In this document: piece after piece, positions 1 through 64,000 of the stretch
Layout: each line of letters starts with the position of its first letter
How positions within the stretch are numbered: the first letter of the stretch is position 1
IMG/VR virus record: IMGVR_UViG_3300048928_000482
Location: 798-64,797 of that record
DNA: 64,000 nt
Reading direction: 5' to 3' (one strand)
From: a virus
Taxonomy: Duplodnaviria > Caudoviricetes
Program-made: the position numbers and the translations under genes
The notes under the pieces: generated by a model
What the model was told of the DNA's origin: nothing
Seen by the model: only the letters and a program-made list of their open reading frames with translations
Database searches by the model: none

Positions 1-63
1 TCACGGGCGCCTCCCTGGGCAGCACGAAGCCCCCGCAGATGGCGGGGTAGCGGTTGGGATTGG

Positions 64-510
64 TCAGGCGGTGCGGGAGGCGGTCAGGACGAACTCACTG
101 ACCGCGAAGATCGCCCGGGGGCCGTCCGTGAACGTCACGTCCGGGTCCTCATCCGGTCCGCGCGTGTTGTCCAGCAGCAGCGGGCCAGTCAGCCACCCCG
201 CAGCGGCCGGACGAGACTGGTCCAGTGCCATCTCGGCAGCCGAAGCCAGCTCACGGGCAGCGGTCGAGGTGCGACCCACAGACGTCACACGCACACGGGT
301 CAGATGACCGTGAGCCGACGCACCCTCGGACCGGTCCAGCACACGAGGCAGGACCACGTGCAGCACGTAGTACGTGCTCGCCGGAGCCTTCGTGGAGCCA
401 GTCGACGTGTCGTACGTGGTCGTGGTCACCGTTTGCGTACCGACCTGGACGGACGTGGGCAGCAGAGCCTTCACGGCAGCCGCCACATCCTGCGCGGTGC
501 CCGCCATCAC
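64..510 (-). CDS. Putative tail terminator / tail completion protein
   Basis: 148 aa, follows the HK97 gp10-like gene in the head-tail connector block; position-based call. Confidence 0.6.
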   Translation of the reverse strand: MMAGTAQDVAAAVKALLPTSVQVGTQTVTTTTYDTSTGSTKAPASTYYVLHVVLPRVLDRSEGASAHGHLTRVRVTSVGRTSTAARELASAAEMALDQSRPAAAGWLTGPLLLDNTRGPDEDPDVTFTDGPRAIFAVSEFVLTASRTA

Positions 511-878
511 AGGCTCCCGAGGTAGTCATCCAGCGCCTTCATCAGCCGCGGCTCCTCGCTCTGGAGCGGGGCGTCGATGTCCAGCGTCCCGCCGCCACCG
601 TTCGCACCACCGAAGTACGCGATGTTCGCGATCTCGCCGCCGCGGTCCTTGTCCGGGCCCACCTCGTACGCGGCCTCGCCGACCCTGTACGCCGAGTCGT
701 ACGAGATGCTGCGCGCGATCGACCGGAAGTGCCGGGACGCCTGAGCATCCGACACCATCTCGTCCTTCACCGACTGCGCGCCCTTCTTGAGGATCTTGTC
801 GACCTCAGGAAGCGCAGACGACGCGATCCGCCCCAGATCCGCGGACAACTCACGCAGGCCATCGATCTCGGCGACCAT
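507..878 (-). CDS. HK97 gp10-like neck/tail-completion protein
   Basis: MVAEIDGLRELSADLG...IARSISYD...YEVGPDK...IANIAYFG; GAGGAG RBS; start re-called inside ORF 507..1370. Confidence 0.7.
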   Translation of the reverse strand: MVAEIDGLRELSADLGRIASSALPEVDKILKKGAQSVKDEMVSDAQASRHFRSIARSISYDSAYRVGEAAYEVGPDKDRGGEIANIAYFGGANGGGGTLDIDAPLQSEEPRLMKALDDYLGSL

Positions 879-1102
879 CACGCCTCCTCGGGGGTCGGAT
901 GCGCCCACTTCCACCAGTTGCGCGCGTAGATCGCGCCGTATGCGAGCGCCGAGACGATGAACCCGTACTGGGTGGTCACGAGCGCGTAGACGATCCAGAG
1001 CACCTGCGCTGCACAGCCGACAGCCCATCCCCACAGGGATCGGCGTCCGGCGAGCCAGATACCGAGGATCCCCACCGCTGCGAGGGAGTACGACCAGAGC
1101 AT
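878..1102 (-). CDS. Small PnuC-like (nicotinamide riboside transporter-like) membrane protein
   Basis: 74 aa, three hydrophobic segments, WLAGRRSLWGW and terminal YARNWWKW pattern; stop/start overlaps with both neighbours. Confidence 0.6.
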   Translation of the reverse strand: MLWSYSLAAVGILGIWLAGRRSLWGWAVGCAAQVLWIVYALVTTQYGFIVSALAYGAIYARNWWKWAHPTPEEA

Positions 1103-1506
1103 CAGGACGGCATCCGATCGACGAACACGCGCTGAGCCGTCGCCATGGTCTTCGAGAACGGCGCAGTGATCCGCTCCTGCGTGCCGACCCGGGCCGCGTC
1201 GTACGGGCATGCCGTCCACTCGACGACGTCACCGACCTCCGGGACGAACGCCCCGATCGGGAAGTGCACCGCGTACCGCTGCACCGTGTACTGGTGCTCA
1301 CCGGCCTCCGGGGTCTGCTCGTACGCCTCGTACGTCTGGCTCTTCGCCCGACCCGCGTACACCTGCACACGCTCCCGCTGGCCTGTCACCGGGTTCTCGG
1401 GGGCGTCCGGATCCTCGCGCGTCACGGAGCACGTGTCGACCATCAGCGACTCGGCCAGGCGCCGGCCTTCCAGCAGTGCACCGGTGACGGCCTGCTGGAA
1501 GCTCAC
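1102..1506 (-). CDS. Head-to-tail stopper (DUF6093-like)
   Basis: GRRLAESLMVDTCSVTR...VYAGRAK...TMATAQR; GTG start overlapping the adaptor stop. Confidence 0.75.
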   Translation of the reverse strand: MSFQQAVTGALLEGRRLAESLMVDTCSVTREDPDAPENPVTGQRERVQVYAGRAKSQTYEAYEQTPEAGEHQYTVQRYAVHFPIGAFVPEVGDVVEWTACPYDAARVGTQERITAPFSKTMATAQRVFVDRMPS

Positions 1507-1931
1507 AGCCACCACCACGGGTGCGGCGACGGCACGTCCGGTTCGAACCCCGGACGCGTCGAGAACGCCCCCGACGTCACCGAGGGCAGCAGATCCGACC
1601 ACTCGCCGTCCGTGAGCCAGTCGTACGTGCCCGACCCCTCCCACCGGTCCGTCACCGACGCGTCATCCACCGAGCGGGTCGTCGACGTGCGGCCCGGGAG
1701 CGGCTGGTAGATCCGCCGGATGACCGCGTCCGACTCGACCCGGACCACGGTCGCGAGCGTCGGGTCGCCGAGCGCGATCTGGTCCTCGAGGATCAGACCA
1801 GCCCGGGCGAACCGCGCGACGATGATCGACTCGACGTCAGCCAGCCACGCACTGACCTGCGTGACCTCCGCCGGGTCGGAGATGGGGCGACCGAGCCGGT
1901 CGCTCACGTCCTGAACGGTTGCGTACGTCAC
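1503..1931 (-). CDS. Head-to-tail adaptor (Gp19/Gp15/Gp42-like)
   Basis: MTYATVQDVSDRLGRP...TRSVDDAS...WLTDGEWSDL, directly downstream of the capsid gene; AGGAGG RBS. Confidence 0.8.
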   Translation of the reverse strand: MTYATVQDVSDRLGRPISDPAEVTQVSAWLADVESIIVARFARAGLILEDQIALGDPTLATVVRVESDAVIRRIYQPLPGRTSTTRSVDDASVTDRWEGSGTYDWLTDGEWSDLLPSVTSGAFSTRPGFEPDVPSPHPWWWL

Positions 1932-1967
1932 GGCCGCCCCACCTCCTTCCCTCGGGTCAGACCGACG

Positions 1968-3188
1968 TCACGCTGCGTCGGTGTACGCGACGAAGGCACC
2001 CGCCGCGTCGGACTTCACGAAGCCGTAGTAGGCCTCGACGAGGAGGAGGACGAGGTTCTCCTGGAACGCCGAGTGCGTGACGCCGGCCTCGTCCACGTAC
2101 GACGCGGTGTCGGACACCTTGATCGTGATGTCCATGCCCTGACCCCACGCCGCCTGCGACCAGTCGCCGCCGATGGCCCGCAGGTTCGTGTCCAGCTCCG
2201 GGGTCTGCGTGACGACGACCGTCGGCGTGGTGCCACCGGTCAGACCGGAGCCGTCCGCGATGATCGGCGCCGCAGCCCCACCGAGGGCCGAGAGCGTGAC
2301 CGTGTACGGGCCACCCGCCGAACCCGTGACGGTCGCCCCCGCCCACGGAGCTCCCAGTGCGCGCACCGCGGTCTGCACCGCGGAGTTCGCGGCGTTGTAC
2401 GCCAGGGGGGCGGTCTTGACCCCTCCGATCTGGAGGGTGAACGTGCCACCGGTCGGGGTGCCGGTGATCGTGACGAGCTGGACGCGCGAGCCCGCACGAC
2501 GGTACGACCCGGACACGCCGCGGTTGAAGTAGGCCGGGTAGCCGATGAGGCTGCCCGTGTTGATGCCCTGCTGGGGGGCGTCGACCCACAGCGGGCGACC
2601 CTGGGTGTCCGTGGACAGCTTGAGGGTCGGGCGCAGACGCGGGTCGGCCGCGAAGCCGGTGAAGTCGAACCCGGCGTCCACGACCAGCTTCTCGCCGTTG
2701 ACGAGGTCCGTGTAGGTCGAGCCAGTCGCCTGCGACGCCGTGCCGAGCTCGATCGACTGCGCGCCCTTGGTGAGGTAGTCCGCGAACGGTCCCGCGCCAC
2801 CGGTGCGCAGGTCCTTGCCGTGGATCGCCGCGTAGTCGAACGCACGGGCGATGGCCACCGGGAGGTCCTGGCGGAGCTGGGCGTACAGGCCAGCCGGGTT
2901 GGACCGGGCGACCTCGTCGGACACCGGGACGAGCAGCGCGACCTTCTTGCCGGTCATCTGCTTGATGCCGACGGCGCCGGCGCCGACGGGCTTCTGCCCG
3001 CCCTCGCTGACCCACCCGGCGGCGGGGATGTCCATGCTGACGGGGATCACCGTGTTCGCGGTGATCGACAGCGGGACTCGGCGGGCGAGCTGCTGGACCG
3101 CGGACAGCTCCTCGGTCTTCTCGAAGATCGGGCCGGTGACGGTCGGGGGGAGGAGCGTGGGGTTCACGCTGGAGAGCAGGGTGGCCAT
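1968..3188 (-). CDS. Major capsid protein (HK97 fold) with an internal ~95-aa inserted domain
   Basis: AAGWVSEGGQKP, KKVALLVPVSDE, AIARAFDYAAIHG, GDWSQ, SAFQENLVLLLVEAYYGF motifs. Confidence 0.92.
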   Translation of the reverse strand: MATLLSSVNPTLLPPTVTGPIFEKTEELSAVQQLARRVPLSITANTVIPVSMDIPAAGWVSEGGQKPVGAGAVGIKQMTGKKVALLVPVSDEVARSNPAGLYAQLRQDLPVAIARAFDYAAIHGKDLRTGGAGPFADYLTKGAQSIELGTASQATGSTYTDLVNGEKLVVDAGFDFTGFAADPRLRPTLKLSTDTQGRPLWVDAPQQGINTGSLIGYPAYFNRGVSGSYRRAGSRVQLVTITGTPTGGTFTLQIGGVKTAPLAYNAANSAVQTAVRALGAPWAGATVTGSAGGPYTVTLSALGGAAAPIIADGSGLTGGTTPTVVVTQTPELDTNLRAIGGDWSQAAWGQGMDITIKVSDTASYVDEAGVTHSAFQENLVLLLVEAYYGFVKSDAAGAFVAYTDAA

Positions 3189-3212
3189 GAGGGGCCCTTT
3201 CTGGGAGAGGGG

Positions 3213-3710
3213 CTACTTGCCCGTGAGCTGCTGGGTGAGGAAGCTGGCGAAGTCGCCCTCGGGGGTGCTGCCGGGCTGCTCGCGCCCGGATCCCTGGGTG
3301 AGGTCGGCTCGCGGTCCTGCCGGAGCGGTCTTGCCGATCGCGGCCAGGCGCTCGGCCTGGCGGGTGATCGTGTCCTCGTCGGTGCCGGTGAGGAACGTCT
3401 CGGCGTCCTCGTCGCTGATGCCGTGCTTGGCGGCGACGCGCCACCGCAGGGCCTCGGTCCGGGCGGTCTCGGCGTCCTTCTGAGCGGTCGCGAGGGCCTC
3501 GGCGGCCTTCTCGGCGTCCGTCTTCTGGGCGTCCTCGAACGCCTTCACACGCGCGGCGTACTCGGCGGCCGACTTCTCGGCGGCCTTGCGGGCCGCGCGC
3601 TCGGCGTCGAGGGCGCGCTTTCCGGCGTCGCCGAGGTCCGCGGCAGAGTCGCTCTGCTGCTCCTCGGTGGCGGTGGCCTGGGCGTCCTCAGTGGTGGTCT
3701 GCTCCGACAT
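3213..3710 (-). CDS. Capsid scaffolding protein
   Basis: LGDAGKRALDAER coiled coil, FLTGTDEDTI, between MuF-like gene and capsid; GGGAG RBS before ATG 3710. Confidence 0.85.
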   Translation of the reverse strand: MSEQTTTEDAQATATEEQQSDSAADLGDAGKRALDAERAARKAAEKSAAEYAARVKAFEDAQKTDAEKAAEALATAQKDAETARTEALRWRVAAKHGISDEDAETFLTGTDEDTITRQAERLAAIGKTAPAGPRADLTQGSGREQPGSTPEGDFASFLTQQLTGK

Positions 3711-3716
3711 GGTTCT

Positions 3717-3755
3717 CCCAATCGCTGGGGTGTAGCCCGGCACCGCATCGCGCGG
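3717..3755 (-). promoter_or_regulatory. Two tandem GCGAU-loop hairpins in the scaffold 5' leader
   Basis: Minus strand CCGC-GCGAT-GCGG (3743-3755) and CCCA-GCGAT-TGGG (3717-3729); the second overlaps the RBS. Confidence 0.55.
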
Positions 3756-3779
3756 GACGGGAGTGTGTGGGCGCTGTGG

Positions 3780-4727
3780 TCAGCGCAGGTACCCGTTGAC
3801 TCGCAGGAGCCGCAGGTAGTCGTCGCGATCCCGGGCGATCTGCTGGATCGTCTCCGGCATCAAGCGGGCACCACGACGGCCCGTAGCCGCACGCGACGCC
3901 GTGCCGCGCCTGGTGGTGTTCTCGGTCGTGATGAGGACGTTCCGGCCACCCACCTGGGCCGGCCGCATGCCCCGCCGAGCGTTCACGACCTGGTTCAGGT
4001 CGGCGCCGTTCCGGACCGCCTCAGCCCCGGCCTTCCCGAGCACCGCGTCCTGCTCGGCCTCCGTGAGAGAGTCGATGTACGCCTGCGGGTTCACGGTCAG
4101 GTCCGACCCGACCGACTCAGCCGCGGGGATGTGCCTGCAGTCGCAGCGCGGGTGGCGCTGGAAGCCAGCGGACTTCGGGTACCAGCGGCCCGCGAGGATC
4201 ACGCACCGCGAGCACGACGGAGGGTTGAGCATCCGCACGTACCCGCCGACCGGGCGGACACCCATCCCCAGCGACTCGCCCTGACGTCCCGTGTCCGACA
4301 GAACCGTGGACACCGCCTGAGCCAGCCACGAACCGCCCGAGTTGAGCGCCTGCGCGACTCCAGCGCCGGCCGCGACCCGCTCTCGGGAATGGGTAACCGC
4401 GCCGTACAGCAGCGAGTCGAGCGGACGTCCGTCGCCAGCGAAGCCGATCAGCGGGGCAGCGGAGGGTGTAGCGAACGCCGTCGCGGCACGCGCCTGACCC
4501 GTGTCCTCAAGAACCGCCGGGATGTACGCCAGCGCCCCCGCAGCGACACGCTCCTGCGACTCCTCCACACCAGCCAGGAGCAGGGGAGCGATCCGCAGCC
4601 ACCCGGGGTCGAAGTCGGCACCGACCTGCCGCCACAGCACCAACGATCGGGCTACAGCGCGGCGCGACTCCCGCCGCTGAGCAGCCCCGTACTCACTCGC
4701 CGCCGACGGAAGCGCCTGCCGCAGCAT
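3780..4727 (-). CDS. MuF-like / capsid maturation protein
   Basis: GYVRMLNPPSCSRCVILAGR...FQRHPRCDCRHIP Cys/His motifs; after portal. Confidence 0.8.
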   Translation of the reverse strand: MLRQALPSAASEYGAAQRRESRRAVARSLVLWRQVGADFDPGWLRIAPLLLAGVEESQERVAAGALAYIPAVLEDTGQARAATAFATPSAAPLIGFAGDGRPLDSLLYGAVTHSRERVAAGAGVAQALNSGGSWLAQAVSTVLSDTGRQGESLGMGVRPVGGYVRMLNPPSCSRCVILAGRWYPKSAGFQRHPRCDCRHIPAAESVGSDLTVNPQAYIDSLTEAEQDAVLGKAGAEAVRNGADLNQVVNARRGMRPAQVGGRNVLITTENTTRRGTASRAATGRRGARLMPETIQQIARDRDDYLRLLRVNGYLR

Positions 4728-6069
4728 CCGTCACCTCAGACTGGTAGTAGTCGGGCAGCATCTCCCGCGCCTCGGCCCGCAGGTACTCCCGCTCCTGAGC
4801 CTTCCGGGCCTCAGACCAGCCGAGCTCGTCCCAGTACCCCTCACGGGACAGAACACCCGCCGCCCGCCGCTTCGCGAGGGCGTCCTCACGCTGCGACACC
4901 GTCGGAGTCGCCGGGTCGAACCACGTCGTCGCCACCTGCTCGCGCCGCCCGGTCGCCATCTGCAGAGCAATCGCACCAGCCCACCCGAACGTCGTCCCGA
5001 CCTGCTCGTTCTGCTCCTCAACAGAGCGCGTGAGCTGGGCCTCGTCCGCCTTGATCGCACCCTCGGCCGGCGGGTTCGCCGTCTGGAGCCCGAAGTAGCG
5101 GCCCGGGAACCCGGTCACGATCGACGCCTGCGTGCCGTACATCTGCATCGACGTGTCGAAGTTCTTGAGGTCCGCCGCGGTGAGCTGACCGACCTTTGCG
5201 GTCTCCTTCGACAGGGTGTGGATCGCATCGAAGTACGCCTCGAACTGCGGGATCGGCTTGCCGTCGTCGCCGATGAAGTCACCCTTGGCGACGCCCGTCA
5301 TCCACATGCGGGGGATGCCGTGCGCCTCCTGCGCGAACTGCATGTTCGTCAGCGACCGAGCGGACGCGTCCACGAGCGGGATGACGTCGGACATCTGCGA
5401 CTCGCCCGTCCACGCCCCCGACAGGCGCCGGTTCAGGTGCATCACGACCGGCACCGCACCGAGCCCGTGCGGGTCGCGGTCGACCTCGGACCAGCCGCCG
5501 ACCGCGTCACGCTCGGCCCAGATCGTCTCGTTCGGCAGGTACAGCGTGACCTTCGTGGCGGACAGCGACGTCGTGGTGGTCGGTACGGCGAGTGCGTCGT
5601 CCCACCCGTAGAACCGGCACGCCGAGGTCACCCGCTCGCGACGGACGTCGATGATCGCGTCCATCTCCCGCGGCGACTCCACCCGCACCCACGGCAGCGA
5701 CGGGTCGTCCTCGTTAGCACCCACCGACATGAACGCACGCCCGTAGATCATCCGGTCCGCGTTGAACATCGCCGTGTGCGCCGACAGGTTCGACGCATCC
5801 CAGATCGCGCGCAGCCGGCCATCATCCTGAGCCGACCCCGTCGACAGCGCGCGAACCTGCTGCCGGGAGTTGATCGTGTCCACCACGACCCGGCACCAGT
5901 TCGCGATCACCAGGAACCGGCGCATCTGCGGCGGGATCGCCATGCCGAGCTGCTCGACCCGCTGACGACCCAGGTAGTAGCGCAACAGGAGCTCGTCCTG
6001 GAACGCGTTCGAGCCGAGGCGCAGCGAGTGCTTCTGGATCAGGGCCAGCTCTTCGGGGGACAGTGCCAC
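4693..6069 (-). CDS. Portal protein (SPP1-like)
   Basis: RYYLG, NWCRVVVD, PHGLGAVPVV, GESQM motifs; directly after TerL. Confidence 0.9.
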   Translation of the reverse strand: MALSPEELALIQKHSLRLGSNAFQDELLLRYYLGRQRVEQLGMAIPPQMRRFLVIANWCRVVVDTINSRQQVRALSTGSAQDDGRLRAIWDASNLSAHTAMFNADRMIYGRAFMSVGANEDDPSLPWVRVESPREMDAIIDVRRERVTSACRFYGWDDALAVPTTTTSLSATKVTLYLPNETIWAERDAVGGWSEVDRDPHGLGAVPVVMHLNRRLSGAWTGESQMSDVIPLVDASARSLTNMQFAQEAHGIPRMWMTGVAKGDFIGDDGKPIPQFEAYFDAIHTLSKETAKVGQLTAADLKNFDTSMQMYGTQASIVTGFPGRYFGLQTANPPAEGAIKADEAQLTRSVEEQNEQVGTTFGWAGAIALQMATGRREQVATTWFDPATPTVSQREDALAKRRAAGVLSREGYWDELGWSEARKAQEREYLRAEAREMLPDYYQSEVTDAAAGASVGGE

Positions 6070-6084
6070 AGCGCCCCCTTCGGC

Positions 6085-7767
6085 TCATCTCGGCAGTCGG
6101 AAGTACGTCGGGCCCATCTCGGCCCAGCCCTCGGCGCGCTGGTCAGCGGCAGCCTCATGGGCGAGCACGTCCGTCATCAGGACGTCGATCTTCTGGTGGT
6201 CGGCCGGCTTGCCGAGGATGTACTTGTCCCCGGGCTTGGCGAGCATGATCGCGTTCGCCGCGTGCGTCGCCGCCGTCCGGTCATCGGTGTGCACCGTGGC
6301 ACCCTCGGACAGGTCAGTGATGTACCGGTTCAGGGCCTGCCACATCCGGTCGATCTTGTAGGTAGGCCACTCCACGACGACGTCATCGCCGTGCGCGGTC
6401 GCCCACTCGTCGATTTCGGTGCGCCAGTCCTTCGGGTCGCAGTACATCCGCGCGACCTCGTACCGGGCGAAGATCTGCTCAACCGCGGCGCGAACCTCGG
6501 AGCGAGGAATCTTCGACCCGGGCCAGCGCTTCGGGTCCCAGATCGTCGGCCGCTCCTCGTCACCGACCGTGTAGGTCGGCGTGAACCGCAGGCCGGTCTC
6601 GTCCTCAGCGCGGATCGCCGTCCAGTCGCCCGATGTCGACCCGTCGAAGCCCAGGACGATGCGGTTCGTCGGCTCGCGGTCCACCGTCGCCGTGGTCCAC
6701 AGGCCGTCGGGGATGAACGCGCCCGAGCCTTGCACTAGCCGGTTCCCGAAGAACCGCTCAGCCTGCGCGGGGTCCGTCTTGAGCAGCTCGGCGGCCTCGG
6801 CCTCGATCGAGTCGAGGTTCACCCACCACGAGCCCGCGTACACGTACTCGTGGATCTTCTGCCGGTCCACCTTGACCGTGTACCGCAGAGGCTTGCCGTC
6901 GTTGTGCCGCAGCACGTCGTCGGGGTTCCGGTAGAACACGAAGATGTCATCCGACCCGGACTCGAACACCTGCTGCGCGTAGGAGTTCGCTGCCGGGTCC
7001 CACGCATTCGTCGTCGCGTGCGTCCGACCGCCCATGCCAGCAGCACCACGGCGTTGCGTCTCCGCGACGTTGATCATCCGGTTCTGCTTCGTGTACAGCC
7101 CGACCTCGTCCTGCTCGGCGTCCGAGATCGGGTTGCCGAGGCGGGAGTTTGCCGACGCCGTCACCACGTCGATGCGGTCGAGGTCATCGTCGCCCGACAG
7201 CCCCAGGATCCGGATGAACCCCTCACGCACCGCCAGCAGGTCTCGCAGTGGGCCGAGCTTGATCATGGCCCGCAACGGCCGGTAGATGTTGTCCGCCTGA
7301 TCTTCAGACGTCGCCGTGATCTGGATAAGCGGCGACGGGTGGCGCATCCCCATCGGCTCGCCCGGCAGGTACTCGTACTCCCAACCACACGGGCAGCCGT
7401 GGTCCTCGCACCGGTACACGTCGCCCGCAGCAGCCCACCCGGCGAACACCGACGGTCCGCACGCCTCAAACGCCACCTGCGACGCCGACCACGGACCCTT
7501 GCCGGTCTTCTGCGGCGCCACCACCAGCGTCTGCCGGTACACGAACGCCTGGTTCAGCACCGGCGGGTCATCCGGGCCCACATCGTCCGGGTGGACGAAC
7601 ACCGCGTCAGGGCGGATCCGGTACCGGTTCGCCGTGCACCAGAACTGCCAGTCCGACATCGACAACGGCTTTCCCCGCGTGAACCCGTCGGGCACCCGGC
7701 AGTGCTGTGTGATCCAGCCGTCAGCCAGGTCCCCGAGCGTGGGGAAGTCGACCAGGAACTCGCTCAC
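6085..7767 (-). CDS. Terminase large subunit
   Basis: Walker A-like PQKTGKGP, QDE Walker B, TTNA coupling motif, ERFFGNR, nuclease LGFDGS and KIDVLM motifs. Confidence 0.93.
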   Translation of the reverse strand: MSEFLVDFPTLGDLADGWITQHCRVPDGFTRGKPLSMSDWQFWCTANRYRIRPDAVFVHPDDVGPDDPPVLNQAFVYRQTLVVAPQKTGKGPWSASQVAFEACGPSVFAGWAAAGDVYRCEDHGCPCGWEYEYLPGEPMGMRHPSPLIQITATSEDQADNIYRPLRAMIKLGPLRDLLAVREGFIRILGLSGDDDLDRIDVVTASANSRLGNPISDAEQDEVGLYTKQNRMINVAETQRRGAAGMGGRTHATTNAWDPAANSYAQQVFESGSDDIFVFYRNPDDVLRHNDGKPLRYTVKVDRQKIHEYVYAGSWWVNLDSIEAEAAELLKTDPAQAERFFGNRLVQGSGAFIPDGLWTTATVDREPTNRIVLGFDGSTSGDWTAIRAEDETGLRFTPTYTVGDEERPTIWDPKRWPGSKIPRSEVRAAVEQIFARYEVARMYCDPKDWRTEIDEWATAHGDDVVVEWPTYKIDRMWQALNRYITDLSEGATVHTDDRTAATHAANAIMLAKPGDKYILGKPADHQKIDVLMTDVLAHEAAADQRAEGWAEMGPTYFRLPR

Positions 7768-8225
7768 GCACGAAGCCGCCGCACAGGAGCGACGGGAGCC
7801 TCGGCCGCGGGGGCCGTCGGCTCAACACGCCGCGCGGCCACCTCGTCGACAGCGACCTTCCAGCCCATCTCAGCCAGCCCAGCCGTCGTCATTCCGATCT
7901 GGTCAGCGAACCGGTGAAGCTGCGCCATGAGCGAGGCGGGGGCGTCCGGGTCCTCACACCGCACCGACGTCCGCACCCACATCGCCACCGTCCGAGCCCG
8001 CCAAGCCTCAGACGGCATCGACCACGCACACGCCTGGGGCGTCCGCCACGCCGTCTCCCACACCTCGAGCTCACGCTTCGAGGCTCCAGGGATGGGGAAG
8101 TCAGGGATCTCACCCGCGTAGCCCTCAGCCGGGAGTGCCGTCAGCTTGAAGCCACGCGCCTCGGAGCGACCGGAGTCCGGATCGGCCGGGGGACCAGAAC
8201 GGTTGCGAGCGCCACCACGAGTCAT
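7764..8225 (-). CDS. Terminase small subunit
   Basis: GGARNRSGPPADP N-terminus, WRTPQACAW, IGMTTAGL; overlaps TerL start. Confidence 0.85.
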   Translation of the reverse strand: MTRGGARNRSGPPADPDSGRSEARGFKLTALPAEGYAGEIPDFPIPGASKRELEVWETAWRTPQACAWSMPSEAWRARTVAMWVRTSVRCEDPDAPASLMAQLHRFADQIGMTTAGLAEMGWKVAVDEVAARRVEPTAPAAEAPVAPVRRLRA

Positions 8226-8240
8226 CGGTCATCACTCCTC

Positions 8241-8288
8241 GCCGGCATCGCGCCGACACGGGGTCGGACCGGGCATCGCGCCAGGTCC
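8241..8288 (-). promoter_or_regulatory. Two tandem GCGAU-loop hairpins in the terS 5' leader
   Basis: Minus strand GGACCTGGC-GCGAT-GCCCGGTCC (8266-8288) and GTCGGC-GCGAT-GCCGGC abutting the AGGAG RBS. Confidence 0.6.
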
Positions 8289-8348
8289 AGCAGGTCATGC
8301 ACAGGTCAAGGGCCGGGAGGTCTGAACCCTCCGCGGGGTACAGCGCCC

Positions 8349-8357
8349 TCCCCGGCG
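8349..8357 (-). other. Candidate cos site (CGCCGGGGA on the minus strand)
   Basis: In the non-coding gap between the HNH gene and terS where cos normally lies; resembles short CGCCGG-type 3' overhangs of actinophages (inference). Confidence 0.35.
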
Positions 8358-8433
8358 GTCCGCTAGGTGTGGGCTCCGGTGGCCTCCCCTGGGTGGATCG
8401 CGTCGCATCCTTGACGTTTCCTTGACTTTTGAG

Positions 8434-8787
8434 TCAAGTCTGAGTCATGCGTCCGCGTCGTCCGCCGTCGCTGCGGTTGCACCGCGTGCACTGTGGCCCG
8501 CGGTAGGAGCGTCGGTCGTCGGTGTGCCCGAGGTCCCATGCGTTGCCGGTCAGCCGCAGTCCGCATGTGCAGCAACACACGACCGCGCCTGAGTCGATGG
8601 TCGCTTGCCATCGTGCCCGGAGCTGGTCGTGTGTGGTGTCGTATCCGCGCGCCTGCCTGGTGCCACGTCGCTGCTCGTAGGCGCGTGCGTGCCTGGTGCA
8701 GTACCGCTCGCCACCCGTGAGGATCGTTGGGCAGGCTCGCGGGCGTCCGTCGACCTCGTCGCGGCCGGGGCATCTACGTCCGGCCAT
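8434..8787 (-). CDS. HNH endonuclease (packaging-associated)
   Basis: RGYDTTH...CCTCG...WDLGHTDD...GPQCTRCN; last gene before terS, typical of cos phages. Confidence 0.75.
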   Translation of the reverse strand: MAGRRCPGRDEVDGRPRACPTILTGGERYCTRHARAYEQRRGTRQARGYDTTHDQLRARWQATIDSGAVVCCCTCGLRLTGNAWDLGHTDDRRSYRGPQCTRCNRSDGGRRGRMTQT

Positions 8788-8973
8788 CGTCTGCCCCCGC
8801 TCCGTGTCCGGCTCGCCCCGCATGCCCGCCAAGGCTTCGCCGAGGGACCAGGGACACGGGCGGGGTGTTCGTGTCGGGGGAGTGTGCTCGACCCCGGACA
8901 TGCATCAGGCCGGTCGTCGCGTGGACTGGCCGGCCTGTTTGTGGGGTGCGTGCACCACCATCGAGTTCGGACG

Positions 8974-9189
8974 TTACACGGGTGTCAAGTTGCTGGCAAG
9001 GCGTCGTGCGGCGCGTCGTCGGAGGATGGTGTCGGTGACGTCGTCGAGGTCGTAGGCGGCGTGGTGCCCGACCTTGATGCGTCGCCAGCCGTCGCGGTGG
9101 GCGATGGTGCGGATGGCGGACGACGAGGGGATGGGCTCGCCTTCCGAGGTGAACGCGGTGATGACGTCGCGCGCGAGCAGCCAGGTCAC
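8974..9189 (-). CDS. Small putative DNA-binding protein
   Basis: 71 aa, SAIRTIAHRDGW...YDLDDV MerR-like wHTH pattern; GTGA overlap. Confidence 0.5.
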   Translation of the reverse strand: MTWLLARDVITAFTSEGEPIPSSSAIRTIAHRDGWRRIKVGHHAAYDLDDVTDTILRRRAARRLASNLTPV

Positions 9190-9539
9190 GCCTGCCACTC
9201 CGCGCGGTAGTCCGGGTGGTCGGCGTAGGGCAGCGCTAGCACCATGACGACCCCCGGGTAGTCGTTCTTGGCGCTCATCTGGGCGCGGGTCTGGCTGGAT
9301 CCCCACTCGCTCTCGATGCGCTCGTGGTCACCCCACGCGGCTTCGATGGCGAGTCGCTTCGCCTCGCACTCGGCCAGGACACGGGTCGGCCCCCATGCTT
9401 CGACGTGGCTCCGGGAGGGCTCGCCGATCTCAGCCCAGTCCTCTTCGTGCCACGTCATGACAGGGTCTGTCAGGCAGAGGTTCGCGCGGGATTCGTCCTC
9501 GGCGATGCGGGCAAGGAGGAAGTCGGTCAGCGTGGTCAT
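9186..9539 (-). CDS. DUF6221-like phage protein
   Basis: LTDFLLARIAEDE...RVLAECEAKR...LALPYADHPDYRAEW signature. Confidence 0.8.
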   Translation of the reverse strand: MTTLTDFLLARIAEDESRANLCLTDPVMTWHEEDWAEIGEPSRSHVEAWGPTRVLAECEAKRLAIEAAWGDHERIESEWGSSQTRAQMSAKNDYPGVVMVLALPYADHPDYRAEWQA

Positions 9540-10216
9540 GCCCCAATCCTCTCGCTCCTGTGCCTCACGCGTCCGCCGTACAGCAGCGCGTCCATGTCCC
9601 GGTCGCGTGTGGGGTCGTGTCGTTGTGCGCGCTGCCATTCGAGCGGCGTCATCCGGTGCTGGGGGTTCTTGGAGCACACGAGGTCGCCGATGGTCTCGGA
9701 CGGTTCGAGGACGGTGGTGTACTCGCCGGTGCACACGATGCGCTCGCCGAGGTCGCTGGTGCCGTAGTCGAGGCAGGGTGTGCCGAGTCGGATCTTGCGG
9801 CGACCGGATGGGCGTGCGGTGTTGAGCGCGAGCTTCGCGAGCCTCTTGGCGTCGTCGGCTGTGGCTTCCCGGATGCCCTCGTCGGCGTGCTCGGTGAAGT
9901 GCCCGACGCGGTTGGTGGCGATGTCGCTCAGGATGTCTGCGGTCCGGTCGCTCGCGGGCATCCATTCGGTCTCGTCGATGAGTACGCGGGCGAGGAAGTG
10001 CACCCAGGCGTCGATCTCGGCGATGACGTCGATGGTGTGCTCGTTGACGGGGCTGGGTGCGGCGGGGCGCTTGGTTCGCTTCCCGCCGGAGTTGCCGTCC
10101 GTGGAGCCCCCGCCGCGTCGGACGCCGGCCTGCAACTCGGGCATGAGGTCGGCGATGTCGCGCATGTGCCGCTGGACGGTGAGTGCGTCGTGCTGCTCGC
10201 GCTGGTCGGCGGTCAC
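9536..10216 (-). CDS. Hypothetical phage protein with C-terminal Cys/His motif
   Basis: 226-aa ORF coupled to both neighbours. Confidence 0.65.
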   Translation of the reverse strand: MTADQREQHDALTVQRHMRDIADLMPELQAGVRRGGGSTDGNSGGKRTKRPAAPSPVNEHTIDVIAEIDAWVHFLARVLIDETEWMPASDRTADILSDIATNRVGHFTEHADEGIREATADDAKRLAKLALNTARPSGRRKIRLGTPCLDYGTSDLGERIVCTGEYTTVLEPSETIGDLVCSKNPQHRMTPLEWQRAQRHDPTRDRDMDALLYGGRVRHRSERIGA

Positions 10217-10419
10217 GCGAGGTTGCCGTTCTGCTGATCGATCCAGTCCTGTGCGATGCGCTCACGGCGTTCGAGGACCCGGGCGTCGTTTGATCCCTGA
10301 GCCATCCGGTCGACGGCTCCGGCCCAGCGGTTCACGTACGTGCCGTCGGACTCCTGCCAGACCGAGATGCCGTCGTAAACCTCGGGCAAGACGATCCCGA
10401 GGCGCTCCCGGGCGGTCAC
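10213..10419 (-). CDS. Hypothetical phage protein
   Basis: PEVYDGISVW...VNRW; GTGA overlap. Confidence 0.55.
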   Translation of the reverse strand: MTARERLGIVLPEVYDGISVWQESDGTYVNRWAGAVDRMAQGSNDARVLERRERIAQDWIDQQNGNLA

Positions 10420-10799
10420 CGCGTGCTCGCGTTCGTCGTGACGCTGTACGTCGTCACGGGCTGCGCGACGTGCGTGACAGTCCAGTCGTCGTGGTACCAG
10501 GACGAGTAGCCCATGCGGTGGATCGACCGTCCGCAGGCGGTGCACGTGCCGATCTTCACGGCTTCTCCCTCTCGACGCTGGCGGGTACGTCGGGCGTCAT
10601 CCTATCGCACCCCTACAACTCTCGGCGTCGTCTTCCCGCGTGTCGTCACCCTCGTGTCCCCTGTGGATTGTGGATAACCCACAACCCAAGTCCACCGTGA
10701 CGACGTTCCCACGCCTCTCCCACGACACGGGCACCCCCGCAGCCCGGGCGACGTCGACCACGCGTCGACGCCACCCGGGTGCAGTGGGCAGGGTGAGGG

Positions 10800-10988
10800 T
10801 CACCGGGCGTCGTCCCGGATGACGGCCACGGTGCGCGTCGTCCAGAGCCACGTCCATGCGGCGACGATCCTCGCGACGGTGAGGTAGCGGCCGTCGTAGG
10901 CCAGCCGGCCGAGCAGCGGCTTGACGGGCGAGTACACGTACACGCTGTAGCGCGCCGGTCGGTGACCCCACGTGTGCATGCGCCTCAT
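10800..10988 (-). CDS. Hypothetical phage protein
   Basis: Small ORF in the coupled early-gene chain. Confidence 0.45.
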   Translation of the reverse strand: MRRMHTWGHRPARYSVYVYSPVKPLLGRLAYDGRYLTVARIVAAWTWLWTTRTVAVIRDDAR

Positions 10989-11332
10989 GCTCCCCGCCCC
11001 TCTCCCGGCCCCTCAGCCGTCCCCGCGTCCACTGACCCGCATCGACCCGTCTCAGGCGCTCCACGGGCCGCCTGCGCGTCCTGGCGGGGTGATGCGCCCA
11101 CCCCGAGTGCGACCCGGATGACGTCCGGGTGCACCCCGCGAGCCCGCGCGAGGTCCAGCACCCCGGCGTCGAGCCGCCGGAGGGCGTCGTCCCGCTCGAC
11201 CCGGGCCTCCTCGACCTCGGCCGTCAGGAGCAAGACCTGCTGCTCCCGGACGGCGAGCTGGGCGCGCACCGACGGGACCATCCCGAGGACCCGGCGGCAG
11301 TACGACAGGGCCGCGTCCCGCTCGGCGCTCAT
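10985..11332 (-). CDS. Hypothetical coiled-coil phage protein
   Basis: MSAERDAALSYCRR... with ATGA overlap. Confidence 0.55.
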   Translation of the reverse strand: MSAERDAALSYCRRVLGMVPSVRAQLAVREQQVLLLTAEVEEARVERDDALRRLDAGVLDLARARGVHPDVIRVALGVGASPRQDAQAARGAPETGRCGSVDAGTAEGPGEGRGA

Positions 11333-11691
11333 GGCGTCTCCCCGGCGGCGATGCGTGCAGCGCGGGCACGGAGCCAGACCGCCGCGCGCTGGGCCATCCC
11401 GAGGATGAGCGCGGTCCGGTCGACCCCCTTGGGCATGTCGTCGGCCCAGCCTCCGTACTGCCACGCCTCGGCCGCGTCCCGGAGCATCTTCGCGTCGTGC
11501 TCGGCCGTGGCGAGCAGCCCGGCAGCAGCGAGCATGTCGGCCTGGTGCTGGGGGTGGCTGTACTCGATCCGCTGGCCGCACTGGCAGTAGCCGTACCCGC
11601 CCGGCTGCTCCCGCGTGGCGTCCTTCCAGCGGGCGTAGCGGTGACCTCCGAGCACCTCGGCGGCGGTCGGCTTCGGCTGGGCGTCAGGCAT
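11329..11691 (-). CDS. Hypothetical phage protein (AEVL..H..YCxCG..HQA module)
   Basis: 120-aa ORF in the coupled chain. Confidence 0.65.
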   Translation of the reverse strand: MPDAQPKPTAAEVLGGHRYARWKDATREQPGGYGYCQCGQRIEYSHPQHQADMLAAAGLLATAEHDAKMLRDAAEAWQYGGWADDMPKGVDRTALILGMAQRAAVWLRARAARIAAGETP

Positions 11692-11890
11692 CGGTTCGGT
11701 GTCCTCTCCGCTCGGCGTAGTCCCACAGGACGACGCCCGTGTACTCGGAGTCCTCGAAGTTCCCCGGCCGCGTGCACCCTGCGCACGCCTCGACGGTCGT
11801 CGTGGGGCAGTCGACGTCGTGGTCGCACTCGCCGTACAGGCACTCCCACGAGACGACCTCCTCGGTCACCTTCGTGTGCTCAGTCGCCAT
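11684..11890 (-). CDS. Small Cys-rich hypothetical protein
   Basis: MATEHTKV...CLYGECDHDVDC...CAGC; GGAG RBS. Confidence 0.55.
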   Translation of the reverse strand: MATEHTKVTEEVVSWECLYGECDHDVDCPTTTVEACAGCTRPGNFEDSEYTGVVLWDYAERRGHRTDA

Positions 11891-12101
11891 CAGGGGTCTC
11901 CTCCCATGTCGAGCGACTCGGGTCGTAGTCGTCGCCCCGGCGGGTCCGCTCGGCCTCGTCAACGGCGGCGAGCGCCGCTCGGGCCTGAGCGCACGCGGCG
12001 TGCACCAGGGCGCCCTCAGCGTCCGTGGCGTACTGCGCGCGGTCGAGGTGCCAGAGCGCCCACCCGTAGTTGCTGGTGCGGCTCGTCGGCTCAGCCATCA
12101 C
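11880..12101 (-). CDS. Hypothetical phage protein
   Basis: Small ORF with RBS in the coupled chain. Confidence 0.5.
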   Translation of the reverse strand: MMAEPTSRTSNYGWALWHLDRAQYATDAEGALVHAACAQARAALAAVDEAERTRRGDDYDPSRSTWEETPDGD

Positions 12102-12568
12102 CCCTCACCTCCCTCGTCCGTGACCTCGACCCACGGGCCGACCGTGCGGCGCATGACCGGCTGGCCGGCAGCCCAGTCCTTGGCGTTCTGGCGGGCGTTC
12201 GGGTCGAGGGACTCGGCGAAGATCGTCCAGTCGCCGTCGTCCTCCTCTACGCCCCACTCGACCCCTGCCTTCATGTCCGGCTCCTTGGCAGTCGCGCCGC
12301 AGCGAATGCACGTCTGCGGATCATCGGGGTCGTTTGGGAAGGCATGGCGCGTGCACTCGACCTCGCCGTCACCCACCCCGAGGGCGGCGACCTGCTCGGC
12401 CTGGTGGGTGCGCCAGGACGCCCTCGGGGCCGCCAGGCCTGATCCTCCGATGCGCTGACCGCACCGGCAGTAGTAGCCCATCGGCACACCTCGCCCGGAC
12501 TCGACCCACTGGAACGTCCCGCACCTCCGCAGCACCTCCGCGATCTGCTCCACGGACGGGGCGGTCAC
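12098..12568 (-). CDS. Hypothetical phage protein (mosaic, YCRCG..HQA module)
   Basis: GTG start overlapping the upstream stop. Confidence 0.6.
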   Translation of the reverse strand: MTAPSVEQIAEVLRRCGTFQWVESGRGVPMGYYCRCGQRIGGSGLAAPRASWRTHQAEQVAALGVGDGEVECTRHAFPNDPDDPQTCIRCGATAKEPDMKAGVEWGVEEDDGDWTIFAESLDPNARQNAKDWAAGQPVMRRTVGPWVEVTDEGGEG

Positions 12569-13413
12569 GGGGTCACCCCCGGCAGCGCGCGCAGGTCGCG
12601 GATGAGACGCCACCCGTCCTCCGGCTCGATCCCTAGCGGGTCGTCGCCGTCCTGGGCGTAACGGTCCACCACCTCGCGCACCTGCTCGGCGGTCACGGTC
12701 GGTGCGGCACCCCGGGCGGCGAGGGTGAACCCAGCGGCCAGGATGTCGTCCACCACGGTCGCCGTGATCGACTGCCCGTCCGGCGGGTCCGCCTCCTCGA
12801 TCACCCGCAGCAGCGCCTCCCGGTCCGCCGCCTCCCCGGCACGGGCAGCGGCGGAGGGCAGGAGCAGCGCCATGACGCGCTCCACAGCCTCCCGGTCAGC
12901 GCAGCCGCCCCACGGCTCGTCACGGCCGGTGATCGCCTGCCACACCTGCTCGTAGGTCGGCCCGGCGTACCGCGCCTCCCCAGCACGGGCAGCGGCGGAG
13001 TCCAGCACCAGCCGAACCTGCGCCCGGAAGTGGCCGCGCCGTTCCTCGCGCTCAGCCTCGTCCCACGCTGGCGTCTGCTCAGGGCTGGCCCACAGCGCTC
13101 CGGCCCCCGTGGCCTCCGCGAGAGCCCGTGCGGCCCGCTCCACGGCGTCGGCGGTCGGGGCCGGCTGCGGGGCGTCCGGGCGGAACAGGACCGTCAGGGG
13201 GCCAAGGAACGCGGTCATCTGAGCCGACTGTGTGACGGAGAAGCGGCTGTTGTCAGGCCCCCACCAGTCGGTGTCGGTCTTGGTCCACGCCCAGAGGTTC
13301 ATGTACGGCGGGGCGGTGATGCTGCCCCGAGTGCGCTTCGGCAGGTCGCGACTCTGCACGACGCTCCCGACGGGCAGCGCGTCGAGCTCAGACGCCGTCT
13401 TGATCTCGGTCAT
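12565..13413 (-). CDS. Hypothetical mosaic phage protein
   Basis: ELDALPVGSVV N-terminal motif common in actinophages; internal direct repeat. Confidence 0.7.
   Translation of the reverse strand: MTEIKTASELDALPVGSVVQSRDLPKRTRGSITAPPYMNLWAWTKTDTDWWGPDNSRFSVTQSAQMTAFLGPLTVLFRPDAPQPAPTADAVERAARALAEATGAGALWASPEQTPAWDEAEREERRGHFRAQVRLVLDSAAARAGEARYAGPTYEQVWQAITGRDEPWGGCADREAVERVMALLLPSAAARAGEAADREALLRVIEEADPPDGQSITATVVDDILAAGFTLAARGAAPTVTAEQVREVVDRYAQDGDDPLGIEPEDGWRLIRDLRALPGVTP
12829..13000. repeat. 28-bp direct repeat (1 mismatch) at 12829-12856 and 12973-13000
   Basis: CGCCTCCCC(G/A)GCACGGGCAGCGGCGGAG twice; encodes SAAARAGEA twice. Confidence 0.85.
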
Positions 13414-13415
13414 GG

Positions 13416-14066
13416 TCAGGCCGCCTTTGCGTTCGTGTGGTTGGTGCAGAGCCCGTCCGGGCTCGCGGTCATGAGTTGGCAGCGGGATCCACTGCGCTTC
13501 GCGTTACCCGAGCACTGCTGTGCGTCTCGCTCGGCACGCTGGCGGGCGAGGATCGCTGCCCACTTCGCCCGGGTGCAGATCCAGCACGATCGCCGGCCAT
13601 CACCCACGACCCGGGTGTTCTCGGGCGTGAACGGGTGCCCCTTGGAGCACTTGGTCTTGCGGGAGTTGAGGGCGGAAGGCCCGATGCCTCGACGCGTGTT
13701 CTCGCCGTCAGTGACCGGCTCGAGGTGGTCCGGGCGCACGCAGTGCCGGACGCGGCACACGTGGTCGAGGACGAGCCCGTCCGGGATGGGGCCGTTGACC
13801 GCTTCCCAGGACACGCGGTGTGCGCGCTTGGTGACGCCTCGCTTCGGGGCGAACGCGCCGTAGCCGTAGCCGGTGATGTAGCCGGTCCACAGCCAGCACG
13901 TAGGCGTGCGGTCCACGTTCGCCCAGAACGAGGTCATCGGGTCGCGGGGCTGTCGCGCCGGGAGGGAGCCGCGCCGCTGGGCTGCCTTGTAGTGCGCGTT
14001 GCAGAGCCCGCGGGCCTGGACGGTGCGCTCGCACCCGTCCATGGTGCAGATTCGGGTAGCCTCCAT
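13416..14066 (-). CDS. Free-standing HNH homing endonuclease
   Basis: CTMDGC..ARGLCNAHY, FWANVD..CWLWTG, AHRVSW..GPIP..LDHVCRVRHCVRPDHLEPVT..EN, KTKCSKGHPF. Confidence 0.9.
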   Translation of the reverse strand: MEATRICTMDGCERTVQARGLCNAHYKAAQRRGSLPARQPRDPMTSFWANVDRTPTCWLWTGYITGYGYGAFAPKRGVTKRAHRVSWEAVNGPIPDGLVLDHVCRVRHCVRPDHLEPVTDGENTRRGIGPSALNSRKTKCSKGHPFTPENTRVVGDGRRSCWICTRAKWAAILARQRAERDAQQCSGNAKRSGSRCQLMTASPDGLCTNHTNAKAA

Positions 14067-14104
14067 GGCTAGCCCCCTCTCGCCGAGATCGAGATGGTGG
14101 GTCA

Positions 14105-14151
14105 GGCCCCGCGGAGTGTTACCAGCACTCTTCGGGGCCGCTTCGATTCTA
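14105..14151 (-). promoter_or_regulatory. -10 box (TAGAAT) followed by a leader hairpin upstream of the HNH gene
   Basis: Minus strand TAGAAT at 14146-14151, then GGCCCCG..GAGTGCT-GGT-AACACTC..CGGGGCC (14105-14139). Confidence 0.55.
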
Positions 14152-14188
14152 CCCCCTGATGTCCGCGGAATCACGGTGATCTGCGGCA

Positions 14189-14770
14189 TCACGTCTCCTT
14201 GGTGGTGATGGGTGTGGTCGTGGTGCCAGTGGTGATGGGTGCGGGGCGCGGGATCGGCGTGCCGTAGTCTCCGAATCGCTCTTCGGGCCACTCGTCCCAC
14301 GCGCAGGTGCCGCACAGGCGACGGCGGTCGTCGGGGCGGCGAGGGTTGAACGTGAACCCTCCCTGTCGGATCGCGAGGAGAAGCGACCGCGGATGCGTGC
14401 TGGTCGCCCCGCACTTCTCGCACCGGACGGTGGGTGGGGTCATGGACGTGATGCCACGCACCCAACCGCCGCGCGGCGGCTCGTCAGGGACGGCCGCGGG
14501 CAACCTGTAACCGAGAGTTACGAGTTCGCCCTCGGCGTGGTGGCTGCACATGTCCTCGTCGGCCTGCTCGCGTGTGCCGCGGGATGGTGCGCCGTCGTAG
14601 GCAGCCCGCCAGGACTCGGGGTGCAGGACGAACCTCGATCCGGAGGGGATGACGTCGGCGTAGATGTGCACGCGCCGGCAGCGGGGGCAGGCCTCGCGGG
14701 TCGTGCGTGCGGGCTTGGTCTCGTCCTCGGCGAGGAGGTCGTAGATGTCCGGCTGGGTGTGGGCGGTCAT
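14189..14770 (-). CDS. Hypothetical Zn-finger-containing phage protein
   Basis: CPRC, CEKC and CGTC pairs; ATGA overlap with the helicase. Confidence 0.6.
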   Translation of the reverse strand: MTAHTQPDIYDLLAEDETKPARTTREACPRCRRVHIYADVIPSGSRFVLHPESWRAAYDGAPSRGTREQADEDMCSHHAEGELVTLGYRLPAAVPDEPPRGGWVRGITSMTPPTVRCEKCGATSTHPRSLLLAIRQGGFTFNPRRPDDRRRLCGTCAWDEWPEERFGDYGTPIPRPAPITTGTTTTPITTKET

Positions 14771-16038
14771 GACGCCGCCTGTGTCGGCCGCCACTGCCAC
14801 GGGTCGAGCCGTGCGACATCGCCGCGGAACTCGAGCTTGATCGCGTTCGTTGTCCCCTGACGGTTCTTCGCGACGAGGATGTGCATCGTCGTGGGGTCCT
14901 GCTCCAGGTCGCGGTGCAGGAGCAGGATCACGTCCGCGTCCTGCTCGATCGCACCGGACTCCCGCAGGTCCGCGATCGTGGGCCGGCGGTCCTGTCTGGC
15001 TTCGGACTGCCGGTTGAGCTGGGACAGGGCGATGACGGGGACGCCGAGGTCCTTCGCGAGGAGCTTGAGCTGCCGCGACCACTCCGCGACCTGCTCGTGC
15101 CGCGGGCGCCGGTCACCTCGGGGTGCGGTCATGAGCTGGAGGTAGTCCACGACGATCCCCGCGAGCGGCCCCCGGCGGGACAGGGTGCGCGCATGGGACC
15201 GGATGTCCACGACACGCACCGCACCCCGGTCGTCGATCGCGAGGGGCAGCCGCCCGACACGCTCACGGACACCGGCGAGCTTCGACCAGTCCGCCTCGGT
15301 GAGTTCCCGCCGGTCCATGCGGGCCATCGGGAGGTTCGCCATCTGGGCGAGCATCCGGGTGTGGACCTCGGCGCGGGGCATCTCGAGGCTGTGGAACGCG
15401 ACCGGTCCCCGCTCAGCCAACGAGAGGGCCGCTTGGAGTGCTGCCACGGACTTCCCGACACCGGGGCGTGCACCGATGACGTAGAGACCTCCGGGCCGCC
15501 ATCCCTGGATCAGGTAGTCCAGGTCGGCCCAGGGTGTCGGGATCGACTGCGGGGCGGCCTCCTCCAGTGCGGCGAGGGTCTCGTCGATCTCCTCGCCGAC
15601 GAGCCGCACCGTCGCGATCGCCCGGGACGACGCGTCAACCTCAGCGCGGGCGGTCTCGGCGATCTCCTGCGAGTCACCCCCTACCTCGGCGAGCTGCACG
15701 ATGTGCTGACCTGCGATCCGGAGCCGGCGCAGCGTCGCGTTCTCCCGGACCATGCGCGCGTAGATGTGCGGCGGCTGGGCGATAGGTGCCGACGCGAACA
15801 GGTCGTGCACCCACAGCGTGTCAACACCGGGCAGGTCGATCCGGGACAGGTTCTGGGCGACGGCGGTCGGCTCCGGTGGGATGCGCTGGGAGTCCATCCA
15901 CTGCATGAGGTTCCACAGCGCTTCGTGCTTCGGCTGGGCGAAGTCGGCCCCCTCCAGGTCCTCGATGTCCCGCAGGGTGCGGGGGCGGTCGAGGATGATG
16001 CCGAGGAGGGCCCGCTCGGGGTCGAGGTTGTCAGTCAC
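14767..16038 (-). CDS. dnaB: DnaB-like replicative helicase
   Basis: GARPGVGKS Walker A, SLEM, VVDYLQL, LSQLNR, DLRESGAIEQDAD, KNRQG. Confidence 0.95.
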   Translation of the reverse strand: MTDNLDPERALLGIILDRPRTLRDIEDLEGADFAQPKHEALWNLMQWMDSQRIPPEPTAVAQNLSRIDLPGVDTLWVHDLFASAPIAQPPHIYARMVRENATLRRLRIAGQHIVQLAEVGGDSQEIAETARAEVDASSRAIATVRLVGEEIDETLAALEEAAPQSIPTPWADLDYLIQGWRPGGLYVIGARPGVGKSVAALQAALSLAERGPVAFHSLEMPRAEVHTRMLAQMANLPMARMDRRELTEADWSKLAGVRERVGRLPLAIDDRGAVRVVDIRSHARTLSRRGPLAGIVVDYLQLMTAPRGDRRPRHEQVAEWSRQLKLLAKDLGVPVIALSQLNRQSEARQDRRPTIADLRESGAIEQDADVILLLHRDLEQDPTTMHILVAKNRQGTTNAIKLEFRGDVARLDPWQWRPTQAAS

Positions 16039-16775
16039 AGGTCACCTGCCAGTCGGAGGTCGGTCACGGTTGGTCGGTCCCAGGGGGATGTGCCGCCGCC
16101 GGTGGTGGGGGCATCGAGCTCGTCGCTCCACCGCTCACCGTTGAGCCATGTGGTCGGGAGGGCCACGTACTTGGGGTCCTTGCCGTCAACGTGGGCGGCG
16201 TACTTCTTCGCGCCGAGGATGAGCGTCTCGGCGTCGGTCTTGCTGAGGGCCTTGGCGTAGGCAGTCCGTGCGTGGCCCCTGTCGGAGCGGCGCGGGTACG
16301 CGGCCCAGAACTCCTCGAAGCGCTCAGGTGAGGTCGTCGCGGAGCGGCGTGTAGTCCTCTCCTCTCCTCTCCTCTCCTTAGCATTGCTCGATGCACTGCC
16401 CGATGCATTGCTAGATGCATTGCTCGGAGCATCCGCCCAGCGAGCGGCTGCGGCGCGTCGTGCCTTGTCAGAGGCGTTTTTCACGCTCTCGGCGGAGTCC
16501 TGGTGTTCGAGGTAGTCGTGGACGACGAGAGTTCGCTCGTCGCGCTGCTCAAGGAGGCCGAGATGCACGAGTTCCTGCACGTGCATTGCATCGAGCAGTG
16601 CATGACGCATTGCCAGATGCATCGGCACGACGCCGTCGGTGGCGTGCTGGCGGGAGTAGAGGATGCACCAGAGGTGTCCGAGGATCGCGCGGGGGTGCTC
16701 GTCCATGAGGGAAGCGATCTTCGGGTTGTCGAGGTACCCGACATCGATCTTGGCGTAGTACCGGCGGTCAGCCAT
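16035..16775 (-). CDS. Phage replication initiator (lambda O-like organisation)
   Basis: YLDNPK...HDYLEHQ, low-complexity linker, FEEFWAAYPR...PTTWLNGERWSDE; upstream of DnaB. Confidence 0.8.
   Translation of the reverse strand: MADRRYYAKIDVGYLDNPKIASLMDEHPRAILGHLWCILYSRQHATDGVVPMHLAMRHALLDAMHVQELVHLGLLEQRDERTLVVHDYLEHQDSAESVKNASDKARRAAAARWADAPSNASSNASGSASSNAKERRGEERTTRRSATTSPERFEEFWAAYPRRSDRGHARTAYAKALSKTDAETLILGAKKYAAHVDGKDPKYVALPTTWLNGERWSDELDAPTTGGGTSPWDRPTVTDLRLAGDL
16357..16432. repeat. Putative phage origin: four 12-bp iterons plus a CTCTC pyrimidine run
   Basis: GCATTGCTCGAT/GCACTGCCCGAT/GCATTGCTAGAT/GCATTGCTCGGA from 16381, adjacent (CTCTC)n at 16357-16379; related repeats at ~16583-16623. 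Confidence 0.75.
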
Positions 16776-17032
16776 CAGTGCCCGCCTTCCATCTCGACGA
16801 GGTCCTGGACCGTCGCCCCGAGGAGCGCAGCCTCGATGAGTTCGAGGCGCCTCTCTGGTCGAACGGACTCGCGCTGGCACATGGACAGGGCGATGTTCAC
16901 GCGCGTCTGCGGGTCGTCCGGGGCAGTGCTGGGGGTGTGGTCGAACAGGGTGCGGTGGTCGTAGCGGCCAGCGACGTCCGGGTGGAACGTCTTGCCGCAC
17001 GTGGCGCACGTCTGAACTCGGCGGTACGTCAT
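16775..17032 (-). CDS. Small Zn-finger hypothetical protein
   Basis: CATCGKTF...H...H; coupled overlaps. Confidence 0.55.
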   Translation of the reverse strand: MTYRRVQTCATCGKTFHPDVAGRYDHRTLFDHTPSTAPDDPQTRVNIALSMCQRESVRPERRLELIEAALLGATVQDLVEMEGGH

Positions 17033-17442
17033 GGCGTGTCGCTTTCGATCGTGCGGACGGTGATGTTCGCGCCGGCTCGGGGGGCGTGGGTCTTCTCGGC
17101 GCGGATCCGGATGACCTGGGAGTCGTCGCGGATGATCTGGGCGTCCACGAGGGCGTCGAGGATGTTCCGCTGGTGCTTGTCGATGTCGCCGGAGGATCGG
17201 GTGATGGGGTGCTCGTGGCGCGAGGTCTTTGGTCGTTCGATCAGCACGATCGAGACGACTTCGACGGGCCCGGTGGCGGTCTCCCATGCCATCGAGTCGC
17301 GTGCCTGCGCGGCTGCGACGACGACTTGCTCACGCCACGGACGGGAGCCCTTGACTTGCTCGACGAGCCGCCCGTTGCCGACGTGGCGGAGGCTTCCCTT
17401 CGGTGCCGGGTGTCCGTAGACGATGAACCGAAGCTCGCTCAT
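17029..17442 (-). CDS. rusA: RusA-like Holliday junction resolvase
   Basis: GHPAPKGS, GDIDKHQRNILDAL, IRDDSQV acidic catalytic motifs. Confidence 0.9.
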   Translation of the reverse strand: MSELRFIVYGHPAPKGSLRHVGNGRLVEQVKGSRPWREQVVVAAAQARDSMAWETATGPVEVVSIVLIERPKTSRHEHPITRSSGDIDKHQRNILDALVDAQIIRDDSQVIRIRAEKTHAPRAGANITVRTIESDTP

Positions 17443-17693
17443 GCCGCACCTCGCCTGCGCAGGACGCGACGGTCACGTTCTGTTGTCCCGCCCCACACGC
17501 CGACCGTTGTCGGGTTAGCGAGCGCGGCAGCGAGGCACTGGGCGCGGACGTCGCACCCGGCGCAGACACGCTTGGCCTCGTCGGGTTTCTCGCCGGTCTC
17601 GGGGAAGAACAGCCAGTACCCGACCTCGATGCAGGCCGCGTCGTCCTGCCACGACGGCGGGTGGGTCACGGTGAAGGCGGTGATCGTGGTCAT
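17439..17693 (-). CDS. WhiB-family transcription factor (phage)
   Basis: WQDDAAC...FFP...AKRVCAGCDVRAQCL...GVWGGTTERDR. Confidence 0.92.
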   Translation of the reverse strand: MTTITAFTVTHPPSWQDDAACIEVGYWLFFPETGEKPDEAKRVCAGCDVRAQCLAAALANPTTVGVWGGTTERDRRVLRRRGAA

Positions 17694-18718
17694 GCGATCT
17701 CCCCGAAGTCGAGGGCGCGGTCGCGCAGCCGCGTCCGCAGCGAGAGGTCGAGGTACTCGGCGTTCAGGTCGATGCCGACGTACCGGCGGCCGTGGCGCGC
17801 CGCGGCGAGCCCGGTGGTGCCGGAGCCGGAGAAGGGGTCGAGGACGACACCGCCGGCGCGACATCCGGCCTGCACGCAGAGCTCGGCGAGGGTCGCGGGC
17901 ATGGTCGCGAAGTGGGCCTCGGCGAACGGCTGGGTCGCGATGACCCACACGTCACCCGGGTTGCGGCCCTTCCCGTGCGAGAGGCCGTTGCGGATCCCCT
18001 TCGGGCCGAAGTTCGTCTGCGGCGGAGCGCCGGGCGGCGTCGCGCCCGGGCGTCCAGCGCGGTGCTGGCGCATCGACTGCCCGGGGACGTCCGCCTCCTT
18101 CGAGTCGCGGTCCCAGGACAGGGCCTCGAGCCGCTCGGTCGTGATCGGCCGGCGCAGCGGGTCGAGGTCGAACCAGTACCGGGGCGACTTCGCGAGCAGG
18201 AACACGTGCTCGTGCCGCGTCGTCATCCGGTCCGTCACGGACTCGGGCATGCCGTTCGGCTTGGCCCAGATGATGTCGTTGCGCAGGATCCAGCCGGCGT
18301 CCTGGAGAGCGAACGCCACCCGCCAGGGCATGCCGAGCAGGCTCTTGCGCGGCAGGTCGGCGCGGCGGCCGGTGAGGTTCGGGACCATGCCTGACCTGGT
18401 GCCGACGAGTGTGCTCGTGTTGTTCGGGTCGCCGTGCCCGTTCGACGAGACGTAGGAGTCGCCGAGGTTGAGCCACAGCGTGCCGTCGTCGGCGAGCACC
18501 CGGTGCACCTCGGCGAACACGGCCGCGAGCGCCGCGACGTACTCGGACGGGCTGGCCTCGGCGCCGAGCTGGCCGGCGACGCCATAGTCCCGCAGGCCGA
18601 AGTACGGCGGAGAGGTGACGACGCAGTCGACCGACGCCGAGGGCAGGGTGCGCAGGACCGAGAGCGCGTCGCCGTGGTGGAGGGTCACCGTGTCGTCGGT
18701 GAAGTACGGGGTGGTCAT
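17690..18718 (-). CDS. Amino (N4-C/N6-A) DNA methyltransferase, beta class
   Basis: TSPPY catalytic motif, then HFATMP and VLDPFSGSGTT SAM-binding motif. Confidence 0.93.
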   Translation of the reverse strand: MTTPYFTDDTVTLHHGDALSVLRTLPSASVDCVVTSPPYFGLRDYGVAGQLGAEASPSEYVAALAAVFAEVHRVLADDGTLWLNLGDSYVSSNGHGDPNNTSTLVGTRSGMVPNLTGRRADLPRKSLLGMPWRVAFALQDAGWILRNDIIWAKPNGMPESVTDRMTTRHEHVFLLAKSPRYWFDLDPLRRPITTERLEALSWDRDSKEADVPGQSMRQHRAGRPGATPPGAPPQTNFGPKGIRNGLSHGKGRNPGDVWVIATQPFAEAHFATMPATLAELCVQAGCRAGGVVLDPFSGSGTTGLAAARHGRRYVGIDLNAEYLDLSLRTRLRDRALDFGEIA

Positions 18719-18915
18719 GCCGACACCTCCCCGTAGCGCTCGGCCAGTTCCGCCGACGTGCTCAGCGGGAACACCCGGACGCCGGTCTCGCGGGCGCGGG
18801 CCTCGTAGTCGGCGAGGTCGAACGCGGACCCGCAGCCGCAGCCGCAGCGGATCAGGTCGAGGTCGGCGAGCAGGTCGAGCAGGTCGACGTCGGGGCGCAG
18901 CACGGGGGCGGTCAT
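18715..18915 (-). CDS. Hypothetical phage protein
   Basis: 66 aa with CGCGC; ATGA overlaps. Confidence 0.55.
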   Translation of the reverse strand: MTAPVLRPDVDLLDLLADLDLIRCGCGCGSAFDLADYEARARETGVRVFPLSTSAELAERYGEVSA

Positions 18916-19270
18916 GCAGCCACCTGCTCCCCGGTGATGGCCGCGACGACGGTCGCGATGAGGTCGCGGGCCGCGGGCGGGGTGACCGCGTTACCGGAGA
19001 GCTTGACCTGCTCGCGGCGGTTCCCGGTCATCACGTAGTCGGCGGGGAAGGCCATGGCCTGCTTGATCTCGGAGGGCTCGAGCATCCGGAAGCGGACGTC
19101 GTCGATGTTCACGGTCCGGCCGGTCAGGAGGGACTGGTGCCCGTGGGTGGTGATCGTCCGGACGGGCTCACTGGCCGGCGTTGTCATCTCCGGGCCGCCC
19201 TGGTTGTTCCGCATGATCAGGGCGTGCCGGTCGACGGTGGTCACCGTGGGGAGGGCGCGGTCGACGGCGT
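18912..19270 (-). pseudogene. C-terminal remnant of a C5 cytosine DNA methyltransferase
   Basis: [12 protein letters not shown]...FRMLEPSEIKQAMAFPADY...REQVKLSGNAVTPP (motifs IX/X); no motif I or catalytic PC region upstream. Confidence 0.8.
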
Positions 19271-19801
19271 CGTCGAAGGCTGCGGCGTCGGCTCGCCGGT
19301 GCTGGTCGACTCGGGCTCGGTCGGCGTCACGGGCGTCTGCGAGGGCGGCGAGCTCGGCGAGGGCTCGGGCACGGCGGGTGTGGTCACGGTCGGGCACGGG
19401 GTCTCCTCGGCGGGCTTGCATGCCCACGGGTCGCTGCTGTTGTGCTGCCCGGACCAGTCGAACTGCACCATCACGCAGTCGGCGGTGGTCGCGAGCTGGT
19501 ACGTGGTGCCGCAGGGGCGCCCGTAGTTCGAGCCGCAGAGGATCTCCTGGGTCGGCTCGATGGCCTTGATCTCCCACGCGCCGGGGTCGACGGTGACGGT
19601 CCAGTGCTCGCCGTCCCAGGCGATGGACTGGACGCCGGCTGCGGGGAGGGTGGGCTGCTGCTCGGGCGGCGGGGGAGTCCACGCGGACGCCCGGAGCGCG
19701 AGGGTCGTGCCGATCATCGCGAGGGCCATGACGGCGATGACGACGCCCTGGATGATCGCTCGGGCTGGTCGGGTGGCTAGGGTGTGCGTGCTCGTGCTCA
19801 T
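19241..19801 (-). CDS. Secreted protein with Cys-containing domain and Pro/Thr-rich stalk, apparently 3'-truncated
   Basis: Hydrophobic signal ending ASA, PT-rich tail that ends at the methyltransferase remnant; GAGGA RBS. Confidence 0.7.
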
Positions 19802-19826
19802 GGCGCGAGTCCTCTCGGAGTGGAGG

Positions 19827-19872
19827 GCGCCCGGCGGTGTGGAACCTTGGCGGGAGAAGCACCGCCGGGCGC
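19827..19872. promoter_or_regulatory. Perfect 13-bp stem-loop upstream of the secreted-protein gene
   Basis: GCGCCCGGCGGTG (19827-19839) / CACCGCCGGGCGC (19860-19872), loop contains CCTTGGCGGG. Confidence 0.65.
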
Positions 19873-19884
19873 GAGGGGTGTTGG

Positions 19885-20151
19885 TCAGCAGGCGAAGATG
19901 TGGTGCGTGTGCGTGTCGGGGTGCTGCTGGCAGGTGACGGGCGCGGCCTCGGGGTGAAGCGCAGCGACCTCCTCGCTCATCGGCTGCCATCCGCGAGTCG
20001 TGCCGCACGGGGGGAGCAGCAGCGCCGCGTCCTCGGGTGTGACGTCGTTGCGGATGCAGATGATCGCGTTGAAGAACCGCTCGCCGATCAGTGCGACGTC
20101 GTACTCGCCGGACGCGATCACGTCACGGTCCTGGGTGAAGGTCAGGCTCAT
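19885..20151 (-). CDS. Hypothetical phage protein
   Basis: CGTTRGW...[14 protein letters not shown] pattern. Confidence 0.65.
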
Positions 20152-20480
20152 CGCGCACGGTCCTCGATCGCGGCGACGACCTGGATCGACAGCAGGCAGT
20201 AGTCGTCCGCGATCCCCGCGGCCTGCTTGCCGGGGAGGACGTGCGTGATTCGGGCGGTGACGACGCGGTCGCGGTTGTAGCCAGCGGTGAAGCGTGCCCG
20301 AGCGTCACGACCCTCGGGCACCCACGTGGACTTCGGGGTGCCGTACTCGTTCACCTCGATCAGCCGCAGCAGGTCCCCGACCTGGAAGTCGCGGTCGTGC
20401 TGACGGATCTCGGCGCGCTTCTCCCCGGCAGCCACACGGTCGAACCACAGGGTGCGGGTCTTGAGGTCGTGCGTGGTCAT
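20148..20480 (-). CDS. ASCH/PUA-like (DUF3850) protein
   Basis: HDLKT..WFDRVAAGEKRAEIRQHDRDFQVGDLLRL. Confidence 0.85.
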   Translation of the reverse strand: MTTHDLKTRTLWFDRVAAGEKRAEIRQHDRDFQVGDLLRLIEVNEYGTPKSTWVPEGRDARARFTAGYNRDRVVTARITHVLPGKQAAGIADDYCLLSIQVVAAIEDRAR

Positions 20481-21034
20481 CGCTCGTCTCCTTCGGCTGG
20501 CGGGGTCAGCTCGTCACGTCGCGCCCGGATCCGCGCACGCATTTCCGGGCTGGACGATGCCGCGTGCATCCGACCGAGCGTCTCGACGTCCGTGCACGCG
20601 GCCACCTGTTCGGCGGTCGGCTCAGACGGGGCGGGGGCGGCGTCGGGGAGAGGCTGCACGGTGAACGGAGCGCGCTTGCCCCGCGTCGTGGTCAGCGCGA
20701 TCGTCAGCGGCCTGTCGATGTCGCTCATGTGCGAGATCTGGATGCCGCCGACCTCGACCCCGCCGAACTTCACGGACGGCTCACGGAAGAGCGTCAGCCG
20801 GCGGCCCGGGTAGGTCGTCTCCACGTCGCGGCTGCCCCACGCCGCCGCCATGACCCGCCGCTGGGTCTTCGACGGCCGGTACGGGCGCCCTGGGAGTTCG
20901 ACGAGGTGGAAGTTGAAGGGCTGCTCGGCGGACCCGGGAGTGACCTTCTCGATCGTGAAGGTGCGCGGGCCGGTGAGCAGGTCTTCGGCGTTGATCTGGT
21001 CGCTCTTCGGAGCGATGCTCGCGGTGAGGTCCAT
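20477..21034 (-). CDS. Putative recombination/ssDNA-binding partner of the exonuclease
   Basis: MDLTASIAPKSDQINAEDL...PSKTQRRVM...VKFGG..VGGIQISHMSDI; family typically beside RecE-like genes. Confidence 0.65.
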   Translation of the reverse strand: MDLTASIAPKSDQINAEDLLTGPRTFTIEKVTPGSAEQPFNFHLVELPGRPYRPSKTQRRVMAAAWGSRDVETTYPGRRLTLFREPSVKFGGVEVGGIQISHMSDIDRPLTIALTTTRGKRAPFTVQPLPDAAPAPSEPTAEQVAACTDVETLGRMHAASSSPEMRARIRARRDELTPPAEGDER

Positions 21035-21888
21035 CAGAGGGTCATCTCCTCGATGCCGTCGTCGTAGAGGTAGTAGCCGGGCGGGTCGATGGGCTCGATG
21101 TCGCCGGGCTGGTCGTCGTCGCCGGGCCACGTGTCGGTGGCGAGGCGGGCGGCGTAGGTGTCGATGGCCTGACGCACGGCACGTTCGCCACCGAGGACCC
21201 ACAGCGGGTTCGCGAGGGACACGACGCGGACCTCGTGCGGCGGTTCCTTCTCCACGAAGATCAGGACCGTGGGCTGCGGGTCGAGGCCGTTGATGCGCAG
21301 GAGGTGCCGGTACGCCTCGGACTGGATGTCGTAGCCGTAGTCGACGATGGCGCGTGCGAGCTTGTGTCGGCGGACGTCGGTCGTGGTCTTGATGTCGACG
21401 TTCGTCGCGGTGTCGGTGAGGTAGTCGATGCGGCCGCGGAGTCGCACGCCGGTCTCGGGGTCGGTGCCGAACAGCGATACCTCGGGGCGACCCGGGAGAG
21501 CGAGCAGGGGAGACGCCTTCGGGTGGGTCAGGACAGCCTCGGCGATGGCGTCGACCTCGGCGAGCAGGCCGGACTTCACCGGGACGAGCCCGTTCGCGCG
21601 GGCGTCGGCGATGAAGTCCTTCGCGGCCTTCGTCGAGGCGGCACCGTTGGACGCCAGGTACTCGTCGGGGATGACGGCAACGTTCATGCCGACGCCGAGG
21701 ATCTTCGCGTGCACGGCGTGCCCGAAGTCGAACTCGGACTTCTCGACGCGGTGGTCCATCTGCTGCCGGTAGTGCAGCGGCGAGCGGAGGATCCACTTCA
21801 TGCCAGTCGCCGACAGGCCGGACATCGCGTGGTACTCGGCGTCCGGGATGCCCGAGACGATCCCGGTTGGCTCGGCGGTCGTGGTCAT
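21034..21888 (-). CDS. RecE/exonuclease VIII-like PD-(D/E)xK nuclease
   Basis: EYHA...LSATGMK, FDFGHAVH, RGRIDYL..DIKTT, YGYDIQSEAY, FVEKEPP. Confidence 0.9.
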   Translation of the reverse strand: MTTTAEPTGIVSGIPDAEYHAMSGLSATGMKWILRSPLHYRQQMDHRVEKSEFDFGHAVHAKILGVGMNVAVIPDEYLASNGAASTKAAKDFIADARANGLVPVKSGLLAEVDAIAEAVLTHPKASPLLALPGRPEVSLFGTDPETGVRLRGRIDYLTDTATNVDIKTTTDVRRHKLARAIVDYGYDIQSEAYRHLLRINGLDPQPTVLIFVEKEPPHEVRVVSLANPLWVLGGERAVRQAIDTYAARLATDTWPGDDDQPGDIEPIDPPGYYLYDDGIEEMTL

Positions 21889-22172
21889 GCCGACCACCCC
21901 GTCTGGTAGTCAGCGAGCGTCGCCTGGACTGCGCCGAGGAACCACTCCTCGATCCACGCGACCACGGTCGCGACGTCCTGCTCGTGGTCGAAGGGGATGC
22001 CCTTCTTCTCATCGAGCGCGTCGGCCCGGATGTCCCGCGCGATCTGCTCGCGGACGGCAGCCTCGATCAGCGGGGCGGCGGCGTCCACGATCTTCGTGAC
22101 GATCTCGTCGGGGCACGCGAACGGCGCCACCTCGATAGCGGCCTTGTGCGCCGCGCTCAGTTCGATGATCAT
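21885..22172 (-). CDS. Hypothetical phage protein
   Basis: AAAPLIEAAVREQIARDI motif; coupled overlaps. Confidence 0.6.
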   Translation of the reverse strand: MIIELSAAHKAAIEVAPFACPDEIVTKIVDAAAPLIEAAVREQIARDIRADALDEKKGIPFDHEQDVATVVAWIEEWFLGAVQATLADYQTGWSA

Positions 22173-22306
22173 CGGTCGTTCTCCCAGTCGTCTCGGAAGT
22201 AGCCCGGCTCGTCGCTCGGGTCGTAGGGCTCGTCCGTGTCCGTGTCCATGTCCTCGGCGATCTCGGCCAGAGCGGCGCGGAACTCGCGGTCGGTCATGGC
22301 GGTCAT
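22169..22306 (-). CDS. Small highly acidic protein
   Basis: MTAMTDREFRAALAEIAEDMDTDTDEPYDPSDEPGYFRDDWENDR; ATGA overlaps at both ends. Confidence 0.55.
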   Translation of the reverse strand: MTAMTDREFRAALAEIAEDMDTDTDEPYDPSDEPGYFRDDWENDR

Positions 22307-22800
22307 GCGGACACCTCGATCTGCTCGCTGATCGCGGCGAGGAGTGCGTCGTCGGGGCGCCAGAGCCCGAGCCGACCGGTCGCCGGGATCGGGCGGGGCA
22401 GCGGGCGCGGGTTCGCGAGGACGAGGTGGTAGTGGTCCGGCATGGCCCACTTCGAGCAGGTCGGCGTGTGGCCGTACCCGTCGACGTGCTCGGTGCAGTC
22501 GGCGTGCACGTCGACGAGGTCGACGATGCCGATCACCTGTCCGAAGGCCGTGAGACCGTCGACCCACGACCAGTCGTCGAGGGCACGCATGCCGTCCGGG
22601 TCCGGTCCCCACATGCTCATCCAGAGCTGGTACGCCGCCTCGACGTTTGGGTCGGCGTAGGAGTCTCGATCGGGTGTCTTCGACACGTGGATGGCGACGG
22701 GTCCGCGGTACGGGCCGAGGGGCCGGACGCGGTTCTCGACGTCCTTGCCGCCGTGGACGATCGCCCACGCCCAGGGCTGGCGGACGGTCAGCACCCTCAT
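22303..22800 (-). CDS. ASCH-domain protein
   Basis: LTVRQPWAWAIVHGGKDVENR...YRGPVAIH...GRLGLW. Confidence 0.88.
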   Translation of the reverse strand: MRVLTVRQPWAWAIVHGGKDVENRVRPLGPYRGPVAIHVSKTPDRDSYADPNVEAAYQLWMSMWGPDPDGMRALDDWSWVDGLTAFGQVIGIVDLVDVHADCTEHVDGYGHTPTCSKWAMPDHYHLVLANPRPLPRPIPATGRLGLWRPDDALLAAISEQIEVSA

Positions 22801-23180
22801 CACGCCACCTCCGCGTTCGCGAGCTCGAGCAGCACGTCGGCGTGGCACGGCTGGTCGAGCGGGCACCAGCACGCCAGGTCACGGCCACGCAGCGCCGCGA
22901 CGTCGAGGGTCGGGGCGACTTCACGCTCGAACGCCTCGACGGCGACGGAGAACGCCAGGTACTCGGGCTCATCGGATCGCCCCTGACCGAACGCCGCGAG
23001 CGTGCTCCGGCCGGGGTCGCGCGTGTCGTCGACGAACCACACGAGCACGCCGTCGACCGCGTCTCGCATGCGTGTGACCTTGAAGGGGTTGCCCCACTTC
23101 GTCGGCCTCGCGACAACCACGGCGTCGGGGTTGTCCGCCCGCCAGGGGTGCTGCCGGGTCATCTGGATGCGCTTCGGCAT
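22800..23180 (-). CDS. DUF4326-like protein
   Basis: RPTKWGNPF...LRGRDLACWCP...CHADVLLELAN. Confidence 0.88.
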   Translation of the reverse strand: MPKRIQMTRQHPWRADNPDAVVVARPTKWGNPFKVTRMRDAVDGVLVWFVDDTRDPGRSTLAAFGQGRSDEPEYLAFSVAVEAFEREVAPTLDVAALRGRDLACWCPLDQPCHADVLLELANAEVA

Positions 23181-23461
23181 CACGCCACCCCCAGGTACCG
23201 GTCGATGGCGTCTGCGAGCTGCTGCTGCGCGATCTGTGCCGCGTAGTAGTCGCCCTCCTTCCGCCACCTGACAGCGGCGGCGATCAGGGAGTCCCGGCGC
23301 ACGTCGTGGATGGCGGGCACGAAGCTCGCCCGGGTCTCGTGCAGCCGGTCGATGGCCTTGTGCAGCACGTCCACCGCAGCAGCCGGCGGAACCTCACCGA
23401 GGCCGTCCGGCGCGTACTCGATGACCGTGTCAGGGCCGTCTGGGAATGTGTGGCGGCTCAT
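23180..23461 (-). CDS. Hypothetical phage protein
   Basis: Coupled ORF MSRHTFPDG... Confidence 0.55.
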   Translation of the reverse strand: MSRHTFPDGPDTVIEYAPDGLGEVPPAAAVDVLHKAIDRLHETRASFVPAIHDVRRDSLIAAAVRWRKEGDYYAAQIAQQQLADAIDRYLGVA

Positions 23462-23561
23462 GCGACACCGTCCCTGTCGTCGTGCTCGTCCCAGCACGTC
23501 GCGCAGACACACGCGCACCGATGCTGCCCGAGGCAGAGATGCGCCTCGTGCGGGATCGTCC

Positions 23562-23972
23562 TCATGCGGCACCTCGCTCGGCTGCGGTGCCCTCGTGCGG
23601 GCGCGACGGCGCGAGATCCATGTGCGCGGTCAGCCCCAGCAGGTCCTCGTCGCTGAGCCACTCGTTCGCGACCCGCAGCGCCGAGTCCACGTGCGCATCC
23701 CACGAGTCCGACTGGCAGTCACGCTCCTGCGGCGTCAGACACCCGACCAGACCCAGCTCGTGGTAGCCGGGGACGCACTTGCCAACGACGCGCTCCTCCG
23801 GGTCACGTGGGAGGAACCCGCACGACCGGCACGCACGCTGCTCACGATCAGCAGCACGACTCGCGATCGCCAGGACCTCAGCTGCCGGGACACGCTCCGG
23901 AAGGCCCAGATCCAGCGGGGCCGGGAACAGGGACTCCCACACCCGCGCGATACGGGCACGCAGGGCGGTCAC
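23562..23972 (-). CDS. Hypothetical phage protein
   Basis: GTGA-coupled ORF. Confidence 0.5.
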   Translation of the reverse strand: MTALRARIARVWESLFPAPLDLGLPERVPAAEVLAIASRAADREQRACRSCGFLPRDPEERVVGKCVPGYHELGLVGCLTPQERDCQSDSWDAHVDSALRVANEWLSDEDLLGLTAHMDLAPSRPHEGTAAERGAA

Positions 23973-24205
23973 CGGGACACCTCGACAGGCTTGCCGTCGA
24001 CCAGGGAGTACTTCTCGTCGGCCTCCCACTGGCCGGTGTCGATGCTGTACGCCTGGCCCCAGCCTGAGCACTGGGCGCAGATGAAGTTGTCGCTCGGCAT
24101 GGCGTCGCTTACGTATGCCTTGTCGATGGCCTCGTCGAAGTCGTCCGCCTCGACCTCCACGCTGGTCGAGACGACCTGCGTGAAGACGATCTGGTAGGTG
24201 CTCAT
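23969..24205 (-). CDS. Small acidic hypothetical protein (VEVEA..EAI motif)
   Basis: AGGAG RBS; SVEVEADDFDEAIDKA. Confidence 0.65.
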   Translation of the reverse strand: MSTYQIVFTQVVSTSVEVEADDFDEAIDKAYVSDAMPSDNFICAQCSGWGQAYSIDTGQWEADEKYSLVDGKPVEVSR

Positions 24206-24283
24206 CTCGTACACTCCTGTCTGAGTGATTCGGTGCGACCCCGCGGCTGACAGGCTGAGCGGGGTCGCGCTGTGTGTGGGGGC

Positions 24284-24496
24284 TCAGGCGGACGAACCGC
24301 GCTTCTCCCAGTCCGGGAGGTTGCGGGCGAACTCGTCGAGGTCGTCGCGGAGGAAGCCGCGCTTGCCGCCGAGTGCCCGCGGGATGATCAGCGACTCGGC
24401 CTGGTAGCGGGCGAGCTGGCGGGGGCTGATCGAGAGGTAGAACGCGGCCTCCTCGTCGCCCATGAGGATCGGCGCGTAGGCCGGGCGGATGCTCAC
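24284..24496 (-). CDS. Excisionase-like HTH protein
   Basis: EEAAFYLSISPRQL...GKRGFLRDDLDEF; downstream of the antirepressor. Confidence 0.75.
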   Translation of the reverse strand: MSIRPAYAPILMGDEEAAFYLSISPRQLARYQAESLIIPRALGGKRGFLRDDLDEFARNLPDWEKRGSSA

Positions 24497-25242
24497 GCCG
24501 GCACCGCCGTCCGGGCCGCGTACCGGTTGACGAAGTAGATGCGTCCCTTGCCGGTGACCAGGGGCGTCGTCTTCTCGGAGATCTGGCCGTCCGAGTGGGT
24601 GATCACGGTGTCGACGGGCTTGAAGAGCCCGAGGTCCATCGCGTTCTGGGTGGGGCGGTTCCAGTCGCGACCCTTGCGGGAGCAGAGGTAGCCGTCGCGG
24701 CGAAGCCACTCGAACAGCCGGTTGGTGCCGATGTCGACCCCGTTCGCACGGAGGACGACGGCGAGGTGGCTGACGAGCATCGTGGTGTCGGACCTCGCCA
24801 CGGAGTCCGCGAACAGCACCTTGGGGGCATCCTGCTCGACCTTCTCGGCGAGAGCGGCACGGGACTCGGCTTCCGCGGCGAGCGCACGGAGCGCCGACGG
24901 GTAGTCCTTCGGCATCCCGTAGCCGCCGGTCCGACGCACCTCGGGGAGCAGCTCGTGCGTGACCCAGCGCTTGAAGGCTCGGGCCCCGTCGATCTGGCTG
25001 CCGAGGATTGCGGCGTACAGGCCCGACTCGGTGATCACCGTCATCTGCTGCACGCCACCAGGGGTATGCAGCGGACGCATACCCTTCTCGTCCTCGTCGA
25101 GACGGCGCGTCATCGCCGGCGTGATGCTGTAGCCGAGGATCGAGGCGACATCGGCAGCGACGAACCACGGGTCTCCGTGCTCGTCAGTGACGATGCGCAC
25201 GGCCTGGCCGTGAAAAGCGCGCTGGATCAGGTCGGTGGTCAT
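24493..25242 (-). CDS. Antirepressor (BRO-N + ANT/KilAC)
   Basis: GDPWFVAADVASILGY, ITESGLY, FKRWVTHELLP, PKVLFADSV, IGTNRLFEWLR, TPLVTGKG. Confidence 0.92.
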   Translation of the reverse strand: MTTDLIQRAFHGQAVRIVTDEHGDPWFVAADVASILGYSITPAMTRRLDEDEKGMRPLHTPGGVQQMTVITESGLYAAILGSQIDGARAFKRWVTHELLPEVRRTGGYGMPKDYPSALRALAAEAESRAALAEKVEQDAPKVLFADSVARSDTTMLVSHLAVVLRANGVDIGTNRLFEWLRRDGYLCSRKGRDWNRPTQNAMDLGLFKPVDTVITHSDGQISEKTTPLVTGKGRIYFVNRYAARTAVPA

Positions 25243-25559
25243 GCCGGGACCTTTTCTCTCGTCCGGGTGGAGCCTGCCGCGTTTGTCACTCGGTGCACTC
25301 GAGATCCGTCGTGTCGCTCGAAGATCTCGTCCACGTCGCGGTCGATCCACTTGCAGATCGTGGCGGCGAGGTCCTCCGAGCAGCCACGCATCGTCCCCGT
25401 CTCGAGGGCGGAGATCGTGGCCTGCGTGCACCGACTGAGCGCGGCGAGGTCGTACTGGGTGAAGCCGGCACGGCGTCGGGCTGACGCGATGCGCTGGCCG
25501 TCGATGACCTTCATCCACACCTCCCTCAGGTACCTGACCTTGGGTCGTCGTGCGGCCAT
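25239..25559 (-). CDS. Cro-like XRE HTH regulator
   Basis: ARRRAGFTQYDLAALSRCTQATISALETG; first gene of the early operon, divergent from the repressor. Confidence 0.85.
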   Translation of the reverse strand: MAARRPKVRYLREVWMKVIDGQRIASARRRAGFTQYDLAALSRCTQATISALETGTMRGCSEDLAATICKWIDRDVDEIFERHDGSRVHRVTNAAGSTRTREKVPA

Positions 25560-25574
25560 CTTGCTCCCTTTCGT

Positions 25575-25680
25575 TCGGCGTGACAAGTGAAGGTTGCCGC
25601 ACATGTCTGCGACTTGTCAACACCTGAGGGTGGACACGCAGGTCAGGTGCGCCTAATCGCGGTTTACTTGTCTGCGATTT
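25575..25680. promoter_or_regulatory. Lysis/lysogeny switch region: leftward promoter and repeated ACTTGTC operator-like motifs
   Basis: Minus-strand TTGACA (25615-25620); ACTTGTC(A/T) at ~25581 (reverse), 25612 and 25666; TGTCTGCGA twice. Confidence 0.55.
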
Positions 25681-25728
25681 GGCCGCAAGCGGTGGCATCA
25701 GCGGGACTAGCACCGGGAGGCTGTGGGC

Positions 25729-26304
25729 ATGACACCCGATACCCCGACCACGCTGCGAGACGTCGCCATCGCGGCGTCGCAGCGCGTGGGTGGCCTGCAA
25801 GGCCGCGCCCTCGATCGCGAGGCCAAGCGGCGCGGGCTGACGTTGTCGTACACGACCGTCGACAAGATCATCGCCGGGACGTACAACTCTCGACCCAAAG
25901 CGACCACGCTCCGGGCTCTAGCCGAGCTCTCGGGCATCGCGCTCGCCCAGGTGTACCAAGCGGCAGGGGAGCCGATGCCATCGGTCCCGCTGTCCGAGAT
26001 GTTGCCGCCCGACGCCGATCTCCTGTCTCCCGATCAGCGCCGCGTCGTCATCGACGTGGTGCGCCAGTTCGCCAAGCAGAACCGCGAGCTGGTCGAGGTG
26101 CGAAAGGAGGTGGCGGCCAGTGCTGAGCACCCCGCCCCCATAGCCGACACATCGAAGAACACCCTCACGGTGCGAGGCGAGCCGCTGACAGACCTAGAAG
26201 GTGGTCCGCGGCCGCCGACAGATGGACCTCGTGCTGACGAGGGGTCGACCCCCCATCAAGAACGAGAAGAGGGCCGAGAGCGCCGGACTCCACCGCCGGC
26301 GTGA
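25729..26304 (+). CDS. Immunity repressor (actinophage type)
   Basis: GRALDREAKRRGLTLSYTTVDKI...TLRALAEL...LPPDADLLSPDQR; divergent from cro. Confidence 0.75.
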   Translation: MTPDTPTTLRDVAIAASQRVGGLQGRALDREAKRRGLTLSYTTVDKIIAGTYNSRPKATTLRALAELSGIALAQVYQAAGEPMPSVPLSEMLPPDADLLSPDQRRVVIDVVRQFAKQNRELVEVRKEVAASAEHPAPIADTSKNTLTVRGEPLTDLEGGPRPPTDGPRADEGSTPHQEREEGRERRTPPPA

Positions 26305-26746
26305 GGAGCACTCGAATCAGTGCATGATGACCGGGAGGGGCGGCCACGATCACGCATCCGATCGCGCTCAACGTGATGGTCAGTGCTACGACGCTGTTCT
26401 GTTCCGTGGTGCGCTCCACGTGGCCCTCGCCCTCGAGGTCACGCCGGGCAGGGGGCCGCTCGGCTGGGGGAAAGGCATCGTCACATCGGCCACTGACACG
26501 GGTACATGGCCTCACGGCAAGCCGGGCGGTTCGTCCTGGTTTGTCGCGCCCATATGGGTGGTTTGCGTAGCGAGGCCTTCCCGAACCCTCACGTTCGGCA
26601 TCTCGCATCCGGGTGACGCGATGCGCTCGCATGCACCGAAACTTGAGGCTGGCGCCTCAACTCGCACTCCCCAGAGGCCGATGGCTGGGGGAAGCACGCC
26701 CGCGCGGGCCGTGCGGATCCACGAAGACCAGACCCAGGAGGACGCC

Positions 26747-27418
26747 ATGAAGAAGCAGGGGGCTGCGGCCCTGGTCGCAATCGTGCTAGCACTCGCCGGC
26801 TGCGGCGCGGCCGATGCTGGTGCGGAGAGCACGGAGGCGCCGAAGGAGACGAAGGCATCCGTCGAGCGCGTCACCGTACCGGATGTCGTGGGCATGTCGA
26901 TCGATGATGCGACGTCTAGCCTGACCGCAGAGGGCTTCCCCGTCGAGACGATCGGTGACGTCGGCGAGGTCGAATCGCAGTCGCCGTCTGGCGGAGTCGA
27001 GGTGGATCCCGGGACTTCGGTGATGCTCACCGTGGTGGACAAGGTCGCACAGGAGGCCGCCGCCGCCGAGGCTGCTGCCGCTGAGACTGCGCGAGTCGGC
27101 TCGGTGTCGCAACAGAACGCGTACAAGTCCGCGGTGTCCTACCTGAGTCACTCGGCCTTCTCACGGGCCGGGATCATAGGGCAGCTCACCAGCGAGTACG
27201 GCGAGGGGTACCCGCCGGAAGACGCTGAATTCGCCGTCGCTCGGCTTGAGGCCGAGGGTGGTGTCGACTGGAACGCTGAGGCGGCCGAGTCGGCTCAGTC
27301 GTACCTCAGCCACAGTGCGTTCTCACGGCAGGGACTCCTCGATCAACTCTCGAGCGAGTACGGCGAGCAGTTCACGCCGGAGCAGGCGGAGTACGGCGTC
27401 AGCACCACGGGCCTGTAG
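26747..27418 (+). CDS. Lipoprotein with PASTA domain and two Ltp (superinfection exclusion) repeats
   Basis: Lipobox LAGC; VPDVVGMS...QSP..G PASTA; SAVSYLSHSAFSRAG..QL.SEYGE repeat twice. Confidence 0.88.
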   Translation: MKKQGAAALVAIVLALAGCGAADAGAESTEAPKETKASVERVTVPDVVGMSIDDATSSLTAEGFPVETIGDVGEVESQSPSGGVEVDPGTSVMLTVVDKVAQEAAAAEAAAAETARVGSVSQQNAYKSAVSYLSHSAFSRAGIIGQLTSEYGEGYPPEDAEFAVARLEAEGGVDWNAEAAESAQSYLSHSAFSRQGLLDQLSSEYGEQFTPEQAEYGVSTTGL

Positions 27419-27502
27419 GCCGCGCGACGGCCGCCGCGCCGGTGGCGACGCCAGGGTCCGACAGGGACGGCCAAACGACCCGAATCGACACAGGAGGACA
27501 GC

Positions 27503-27934
27503 ATGAACAAGCAGGGGGTAGCCGCTCTGGCGGCGGTCGCGATGATCGCACTCGCAGGCTGCTCTGCCGGCGGAGATGGGGGTAGCGGCGACGCACCTCC
27601 GACGCCTGAGACGAAGGACGTGTCATACGCGACGATTGACGAGTTCCGCGATGCTGTCGTAGACGCCGGTGTGGACTGCTCGGGCTTCTCCGAGCGCACA
27701 GGCATGGCGCACGCTGCCGCCGGCGCCGACTGTAGTTCGGCGACAGTCATCATGATCTTCTCGTCCGAGTCGCAGCGCGACGAACAGGTCGCGACGCTCA
27801 AGTCCTTCGCGGTCGACGACGAGGGTCGGCCGCTGCTCGTCGGCCCGAACTGGGTCGTGAACGGCGGCATCGGAGACCTGGAGAAACTCCAGGCGGCGAT
27901 CGGCGGGATGATCGACACGTCGATGCCGAACTGA
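27503..27934 (+). CDS. Lipoprotein of unknown function
   Basis: Lipobox LAGC; LLVGPNWVVN; AGGAGG RBS. Confidence 0.8.
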   Translation: MNKQGVAALAAVAMIALAGCSAGGDGGSGDAPPTPETKDVSYATIDEFRDAVVDAGVDCSGFSERTGMAHAAAGADCSSATVIMIFSSESQRDEQVATLKSFAVDDEGRPLLVGPNWVVNGGIGDLEKLQAAIGGMIDTSMPN

Positions 27935-27939
27935 CGCCT

Positions 27940-29256
27940 CTACGACCTCACATCCTCCTCCTCGCCCTTCTTCTTCGGCGCCGGTCCGATCGCATCGACC
28001 CACGCACCACCCAGGGCGGTGACCGCGGCACGCTTCTCGGCCTCCTGCGCGTGCCGGTACATCTGCGTGACCTGGGCGCTGGAGTGTCCGACGATCTCGC
28101 CGATGACCTGGAAGTCCACCTTGAGCGACGCGAGGATCGTCACCGTGGTGTGCCGCGCCCAGTGCCCAGTCATCGACGTGCCACCGGGGATCGCCTCGGC
28201 CTTGGTGATGACGCCGGCGGTGTGCAGCAGGTCGCGCCACTCCTGGGCGTCGTCCTTCGGGAGGATCGGTGCACCGGTGCCGTCGTGCCAGATGAGCCCG
28301 TGAGGGTTCGGCAGGTGCGCGGTTGCCGCGAGGTGACGACGGATCGCCTCGACGAGCTGGGGGACGAGCGGGATGACGCGCCCGGTCCGGGACTTCGGGC
28401 GCGTGAGGTGCCAGGCACCGGTGAGGCGGATCATCTCGAAGTCGTCAGGGATGATCCATCGCGCCTGCGGGCAGCGAGCGCCCTGCTTGAAGCCGCAGGG
28501 GTCGTCGCCGCAGCCGTGCTGGCGGCGGAGCTCCTCGAGCTTCCACGACACGGTGTAGAGCCCGGCATCGAGATCAAGGTCGGCGAGGGTGGCGCCGAGG
28601 ATCTCACCCTGCCGCTGCCCGACGAGGAGCTTGAACCACCAGCGCGACCCGGCGGAGTCGGGCATCTCGGCGGCGGCCTTGAGGATGGCGACGGCCTGGG
28701 CCGTGGTGAGGGACCCGCGGTCCTTGACGACGACGGCGCCGCGCGCGCCGGGCTTGCGGACGTCGTGCGCGACGTTGGTCCGGACGATCTTCTCCGCCAC
28801 GGCGGCGTCGAGGATCATCGACAGGACGATGTGCGCTTGGCGAACGGTGGAGGTGGCTCGTCCGGCGTCGGTCATCTTGACGCGCAGGGCCCGCACGTCG
28901 GAGGGCTTGAGCGCGGAGACCTTCCTGTGCCCGAGGGTGGGGACGATCCACTTGCGGACGAGGCTGGCGTACCCGGCGTAGGTCTTGGGGTCGATGTCAG
29001 GCTTGGCGACGGTCTCCAGCCAGTGCGGCGCCCACTGCTCGACCTTGACGCTCTTGGCGAGCGGGGAGCCGTGCTCGGTGACCTCGGCGCGCAGGCGGTT
29101 GAGTCGGCGGGCGCACTCGGCCTTGGTCTTGGCGGTGACGTACCACTGCTGGCGGGCTCCGGTGGCGTCGAGCCCGCCGTCGACGACGCCACGCCAGAGC
29201 TTGCCGCCGCGGATCTCGTACAGGGCTCCGTCACCGTGAGAGCGGGTCTTGGGCAT
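27940..29256 (-). CDS. int: Tyrosine integrase
   Basis: GQRQGEILG (R), PKS (K), HWARHT, IVGH, MYRH (Y); N-terminal GDGALY arm-binding domain; Cys-rich insertion. Confidence 0.95.
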   Translation of the reverse strand: MPKTRSHGDGALYEIRGGKLWRGVVDGGLDATGARQQWYVTAKTKAECARRLNRLRAEVTEHGSPLAKSVKVEQWAPHWLETVAKPDIDPKTYAGYASLVRKWIVPTLGHRKVSALKPSDVRALRVKMTDAGRATSTVRQAHIVLSMILDAAVAEKIVRTNVAHDVRKPGARGAVVVKDRGSLTTAQAVAILKAAAEMPDSAGSRWWFKLLVGQRQGEILGATLADLDLDAGLYTVSWKLEELRRQHGCGDDPCGFKQGARCPQARWIIPDDFEMIRLTGAWHLTRPKSRTGRVIPLVPQLVEAIRRHLAATAHLPNPHGLIWHDGTGAPILPKDDAQEWRDLLHTAGVITKAEAIPGGTSMTGHWARHTTVTILASLKVDFQVIGEIVGHSSAQVTQMYRHAQEAEKRAAVTALGGAWVDAIGPAPKKKGEEEDVRS

Positions 29257-29268
29257 CGCTCACCTCCG

Positions 29269-29290
29269 GTGCACACATTAGTGCACACAT
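29269..29290. repeat. Tandem GTGCACACAT repeats, probable integrase arm-type sites
   Basis: Exact 10-mers at 29269-29278 and 29281-29290, between the int start and the att core. Confidence 0.7.
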
Positions 29291-29405
29291 GACTTGACTG
29301 GACATGGGTATGACATGACACCCCACACGATGGGGTCGTTTTGGACCTGACCTGCGGTTTCGCGAGGTGAGAGGTCTGCCAGCCATGTCCACAGCATAGC
29401 GTTTC

Positions 29406-29453
29406 GTCCGACTGTTAATCGGACGGTTGCTGGTTCGAGTCCAGCCGAGGGAG
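29406..29453 (+). tRNA. 3' half only of tRNA-Asn(GTT) = att core (prophage attR / ICE attL junction)
   Basis: TCCGA-CTGTTAA-TCGGA anticodon arm, GCTGG-TTCGAGT-CCAGC T arm, CGAGGGA-G acceptor strand; no D arm or TCCCTCG 5' strand upstream. Confidence 0.88.
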
Positions 29454-29723
29454 CACAGAACCCCCATCTGACGTCGTCAGGTGGGGGTTGTGCTTTTCCG
29501 GGAGCAGTGCGGTCACTTCGACGCCGAGCGCGTCCGCCGCCGCGATGAGGTCGGCGATGGTCCACGGCACCTGTCCGCGGAGTTTCTTCGACACGCCCGA
29601 CTGGCCGATCCCGAGGGCGGCACCGAGTGCTCCCTGCTTGATGCGCTGGCGCCACATGATCTGGTGGACGCGCTCGCCAACCTCGGCGTCGACGCTGATC
29701 TCGGGTCCGATCGGCAGGCTCAT
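29415..29723 (-). CDS. XRE/BetR-like repressor whose 3' end overlaps the att core
   Basis: IKQGALGAALGIGQSGVSKKLRGQVPWT HTH; ends LPRLDSNQQPSD* antisense to the tRNA. Confidence 0.88.
   Translation of the reverse strand: MSLPIGPEISVDAEVGERVHQIMWRQRIKQGALGAALGIGQSGVSKKLRGQVPWTIADLIAAADALGVEVTALLPEKHNPHLTTSDGGSVLPRLDSNQQPSD
29459..29497 (+). terminator. Intrinsic terminator-like hairpin after the tRNA 3' end
   Basis: AACCCCCATCTGAC-GTC-GTCAGGTGGGGGTT followed by GTGCTTTT. Confidence 0.75.
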
Positions 29724-29730
29724 GAGCATG

Positions 29731-29840
29731 AGGCTAGGGCTTGCCCATCGAGGTAGTCAACGACCAAAAGGGGCATATCGCCTCTGTGAGACTGGCAAGT
29801 CCTGACAAGACTTGACCGGGCAACTCGCCCCCTCTACGTT
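29731..29840. promoter_or_regulatory. Divergent leaderless SigA-type promoters with an inverted repeat between them
   Basis: Minus: TTGACT-18-TAGCCT, ATG 7 nt downstream; plus: TTGACC-17-TACGTT, ATG 6 nt downstream; CAAGTC-n7-GACTTG at 29796-29814. Confidence 0.7.
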
Positions 29841-29846
29841 CGATGC

Positions 29847-30077
29847 ATGCCCACCAGGACTGAAGTGCACTCGGAGTACCGGCTGACGACTGGTCAGGCT
29901 GCAGGGCTCCTCGGCGTCAGCGTCCGAACCGTCCTACGTCTCGAGGAACGGGGAGACCTGTGCCCTCGCAGGCTTCCAAGCGGGCATCGGCGGTTCAGTG
30001 AGCACGAGGTCACTTCTCTCATGACTCCCGGCTACTCCGTAGGCGAGCGTCCCAGCGACTTGGTAGACCCGCGATGA
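29847..30077 (+). CDS. MerR/BldC-like HTH (Xis/Cro-like)
   Basis: LTTGQAAGLLGVSVRTVLR...RLPSGHRRF. Confidence 0.85.
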   Translation: MPTRTEVHSEYRLTTGQAAGLLGVSVRTVLRLEERGDLCPRRLPSGHRRFSEHEVTSLMTPGYSVGERPSDLVDPR

Positions 30078-30259
30078 GCCCCCAGGCCGATACGCGCGCC
30101 ACGGCGGTCTATGCGGGCACCTGCGAGTTCTGCGCCAGCGACGTCACGGTGACCGTGCGCCTCTCGCGTGCCTGCTCGGGACGTGAGGAGGGCTTCGACA
30201 TGAGTTCGTGCCCGGGCTGCGGGGCGCTGTTCCCGGTCGAGCTGGTCCGGGTCTCGTGA
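30074..30259 (+). CDS. Small Zn-ribbon protein
   Basis: CEFC...CPGC; overlaps at both ends. Confidence 0.55.
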   Translation: MSPQADTRATAVYAGTCEFCASDVTVTVRLSRACSGREEGFDMSSCPGCGALFPVELVRVS

Positions 30260-31338
30260 GCGCGATCGCTCCGTCCCGGACCGCTTCGGTGCCCACCCTG
30301 TCTGTGGACTCCGCTCGGGAGCTGACGGAGCAGATCCGCGCCTGCGTGGTGCGCACGATCGACGTGCTCGGGGAGATCGACGCGCTGGTGGTCCGGGCGT
30401 ACGAGGGCCGGGCGTGGGTGGTCCTGGGTCACGACTCGTGGGAGGCGTACTGCGCTGCTGAGTTCTCGGACTCGCGGCTGTGGCAGAGCGTCGCTCAGCG
30501 GCAGGCAGCGACGCTGCGCCTGCGAGAGGCCGGGCTGTCGGAGCGAGCCGTCGCGGCAGTCCTGGGCGTCGGGAAGGGGACGGTCGGGCGCGACGTCGAG
30601 TCGGTATCGACTGCCCCGACCGGGGCAGTCGATACCGCTGTGGGGCTGGATGGTCGTGAGCGGCCGGCCCGTCGTCAGGACTCGGCGCAGGTGCGGCGGC
30701 GTTCGGCGACGGTCGTGGCGCTGCGGTCTCAGGGTTGCACGCAGGTGGAGATCGCCGCGCAGCTCGGGATCGCCCAGTCCACGGTGAGCACCTGCCTCGC
30801 GATGGCCACCGCCCGGGGCGAGCTGGATCCGGTCGCGGTGCTGGGCGTGCCCGAGCCCCGGCCGCCCGTCGACGACACCTCGGTCGAGACGTCGACGGTG
30901 CCAGCGCCGTCGCGTGCTGGGGCGCTGATCGCAGAGGCGGCGGCGCGCGCTGCTGCTCTGTCGACGCACGTGCGTGCGCTGCGCGAGACGGTCGTCGACG
31001 CCGACGAGTGGACGAGCGACGTGCTGCTCGCGGCGGATGTCGCCGACGTCGTGAGCACGCCTCTCGCCGAGGTGGCAGGCGAGCTCGAGTACGTCCTGGC
31101 GCACCTCGACGAGTCGCCGTCGCGGCTCCATGTGCCGCCGTCGGCGCGCTCGCACGTCCTGCGTGCCCGGCGGGTGCGGCAGATCGCCCGGGCGCTCGCG
31201 TCGGGGCAGAGCACGCCCCAGGTCGCGGCGGGCCTGGGGATCGATGTCGACGTCGTGGTCCGTGTGGACAGCGAGGTCGCGGCGCTACCGGCTGACCGCC
31301 GCCCGGGCGCCGGCGGACATCAGGTCTCGGGCGGCTGA
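30256..31338 (+). CDS. Multi-HTH DNA-binding protein
   Basis: RAWVVLGHDSWEAYCAAEF motif and three HTH-like segments. Confidence 0.75.
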   Translation: MSAIAPSRTASVPTLSVDSARELTEQIRACVVRTIDVLGEIDALVVRAYEGRAWVVLGHDSWEAYCAAEFSDSRLWQSVAQRQAATLRLREAGLSERAVAAVLGVGKGTVGRDVESVSTAPTGAVDTAVGLDGRERPARRQDSAQVRRRSATVVALRSQGCTQVEIAAQLGIAQSTVSTCLAMATARGELDPVAVLGVPEPRPPVDDTSVETSTVPAPSRAGALIAEAAARAAALSTHVRALRETVVDADEWTSDVLLAADVADVVSTPLAEVAGELEYVLAHLDESPSRLHVPPSARSHVLRARRVRQIARALASGQSTPQVAAGLGIDVDVVVRVDSEVAALPADRRPGAGGHQVSGG

Positions 31339-31494
31339 GCCCGGACACGACGAAGGCCGGCTCCCTTGGCCCGGCGCCGGCCTTGTCGCTCTCGAAGAGA
31401 ACCAACGAAGGGATCCTCACATGGACGCCGTGCTGGTGCCTAGACCGACGCCGGGTGGATTCGGTCCTGTCGAACTGCGATGCGGGGTCGGCCG

Positions 31495-31920
31495 ATGACC
31501 GGGCCGGAGGTCGGCGTGCGCCGGCGCGACCGTCTGGTGCCCCGCCAGCTGCTGGTGCTGCTGTGGGCATGGGCTGCGGTGATCACGCTGGTCTGGGCCG
31601 CGGGGGCACTCGCGGGTGGGTTGCCGGCTCGGTTGGTGCCGTGGACGGTCACCGGCTCGGCGCTGATCGGGTTGTCCGCAGCACGCTCGGGTGCCCGTCG
31701 TCTGTGGTGGGCGGTTCTCCACGCCGGCGTTCATCTTCCGTTGCTCGCCGTCCAGGTCAGCGGTGGGTGGCTCGTGCTCGGGGCGTTCGCGGCGGTCGCC
31801 GCGACGGTCGGCACGCACGTCGCGATGCGGCCTTCGGTCGGGGCGGCGTGGTTCGCGTGGACGGCGACAGCGCTGGTGCTGCTGGCGGCCGCGAGTCGGT
31901 TGTTCGGCGGTGCGTCGTGA
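31495..31920 (+). CDS. Membrane protein
   Basis: Several hydrophobic segments. Confidence 0.55.
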   Translation: MTGPEVGVRRRDRLVPRQLLVLLWAWAAVITLVWAAGALAGGLPARLVPWTVTGSALIGLSAARSGARRLWWAVLHAGVHLPLLAVQVSGGWLVLGAFAAVAATVGTHVAMRPSVGAAWFAWTATALVLLAAASRLFGGAS

Positions 31921-32252
31921 CTCGGCGCACGGCGGGGAGACCGGTCGGCGACGCGGCGTGGATGGCGGACGCCTGGTGCGCGTCGCCGGAGGGAGTCGCG
32001 TCGGGGTTGTCGTGGCTCGACGAGGAGCCGTCTGCCGGTGCCCGGGCGAAGGTGGCGTGCCGTGAGCACTGTCCGGTCATCGGGCAGTGCCTGGTCTGGG
32101 CTCTGGGTGCGGAAGCGCGCATGGGGGTGGCGGGCCGCGGCGGGGTCTGGGGTGGTCTGGGCCCCACGGAGCGTGAGGACGCGTCGCGTGCGGCTCATCT
32201 GCAGCAGCGCCGGGACCGGGGTCGATCGAAGCGGATCGGGGGCGCAGCGTGA
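31917..32252 (+). CDS. WhiB-family protein (ICE)
   Basis: WMADAWC...AKVACREHCPVIGQCL...GVWGGLGPTER. Confidence 0.85.
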   Translation: MTRRTAGRPVGDAAWMADAWCASPEGVASGLSWLDEEPSAGARAKVACREHCPVIGQCLVWALGAEARMGVAGRGGVWGGLGPTEREDASRAAHLQQRRDRGRSKRIGGAA

Positions 32253-32731
32253 TGGCGCCGGGTCGGGGTCGGTGGGCGCAGGTCGGCGGCTCGGCCTGGA
32301 CGGTGGTCGTCCATCCGGACGCGGGGTGGTGGCCGCGGGCGGTCACCCGCATCGCGGCGACTGCCGTGTGCCGCCTCGTCGGGCTCGCGGGTGGGTCGCG
32401 GTGGCTGCCGCAAGCCGTCGTGAGACTCGCGGGTGGGCGTCTGGTGGAGCCGGTGCGGTTGTGCGACCCCGACGAGGACGACCTGGGGATGCCATCGCGC
32501 TTCTTCGTGCTCAGTGCGGATGCCGCTGACCGCACGGTTGAGCACGACCCGTCGACGGCGGGGCTGGTGCACGAGCTGCTGTGGCACGCGGGGCGGCCGG
32601 CGACGAGCGCAACCGGCGACTGGGCGAGCGCCGCGCACGAGCGTGACGCGGACGAGGCAGATGTTCCCTGTCAGGCCTGGGTGCAGTTCGTGCTCCGTGT
32701 CTTGTCGCTGCGCGCCGGGCAGGTGCGATGA
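32249..32731 (+). CDS. Hypothetical protein
   Basis: Coupled ORF in the ICE operon. Confidence 0.5.
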   Translation: MMAPGRGRWAQVGGSAWTVVVHPDAGWWPRAVTRIAATAVCRLVGLAGGSRWLPQAVVRLAGGRLVEPVRLCDPDEDDLGMPSRFFVLSADAADRTVEHDPSTAGLVHELLWHAGRPATSATGDWASAAHERDADEADVPCQAWVQFVLRVLSLRAGQVR

Positions 32732-33711
32732 GCTCGCCGGTAACGCATGGTGGTGGCGCCTTCGCCGCGGCGATGTGGCCGGGCCTGTGGCTCTCGGGTG
32801 TCTTGGCCGTCCTGGCGTTCGCGCTCTCGTTCTCCGCGCTGTCGGCCGTCGGTGTCGCCTCGGGGATCGACCCGCGGCTCGGTTGGGCGTTCCCGTTGAT
32901 CATCGACGGGTTCATCCTGCTCGCGACCTGGGCCGCGTGGCGGTTCCGTGCTCAGGGGTTGCGGGGCGCCTGGTACCCGTGGGCCGCGTTCGTGGTGTTC
33001 TCGGCGGTCTCGATGACGGGCAACGCATTGCACGCTCACCCGGTCGAGGTGAACGGTCTGCTGCTGGCCGGGTGGGCGGCGACGGCGTTCTCGACGGTGC
33101 CCTCCATCGCCCTGCTCGTGGCCTCGCACATGCTGCTGATGATCGCCACGGCTCGGGTCGCGCCGCGGAACTCAGGTGCGCACGCCGTCCATGGCGAGCG
33201 CGTCGTCGAGTCCGCTGGGGAACGCGACGGGGCGGCGTCGTCGGACCCGGTCCAGGTGTCCCCGATGACCGATCCCGCGCCTGCGGGTGTCCCACCGCGG
33301 CCCAGCGGTCGTCCGGTGCGGGCGAGTTCGTCAGTTCCGTCTGGTCAGGGTCGACCGACGGAGGGCGACCGGGTGCCGACACCGGCACGGAACGGTCACG
33401 AGGCACTCCGGGCGGGCGTCGAGGTGGCCGTTCGTCCTCGGGCTCTGACCCTCGTTCGGCAGTCCGCTGCTCTCGCGACGGCTCCGGACCTCGTGGTTCT
33501 CGAACAGCCGCAGGTCCCCACTGCCTCGACAGTCTCGGCGGCGGGGTCGCCGGTCGCTGACTGGGTGGCCGCGCGCGTCGCGGATGGCCTGCCGGTGACG
33601 GGACGAGAGCTCGTGTCGGCGGGGCTGGCGACCTCGGAGTCGACGGCGCGGCGGTGGCTGCGCGAGCTGCGCGCTGTCGACCCCGGAGTCTTCGTCGGGC
33701 AGCGCCGATGA
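32728..33711 (+). CDS. DUF2637/SpdA-like membrane protein with C-terminal HTH
   Basis: AFALSFSAL...WAFPLIIDGFIL...SMTGNALHA...VPSIALLVASH; TSESTARRWL. Confidence 0.8.
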   Translation: MSSPVTHGGGAFAAAMWPGLWLSGVLAVLAFALSFSALSAVGVASGIDPRLGWAFPLIIDGFILLATWAAWRFRAQGLRGAWYPWAAFVVFSAVSMTGNALHAHPVEVNGLLLAGWAATAFSTVPSIALLVASHMLLMIATARVAPRNSGAHAVHGERVVESAGERDGAASSDPVQVSPMTDPAPAGVPPRPSGRPVRASSSVPSGQGRPTEGDRVPTPARNGHEALRAGVEVAVRPRALTLVRQSAALATAPDLVVLEQPQVPTASTVSAAGSPVADWVAARVADGLPVTGRELVSAGLATSESTARRWLRELRAVDPGVFVGQRR

Positions 33712-34418
33712 CCGGCAGGAGACCGCGTGCGGGCATGCGCGGGGCGTCGAGCGTGCGCCTCTGGGTAGTCGGCATGACCTGCGGTGTCGTCGTGCTCGCG
33801 GCGATCTGGTGGGGATCAGCGGTCGTGAACGCGCCGCGCGTGGTGGTCGGCGACCCGATGACGTCAACGGTCGAGGTGGGCGAGTCGGCTCCGTTGAGGT
33901 GGACGGCTCGCGGACCGGGCACATGCAGGGTCGAGGTGACGACCTCTCCCGCCGACGGGGACCTGTTCCTGGTGACCGGACGGGTCGAGTGCGTCGACGA
34001 GCGGTCCGCGGTGCGCCGGCTCCAGGACGCGGTCTCGGCGTGGGTGTTCGCCAGTGGCGGGCGGTTGCCCTGGGTCTACTGGCTCTGGGACGTGCGGGTC
34101 ACCGGCGTTGGCGCACTGGCCTGGGCGCTGGTCGCCCGGAAGTGCTGCTCGGCGAATCGGGTGGTGGGCGCGGTCGGGGCGCTGTGCGCGATGGCGGCCG
34201 GGCTCTGGGTGTCGGTGGCGGCTGCCGGCGCCAGCGTGGTCGTCGGACCGGCTGGTTCTGTGCGGGAGAACGTCTTCGTCCTGGTCGGGGCAGGTGTGCG
34301 GTGCGCCGTCGCGATGTGGCTCGTGGCGCTGGCCGGGGTGTGGGTGGGGAGAAGGGTGCACGGGCGAGGTGCCGGTGCACCGCTGGACTCGAAGGGTGAT
34401 CCCGGTGTTCCGGGCTGA
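33708..34418 (+). CDS. Membrane protein
   Basis: Four hydrophobic segments; ATGA overlap. Confidence 0.55.
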   Translation: MTGRRPRAGMRGASSVRLWVVGMTCGVVVLAAIWWGSAVVNAPRVVVGDPMTSTVEVGESAPLRWTARGPGTCRVEVTTSPADGDLFLVTGRVECVDERSAVRRLQDAVSAWVFASGGRLPWVYWLWDVRVTGVGALAWALVARKCCSANRVVGAVGALCAMAAGLWVSVAAAGASVVVGPAGSVRENVFVLVGAGVRCAVAMWLVALAGVWVGRRVHGRGAGAPLDSKGDPGVPG

Positions 34419-34529
34419 CGGGGGCCTGGGCGCCGACATCCGGTCGTGGCATTCGGCCTGCTCGTATGGAGTGTCTGGCGCCGAGGGCGGCCCTGCGGGG
34501 CCCCCTCGGCGTGCCAGGGCGAGGCCCTG

Positions 34530-35414
34530 GTGAGTGCCGAGCTGGAGCACGCTGCGCTCTGGGCGGGGCTGCACGGGGAACTGACGGTGTTCGCGCGGCG
34601 TGGTCTGGCGCGTGCGGTCGCGTCCTCGCCGACGGCTCGGGCTGGGGTCGGGGACCTGACGGGGGCGGCCGAGGACGTGGCGGCGGAGGTGCTCCTGCAG
34701 TTGTGGGAGCGCCGGGAGCGGTGGCACGGGCTGCGGGATCCGCGCGGGTGGGCGTTCGGCATGGCTCGGGTCCAGGTGGCCCGGCACGTGCGGGCGGCTC
34801 GGTCCCTCGCCGCGCTCGAGGTGCATCTGCCCGATGACGGGATCGAGCTTCTCGCCGATCGCTGTCCCGAAGTCGACGCAGCGGCCGATCGTGACATCGT
34901 CGAGTCGCACGCGCGGGCGTGGGCGCTGGCCAGGGTGCGAGCCGCGGTCGTCGACCGGCTCGGCGCGGATGCGTGGGACCAGGTGGTGATGGTGACCTGC
35001 GGGTCGGGGCCGTCCCGGGCTCGGGCCGCGAGGGCGGTGCTGGCCGAACAGGTCCGCCGCGTGGGGTCCGGTGCGGGCGTGGACGTCGCGAGCGTTGCTT
35101 GCACGACCGGTCTCTCGATCGGGGTGTGGGCGACGGGCCAGGTCGCGGCGCGTCGAGGGCTGAACCCCGCCAGGGCGGTCGCCGACGGCGTGGCGACGTC
35201 GGTGGGACGGGCCCGGCGGGCGCTGGCCCGGTGGCGGGCCGAGCAGGCGGCCCTGGTCGATGACCGCACGGATGCCGACCTGCTCGTCGCCTCAGGAGTG
35301 GTGGACGACCTGCCGAATGACCGCCGGGCCGATGCGGCGCGGTCCCTGGTCGGCTGGCTGGCCTGGGCTCATCCGCACCTGGTGCGCGACGCACAGCTGA
35401 CCAGGACGTCGTGA
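34530..35414 (+). CDS. Sigma-70 (ECF) region-2-like protein
   Basis: AEDVAAEVLLQLWERR...DPRGWAFGMARVQVARHVR; start uncertain. Confidence 0.6.
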   Translation: MSAELEHAALWAGLHGELTVFARRGLARAVASSPTARAGVGDLTGAAEDVAAEVLLQLWERRERWHGLRDPRGWAFGMARVQVARHVRAARSLAALEVHLPDDGIELLADRCPEVDAAADRDIVESHARAWALARVRAAVVDRLGADAWDQVVMVTCGSGPSRARAARAVLAEQVRRVGSGAGVDVASVACTTGLSIGVWATGQVAARRGLNPARAVADGVATSVGRARRALARWRAEQAALVDDRTDADLLVASGVVDDLPNDRRADAARSLVGWLAWAHPHLVRDAQLTRTS

Positions 35415-35748
35415 TGCGCCCCAGCACGCTGCGCGTGCTTCCAGGTCTCCGCGCCAGCGCCCGGCGCCTGAACGCCGGTTGCGGTGCCTCCTGGCTGCGC
35501 GGCGCCGGCGCACAGGCTGCTGCCCGTCCCGGTGGCCTGCGTGCGGCCCTTCGACTCCGACAGGCCGGGTGACGCCGGCCCGCCTGGCCCCAGAACCTCA
35601 GATCGACCTACCCCGCGACGGCGGGGCCGTCGGCGCGCCCAGAACCGGACCGCACGGCGACCCGGTGATGGTGGCCGACCTCCTGGCCGGGCTGGACCTG
35701 CGTGACCTGGGAGTCCCGGCATCCGGCGGGGCGCCGGCGGGCGGCGCT

Positions 35749-37266
35749 ATGAGCGCGCCGAGACGTTCGCGCAGCGCGACGCGGGGGGGCTCACGGCTGT
35801 GCGGGTGGGCGGTGGACCGGTGGGCGCACGCGGCGCGTCTGGATCCGCAGGAGGCGGTGCGCGCCGGCGCAGCCGGAACCCCGGTGGGTGCGGCACTGGG
35901 GCTGACGCGGTGGCTGGTGCGCCAGCTGCGCGCGCACGCGGTGCGCGCCGGGGTCGCTGACGTGCTGGCGGCGGGCGTCGTGGACCACCTGCCGCCCGCG
36001 GAGCGTGAGCGGCAGGCCGGGTGGCTGCTGAGTCTGGTCCGCGAGGAGAGCGGGCCCGCGGTGGGCGAGGCGCGTCACCCAGGAGGCAGGGCGGCCAGCC
36101 CCGGAGCTGGGACCCAGCCGTTCGCGCCGGCCCGCGAGGCGAGGCGACGGCGAGGGCAGCACGCGGACGGCCAGGCGCGCGCGGTCCTGCCGTTCACCCC
36201 CACGACCGCGCAGGAGACGTCCGACCTGTACGTGGCGGCGGCGATCCCCCCGGGCGCGGAGCGGGTCTCTCAGGCGGTGTGGCGAGGGGTCGTCGCCTCG
36301 ACGGTGACGAACGCGAAGCTGCGTGTCGACGCTGTGCCGACCGTGCTGCGGGTCGCCCACGAACTCATGGTGTGCGCGGACTGGGTGACCTGTGCGGCGC
36401 GGCCGGGCTGGGCGCGCCTGGCGGCCGCGGCCGGCGTGTGCGAACGCACGGTGGGGCGGGTGCTGGCTCGGTTGCGGGCCTGGCGGCTTCTGGGGGGCGT
36501 CGTGGGTGGACGTTCGGCGCCGTTCGCGCGCACGGTGGCCGACACCGGCACCAACCGCTGTGCCCTGTACGTCCTGACCGCCCCGACTCGCGACGAATCC
36601 GCTGGTCAGGGCCAAAGTGTCAGCCCTTCACCGGTGTCGGTGATCGTGGTGCGTGACCCCGTTCCCACGCGCGAGGAACGACCCCGGGCGGGACCGCTGC
36701 GCGGTGCTGCAACCTCTGATTGCGCCGCTGCGCGGCGCGGGCCGGGGACGAGCCCCGGTACCCGGCTCGACCTGCCACGTCCAGCGGTCGCATGGCCTGC
36801 GCACCGGGTGCCGGTGACGAAGGCGGAGCGCCTGGAGGCTGCGCTGGATCTGCGGTGGCGGGTGCCGGTGCTGCGGGCCGCGTCCAGCGCCGGGGTGGCC
36901 TCGGTGCTGCGGGAGTTCCACCTGGCCGGGTGGACGGTCGCGGACGTCGTCGCGGCGATCGAGCACACCGTGGACGGCGTCCGTCGTCCGCACTCGGGAG
37001 CGGATGGTGTGCGGTGTCCGCGAGGGTGGCTCGCCGCGCGACTGGCGTCCTGGCGGGACGCCGCCGGCCGGCCGCTGCTCTCGCGTGCGCAGCGGGCCGA
37101 GGCCGCCCGGACCGCGGCGATCCTTCGGGCCCGCGACCGGCGCCGCCAGGACGCGGCCACGTCCCGGACCGAGGCCGACAGCGTGCCGTCGTCGGGCTAC
37201 CTGGCGTGCAAAGCCGCGCTGGAGGCAGCGTCCCGTGCCCACCCGTCATCGATATCTCCGCGGTAG
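35749..37266 (+). CDS. Putative replication initiator (actinobacterial plasmid-type Rep with wHTH)
   Basis: RPGWARLAAAAGVCERTVGRVLARL...NRCALYVL; C-terminal GWTVADV...PRGWLAARLASW. Confidence 0.65.
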   Translation: MSAPRRSRSATRGGSRLCGWAVDRWAHAARLDPQEAVRAGAAGTPVGAALGLTRWLVRQLRAHAVRAGVADVLAAGVVDHLPPAERERQAGWLLSLVREESGPAVGEARHPGGRAASPGAGTQPFAPAREARRRRGQHADGQARAVLPFTPTTAQETSDLYVAAAIPPGAERVSQAVWRGVVASTVTNAKLRVDAVPTVLRVAHELMVCADWVTCAARPGWARLAAAAGVCERTVGRVLARLRAWRLLGGVVGGRSAPFARTVADTGTNRCALYVLTAPTRDESAGQGQSVSPSPVSVIVVRDPVPTREERPRAGPLRGAATSDCAAARRGPGTSPGTRLDLPRPAVAWPAHRVPVTKAERLEAALDLRWRVPVLRAASSAGVASVLREFHLAGWTVADVVAAIEHTVDGVRRPHSGADGVRCPRGWLAARLASWRDAAGRPLLSRAQRAEAARTAAILRARDRRRQDAATSRTEADSVPSSGYLACKAALEAASRAHPSSISPR

Positions 37267-37409
37267 CTCGCCGCGAGCTGAGCGGGAGACGCGGTGTCCA
37301 CGCCGCGACCGCTTGAGGATCTGATGACCGACCTGCGCACCCCGAGCACGAGCGGCCCTCGCCGCGCCGGCACCCGAGCTCGCGGCGCGCGCCCCCGCGC
37401 GGGGCGCTG

Positions 37410-38144
37410 ATGGCCACGCCCGTCGTGGTCGCGGCGACCGCGAAGGCCGCGCTCTCGAAGAAGCTGCGGCGCCGGATCGGGTGCGGGTGCCTGCTCGCCG
37501 TGACCGTCCCCGTGCTGTGCGTGTTCCTGGTCCTGGTCGGTGTGCTCGGTGGGGCGCAGATGGTCCTGGGCGGGTTCGACGAGGCCGAGGGCCTGGCCAC
37601 CGCGGCACCCGCCGCCGGTGGCGGGTACCCCGGCGGGGAGGTCTCCTACGACGCTGACGGGTCCATATTCGTCGACCGCGGCGGATCGGCGAACGCCTGG
37701 GGCGGGCACTCCAACGGGCGCATCCCCGACGGCGCGCTGTGCTCGCTGAGCATGCGCCCGGCGCTGCGCGCCCGGTGCGACGCCGCGGACGCCCTGGACC
37801 GGCTGAACGCCGCCTACGTCGCGGAGTTCGGGGTCAGCATCGCCGTCACCGACGCCTACCGGGACCACGCCGGGCAGGTCGCGATCAAGAAGTCCTGGTG
37901 CGACCGGGGCCGCTGCGCCATGGCCGCCACCCCAGGGACATCGAACCACGGGTGGGCGATCGCGTTCGACCTCGGCGGCGGGATCAACACCTACGGGTCC
38001 GCGCCGTACGCCTGGATGAAGAACAACGCCGCCGCCTTCGGGTTCTACCACCCGACCTGGGCCGAACCCGGTCACCCCGACTACGCCAAGCCCGAGCCGT
38101 GGCACTGGCAGTACCTGTCCGGCGCCGATCCCTCGGCCCGCTGA
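37410..38144 (+). CDS. M15B (VanY-like) D,D-peptidase, conjugation-associated peptidoglycan hydrolase
   Basis: N-terminal TM; AYR, AATPGTSNHGWAIAFD and EPWHW motifs. Confidence 0.88.
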   Translation: MATPVVVAATAKAALSKKLRRRIGCGCLLAVTVPVLCVFLVLVGVLGGAQMVLGGFDEAEGLATAAPAAGGGYPGGEVSYDADGSIFVDRGGSANAWGGHSNGRIPDGALCSLSMRPALRARCDAADALDRLNAAYVAEFGVSIAVTDAYRDHAGQVAIKKSWCDRGRCAMAATPGTSNHGWAIAFDLGGGINTYGSAPYAWMKNNAAAFGFYHPTWAEPGHPDYAKPEPWHWQYLSGADPSAR

Positions 38145-38185
38145 CCCCGCACCCCGACCGTCGCCGACCACCCTTGGAGCACGCC

Positions 38186-38905
38186 GTGACCGACACACCG
38201 CCCACGCCCCGCACGAGCCGCCCCGCCGACGACGGGACCGCGACGACGAGGCCCGTCCCCGAGATCAACCGGCGGCGTCTGGTCGGGATCGGCGTCAGCG
38301 CGCTGGTGGTGTGCGCCGCGGTCGCTGTCGCTGCCGTCTGGGTGCTGGTGACCCCGGACACCGATGCCGCTGCCGAACCCGCGGCCGCCGCCTCGACGAG
38401 CCACGCGGTCGCGCCGACCACGCCGGCGAGCACACCGACGCCCGAGCCCGATGCCGACACCATCGACGCCGACGTCGGTGGGCCGGTCAGCGAGGACCAC
38501 GACGTCGCGGGCGACACGGACGCGGCCCTGGCCGAGAGCTGGGTGCGGACCCTGCTCGGGTGGACACCGCAGGAGCGCGACGCCCGCGGCGCCGACGCCC
38601 GAGCGCGTGAGGCCGCCCCCGGCGCGGACATCGAGGTCGTCGCCGGGGCCGTGCTCGACCATGCCGCCGCCCTGGCCGCCGGCTCCCCGCTGGCCCCGCT
38701 GGTCGAGGTCCTCGACGTGACGGACCCCGAGGTGTGGACCCCGGACTGGGTCGTGCTCGACGTGCAGGTCATCACCGGTGCGGCCCCGGAGGTCGGGGTC
38801 CCCGGGTTCGTCCTGCACGTGGTCTGCGAGGTCCAGGTGATCGAGGGGCAGGTCACGGGCGCGCTCATCGGGGACGGTGCGGCCTGGATCGAGTACGACG
38901 CGTGA
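38186..38905 (+). CDS. Bitopic membrane protein of the conjugation cluster (VirB8-like position)
   Basis: Single TM, PT linker, small extracellular domain. Confidence 0.6.
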   Translation: MTDTPPTPRTSRPADDGTATTRPVPEINRRRLVGIGVSALVVCAAVAVAAVWVLVTPDTDAAAEPAAAASTSHAVAPTTPASTPTPEPDADTIDADVGGPVSEDHDVAGDTDAALAESWVRTLLGWTPQERDARGADARAREAAPGADIEVVAGAVLDHAAALAAGSPLAPLVEVLDVTDPEVWTPDWVVLDVQVITGAAPEVGVPGFVLHVVCEVQVIEGQVTGALIGDGAAWIEYDA

Positions 38906-39204
38906 GCGGCCGGCCTGCCCAGCTCGACGGGTTCGGGCTCGACTTCGCCTGGCTCGGTCAGGACACCGGGGACCGGTTGCGTGAGCTCGCCGGTGGGCTG
39001 CTCGCCGCCGGGCTCGTGGCGTGCGGGATCGCGGTGCTGCTCGGCGTCGCGACGGTCGTGGCGGGCAAGGCGGGGATGCAGGTCAGCGAGAAGGCGACCT
39101 CGTTCGCCTCCGGTGCGGTCACCATCGGGTTCGTCGGCGCGGCGGTCCTGGGGTGCGTGTCGGCGGCTGTCGCGCACTACGCCGACATCACCGTCGGCTG
39201 GTGA
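38902..39204 (+). CDS. Pilin-like two-TM protein
   Basis: 100 aa, two TMs; paralogous layout to the next gene. Confidence 0.6.
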   Translation: MSGRPAQLDGFGLDFAWLGQDTGDRLRELAGGLLAAGLVACGIAVLLGVATVVAGKAGMQVSEKATSFASGAVTIGFVGAAVLGCVSAAVAHYADITVGW

Positions 39205-39313
39205 GCGTCCCGCGCGGCGCGCCGATATCTGCAGGCCCACGGGTGCGCGTGCGTGCGGGGTCCGCAGCGAGCGGGCCCGCCGGTGGTCCGACACGCAAAG
39301 ACAGGAGGACGGT

Positions 39314-39640
39314 GTGAGCACACCCCTGGCGGGCCTCATGCCCGCGGACGGTGACATCCCCGACAACATGGGCGTGAAGATCGACTTCGACGCGTTCCCG
39401 TGGATGGCCCAGCTGCAGGAGTGGGCCGGTGGCCTGCAGGCCACGTTCCTGATCCTGGTCGGGATCTTCGTGGTGGTGGGCGTGGGCATGTGGGTCGCGG
39501 GGCGGCTGTCGTCCTCCCAGCAGGTCCAGAAGGTCTCGGCGACGGTCGTGCTGATCGCGTTCGTCGCCGCGATCGTGATCGCCGCGGCGTTCGCGATGCT
39601 CGTGTGGGCGACCGGGTTCAACATGGGCTTCGGGTCGTGA
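39314..39640 (+). CDS. Pilin-like (DUF6112/VirB2-like) protein
   Basis: IDFDAFPWMAQLQEWAGG then two TMs; AGGAGG RBS. Confidence 0.7.
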   Translation: MSTPLAGLMPADGDIPDNMGVKIDFDAFPWMAQLQEWAGGLQATFLILVGIFVVVGVGMWVAGRLSSSQQVQKVSATVVLIAFVAAIVIAAAFAMLVWATGFNMGFGS

Positions 39641-41556
39641 CCACGGCCACCACCCCCAGCATGCTCACCCCGGCCGACCGCGCGCGGGTCGGCGTGCAGC
39701 GCCTCGGGCTGGAGCTGACCACGGTTCCGGCCCTGGCGGGCTCGTGGTGGGCCGGCAAGCGCGCCGCGTCCCGGCGCCGCCTGCGTGCCGTCGCGACGGC
39801 CGGGCTGCTGGTGGGGGTGGTGGCTCTGTGCACCGCCGGGTGGTGGGATCCGGCGATCGACGCGGTGTTCGGCGCGATCGGCGGATGGATCGTCAACGCC
39901 GCCGTCGACGCGATCGCGGAGGCCTCGACGCAGTTCATGTCGTTGGCGTTCAACAACCCGCTCACCGAGATCTCCGAGGGGGAGTGGGCGGTCGCGATCC
40001 GGCAGGCCTCCCGCTGGGGTGCGGTGTTCGCGGTCGTGGCGGTCGGGGCGTGTGCGGTCGAGGTCGTCGCCTCCCTCATCGCTCGCGACGCCGCCCGGGC
40101 GCTGCGTGCCGGGATCATCGCGGCCACCGCCTGGCCGATGACGGTCGCCGCGATCCTGGCCCTGGCCGAGCTCGTCGCGATCACTGACGGGCTGTCCGGG
40201 CAGATGTTCGACAACGTCGCCGGTGACGGCGCCACCGGGTCCGCGGCCGCCGCCTCCGCGATGGGCGCCGCGATGGGCGGGCTGACCGCCGCGACCCTCG
40301 GGGTGTCCGCGTGGCCACTGGTCGTGATCGGCGCGCTGGTGTGCATCGTCGGGCTGCTGATGATCGCCATGGTGATGTCGGCGCGCGCGTTCGGGCTGCT
40401 GGTGGCCACCGGCATGGCCCCGATCGCGCTGATGCTCGTGGGCTTCAAGGGCACCCGCGGGATGGCCCGCAAGTGGGTCGAGGTCGTCGCCGGGCTGCTG
40501 CTCGCCAAGCCCCTGGCCGCCGGGATCATCGTGCTGTGCCTCGAACTGGCCGGTGAGGGCTCGCTGGACTCGTTCATCATGGGCACCGTCGGGCTCTGGG
40601 TCGCGGTGTTCTCACCTGCCATGGCGATGTCCCTGGTGTCGTTCGCGGGCGCACACCTCGGCGCAGCGATGACCGCGCACGCCTCCGCGTTCAAGAACCT
40701 GGCCGCCCAAGCCACGCAAGCCGCAGCCACCCGGCTCGCGCTGGAGGGACCGAACAGCGAGGGGCTGTCCAAGCTCGCCCACGACACCGCCGGACTGGTC
40801 AAGGCCGGCATCGGCGGCCTGGACACGATGGTCAGCTCCCTGGGGTCGAAGCTGAACACCACACCCGCCCGCGACGACGAGGGCTCCGATGACGGCGCAC
40901 CGGACCCGGCCTACGGTAGCGACGACCCGACGACGACACCGCAGGACGGCCCGGGCGACACCGAGGACACCAGCACGGGCGACGGCACCGAGGAAGATGG
41001 CGACCTCGCCTCGACCGACCACCCGGACACCGGCCCCGACGACCCGACCCCTGACTCCGGCGACCCGGCCCGTGAACCCGTGACCGACCCCGAGCCCAGC
41101 AGTGAGTCCGGCCCCGACGACGGCGACGACCATCGAGCTCCGGCTCCCGTCGAGGAGCCCAGCAGCGATGTGGACGAACCGGCGCCGGGCTCGGGGAGTG
41201 GTGGGGGCGCCGCCGACGGACCGTCGCCGGGTCCCGAGGGGTCGACGGCGCCCGGTACAGCGCCAGCGAGCCCCGCTGGTGCGGGGCCTAGGAGCGGCCC
41301 CGGTGCCCCGGGATCGGCCGGCACGTCGTCGGTGACCGACCCTGGCGCGCCCCCGGCGTCGTCCAGCGGCACCGGCGCAGGAGGTCCGGGCGGCCCCGGG
41401 GTCGACGATGCCGCTGCCGCGCCGCAGGAGCAGCGCGGCCCGACGCCCGTCTCGGCGCCCGCTCCCGGACCGGCTCCCGCCCCACCTGGTCCCGCGCCCG
41501 CACCGGGTCAGGGCGCGGGTGGCTCGGGTGGCCCGAACCCGTTCGGCAGCAGGTGA
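39637..41556 (+). CDS. VirB6/TrbL-like polytopic membrane protein with acidic Pro/Gly tail
   Basis: Multiple TMs, MAPIAL...ARKW...LLAKP motif. Confidence 0.78.
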   Translation: MTTATTPSMLTPADRARVGVQRLGLELTTVPALAGSWWAGKRAASRRRLRAVATAGLLVGVVALCTAGWWDPAIDAVFGAIGGWIVNAAVDAIAEASTQFMSLAFNNPLTEISEGEWAVAIRQASRWGAVFAVVAVGACAVEVVASLIARDAARALRAGIIAATAWPMTVAAILALAELVAITDGLSGQMFDNVAGDGATGSAAAASAMGAAMGGLTAATLGVSAWPLVVIGALVCIVGLLMIAMVMSARAFGLLVATGMAPIALMLVGFKGTRGMARKWVEVVAGLLLAKPLAAGIIVLCLELAGEGSLDSFIMGTVGLWVAVFSPAMAMSLVSFAGAHLGAAMTAHASAFKNLAAQATQAAATRLALEGPNSEGLSKLAHDTAGLVKAGIGGLDTMVSSLGSKLNTTPARDDEGSDDGAPDPAYGSDDPTTTPQDGPGDTEDTSTGDGTEEDGDLASTDHPDTGPDDPTPDSGDPAREPVTDPEPSSESGPDDGDDHRAPAPVEEPSSDVDEPAPGSGSGGGAADGPSPGPEGSTAPGTAPASPAGAGPRSGPGAPGSAGTSSVTDPGAPPASSSGTGAGGPGGPGVDDAAAAPQEQRGPTPVSAPAPGPAPAPPGPAPAPGQGAGGSGGPNPFGSR

Positions 41557-43007
41557 GCGGGATGAGCGCAGAGCTGCCGGAGGCCGTGTTCGCGCGGGTC
41601 TCCCGCACCGGGGTGATCGCCGGGCTGTCCGGTCCGCAGCTGGCCCTGGCCGCCCTCGGTCTGGCCCGTCCGATGTGGGAGCTCGTGGCCAGCTCGAACC
41701 TGCCCGGCGCGCTGGGTGCGTTGCTGTGGTGGACGACGCCGCTGGTGGTGCTCGCGTGCGGGTCGTGGAGGGGCAGGTCGTTCCTGGAGAGGGTGAACGT
41801 GATGGGGTTGTTCTCGCTGCGACAGGTCCTGGGCCAGACGCGCGCCGTCGTGCGGGTGGGCGCCCAGCACCGGGCCGGAGCGATCGCGGTCCCCGGTGCC
41901 CTGGGTGACCGGCTCACGACCCTGGACATGGTCGGCACCGCGTTCGGCGGGGCGTTCCTGTGGGACCAGGTCACCCAGGAGGCGACCGTCGTGCTGCGCG
42001 TCACCACCGAGGGCTGGCCACTGGCAGCGCCGGCCCAGCAGAGCGGCCGAGCCCGCGGGCTGTCGGACCTGTGCCAGCGCCTGGCGTCCGTGGAAGGGAT
42101 CTGCCGGGTCGTCAAGCACTCCCGGACCTATCCCGTCCCGCCGCTGTCCGCCCCCGTCGGAGCAGCCGGCGCCCTGGTGCGGGTCGACGCCGAGGAGCTC
42201 GCCGAGCACCCCGCGATGCAGACCCTGCGCGGCCGGGACGAGGTCATCACGATGACGCTGGACGCGCGCGCCGTCGCCGCGGAGATCGACGCGGCCGGCG
42301 GGGGGATCGAGGGGCTGTCCTGGGCGCTCGGCGACCGGGTCGGGCAGGTCGTCCTCGGACTGCCCGAGTGCGGCGTGCGCACCCAGGACGCCACCTGGTG
42401 GTCCGCCGGGCAGATCCGGGCCGCCGTACGCCTGGCGTTCGACCCGGACGCCGCCGGGCTGCTCGCGGAGTCGGGGTGGAGCCTGGACGACGGGGCGGTG
42501 ATCGCCTCGGTCGCCGACGAACGCTACGACCACCTGGTCACCGACACCGCGGTGCATCGGACCCTGTGGGTCGAGACGTGGCCGTCGATCCCCGCACGGG
42601 CCGGGTTCCTGTCGAACCTCGTCGCGACCGGGACCATCACCCGCACGTTCACCCAGATGTGGTGCCCGGGGCAGGTGTACTCCGCGGAGAAGCGCCTGCT
42701 GAACGCCGAGGCGTCGCACAACTCGGCCACCGCCGTGAACACCAAGCTCGGACGCCCCGCACCGATCGCGCACACCACCGAGGGCAAGGAGCTGCGCCGC
42801 CGGCGTCGCGAGCTCGAGGCCGGGTACGCCGACGTGCGGCACTCCGGATGGATCACGTTGACGGCGGCGGACGTCGAGGAGCTGCGCGCCGCGGAGATGT
42901 GGGTGCGCAGCACCGCGCGGGGGTTGGGGCTCAAGACGCTGCGCGGAGACCAGTGGGCGGCGTTCTGCACCGCGGCGCTGCCGCTGGGGATCGGACCGCG
43001 CGCATGA
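41553..43007 (+). CDS. SCO6880/PrgI (VirB3-like) protein
   Basis: SRTGVIAGLSGPQL, HRTLWVETWP, QWAAFCTAALPLG. Confidence 0.82.
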   Translation: MSGMSAELPEAVFARVSRTGVIAGLSGPQLALAALGLARPMWELVASSNLPGALGALLWWTTPLVVLACGSWRGRSFLERVNVMGLFSLRQVLGQTRAVVRVGAQHRAGAIAVPGALGDRLTTLDMVGTAFGGAFLWDQVTQEATVVLRVTTEGWPLAAPAQQSGRARGLSDLCQRLASVEGICRVVKHSRTYPVPPLSAPVGAAGALVRVDAEELAEHPAMQTLRGRDEVITMTLDARAVAAEIDAAGGGIEGLSWALGDRVGQVVLGLPECGVRTQDATWWSAGQIRAAVRLAFDPDAAGLLAESGWSLDDGAVIASVADERYDHLVTDTAVHRTLWVETWPSIPARAGFLSNLVATGTITRTFTQMWCPGQVYSAEKRLLNAEASHNSATAVNTKLGRPAPIAHTTEGKELRRRRRELEAGYADVRHSGWITLTAADVEELRAAEMWVRSTARGLGLKTLRGDQWAAFCTAALPLGIGPRA

Positions 43008-44617
43008 GCCCCCGTCTCGGGCGCGACCGCCGCGACGAGCCCCGCGACCCGGCCCCGGCGACGCCCGACGCCGAGCGCGACGCCCAGACGTCGCCGGAGC
43101 GGTCGCCGGTGCCCGTCCCGGCCAGGGGACGGCGCGGCGGCGGGTCCGACCCGGTCTCGACCCACGCCCTGACCGCGACCGACGGGCGGACCTCACGGCG
43201 CGAGCGGCGGCGGGCGGTGCGTGCCGCACGGTCGGCCGTGCAGGCCCGCACCCGCGCCCGGCACACCGCGGCGACCAGCGACCTGCCGGTGGTCGGCGGG
43301 CGGCTCGCGCGACGCCTCGCCCGGTGGGGCAGGCTGCGACGCGGGGCGATGTGGGGGCCGGTCGGGGTCGCCACGCCGGCGCACGTGACCTCCGCCGCGC
43401 GCATCGGGGTCCTGACGAGCTTCTGCGTGCCGCAGGCCTCGGCGATCCCCGGCCCGGTGATCGGGTGCGAGGTCACGACCGGTGCGCCATTCACGTTCGA
43501 CCCGTGGGGCGTGTACCCGCAGCTGGCGACCAGCCCGTGCATGCTGATCTGCGGGCTGCAGGGCTCGGGCAAGTCCTACGGCACCAAGGTCACGATGCAG
43601 CGCCTGGTCCACTGGGGTCGTCAGGTCATCGTCTCCAGCGACCCCAACGGCGAGTGGTCGGACCTGGCCGAGGCCCTCGACGGGCAGGTCATCTACCTCG
43701 GCCCGGGCACCGGCACGGTCATCTGCCCCCTGGACGAGGGCACCCGGCCCCCGACCGCCAGCGCCCAGGAGTGGCGTCGCGCCGTCGACCTGCGCCGCGG
43801 TCAGGCTCTGGCGTCCATCGTGTCCATCCTGCGGGGCTCCGGGCGCCTGGACGACGAGGAGCAGACCGTCCTGGACACCGCGGTCGAGCACATGGCCACC
43901 GGTGCACTGGATCCGACGATCGCCGCCCTCGCAGTGTGGCTCGACGAGCCACCGGTCGAGCTCACCGAACGGTCCGGCCCCGACGCCGCCCGCCGGCTGT
44001 CGTTGGTGTTCACCCGCCTGACCCGCGGACCGATGGCCGGGATGTTCGACGGCACCTCGACCACCGCGCTCGACCCGGGCGCACCCATGATCACGATCAA
44101 CACCGCCGGGCTCGGCGGCGCCGGGGACACCGTGCGGCAGATCGCCGCGGCGTGCACCTCGGCGTGGATCGACACCACGCTGCGCGGACGCGACGGCCGC
44201 TGGCGGGTCGTGGTCTGCGAGGAGGGCTGGGACGAGCTGCGCAACCCCGCCCAGGCCCAGGCGATGGACGAACGCATCCGGCTGGCCGGGCACCTGCGCT
44301 GCTCGACCGTCCTGATCATCCACGAGCTCAAGGACGTCGACATCTTCGGGTCCGCCGGCTCCGCGCACCGCGGCCTGGTCGAACGGGTCCTGTCCAAGTG
44401 CGCGATCAAGGTGCTGTACCGGCAGTCCAGCGACTGCATGCAGGCCGTGATGCGTATCGCCAAGCCCACCGCCCCGGCAGCGGGCCAGCTCGAGTCCCTG
44501 CCCCAGGGGCAGGGCATCTGGTGCATCGGGACGACCACCCCGATCTGGGTGCACCCCGTCGCCGGCCCCACCCTCGACGCCCTCATCGACACCAACGCAG
44601 GAAGGACCGGCCGATGA
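43004..44617 (+). CDS. VirB4-like conjugative ATPase
   Basis: FTFDPW, GLQGSGKS Walker A, DPNGEW, VVCEEGW Walker B. Confidence 0.88.
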   Translation: MSPRLGRDRRDEPRDPAPATPDAERDAQTSPERSPVPVPARGRRGGGSDPVSTHALTATDGRTSRRERRRAVRAARSAVQARTRARHTAATSDLPVVGGRLARRLARWGRLRRGAMWGPVGVATPAHVTSAARIGVLTSFCVPQASAIPGPVIGCEVTTGAPFTFDPWGVYPQLATSPCMLICGLQGSGKSYGTKVTMQRLVHWGRQVIVSSDPNGEWSDLAEALDGQVIYLGPGTGTVICPLDEGTRPPTASAQEWRRAVDLRRGQALASIVSILRGSGRLDDEEQTVLDTAVEHMATGALDPTIAALAVWLDEPPVELTERSGPDAARRLSLVFTRLTRGPMAGMFDGTSTTALDPGAPMITINTAGLGGAGDTVRQIAAACTSAWIDTTLRGRDGRWRVVVCEEGWDELRNPAQAQAMDERIRLAGHLRCSTVLIIHELKDVDIFGSAGSAHRGLVERVLSKCAIKVLYRQSSDCMQAVMRIAKPTAPAAGQLESLPQGQGIWCIGTTTPIWVHPVAGPTLDALIDTNAGRTGR

Positions 44618-45276
44618 CCCACCCCACCACCCACGGGGACGACGCCCCGCCGGGCACCGACCACCGAGTGCGGCTGCTGCCAGCGGGCACCGAACGGGTG
44701 ACGGGCCTGAGCGTCGATGCCGTGGCGTCGCGGATCGGGTCCGCGGGCGGCTGGCCCGCCGCGGTGCACCACTCCCGGGCGTGGGCCGGTGCTCGCCGGT
44801 ACCTGCCGGTCTACCGGTGGGCAGCCGGGCTGGATGATCGGACCATCGCGGCGACCGTCGCTGCGGGATGGGGCGCGTGGCTGCTCGGCGGTCTGCTCGC
44901 CCACCTGCTCGGCGGCCCGGGCGCCGTCGTCCCGGGCGTGGTCCTGGCGGTCGTGCTCGCCGTGGTCGACGTCGCGGTGGTGTCCTGGTGGATGGGGTAC
45001 CGGCGGTCCCCGGCGCGTCTGCGGCACGCGATCTTGGCCCGCGAGCAGATCGCGGCCGGGCGCGAGCTCGCGGACTCCTCGCTGGGCGGCCGTCAGGTCG
45101 CGGGTGCGGGCGCTCAGGTGCGCCCGTCCCTCGCAGCCGGGCAGCTCGACTCCGGTCCGACGCGGCGTCGGGTGACCGCGATCGGCCCCGAAGGACGGCA
45201 CCGCGCCTGCCACCCTGGAACGCTGCCGACCTGCGCGTTCACGCACTCCGACCTAAATGCGGGTGCGCCGCGATGA
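44614..45276 (+). CDS. Membrane N-terminal half of the type IV coupling protein
   Basis: Two TMs followed by QVRPSL, the usual pre-ATPase linker of actinobacterial TraG. Confidence 0.6.
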   Translation: MTHPTTHGDDAPPGTDHRVRLLPAGTERVTGLSVDAVASRIGSAGGWPAAVHHSRAWAGARRYLPVYRWAAGLDDRTIAATVAAGWGAWLLGGLLAHLLGGPGAVVPGVVLAVVLAVVDVAVVSWWMGYRRSPARLRHAILAREQIAAGRELADSSLGGRQVAGAGAQVRPSLAAGQLDSGPTRRRVTAIGPEGRHRACHPGTLPTCAFTHSDLNAGAPR

Positions 45277-46655
45277 CGGCGAGGTTGCTTCCCGGGCAGG
45301 TGGCGCTGCCGCTGGGGCACAGCCGCAGCGTGCCGCTGTGGGTCTCGCTGGAGCGGCCCGTGTACGTGCTGGGCGCGGCCCGGTCGGGCAAGGGCACGCT
45401 GATCGTGGTCCCGTTCATCCTGGCCGCCCCCGGTGCGGTGGTCACGACCAGCACCCGGACCGACAACCTGCGCCTGTCCGCGGCGTGCCGGGCGGCCCTG
45501 GGACCGGTCGAGGTGTTCAACCTCGACGGCGTCGGAGGGTTGCCGCACACCATGGACTGGTCCCCGCTGGAAGGCTGCCAGGACCCGGCCGTCGCCCAGC
45601 GTCGCGCCCGCACGCTGGTGGCCGCGACCGGGATGTCCGGGGAGAACGCCCCGTGGGCGACCACCAGCGGGGGGATCGTGCAGGCGCTGCTGCACGCCGC
45701 GGCGCTCGAGGGCCGCACGATCGCGGACGTCTACACCTGGTCGAGGTCCCCGGCCCGCGCGGACGAGGCGATGCGGATCCTGGAGACCCGGGGGCTGGGT
45801 GACGCCTGGCACCTGACGATCGCGCAGGTCCGGGAGGAGGACGCCCGGATGCGCGCGAACAAGTGGTTCGGCGTCGACAACGCGTTCGCCGGCCTGGCGG
45901 TCAAGGCGGTGCGTGAGCGGCTCGTCCCGCGCCGCGGGCCCGCCTCGTTCAGCACCGAGGAGTTCTTGGCGGGTGCCGGCACCTGCTACATGATCGCCCG
46001 CGGCGCGAACGTCACCGAGGGCTCCACGACCGCGGGGACCGTGGGCGGGTTCTACTCGCTGTTCCTGGACCACGTCACCGACACCGCCCGCCGGCTGTCC
46101 CAGGGCGCGGTCGGCGGGCGCCTGGACCCGCCGCTGACGATCGTGGCCGACGAGCTCGCGCACATCGACCCGTGGCCCGCGGCACCGCGCATGTCGGCGG
46201 CCGGCGGGGGAGAGGGCATCCAGCTCGTGACCGTGTTCCAGTCCCGCGATCAGGCTGCCGCCGCGTACGGCGAGCACGCCGAGGCGACGATGTGGGACAA
46301 CTCCACGAACGTGATCCTCGGTGGCGGGAAGTCCGAGGACTACCTCGGGGCGATCTCGCGCACCCTCGGGGAGGTCGAGCACACCCGCACCCGGTCCTCG
46401 TTCAGCACCCGCGACATCTGGTCCAGGGACACCTCCGTGGACTCCGAGTGGCGGCCGGCGATCACCGTCGACGAGCTGCGACGCCTACCCGTGGGGACCG
46501 CGCTGGTCGTGCAGGACCGCATCCGCCCGGTCCTGGCCGACCTGGTCCCGTACTGGGACGGCCCGCACGGTGCGTGCTGCGCCGCGTCGGTGGCCTGGCA
46601 CGAGTCGAACCCCGGTCACGTCCTGACCTCACGCCCGGTCCCGGCGGCGGCATGA
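45273..46655 (+). CDS. VirD4/TraG coupling-protein ATPase domain
   Basis: GAARSGKG Walker A, APGAVVTTSTRTD, WSPLEGC, VADELAHI Walker B, GGGEGI..VFQS. Confidence 0.88.
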   Translation: MTARLLPGQVALPLGHSRSVPLWVSLERPVYVLGAARSGKGTLIVVPFILAAPGAVVTTSTRTDNLRLSAACRAALGPVEVFNLDGVGGLPHTMDWSPLEGCQDPAVAQRRARTLVAATGMSGENAPWATTSGGIVQALLHAAALEGRTIADVYTWSRSPARADEAMRILETRGLGDAWHLTIAQVREEDARMRANKWFGVDNAFAGLAVKAVRERLVPRRGPASFSTEEFLAGAGTCYMIARGANVTEGSTTAGTVGGFYSLFLDHVTDTARRLSQGAVGGRLDPPLTIVADELAHIDPWPAAPRMSAAGGGEGIQLVTVFQSRDQAAAAYGEHAEATMWDNSTNVILGGGKSEDYLGAISRTLGEVEHTRTRSSFSTRDIWSRDTSVDSEWRPAITVDELRRLPVGTALVVQDRIRPVLADLVPYWDGPHGACCAASVAWHESNPGHVLTSRPVPAAA

Positions 46656-47260
46656 GCAGCGAACCCGACGCGCCCGGCGACGATATCGACGAGCTCCTGG
46701 CCGCAGGACCCGCGCAGGGCGAGGGTGCAGCACGTGGCCGCGGGGGCAAGGACGCGCTCCAGCGACGCCTCGCGGTGCTGGACGACTTCTGGGGGCACGC
46801 CGACCCCGGGGTGTTCGCCTGGGCCGACGCGCCGCCCGCGACCCGGTATGCGGCACTGGTGCGCACCCAGCGGTTCGTCGAGTGGCTGATCGCGACCTTC
46901 GACGTCCGCGAGATCAAGCCCTGCTGGACCTTGCACCCCGCGGTCGTGGCCGAGCTGTGGGCCCTGGAACGCCTGCACCACGCCACCCATACCCTGGCCG
47001 CCGACGACCCGGGCGCGCCCGTCGTCTTCTACAACCAGGTCCCCACCACGCGTGCCCGGCTGCGGACCGACACCGGCATGGACTCCTGCACCGCGATCGA
47101 GCACACCGTCACCGTCCGCGAGCTGCCCGACCGGGTCGCCGCTCGGCGCGCGACCTACGAGACGACCGAACGCTGGACCGCGGTGTGGGCGTGGCCGGAC
47201 GTCGACGACGCCGGCGAGAGCGTCACACCACCCGTGCATGCACGAAGGACACTCCGATGA
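46652..47260 (+). CDS. DUF4913-like ICE protein
   Basis: FVEWL...PCWTLHPAVVAELWAL motif, downstream of the coupling protein. Confidence 0.7.
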   Translation: MSSEPDAPGDDIDELLAAGPAQGEGAARGRGGKDALQRRLAVLDDFWGHADPGVFAWADAPPATRYAALVRTQRFVEWLIATFDVREIKPCWTLHPAVVAELWALERLHHATHTLAADDPGAPVVFYNQVPTTRARLRTDTGMDSCTAIEHTVTVRELPDRVAARRATYETTERWTAVWAWPDVDDAGESVTPPVHARRTLR

Positions 47261-48507
47261 TCCCAGACGCCCCAATGCCGCGGGGCGCCGACGACCGGCA
47301 CGAGCCCAAGGCCGACGAGGTCGAAGGCCTGGCGGCGCAGCTCGCTGCCGGCCGTTCCGCGCTGACAGCCGCTCGCGACCAAGGCAAGCCCGCGAAGCGA
47401 CGTCCGCTGCGCCGCACGCGACCGTCCCCGTCGAACGTTGCGGTCGTCGTCGAGTCGGACGTCGGCGGTGCCGGCCGCGCGGGTGAGGAACCCTCAGACG
47501 CGCCGGCGCGGGCAGTGGCGCCACCCGATCCGGCTGCGACCCCGCCGCATCGCACGTCGTTCCATGATGCGATCCAGCAGGGCGTGGTCGACGACGAGGG
47601 GCGAGCGAGCGACCTCGACCACTGGCGCGACCCGGAGATCGCGTGTCCGGCACACCCCCAGGATGCTGATGCCGACGAGGTCTTGGCACTCGTGGCGAGT
47701 CTCGTCGCTCGTGCTCGAGTCGGGGAGGTCGCCGCCGAACGGGCCCGACTCGCCGAAGCCGAGGCGGAGCAAGCACGTGCCCGGCTCGCGGAACTGACTT
47801 CGACCATCGCTGCGATGACCAGCGCCACCGCCACCTCTCCCACCGTCCCAGGCGAGGACATCGAGGAGGCGACGCCCCCCACCGCCAGGCCGATCACTCA
47901 CCGACGTGCCGTCGCAATCCGCACCGCAGCGACGGTGGCCGGCATCACGGGAGCGCTTTTCCTCGCCTGGCCGAGCGGCACGAGCCCGAGGACCGGCACT
48001 GCCGTCCAGCCGACCGCGGCCCCGTCGAGGACCTCGGCAATTCCGACCGTCACGACCGAGCCCGAGCCGAGCGCCGAGTCAGATCAAGCACACGAGCGCG
48101 AACCCGAGCTGCTGGGAGAGAACGCGGCGCCACCCGATACGGCCTCACCACAGACAGGCCCGCGCGAGAGCACGCAGTTACCGGGACGTGAAGGTGCCGT
48201 GCAAGAGGGCGCGTCGGAGGACACCCGCACGGCGGCCGTTGCTGGACCGGTACCGGCGCCCGAACCGGTCGCGGTTCGCGTCACCGTCCAGCAGAGCGTG
48301 ACCTGTACAGCCGCCGCGACGGTCACATTCACCGCCACCGGAGGAGGCCAGGTCGACCTCTCGGCCGCGGGGGAACGTGCAAGCGGCGCGGGGGCGGCGT
48401 CCCTGACCCTGGACGTCGACGCCAGCACCACCTCCGCGACAGCAACCGCTGACGACTCGGCCCAGATCCTCTACACCTGGACCGCCCCAGGGGGCTCGTG
48501 CAGCTGA
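47257..48507 (+). CDS. Bitopic protein: coiled coil, TM, PT linker, small beta domain
   Basis: ATGA overlap, GAAGGA RBS. Confidence 0.6.
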   Translation: MIPDAPMPRGADDRHEPKADEVEGLAAQLAAGRSALTAARDQGKPAKRRPLRRTRPSPSNVAVVVESDVGGAGRAGEEPSDAPARAVAPPDPAATPPHRTSFHDAIQQGVVDDEGRASDLDHWRDPEIACPAHPQDADADEVLALVASLVARARVGEVAAERARLAEAEAEQARARLAELTSTIAAMTSATATSPTVPGEDIEEATPPTARPITHRRAVAIRTAATVAGITGALFLAWPSGTSPRTGTAVQPTAAPSRTSAIPTVTTEPEPSAESDQAHEREPELLGENAAPPDTASPQTGPRESTQLPGREGAVQEGASEDTRTAAVAGPVPAPEPVAVRVTVQQSVTCTAAATVTFTATGGGQVDLSAAGERASGAGAASLTLDVDASTTSATATADDSAQILYTWTAPGGSCS

Positions 48508-48692
48508 TCCGTCCCATGAGCCGTCAGAGGCCTGAGCGCTCATCGCGGCACGGCGTGGCCGATGGGCTGTGGCACGGCAGCGCACAGCGTGCAGCGAGCA
48601 TCTGACTCGGAGTCGTCGACCTCGCGCAGAGCATTCGCGATGCGCGCGGATCGCTCGGGAGGACCTGTGACTCGAGGCTACGGACGGGAGTA

Positions 48693-49229
48693 CTACCGGT
48701 CGATCTCGATGAACTCTGCCGGGACGCGGTCGGCTAACCAGACCTTCTCGTTCCCGACGTAGAACGCCACGGCGGCCTCGGCTGCCGCACGGGCGGCGAC
48801 GACCACGATTGCCGGCTCTGACGCCTTGCGTGCGCCCACCGCTTCCGCCGCAGCGCGATTGACCGATAGGTGCACGAACTGCCGACCCATCGCCCGGAGC
48901 CCATCGACCCGGATCATCTCGGCAGCGGTCGGTGAAGTCCCGTGGAACAGCTCAGCCGGCGGGGTCGCGGGCACCCGCTCGATCCGGCCGGGCAGCGAGT
49001 GCCCGTAGAGCGCGCGGATGCGCCCATCCCGGATCTCGTGACGCTGCTTGCTCGCGCCGGCCACCATCGCCTCGATGTCGGCGACCGTCAACGACGACCA
49101 GTCACGCTCGCACCGCAATGCGTCGACCAGCGACTGCAGCGACACCCAACCTGCCTCGTCGAGCTCCAGCTCGTAGAGCCACGGCTCGTGACGAAGCGCG
49201 TGAGACACCGCTCGACTCAGTTCAGTCAA
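48693..49229 (-). CDS. kptA: RNA 2'-phosphotransferase (Tpt1/KptA)
   Basis: LSRAVSHALRH, KQR, RIRALYGHS, LFHGT, GL..MGRQFVHLS, VWLADRVP; catalytic R-H-R-R tetrad present. Confidence 0.93.
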   Translation of the reverse strand: MTELSRAVSHALRHEPWLYELELDEAGWVSLQSLVDALRCERDWSSLTVADIEAMVAGASKQRHEIRDGRIRALYGHSLPGRIERVPATPPAELFHGTSPTAAEMIRVDGLRAMGRQFVHLSVNRAAAEAVGARKASEPAIVVVAARAAAEAAVAFYVGNEKVWLADRVPAEFIEIDR

Positions 49230-49575
49230 AGTCGATCAGGTCCTCAACAGCCTGGCGCAACCAGGCATAGAAGTCGGGATACTCATCGCGGTTCTCCCAG
49301 CCAGGAGCGGCGAAGTCGTGGATGACGACGACTCGATCCCCGCCGTGAACCAGGTCCCAGCAGGCGACATCGTCGTTGTCCTGGCGCGACGCAAAGGGGA
49401 CCAGTTCGCGAGCCGGGAACCGCTCGGACAAGCCGTCCTTTCGCTCGCGCAGCGCTGCACCCTCCAAGACGTGCCATGGCTCGAGGTGTGTCAGCCCCAG
49501 CTCGACGACCCTCACGAACGACGGCGGGTACCAAAAGCCGCGAGGCAGATCCTCCACCGGCAGAAGATCAGCCAC
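49222..49575 (-). CDS. Immunity protein (SUKH/SMI1-KNR4-like)
   Basis: GTG overlapping the Rhs stop; LVPFASRQDNDDVACWD...VVVIHDF...FYAWL. Confidence 0.8.
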   Translation of the reverse strand: MADLLPVEDLPRGFWYPPSFVRVVELGLTHLEPWHVLEGAALRERKDGLSERFPARELVPFASRQDNDDVACWDLVHGGDRVVVIHDFAAPGWENRDEYPDFYAWLRQAVEDLIDFD

Positions 49576-52500
49576 TAGTTGCCGCTCCATCCCGTGAGCC
49601 ACGAACCGAAGGGGTTCGCCGTGCGGTAGCCCCTGTTCTGGTTGCCGATCCTGTTTATCACAGCGTCGCCCCAGGTCGAAGGAACGCCGCCCTTCGTCGT
49701 TGCGAACCTCTCGGCCGCCGAGGAGGGAAGCGTGTCGTCGAAACCTCGGATGCTCGCTCGGACATCGATCCCCGCGCGGTTAGCCGCGAGCAGCCTGGTG
49801 TTGTCCAACGAGGTCAAGCCGCCATCGGGCATCCGGACGACATCGATCGCATCACCCATCCAGCCGTTGGCGCGCATGCTCGCCTCGATCGCGTCCGCAC
49901 CGTTCACCGAGCTCTGGCTGAACCGCACAGTCGACGCGGGAATGCTGTTCGCCGCGCCCCTCATGTGGTTGAGGGTGGCGATTCTGCTGGTGAGCGCTCC
50001 GCCGAGGGTTCCGGTCGCGCATCCGGCGAGTGCTGATCCGCCGACTCCGCCCCATCCCCAGTTGACTTTACGTCCGGACAGCCTCTGTGTCACATAGCTG
50101 ATCGCACCTTCGGAGAGTCCTCCGACGAGGCATCCGGCGATGAGGGGGTTGTTGCCGCTGGGGTCGGTGTAGTTGGTGGGTGCGCCGGCGGCGTACTGGT
50201 AGAGGTTGGTGCCGCCGCCGATTCCGATGGGGTCGCGGGAGATGAACCGGCCCAGCGTGGGGTCGTAGTACCGGGCCCGGTAGTACATCAGCCCGGTGCC
50301 GTCGTCCTCGCGGCCGGTGAAGCCGATCGAGTCGCCGCCGGTCGTGCCGGTCTGGGTCCGGACGCCGTAGGGGTCGTAGGTGTACTGGGTGCTCAGCTGT
50401 CCGTCGGCGCCGCCGATCGCCAGGGGAGAGCCGAGGGCGTCGGTCAGGTAGGTCGTCGTGGTGGTGCCGGTCGTGCGGGAGAACCACTCGTCGGTCCCGC
50501 CGGACAGGAGCGTGGCGCTCGGGTTCGAGCCCTCGGTCTCCTTGGTGACGTTCAGGCCGAGGGAGAACAGTTCGGTGGTCACGGAGTCGACGGTCTTGGT
50601 GCTGCGGCGCCCGAAGCCGTCGTAGTCGAAGTCGGCCGTCGTGGCGGCGGTACCGGTGATGGTTTCCAGCTCGCCGCGTGCGTTCCAGGTCAGGGTGCTG
50701 GTCTGGGCGGCGCGGGTCTGCTCGACGAGGAACCCGTCCGGGTCGTAGCTGAACACATCGGGCCCGGCGGCGGTGAGCTGGTTCGCCTGGTCGTAGCTGC
50801 TCGAGGCTCGTGCTTGGGGAAGGTCGATGTTCGCGAAGCTGCCGCCCACGCTGGTGCGGTGGCCCGCGGCGTCGTAGGTGTAGGTCAGGTCGCCGGCGCT
50901 CACGCCGCCGTGCGTGTAGCTGATCGCGGTCGTCTGGCCGGTGGCGTCCAGCGAGTAGCTCTGCTGCCATCCTCCGGGTAGGGAGGTGGAGGTCCGGCGT
51001 CCGGCGGGGTCGTACCCGTGCGTGACGACCGCTGCTCCCTGGGTGATGGTGATCGGGAGGCTGGTGTCGTCGTAGGTGTACTGCGTGGGTGTCCCGGCGT
51101 CGAGGGTCGTGCTCGTGACCCGTCCGAGGGTGTCGTAGGTGTACTCGATCTCACCGTCGGGCTGCGTGGCGGTCTGCACATGGTCGTAGGTGTCGTACGT
51201 GAAGGTGCTGACGCCGCTGGCCGAGTCGGTGATCTTCGACACCAGGCCGTTACCCGCGTACTCGTAGCTGATGTTCGAGCTCGTCGCCTGGGGTGTGGTG
51301 AACGCGACCTGCACGACCCGGCCGAGCAGGTCGTAGGTGGTGGTGGTCGCCCTCCCGGCCGGTGTGTCCTGCTGGACCGGTCGTCCTGCGGTGTCGTACG
51401 CACCGGTCGTGGTGTTGCCCAGGGGGTCGGTGCTGGAGACCGCCTGGTCGTTGTCGTCGTAGGACCACGTGGTGAGGTTGCCTCGACCGTCCTCGAGGGT
51501 GAGCAGGTTGCCGTTCTCGTCGTAGCTGAACGTGGTCGGCGTCCCGTTGCCGTCGGTGGAAGCGAGGATCTGGTTGAGGGCGTCGTAGCTGACCGACGTC
51601 GTGACCCCGAGCGGGTTGGTGGTGGACACGACTCGGCCGGCGGCGTCGACGAACTGGTGGGTGCTCGCTCCGGTGCCGTCGTGCGCCTCGACGAGATCGC
51701 CGGCGACGTACGTGGCGGTGGTGACCAGCCCGGAGGGGTCGGTCGTGGTCAGGATCTGACCGGCCTGGTTGTGGGTGTAGGTCCAGGTGCGGTTCTCCGC
51801 GTCGGTGACCGTGGTGAGGCGGCCAGCGGTGTCGTACCCGTACGTGGTGGTGTTCCCGGCCGCGTCGGTGATCGTGGTGGGCAGGTCGAACGCCCCGTAG
51901 GTCACCGTTCTGGCCGAGCGCGCCTCGGGGGTGCCGGCGAGCTCGACGATGTTGGTGGGCCGGCCCTGGGTGTCCCGGGTGATCTCCGTTCGCCGTCCCA
52001 GCGGGTCGACCACGGCCGTGATCTCGTCGCTGGCACCGCGCTCGTAGGTCACCGTGCGGGCAAGCCCCGTGCCGGAGGCTCGGATCTCCTTGGTCACGGC
52101 GCCGGTGGTGGAGAACTCGTAGCGGTGGACCGCCCCGGCCCCGTCGGTGACCTCGGTGGCCGTGATCCGACCGTCGGTGCCGGTGGTGTAGTCGAAGTCG
52201 AAGGTGATGCCCTCGGGCAGCTCCTGGTGGGCGACGCGGCCGTTGGTGTCGTAGGTGTTGGTGAGGTACTCGATGCCGCGTGCGTCCGTGGCGGTCAGGA
52301 TGCGGCCGTCTTGGTCGTAGGTGTAGGAGGACACCTCTCCGGCGGGGTCGGTCACGCTGGACAGGCGACCCTGGGCGTCGTAGGCGTAGGAGACGGTCCG
52401 CCCGGCGTTGTCCGAGGCGCCTGTGACGCGGCCCTGGCTGTCGCTGGTCAACCGGATCCACCGCCCGCTCGGGGAGGTGATCTGGGTCAGTGCCCCTCTA

Positions 52501-55500
52501 TTACCTCCGGAGTAGGTCAGGTGGATCTCGTTGCCGGAACGGTCTCTGATCACCTGGAGGGGGCCGAACATCGGGAAGACGTACTCAGTACCGTCGCGCG
52601 TCTCGAGCGTCCATCCAGTCCCCTCGAACGCGACCGTCGATCCCTGGAACGGACCCGGCGTATCGACGGCTGTGAAGACCGACTGGTAGTACCCGGTGCC
52701 TGGAGAGGTGCGGGTGTAGTGGACGGTGGCGCCGCCGGGGAGGTAGAGGTCGACCTCTTGGTACTGGTTCTGGGAGTGCAGGAACATGCCGTAGGTCGAG
52801 GACCAACCCTGACCGAAGCTACGCTCGCGCCCGTCGCCCTGCCAGTACGAGCGGGTCAGCTCGATCGGCATGACGTCGTCCAGGGCCAGGTCGGTCTTGG
52901 TCTCGACCATGTGGCCGCTCGAGACCTCGACGGGGTCGCCGGAGAGCCAGTCGACGACGTCGCTCAGGCGTGTGGTGTCGAAGGGCAGCAGGTCCCTGGA
53001 GTTGAACATCGACCCGTGGAACGCCCACACGCGCGTGTCGTCGTCGGGCACGACCTGGGTGGCGTCGGCGCTGACCGAGCCGGAGCCGTAGACGTACCAG
53101 CCGCGGTCCTCGGGGTCGTAGTCCCAGAAGTCCACCTCGGTGCCCGGGGGCAGCTGGGTGTAGTTGGGGTAGATGACCTGGGCACCCTCGGGGAAGACGT
53201 AGCTGCCGCCGGGCTGCACCGTGAAGAACACCGGGACGATCTCGTTGTCCTCGGGCAGGGGGAACGGGGGTCGGTCGATCGGGACGGCGGTGATTCCCAG
53301 CTCGTCCACCACGTCGCCGTGCTCGTCACGCACGGTGGAACCTGCCGGCAGCCGCACCTCCAGCCCGGGGATGTCCGGGGTTCGCAGCACGACCTCGGAA
53401 GTCGTGGGGTAGGTGAGCTGGACGGTGTGGGTGGTGTCGAGCTGGGTCAGCCAGATCGTGTAGGGCAGCACCGTGGTGGTGGACTTCTCGATGTCCACCA
53501 GCACCTGGTGGACGGGGTACTGCGCGCCGGGTTCGTCGGCGGAGCGGCCGTCGACCTCGAGCGTGCTCGCCCCTGCTTCCAGGTCGCTGAGCAGGAACCG
53601 TCCTTGGTCGTCGGTGAGTGCCTGGTGGTCCTCGATGGTCACGGTGACCCCGGCGAGGGGTGCACCGGAGACCGTCAGCACGCGACCGGACAGCGCGGTA
53701 CGGCCATCGGGCGCGAGCAGGGGGTCGAACGACGGTGCGGGCTCGCCGCGGGTGTTCCAGTCCACGCCGGCGAGGTTGTCCTCGTCGGGGACCCAGGTCG
53801 GCTCGGAGGCGAGGGACGCGTCCCCGCCCTCGAGCGGCGCCGCGTTCGAGGTTGGTGCCGCGATGGTTCGGGAGACCGCCTGAGCGCTTCCCGCCGGTCC
53901 GGCGGGGGCGCTGGTGGTCCCGGGAACAGGTGTGATGGCCAGCGTGATCGATCCGGTGCGTGTCTGGGCGTCGATCTCGGCTCGATAGGTGCCGCTCTGG
54001 GTGAGCGCGGTCAGGTCGTAGGTCCCCGACGCCCCGCTGAGGAACCGCCGGTTGACGTGCACCGAGCCGTCGGGGCGGCGGACCGTGAGGTAGGCGCCGG
54101 CCAGGGTGCTCGCGGAGTAGGAGACGCGCAGCCTCTGACCGGTGTCTGCGGCGAACGAGCTGTGGACGTTCTGCCCCGCGCGGGCGATGCTCATCACGGT
54201 TCCCGCGCTGCCGAGGGGGCTGGCGGATGCTGCCGTCGACAAGGTGACCAGGGTGCTGCCCGTGACTGGCAGCTGGGGCGCGACCAGGAACGTGTAGGTC
54301 CCCGCCGTCAGATCGACGGCGTCCGCGTCGCCTGCGCCCTTGGAGGACACGACCGAAGAGGTGGTGTCGACGCTGCCGTCGGGGCGCAGCAGGGAGATGT
54401 CGCTGGTCGAGGCGATGGTGTTGGAGGTCACCGCCAGGCTCACGTGGGCACCGGCAGGGACCGTGACGGGCACGATGAGCTGCTCTCCCGGCAGGCTCGT
54501 GCTCACGGTGGATGCCGGTCCGTCGAGGACCACGGTGGATGCCTGCGAGGCCACAGCCCTGACGGAGGACGTGATCGGCGCAGCGGCCTGCGGGATGATC
54601 TCGAGGACGTAGGTGCCGGCCGAGGTCAGTCCCCTGGCGTGGATCGCGCGCTGGACGGTGGAGGCCGAGAGCAGGCGGTCGTCAGCGGCCGGCGTGCCGT
54701 CGGGGCCCAGGACGCGCGCGTTCGCCGAACCGCCGAGGGACATGCCCGTCAACGAGAACGTCGCTCCCTGTCCTGCGGGAAGCGGGGTCGAGACCCGCAG
54801 GACCTGACCGGGGCGGCTCGTGGCGCCCGGGATCGCCGCCTGTCCGGGGGTCACCGCGATGTCCACCGGCGCGGACAGGGTCAGTGTCATCGAGCCGGTC
54901 GCCGCGGAGCGGGGTGAGACCACGACGCTGTAGTCGCCCTGCTGCGCAAGGGCCGGCAGGCGCAGAACGGCATCGCGACCCGACGAGACCGTCGTCCGCG
55001 CGACCTCCGTCCCGTCGGGCGCGGTGACCACGAGGGTGGTGTTCGCCTGCACCGTGTTGCCAGAGACGGCCACGGTGAGGTCCTCACCGATCTGCCCGGG
55101 GTACACCAGGCGCGCCTCCTGGCCGGGCCGGGAGATCACCACCGGGGAGCCGGCGGCGGTCGTGCTCAGCGTCCCCCCGTCGACGGCCTCGGCCACGGTC
55201 AGGGTGACGGTGCCGGTCGCGTTCACACCCGGGTCGAGGACGAAGGTGTAGCGACCCGCAGTCGTGGCGTGGAACCGGTGGGCGTCCGCGGTGGTGGCCG
55301 CGATCGTGATGTTGTCCTGGAGCATGGCGCCGTTCGGGTCCAGGACCGTCAGCTTGCTCGCACCGCTCATCGCGATCTCGCTCCACCCGAGCGAGACCCA
55401 ACCGGGCTCGAGATCGGCGACGACACGCAGGTCCTGCCCGGGGCGGTCGAACACCGCCGGGAAGCTGTCCTGGTCGGTCGTGAGCTCCGCGAACAGCGGT

Positions 55501-56723
55501 TCGGAGATCGTCACCTGGACCTGGCCGGTGGCGTTCGCCCCGGCGGGGTCCAGGACGAGGGAGTAGGTCTGTCCCGCGTGCAGCGTCGTCAGGTCCAGGT
55601 CCCCGCCAGAGGACGCGAACGTCCCCGACCCCACGACGTCGCCCGCGGGTGAGTACACGCGTGCCGCGAGGCTGCCGGAGAAGGTGGAGCTGACGAGCCC
55701 GATGTTCACCATTCCCGAGGCGGGCGCGTCGAACAGTGCGACCGACACCTTGCCTGGAACCTGCATGCTCACCGGCGTCGACACGGCGCCTGGCTCCAGG
55801 CGGATCAGCGAGTCCACGGACGCCGGATCGACCCCCGGCAGCGGGACGGCGAAGTCGGTCGGGCTCGACGCCGCGCCCGCAGGCGTCGCCACCTGCACCG
55901 GGCCGCTGCCCGCACGGTAGGGCACCACCGTCGTCAAGGACGTCGCGCTGGCGGCGACGACCTCGGCGCGGACCCCGCCGAACGACACCGCGTTCAAGGT
56001 GGCGTCGCTGCTGAACCCGGAGCCGGAGATCACCACCTGCGTCGTCGGGCTCCCGGAGGCCGGGGTCAGCCCGGTGATCACCGGCGGGGCAGCCGAGACC
56101 GTGAACTGCCCTGCAGTCAGCGAGGAGGCGCCGGACGACAGCACCACATCACCCGAGACGGCACCAGCAGGCACCTCGAGCGTCAACGCCGTCGGGGCGG
56201 CACTGGCGATGGCCGCGCTCGCGCCGCCCACCGTCGCCGCCGTGACCTGCTCCAGGCCGGTCCCATGGACGGTCAGCACATCACCGGGACGGCCTGCGAC
56301 CGGGACGATGGAGAAGGCGGCGAGCTCGCCGCCCGGACGCCTCTCGACGCTGGTGACGTTCCCGGCCCCGTCCAGGACGTAGCGCGCACTCTCCCCGTCG
56401 GCAGCGACGACCCCGACGAGCCTGCCGGCGGCGTCGTACACGTACTCGGCCGGACCGGCCACCGTCGAGAGCTCCGTCACCTCAGGTTCGACGTCCACAC
56501 CAGGGAGGTCCGCCGGATCGCCGGTCGGCTCGCCCGTGGGAACGACCTGCTCGGGGGCCGCCTCCTCTGCAGCCTCCGCAGAGCCCAGGCTCTCGGTCGG
56601 GGCAGGAGCCGGCTCGGTGGGATCTGGTGTCGGCAGCTCCCCGCTCGCTGATGCCGGGGGAGTCCCCACGAGGAGCAGTCCCGCAACGACGACAGCGACT
56701 ACCGAACGAGCGTTGCCCAACAT
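49575..56723 (-). CDS. Sec-exported Rhs/YD-repeat polymorphic toxin with ParB/Srx-like C-terminal domain
   Basis: Signal peptide, IPT/TIG and beta-sandwich repeats, DUF6531-like DPV..SG, YD repeats, GLMYYRARYYDP..GRFISRDP core, PTNYTDPSG cleavage motif, tip VRFSQ...GW.GDAIDVV.MPDG..SLDNTRLLAA. Confidence 0.93.
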   Translation of the reverse strand: MLGNARSVVAVVVAGLLLVGTPPASASGELPTPDPTEPAPAPTESLGSAEAAEEAAPEQVVPTGEPTGDPADLPGVDVEPEVTELSTVAGPAEYVYDAAGRLVGVVAADGESARYVLDGAGNVTSVERRPGGELAAFSIVPVAGRPGDVLTVHGTGLEQVTAATVGGASAAIASAAPTALTLEVPAGAVSGDVVLSSGASSLTAGQFTVSAAPPVITGLTPASGSPTTQVVISGSGFSSDATLNAVSFGGVRAEVVAASATSLTTVVPYRAGSGPVQVATPAGAASSPTDFAVPLPGVDPASVDSLIRLEPGAVSTPVSMQVPGKVSVALFDAPASGMVNIGLVSSTFSGSLAARVYSPAGDVVGSGTFASSGGDLDLTTLHAGQTYSLVLDPAGANATGQVQVTISEPLFAELTTDQDSFPAVFDRPGQDLRVVADLEPGWVSLGWSEIAMSGASKLTVLDPNGAMLQDNITIAATTADAHRFHATTAGRYTFVLDPGVNATGTVTLTVAEAVDGGTLSTTAAGSPVVISRPGQEARLVYPGQIGEDLTVAVSGNTVQANTTLVVTAPDGTEVARTTVSSGRDAVLRLPALAQQGDYSVVVSPRSAATGSMTLTLSAPVDIAVTPGQAAIPGATSRPGQVLRVSTPLPAGQGATFSLTGMSLGGSANARVLGPDGTPAADDRLLSASTVQRAIHARGLTSAGTYVLEIIPQAAAPITSSVRAVASQASTVVLDGPASTVSTSLPGEQLIVPVTVPAGAHVSLAVTSNTIASTSDISLLRPDGSVDTTSSVVSSKGAGDADAVDLTAGTYTFLVAPQLPVTGSTLVTLSTAASASPLGSAGTVMSIARAGQNVHSSFAADTGQRLRVSYSASTLAGAYLTVRRPDGSVHVNRRFLSGASGTYDLTALTQSGTYRAEIDAQTRTGSITLAITPVPGTTSAPAGPAGSAQAVSRTIAAPTSNAAPLEGGDASLASEPTWVPDEDNLAGVDWNTRGEPAPSFDPLLAPDGRTALSGRVLTVSGAPLAGVTVTIEDHQALTDDQGRFLLSDLEAGASTLEVDGRSADEPGAQYPVHQVLVDIEKSTTTVLPYTIWLTQLDTTHTVQLTYPTTSEVVLRTPDIPGLEVRLPAGSTVRDEHGDVVDELGITAVPIDRPPFPLPEDNEIVPVFFTVQPGGSYVFPEGAQVIYPNYTQLPPGTEVDFWDYDPEDRGWYVYGSGSVSADATQVVPDDDTRVWAFHGSMFNSRDLLPFDTTRLSDVVDWLSGDPVEVSSGHMVETKTDLALDDVMPIELTRSYWQGDGRERSFGQGWSSTYGMFLHSQNQYQEVDLYLPGGATVHYTRTSPGTGYYQSVFTAVDTPGPFQGSTVAFEGTGWTLETRDGTEYVFPMFGPLQVIRDRSGNEIHLTYSGGNRGALTQITSPSGRWIRLTSDSQGRVTGASDNAGRTVSYAYDAQGRLSSVTDPAGEVSSYTYDQDGRILTATDARGIEYLTNTYDTNGRVAHQELPEGITFDFDYTTGTDGRITATEVTDGAGAVHRYEFSTTGAVTKEIRASGTGLARTVTYERGASDEITAVVDPLGRRTEITRDTQGRPTNIVELAGTPEARSARTVTYGAFDLPTTITDAAGNTTTYGYDTAGRLTTVTDAENRTWTYTHNQAGQILTTTDPSGLVTTATYVAGDLVEAHDGTGASTHQFVDAAGRVVSTTNPLGVTTSVSYDALNQILASTDGNGTPTTFSYDENGNLLTLEDGRGNLTTWSYDDNDQAVSSTDPLGNTTTGAYDTAGRPVQQDTPAGRATTTTYDLLGRVVQVAFTTPQATSSNISYEYAGNGLVSKITDSASGVSTFTYDTYDHVQTATQPDGEIEYTYDTLGRVTSTTLDAGTPTQYTYDDTSLPITITQGAAVVTHGYDPAGRRTSTSLPGGWQQSYSLDATGQTTAISYTHGGVSAGDLTYTYDAAGHRTSVGGSFANIDLPQARASSSYDQANQLTAAGPDVFSYDPDGFLVEQTRAAQTSTLTWNARGELETITGTAATTADFDYDGFGRRSTKTVDSVTTELFSLGLNVTKETEGSNPSATLLSGGTDEWFSRTTGTTTTTYLTDALGSPLAIGGADGQLSTQYTYDPYGVRTQTGTTGGDSIGFTGREDDGTGLMYYRARYYDPTLGRFISRDPIGIGGGTNLYQYAAGAPTNYTDPSGNNPLIAGCLVGGLSEGAISYVTQRLSGRKVNWGWGGVGGSALAGCATGTLGGALTSRIATLNHMRGAANSIPASTVRFSQSSVNGADAIEASMRANGWMGDAIDVVRMPDGGLTSLDNTRLLAANRAGIDVRASIRGFDDTLPSSAAERFATTKGGVPSTWGDAVINRIGNQNRGYRTANPFGSWLTGWSGN

Positions 56724-56823
56724 CCAGCCCCCTGGGTGTGCGACCCCGCGGTCACTCCCCGGGGTACAGCCGGGACCTTAGGCCCACAGCAGACCACCAG
56801 AGAAGACCTATAAGCCGTTCAGG

Positions 56824-57924
56824 TCACTCACCCAGGACGTCCAGCCAATGCTCGGTCGCCCGATCGGGGGAAGGTGGCACGAAGTAGTAGCCGCCACCCG
56901 TCGTCAGCAGGTAACGATCCAGGTCCTGGCCTGCGAGCCGCCGTTGCACGCCCGCGAACCCGGCCCCCAGGTCGGCCTGGAACGACATGAACACGAGCCC
57001 GTCCTCGACTCCGCCGCTCGGCAGGTCCATCGAGTAGTTCCACGAACGCCGCAGCATCCGCGGCTCGAAGGACCCGTCCCGAGGGTTGGCTCGACGCACA
57101 TGGGACGCCAACGGGGTGATGACTCCTTCGGGGTCACCAGCGAAGTCGGGCTCCTCGAACGCCTCCGACCCATCGAGCCACCCCCCGTCGCGACGACGCC
57201 CGATGATGCGCTCCTGCTCGACCACGGGATCCGCGTCCCACAGCCGGGTAGCGAGCTGGATCACCCTCACCGCCATGAAGCTCCCGCCCGCCACCCAGCC
57301 CTGCTCGCCCGCTGAACCGATCAAGATCCCCTCGTCCGGATCCGCCGCCCGCGACATCTCCGCGTTGCCGTGCCCTTCGACGAACCCGAACCCGTTGCGC
57401 ATCAACGCACGCCCGGACGTAACCGTGTTCTCCGGCCGGGACACCGGTACCCGCCATCTCGTGACGAGCCCCTCCACCGACTCGAGTCCGTCCGCGACCC
57501 GCGCAGCCACCGCCGCGTCATCACTCCCGACCTGCACCAGGAGATCACCACCGGTGCGCTCGGCCCGCAGCACATCACCGGGAAAGCTCTCCATCACACT
57601 CAGGCCGCGAGGCGTCAGCCGCTCCTTGCCCAACCGCGCGAACAGGGATCCCCCCAGCGCGATCGTGACAGAAGCACCCGTCGGAGGATCGTCCACCAGA
57701 CGCACGAGCGTGCGCAGCGTCCCCAGAGCGTCCTGCGACTCGGCCAGGTCGAGCATGACCACCACGCCGAACGCCTCAGGAACCGTCAGCGCCGGGTGCG
57801 AGCTGCGCGCAACGTCACCTCGCCAGGGACACCCCGCCAGCACGAACGGCAGAGACAGCGCCGCGACCCCTGCCCCCACCAGAACCGCACGCCGACGAAC
57901 TCCGCGATCCCCCTGGTCCTGCAC
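56824..57924 (-). CDS. Dyp-type (EfeB-like) peroxidase with Tat/lipoprotein-like signal
   Basis: RRRAVL..LAGC, GGDLLVQ, RNGFGFVEG, GGSFMAVR, SHVRRANPR, MLRRSWNY, GGGYYFVPP. Confidence 0.85.
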   Translation of the reverse strand: MQDQGDRGVRRRAVLVGAGVAALSLPFVLAGCPWRGDVARSSHPALTVPEAFGVVVMLDLAESQDALGTLRTLVRLVDDPPTGASVTIALGGSLFARLGKERLTPRGLSVMESFPGDVLRAERTGGDLLVQVGSDDAAVAARVADGLESVEGLVTRWRVPVSRPENTVTSGRALMRNGFGFVEGHGNAEMSRAADPDEGILIGSAGEQGWVAGGSFMAVRVIQLATRLWDADPVVEQERIIGRRRDGGWLDGSEAFEEPDFAGDPEGVITPLASHVRRANPRDGSFEPRMLRRSWNYSMDLPSGGVEDGLVFMSFQADLGAGFAGVQRRLAGQDLDRYLLTTGGGYYFVPPSPDRATEHWLDVLGE

Positions 57925-58637
57925 CGCTCCCCCTGGATCTCCCGAATCGCGACTGCCCGTGCAGGAGAGGGTACGAGCGTCCGAGCCGAGAGCGCATGGA
58001 CCATATGGGGGTTCGGTCACGTCTCAACCGTGGGTCGGGCACGGCCGATCCGGTCAGCGCATCGCTCGTCGCAATCGGCGTGTGAACTCGTGGTCGCGCG
58101 GCTGTCGCTCACGCTGCGGTCGCTCCAGACAGCCCGTCGCTAGTTCGGGCTAATGGCGGTCAGCACGGTCCCGACCACGATGTACCGCAGCTTCCGGGGC
58201 CCGTGGGCAACGGTGCAGCGGACATCCGCCTGTCCGCGTCGCTTGGCGCGGCCAGCGAGGCTGTCCTCGCGCGTTACGTTCCCGCGCCGAGCGCGAGCGG
58301 AGCAGCCCACGACAAGGGTGACGTGCACGAGAACGACAACACCACCCCGTCCACGCGGACCGATGCGTCTCAGGCCCACCTCGTGCCAGCCCCCTTCGTC
58401 GTCTGTCGCACGGACCGCGGTGCGACAGGTCGAAGGCCTAGCCGGAGAAGCACCCGTTCGGCCCAGTGGGACGTCTCGGGACACAAGCGCCCAGATCAGG
58501 CATTCGTAGGCCGCGTCGCTGCTGGTGGCTCGTAGGTTCTCGGCGTAACGCCCGCAACGTGTCGGCGATTCGCGCTACCGTGCGGACGACGAAAGTCTCA
58601 CCCGATCAGGTGATCCGCGACGGCGAAGGGAACGCAC

Positions 58638-59702
58638 GTGGCCATCGACATGTCGCACGCGCCTGACACCACCACCCACGACCACACCAGCTCGGGCGCG
58701 GGACCCGCGCGAACGCGGGTGCGCCGGCGCGCGCTCCTCGCGGGTGCCATCGTGGTCGTCCTCGCGGCCGCCAGCCTGGTCAGTGCCCGAGTCGCCGCCG
58801 ATCGCGCCCATCAGGGTGCGCTCGGGGACTTCGAGCAGGCTGTGGCGGCCCTGACGGAGGCTCGTGGCGACCTCGCCGCGGTTGCGGGCGACGCGGGCGC
58901 CCTGGCCGGGCTGGGCGAAGAGGTGAGGGACCCGGCGACGGTCTCCGATCTGGTTGCGGCTCTGGACGACGTCGACGCGCTGGACGAGGTGCCCGGTGAG
59001 GGTCCGGACGTGCCGTGGCGGTCCTGGTCGACCGCCGAGCTGCGAGCCGGAGCGGTCGACCTGGACGCGGCACTTGCCCGAACCCGGACGGTGCACGAGG
59101 ACCTGGCCGCGGAGGTGGCCGCGGTCGAGGTGTCGCACCAGGGGTGGCTGGTCGAGCAGGCCGTCGCGGCCCTGGACGCCGCGCGGGCCGAGCTGGACGC
59201 CGCAATGAGCCACGGCGAGGACGTCCTGGCTGCATCGGAGGGCAAGGTCACCGACAACCAGGTCCGTGAACACCTGCGCGCGGCCCTCGACGACGCGATC
59301 AGCGCCCGGCAGGCCGCCGGCGAGGTCCCCGCCGAGGTCGCGCTGCTGAGCGCTGCGGCCGAGGCGCTGCGCTCGCATCTCGACCCCCTGGACGCTGCAC
59401 GGCACGGCGTCACCGACGCCCAGGCCGCCTGGGAGAGCGAGCAGGCCCGCCTTGCCGCCGAACAGGCCGCAGCCGCCGCGGCGGCAGCGCAGCGCGCCAC
59501 CGCCGCCCCCCGACCCGGGACCGGATCGACCAGCACAAGCGCCGGGAGCAGCGCCTCCCGCCCGCGCGCCGGGACGACGGGGAACCCACCCGCTACCAGC
59601 ACACCCGCGGCTCCTCAGCAGGACGACCGGAGCGCCGCTGAGATACTCGGAGGCAGCAACCGCATCTGCGGCGACGCATTCGGGAACAGCTGGGACTGCT
59701 GA
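58638..59702 (+). CDS. Membrane-anchored coiled-coil protein
   Basis: N-terminal TM, Ala-rich helices, SEGKVTDNQVR, C-terminal ICGDAFGNSWDC. Confidence 0.75.
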   Translation: MAIDMSHAPDTTTHDHTSSGAGPARTRVRRRALLAGAIVVVLAAASLVSARVAADRAHQGALGDFEQAVAALTEARGDLAAVAGDAGALAGLGEEVRDPATVSDLVAALDDVDALDEVPGEGPDVPWRSWSTAELRAGAVDLDAALARTRTVHEDLAAEVAAVEVSHQGWLVEQAVAALDAARAELDAAMSHGEDVLAASEGKVTDNQVREHLRAALDDAISARQAAGEVPAEVALLSAAAEALRSHLDPLDAARHGVTDAQAAWESEQARLAAEQAAAAAAAAQRATAAPRPGTGSTSTSAGSSASRPRAGTTGNPPATSTPAAPQQDDRSAAEILGGSNRICGDAFGNSWDC

Positions 59703-59856
59703 GTTCGGGTCCGCATCCAGCGCCCTCGGCCTTCGGGTCGGGGGCGCTGTCGTGTGCTGCCCCGATATCGGAGCAGTTGCCGGTCGGGCCCGGGTGTGGG
59801 TGAGGGGGCAGTGCCGTCGTGTGGCGGCGCGTCCCTGAGCGTGCGTGGAGGTTGCG

Positions 59857-62800
59857 ATGCGGGTGTGGTCGTGGTGGCCGGGTTGGAAGGCCCGAGCCGT
59901 GGGGTCGAGTTCTGGCGGGGGTGAACGCCCCGGTCGGTCGTCGCGACCGGGTCCGGGCAGGATGCGCCGAGTCGTGGCCGCCGGTGCAACGATCGCGCTG
60001 GCCGGTGGTCTGCTGCTGGCCGGGTCGGGGTCGGCGACGGCTGGCGACGGCGGCCGGGTGTCCGCGGGCGGGGCCATCGCGGGGGGCAGGGCCGCCGGCG
60101 ACGGGTGGCTGATCACCGGGGTCACGGCCTCGGGATCGGCGTTCCTGGGCCCGCTGCCCGACCCGACCGGCACCGGGGACTGGGTGTGGTGCATCAACTT
60201 CGGACTGGCCCTGCCCGCGGGCACGGTGTCCGTGGTGCGGGTCGAGGACGCGAACTCCTCGGCGATGGCCTGGCTGCTGGGGCGCCTGCAGCACGACCCG
60301 GCCTCGCTGGGTGTGGCCGACCGGGGCCTGTCGAACGCGGCGGGGTCCTACCTGGTGCACATGAACTACGAGGAGGGCAACAAGGCCGCGGTGTCCGCCG
60401 AGGCCCGCAAGGCCGCTCTGGCCGCAGCGGCCTGGCCCGCGCTGCGCGCCGAGGCCGACCGGTTGTGGGAGCTCGCTGTGGCGAGCGCGAACCCGTCGGC
60501 GCAGACCGAGGTGCAGACCTACGTGTCGAACCAGCGCACCGGGGTGATCTCGAACATCGGGATCCAGAACGGGCGTGGTGAGTGGATCGGCGGGATCGAC
60601 TTCACCTCCACCCTGACCGAGGGCGCGGTGTTCGACACCAACGGCAACGGCCAGGTCGACCCGGGCGAGTCCGGCACCTCCGCCGGAACCACGGGCAGTG
60701 AGCCGGTCAGCCTGAACTGGGTCGCCACCCCCGGCATCCACGACGTGAACTTCGATACGACGTACGCGACGACAAGGGCCGGTCTGGAAGTTCTGCGTGC
60801 AGGTGCGGGGGTTCAGGATGGCCTTCGCAAGGCTGGTGACGATCCGCAGGTGTTGGCGTCGGCGGGGGTGCGGTTCCGTGCGGTCGGCTCGTTCCAGCCG
60901 GTCGTGTCCACGCAGGTCGCGAACGCGGTGGTGGACGCCGGGGAGGCGGTCCCGGACCGGGTGACGTTCGCCGCGGCGCCAGGCGAGACGTGGATCCCGG
61001 GGACGCGGGTGTGCGCGGCGGGGACGTTCTACGCCCCGTTCGCCTCGGAGCAGCCGGCGGCGAACCTGGTGCCTGCGGGTGCGCCGGTCGCGGGTACGGC
61101 GACGGCGTGCGTCGACGGGCCGGGCACGGTGACCGCTGGCGGTGACGTCGTCGCGCAGGCTTCCGGGTTCGGGACGTGGGTGTGGACGATCACGAAGGCG
61201 GAGCAGGCGAACCCGGATCTGATCACCGGGGACTACTCCGACGGGTTCTTCACCCCCGGGGAGACCGCGACGGCGCGCCTGCGGATGGACCTGTCCTCGC
61301 AGGTCGCTGCGGCGACGCGGGTGATCTCCAAGGGGCAGTCGGTCGTGGACTCCTTCACGATCGCCCCGGCCGGAACGGGCGACCTGTGGCTGGCGCCCGA
61401 GGGCGACCCGCTGCGGGTGCCGATGGTCGCGGAGATCTCCGCGCCGGTGTCCGAGGCGGGGCTGGCGGTGGAGTCGGTGACGCAGCAGATCCGGTTCGTC
61501 GCGGACTCGTTCGGGACCTACACCACGGGCACCGAGGGGGTTCCGGCCTTCGAGTCGGTGACGGCTTCGGGGGTGTACTCGGTGCGGTTGAGCGTGGACA
61601 CCGCAGCGCTGGACGACCGGGCGCGGTACTGGCTCCAGGAGTCCTACCACGCGGCGACGGACGGCTGGTGGGCGCCCGAGGAGACGTTCACCGTGCGGAT
61701 GGCCCCGGTCATGGAGACGCAGGTCGCGCAGCGGGTCTTCGATCAGGAGTCCTGGGATGTGCCGGCGAGCTTCACCGTGGTCGACCAGGTGACCGCCGCC
61801 CTGCGTGACCCGGGCGACGTGTGGCTGACCGTCGATGGTGCCCCGGTGGAGATCGGCGCGGACAACTCGTTCTGGGGGATGTTCGACCAGCCGATGGCTC
61901 CGACGTCGCTCAGCGCGGCGCCGGCGGACAAGCTGATCGGCACCGAGCGGGTCGTGTTCACCGGCCCGGGCACCCTGGCCACCGGCGGGCAGACCCAGAC
62001 CACGGGTGTGGGGTTCGGGACGTGGACGACCGTCGTGCAGGCGGACCCGCTGTGGTTCGACGGGTACGAGTCGCGGTTCTTCGAGGAGTCCGAGACGGTC
62101 AGCGTGCGGCGGGCGATCAAGCACGACTCGATCGCCCGCGAGTACAGCGTGGACGCCGGAGACCGAGCCTTCGACCAGGTGACCCTGGCCAGGCTGTCGC
62201 CGACGTCGGGGCGGTTCGAGGGCCTGGGCGGCTGGGCCGGTGATGCGACCGAGGCGACGTTGAGCCTGTACGCCTACCCGCAGGAGCCCAGGACGGTCGA
62301 GGTCCCGGACGACGCGGTGCTGGTGTGGACGCGCCCGTACGCCGACCTGGTGTCGAACGGGGTCTGGCAGATCGGGTGGGGCGACTATGGCGACGGGGAC
62401 GCGGTGTACACCCCGGACCCGCTGGGCCCGGAGGGCACCTGGTACGTGTTCGTGTACGACCACCCCGGTGACGACCGGCACGCACCGTTCACGTCGGCGT
62501 TCAACGACGTGCGCGAGCGGATGTTCGACCGGACCGGGACCATCGCCCCGGAGGTCGTCACCCGCGCGCAGGTTCGCGCTGGCGTGGGGGAGTCGTTCAC
62601 GGACGAGGCGATCGTCATCAACGCACCGCAGGGTGCGTGGCTGACCTGGAAGGCCTACGGTCCGCAGGACGCCGGCTGGATGGGCCCGGACGGTCGGGAG
62701 GACACCGCGGACGACGTCCCGGTGTGCACCGAGGAGAACCTGATCCTGGACACCGCGGCGACCGGTGACATGGTGTTCGTGCACGGGAACGGGATCTACA

Positions 62801-63984
62801 CCTCGCCCGCCGCGGTCACCGCCGCGTCCGGGGACGTGCTGTGGGTGGAGACCCTGCACGGGCCGGGCGCAGACGGCGAGCCGGGAACGGCGGACGACCG
62901 GGTGCTCGCGCAGGGCAGGTGCGGTCAGGCCGGGGAGACCACCCGGGTCGTCGACGAACCGTGGGTGTCCACCCAGGCCGTGGTCACGCTCGACACCACC
63001 GGTGAGGTGACCTCGATCCCGGTCGCCGGTGACCGGGTGGCCGACCAGATCACCTACGGCGGCGACCACGCGGCCGGGTCGGTCACGGTCGTCGACGCGT
63101 ACTTCGCACCGGTCGGGCAGCCGCTGTCGTGCACGGCGGACCAGCACGTCGCAGCCTCGGCACCGGTCGAGCTCGACCTCGGTCTTCAGGCCGAGGAACG
63201 GGTCGCGACGACGGAGGCGTTCGTGACGATCCCGGCAGCTGGCACCCTCGGGCTGGTCGAGACCACCCGGGGGCCGGACGGCGAGGTCACGTCGACCGGT
63301 GCGTGCGGCGATCCGTCGGAGACGGTGCACGCCATTGCGGTCTCGACCACGATCGGGCACGAGGACACCAACGGTGACGGCTTCGCCGGCGCCGGCGACG
63401 AGCTCTGGGACGACATCCACCTGACCGGGACGCTGCCGGCCGGAGCCGAGGTCGCCCTGTCCTCGACGGTGTACGAGCTGACCTCGGACCAGGTCACCTG
63501 GGGCGGGGCGCCCATCAACACCGGAGTCGGGAACATCACCGTCGAGGCCGGGGTGTGCACGGCCGAAGCGGTGTTCACCGAGCTGGTCGTCGAGGAGGTC
63601 GTGACCGAGCCCGGCACGTACGCCACAGACCGGTTCACCATCCCCGACGCCGGGGAGCGGGTCGTGGGCGGTCTGACGATGCTCGAGACCGCGGTCGTGA
63701 CCGTCGGCGAGGACGCCCGCACGGTGACCGGCCAGTGCGGGGCACCGGAGGAGTCGATCGGTCCGGTCTACTTCGGGTCCGGTGGTGGCGAGGTCGTCAC
63801 CGCGTCCGACGGGAGCGGGGCCGTCGTCACCGCGCCCGACGGGGGAGTGCTCGCTGTGACCGGTGCCTCACGAGTCCTGCTGCTGGTGGGCATCGCGACC
63901 GCACTCACCGCCGCAGGAGTGTGGCTGGCCCACTGGTCGAAGCGCCGCAAGCACGCGAGGGAGAGCCCCGAACCCGCGGCCTGA
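59857..63984 (+). CDS. Large sortase-anchored surface protein (conjugation adhesin-like)
   Basis: Signal peptide, WCINFG (thioester-domain-like), repeated beta domains, C-terminal LAVTG + TM + KRRK. Confidence 0.88.
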   Translation: MRVWSWWPGWKARAVGSSSGGGERPGRSSRPGPGRMRRVVAAGATIALAGGLLLAGSGSATAGDGGRVSAGGAIAGGRAAGDGWLITGVTASGSAFLGPLPDPTGTGDWVWCINFGLALPAGTVSVVRVEDANSSAMAWLLGRLQHDPASLGVADRGLSNAAGSYLVHMNYEEGNKAAVSAEARKAALAAAAWPALRAEADRLWELAVASANPSAQTEVQTYVSNQRTGVISNIGIQNGRGEWIGGIDFTSTLTEGAVFDTNGNGQVDPGESGTSAGTTGSEPVSLNWVATPGIHDVNFDTTYATTRAGLEVLRAGAGVQDGLRKAGDDPQVLASAGVRFRAVGSFQPVVSTQVANAVVDAGEAVPDRVTFAAAPGETWIPGTRVCAAGTFYAPFASEQPAANLVPAGAPVAGTATACVDGPGTVTAGGDVVAQASGFGTWVWTITKAEQANPDLITGDYSDGFFTPGETATARLRMDLSSQVAAATRVISKGQSVVDSFTIAPAGTGDLWLAPEGDPLRVPMVAEISAPVSEAGLAVESVTQQIRFVADSFGTYTTGTEGVPAFESVTASGVYSVRLSVDTAALDDRARYWLQESYHAATDGWWAPEETFTVRMAPVMETQVAQRVFDQESWDVPASFTVVDQVTAALRDPGDVWLTVDGAPVEIGADNSFWGMFDQPMAPTSLSAAPADKLIGTERVVFTGPGTLATGGQTQTTGVGFGTWTTVVQADPLWFDGYESRFFEESETVSVRRAIKHDSIAREYSVDAGDRAFDQVTLARLSPTSGRFEGLGGWAGDATEATLSLYAYPQEPRTVEVPDDAVLVWTRPYADLVSNGVWQIGWGDYGDGDAVYTPDPLGPEGTWYVFVYDHPGDDRHAPFTSAFNDVRERMFDRTGTIAPEVVTRAQVRAGVGESFTDEAIVINAPQGAWLTWKAYGPQDAGWMGPDGREDTADDVPVCTEENLILDTAATGDMVFVHGNGIYTSPAAVTAASGDVLWVETLHGPGADGEPGTADDRVLAQGRCGQAGETTRVVDEPWVSTQAVVTLDTTGEVTSIPVAGDRVADQITYGGDHAAGSVTVVDAYFAPVGQPLSCTADQHVAASAPVELDLGLQAEERVATTEAFVTIPAAGTLGLVETTRGPDGEVTSTGACGDPSETVHAIAVSTTIGHEDTNGDGFAGAGDELWDDIHLTGTLPAGAEVALSSTVYELTSDQVTWGGAPINTGVGNITVEAGVCTAEAVFTELVVEEVVTEPGTYATDRFTIPDAGERVVGGLTMLETAVVTVGEDARTVTGQCGAPEESIGPVYFGSGGGEVVTASDGSGAVVTAPDGGVLAVTGASRVLLLVGIATALTAAGVWLAHWSKRRKHARESPEPAA

Positions 63985-64000
63985 CCAGCGCCCGTCCGCG

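Follow-up and report, generated by a model that had tools for sequence, protein, structure and literature searches.

A Probable Integration-Dependent Repressor Switch on an ICE-Like Element in tRNA-Asn

The repressor gene and the tRNA fragment

Can a repressor gene whose stop codon lies in the anticodon loop of a tRNA report whether the mobile element that carries it is integrated or free? The question is raised by a window of 64,000 nucleotides (71% G+C) that covers almost the whole of a 64,797-base IMG/VR virus record, which is classified as linear and 61% complete. In the window, the repressor gene of an element that we call B overlaps the 3′ part of a tRNA-Asn gene, and the features that meet there are the following.

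29404–29455, plus strand: 3′ part of tRNA-Asn(GTT) and att junction, with the anticodon stem-loop, variable loop, T arm and acceptor 3′ strand
29415–29417, minus strand: TAA stop codon of the XRE ORF, complement of T35-T36-A37 in the tRNA-Asn anticodon loop
29415–29729, minus strand: repressor gene of element B, encoding an XRE-family HTH protein of 104 aa (ORF listing and Pfam)
29459–29489, plus strand: intrinsic terminator hairpin of the tRNA, within the XRE ORF (14 pairs, then a T-run)
29730–29846, no strand: control region from which the XRE and HTH genes diverge, containing an inverted repeat (29796–29814)
29847–30077, plus strand: small DNA-binding protein of the MerR/HTH_17 type, encoded divergently from XRE; its positional counterpart in locus L002 is 53% identical

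The repressor carries an XRE/BetR-type HTH domain at residues 15–80 in Pfam, where BetR scored above its cut-off (1.9e-7) and both HTH_31 (1e-5) and HTH_3 (1.2e-3) fell slightly under theirs. The terminator hairpin, read in antisense, encodes residues from about 80 to 91, and the tRNA, likewise read in antisense, residues 92–104; the C-terminal residues are ...GGSVLPRLDSNQQPSD / ...LLPEKHNPHLTTSDGGSVLPRLDSNQQPSD. The TAA stop is the reverse complement of TTA within the loop CTGTTAA of the anticodon stem-loop TCCGA-CTGTTAA-TCGGA. A first-pass annotation had described both the antisense run of this ORF through the hairpin and the tRNA 3′ half and the position of its stop; the former was confirmed by the ORF listing, Pfam and the hairpin analysis, and the latter by the bases themselves. 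The hairpin is the sole terminator-like site within 29250–30100, and the fold of 29397–29505 has a z score of −5.7. Since the same arrangement of a repressor gene running into a tRNA recurs in dozens of independent loci, the overlap goes beyond chance. By eye, a recurrent peptide, NP[H/R]P...DGG, lies just N-terminal of the tRNA-derived residues in these proteins and corresponds to the translated C5/G5 stems of the terminator hairpin, which suggests a constraint on the DNA and not on the protein.

The same annotation had the shared bases also serve as a tRNA, a claim that the analysis did not bear out. The tRNA-Asn in the window is a fragment whose 5′ half is absent; ARAGORN reported no tRNA anywhere in the window, and Rfam aligned 29397–29445 to positions 8–63 of the tRNA model with 26.4 bits, short of the gathering score of 29, so that no working tRNA is present here. 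Resemblance to real tRNA-Asn genes begins at about tRNA position 26–27, that is, at 29404–29406. A 30-nt segment of the T arm also matches, with 0 mismatches, the copy adjoining a B-like element in genome G549, and the 49-nt and 25-nt cores occur once each in the window.

Upstream, 117 nt separate the start of the XRE gene from the divergent HTH gene, and no sigma-70 consensus promoter was found in 29730–29846. The small MerR/HTH_17 protein is either Cro-like or an excisionase, and with it the locus presents the divergent Cro-like gene and short control region of a BPs cassette.

Short and long repressors among relatives

Homologues of the B repressor were found at 57–59% identity, with nothing above 58% in a search of 5.8 billion proteins and nothing above 59% in a metagenome scan. 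A family-wide DNA search gave no near-identical copy of B, the values for G522 and G549 being 69% and 66%. Scans of genomes and viral contigs with the XRE protein yielded 30 loci, of which 25 were classified by context; L006, L007 and L008, which are antisense of the tRNA only and have no HTH domain, were left out, as were L023, in which the tRNA part is absent, and L030, which is an attR. Outside these 30, L105 was also not counted, since it has no tRNA part.

Abutting an intact tRNA-Asn, 8 loci: protein ends ...LPRLDSNQQP[S/F/A]D, with the stop at the loop TAA
On a provirus record, at its cut end, 8 loci: protein end and stop as in the first group
Without an intact tRNA, 9 loci: protein 7–50 residues longer

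A tyrosine integrase of 294–357 aa lies just downstream on the same strand in all ten copies formed by the nine extended loci and L030. When the 10 extended copies were aligned on the T loop, the tRNA sequence was kept up to position 36–37, and TAC stood in place of TAA in 6 of them. More broadly, attP and attR copies of the relatives hold TAC, TGC or other sense codons at the stop position, the attP copies mostly TAC. As in BPs, then, the stop of the integrated form sits at attL and is supplied by the host, here as the TAA of the anticodon loop set against the sense codons of the relatives.

The metagenome set gave the same partition. It comprised 17 loci, one of them without the tRNA part. 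All nine loci with an intact tRNA-Asn, two of which matched over the tail only, stop at TAA with no extra residue and no integrase, and all seven loci without the tRNA are extended by 15–54 residues, have Tyr at the stop position and, in six cases, are followed by an integrase. Both forms are also represented by two proteins that are 90% identical to one another, P0002 (90 aa, ending QQPSD) and P0001 (120 aa, ending ...TERAA), each 57% identical to the repressor in the window. Within a single provirus, G005 (43 kb, 97% complete), both ends are present: at attL the repressor stops at TAA, and at attR the frame runs on into the arm for 15 residues, as far as the beginning of the integrase ORF. 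The genes of G005 include tail, RecET and replication functions (PHROGs), and the HK97 capsid and TraG families had no match in proviruses G001–G005. In M. terreus (G006) and in G522, a single core copy and no attR was found.

Two further loci are of interest in their own right. L002 and L043 are two contigs of one MAG (G009), in which one and the same arm, together with the small Cys-rich ORF and the tail (...EEQAA), is attached to two distinct XRE and HTH modules, with nearly identical genes beyond the modules; they could be heteroimmune relatives or a tandem array. L005, a contig of Arcanobacterium haemolyticum, has a second, diverged tRNA-Asn core at a distance of 1.2 kb from the intact tRNA (9082–9117 and 10262–10297), with the XRE gene alone separating the two, so that the locus looks like a remnant element.

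Element B and its relatives at other tRNAs

Element B is integrated in tRNA-Asn and runs from 29404 rightwards beyond the end of the record, which gives it a size of more than 34 kb. Beyond the control region, its recognizable genes include the following.

30208–31338, plus strand: multi-HTH protein, marker of B-like elements, 58–62% identity in G549 and G522
32728–33711, plus strand: DUF2637 membrane protein (family match)
37317–38144, plus strand: VanY-type peptidase (Pfam)
39355–41556, plus strand: TrbL/VirB6-like membrane protein, a weak match (E 0.003, below cut-off)
41292–43007, plus strand: SCO6880-family protein (158 bits against a cut-off of 60)
44838–46655, plus strand: TraG/VirD4-type coupling protein (TraG-D_C 1.6e-23; T4SS-DNA_transf 1.8e-16)

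The coupling protein, of the TraG/VirD4 type to be expected in an ICE of this kind, matched PF12696 with 83 bits and PF02534 with 60 bits, and its counterpart in G549 is 81% identical. The TrbL/VirB6-like protein is conserved in G522, G094 and G064, the VanY-type peptidase is a probable cell-wall hydrolase of the transfer apparatus, and a sigma-70-like protein is also encoded. Neither a relaxase nor a VirB4-type ATPase was found among the B ORFs tested against Pfam, PHROGs and NCBIfam, in which several large ORFs belong to no family; the coupling protein and the conserved gene set nonetheless suggest that B is conjugative. When ten B proteins were compared with PHROGs, the sole match to a virion family was that of a peptidase domain to a tape-measure family, and a carrier with TraG, SCO6880 and TrbL-like genes is not the temperate phage that carries the BPs cassette. 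The right end of B, its integrase and a second core copy are absent from the 64.8-kb record; because the right end lies outside it, the attP of B can be predicted and not rebuilt.

Further to the right, B appears to bear cargo. A 2400-aa RHS-repeat protein with TIG and DUF6531 domains (49575–56777, minus strand) is directly followed by a Tpt1/KptA-family RNA 2′-phosphotransferase gene (48693–49235, minus strand), and the two may be B cargo, perhaps a polymorphic toxin locus; a DyP-type peroxidase gene (56824–58023, minus strand) lies within the same cargo. An ORF at 59839–63984 (plus strand), open at the end of the window and at least 1381 aa long, is 64% identical to an ORF of the B-like element in G549 and matched nothing in Pfam, PHROGs or NCBIfam; it could be the missing relaxase or a helicase.

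Homologues of the multi-HTH marker were present in 11 of 401 genomes sampled from the order. Six of their 12 loci adjoin tRNA-Lys or tRNA-Met, and in all six the XRE gene runs antisense into the tRNA, its stop falling in the loop or stem of the anticodon arm or, once, in the D arm. Second core copies were found for these elements, which include those at tRNA-Met in G064, G237, G309 and G347 and that at tRNA-Lys in G094. Both ends of the G094 element are on a single contig at a distance of 29.9 kb, and between them lie TrbL-like, SCO6880 and TraG genes together with a small integrase that is 32–41% identical to the integrases following XRE homologues; at the stop position, TGA is replaced by TGG. 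The gene order of the G064 element is that of the window. At tRNA-Asn itself, G522 shows the B gene order beside an intact tRNA-Asn, and G549 has an intact tRNA-Asn, a small integrase and close counterparts of B (XRE 57%, HTH protein 58%, TraG 81%, giant ORF 64% identity). The G549 attR reads TAC at the stop position and adds 30 further residues (YGSGL...ECGA) after the shared ...QQPSD; a Cys-rich ORF and then the integrase follow this extension. The nearest relatives of B belong to the family of the MAG that holds L002, labelled Cellulomonadaceae. Read in the repressor frame, the attR copies of the other elements add the following numbers of residues.

G064: about 34
G237 and G309: about 36
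G347: about 44
G094: 60
G214 (tRNA-Lys): none; TGA is retained in the shared core

The stop is thus host-supplied in six of the seven genomes with a B-like element of conjugative type. In G214, the stop lies inside the part common to both att sites, so the repressor would not differ between the two states. The integrase lies at the far end in matching orientation in G549, G094 and G064, and an integrase with flanking direct repeats is present in G094 (on one contig), G064 and G549; the window holds one core copy and no B integrase. The two element ends are on different contigs in G549, G237 and G309, and the G347 integrase matches in two frames and may be broken.

A separate observation concerns the T stem. 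Comparison of 29425–29454 with L087 and L088 (G549) and L085 (G505) showed that one T-stem pair is G-C (GCTGG/CCAGC) in the ICE-side tRNA-Asn copy and A-T (ACTGG/CCAGT) in the displaced host copy of G549 and the native gene of G505. With the A-T pair, the antisense frame meets a TAA before the loop; the element-borne tRNA copy, which replaces the host T stem, keeps the repressor frame open.

In BPs, the long form of the repressor bears a C-terminal degradation tag, and the first-pass annotation had expected an ssrA-like tail ending in -AA. The expectation held for several relatives: -AA ends the long-repressor tail in 4 of 9 extended genome and viral loci, in P0001 and in 3 of 7 metagenome loci. 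The integrases that follow XRE homologues end in -AA in 6 of 10 cases, against 2 of 27 genes in the window, and this frequency on tails and integrases would fit the tags of BPs. It failed for the ICE-type elements, whose five distinct tails end in CGA, ADR, VTW, ATR and GRI and whose integrases lack -AA in three of three cases. Instability of the ICE long form is thus inferred from BPs. By eye, the tails of L016, L025, L027, P0001, L104, G549 and G094 share a stretch resembling VVDLxEYR, VIDFxxYR or LVDLxxFR, which may reflect conservation either of the peptide or of an integrase-binding site in the arm.

The proposed switch, rival readings and known systems

To the left, the fragment adjoins a second mobile element, prophage A, whose tyrosine integrase had been overlooked earlier and which makes the site a tandem or hybrid junction. 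Its genes, mostly on the minus strand, include capsid, portal, DnaB, DNA methylase and PD-(D/E)XK nuclease, and the features nearest the fragment are as follows.

26201–27418, plus strand: Ltp-type surface lipoprotein with a PASTA domain, a prophage A gene beside the integrase
27940–29256, minus strand: tyrosine integrase of prophage A, 438 aa, with a SAM-like N-terminal domain (family match)
29257–29403, no strand: arm of the prophage A att site, with two GTGCACACAT repeats at 29269–29290

Since the right end of an element in a plus-strand tRNA carries the displaced 3′ fragment, the tRNA fragment is attR of prophage A and attL of element B. The host tRNA half would have been replaced on the left by the prophage A arm. 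Because the core and arm of A include the whole anticodon stem-loop, the B repressor still meets TAA and stays short. The two GTGCACACAT copies are direct repeats immediately upstream of the A integrase, and a similar pair is visible by eye before the integrase of Microbacterium phage vB_MoxS-R1 (L093, 1–175).

We consider it probable that B carries a BPs-type integration-dependent repressor switch in tRNA-Asn. In this mechanism, the element would carry the tRNA 3′ part from about position 36–37 onward, often with the tRNA terminator, and the repressor ORF would cross both in antisense; the stop would be absent from the element, with T35, T36 and A37 coming from the host tRNA half on integration. 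Judging by the relatives, excision of B would convert the stop to a sense codon, mostly TAC, lengthen the repressor by some 7–60 residues and bring both a small Cys-rich ORF and a small tyrosine integrase to lie downstream of it on the same strand. By analogy with BPs, the integration state would be readable from the form of the repressor as well as from integrase expression. Should the long form share the instability known from BPs, the divergent HTH gene and the transfer genes would be released from repression on excision and silenced again once the element integrates in a recipient. The extension on excision and the re-linkage of the integrase to the repressor operon are well supported by comparison of the loci, and destabilization of the long form would follow the BPs precedent. 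The earlier proposal that the ICE uses BPs logic therefore stands in part: it is supported as to the host-supplied stop of the B-like elements and of their phage-type relatives and as to the BPs-like gene layout, and less well borne out as to the -AA end, which several relatives have and the ICE-type tails lack. Among the run contigs listed, no joint or loose end of a circular form of B was found, which neither supports nor opposes excision.

Alternatively, the overlap might be a by-product without a regulatory role: the tRNA 3′ end carried by the element would merely happen to adjoin its first gene, and the long form would behave like the short one. Two points count against the switch here: in DNA of 71% G+C, an ORF runs on until its first chance stop, and the stop of the G214 element persists in both states. 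The ICE-type tails without -AA, the wide variation among tail sequences, the two different reading frames used by the tRNA-Met elements and the end of the HTH domain near residue 80 all agree with such a by-product. It does not readily explain why the design recurs at three tRNAs in both phage-type and ICE-type elements, why attP departs from the tRNA exactly at the stop (TAA to TAC in 6 of 10 copies, Tyr in 7 of 7, TGA to TGG in G094) or why -AA ends are far commoner in the tails and integrases than in other genes, and the same layout works as a switch in BPs according to passages of PMC4557955. We regard the by-product as unlikely, if the more serious of the contenders.

The other two alternatives concern the junction. 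Were the integrase at 27940–29256 the partner of the XRE gene, the site would be an attP with TAA in its core and the repressor would be identical in both states; the order of XRE gene, partial tRNA and integrase on one strand is indeed that of the excised forms. This integrase, which lies 150 nt to the left of the tRNA fragment, is nevertheless 438 aa long and without BLAST likeness to the small integrases of 294–369 aa that follow XRE homologues, adjoins the Ltp lipoprotein and a full set of phage genes, and has its best match in the phage collection in the vB_MoxS-R1 integrase (46%), with no relatives found in the viral contigs. On the corresponding side of the B-like elements in G549 and G522 lie an intact tRNA and host DNA, and runs X2 and X3 contain the left end of B at about 95% identity and only scattered short matches to prophage A, an X2 contig continuing from 29407 into GCAGAGCA as in a whole tRNA-Asn. 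The prophage A integrase is not the partner of the XRE gene, and we give this alternative hardly any weight. The site is instead the junction of prophage A and the ICE-like element B, possibly an assembly join through the conserved tRNA-Asn, in which case B would lie beside an ordinary intact tRNA and the context, not the reading of the repressor, would change. The run evidence consists of contigs built from 31-mers. In the probable source run, the contigs break within the tRNA part, one ending at 29436 and one starting at 29418, and depth rises from about 10 in the flanks to 248 in the bin of the tRNA part, which speaks for a join. Any repeat, however, will break contigs of 31-mers, tandem insertion at a single tRNA has been described (a passage of PMC9934374) and occurs in G094, and the contigs flanking the break have similar depths (9.5 and 10.4), which makes a real tandem likely and an assembly join improbable.

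The integration-dependent immunity of BPs-type phages was reportedly set out by Broussard et al. in 2013. In passages of three papers (PMC3694055, PMC4557955 and PMC8092301), it is described for mycobacteriophages BPs, Brujita, Charlie and cluster P, for some Gordonia phages and for M. abscessus prophages. B resembles these systems in that the integrated repressor is the shorter form with its stop at attL, in that the free form would have repressor and tyrosine integrase on one strand and a divergent small HTH gene (as passages of PMC3694055 and PMC4557955 describe), in that many relatives here have -AA on the long repressor and integrase, and in that integration takes place in the 3′ part of a tRNA gene. 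It differs in its carrier, which has TraG, SCO6880 and TrbL-like genes and no virion genes and is known from sequence alone; in its target, tRNA-Asn, with sister elements at tRNA-Met and tRNA-Lys; in the small Cys-rich ORF between repressor and integrase in L002 and G549; and in the ICE-type tails and integrases, which are without -AA.

Among conjugative elements, expression across the att junction depends on integration state in Tn916 and ICEclc, and circularization alters expression across their joint. The like is reported for ICEKp1 (PMC13023037). The parallel here would be the placing of the integrase behind the repressor promoter. In those cases it is transcription that alters, whereas here the repressor coding sequence itself would alter. 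The actinomycete integrative and conjugative elements pSAM2 and SLP1 are small and transfer by a TraB/FtsK-type protein; B, at more than 34 kb with a TraG/VirD4-type coupling protein, differs from them in both respects. With these elements (PMC2440964) B has in common integration at a tRNA 3′ end, actinobacterial hosts and, as predicted from its relatives, a tyrosine integrase. In openly searchable full texts, no paper was found that ties the switch to conjugative elements or pairs it with the term tRNA-Asn; one paper contains both "integration-dependent immunity" and "conjugative", and in the passages concerned applies the former to prophages. The switch is thus already described for temperate actinophages, and its carriage by an ICE-like element seems to be what is new here.

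How an ICE commits to transfer after excision and is silenced after integration is understood for few families only, and the problem would be solved very simply by a repressor whose coding sequence depends on whether the element is integrated. Should the long form prove inactive, one small cassette would govern both phage lysogeny and ICE transfer, which would support the idea of an old, portable switch and would supply a sequence-only rule that separates integrated from free copies in metagenomes. Tentatively, and with rather less confidence than we place in the switch on B, we picture an actinobacterial conjugative family in which anticodon bases provide the stop of the master repressor, and in which the length of the repressor, perhaps its stability, and its linkage to the integrase report integration; int, rep and cro would form a module portable between phages and ICEs and used at least at tRNA-Asn, tRNA-Met and tRNA-Lys, and the att core of a neighbor would set the state of an inner element.

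If this is true of tandem arrays, the inner element would be silent, as in this window, or in the long form, as in G094, according to the att core of its neighbor. Passages of PMC9934374 describe the tandem M. abscessus prophages prophiT36-2a and prophiT36-2b, both with integration-dependent immunity, at one tRNA-Thr site. They resemble the present junction in that one tRNA harbors a tandem pair of elements and a stop must still be met by the inner repressor at a hybrid junction; here, the outer element is instead an unrelated prophage with a long integrase, whose core, containing the whole anticodon loop, keeps the stop. At L069 (G094:C1, about 904237), tRNA-Lys is occupied by a tandem of two ICE-like elements. 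The repressor of the second reads into the arm of the first and so has the long form (+60 aa); the HTH gene of this second element contains two TAG stops.
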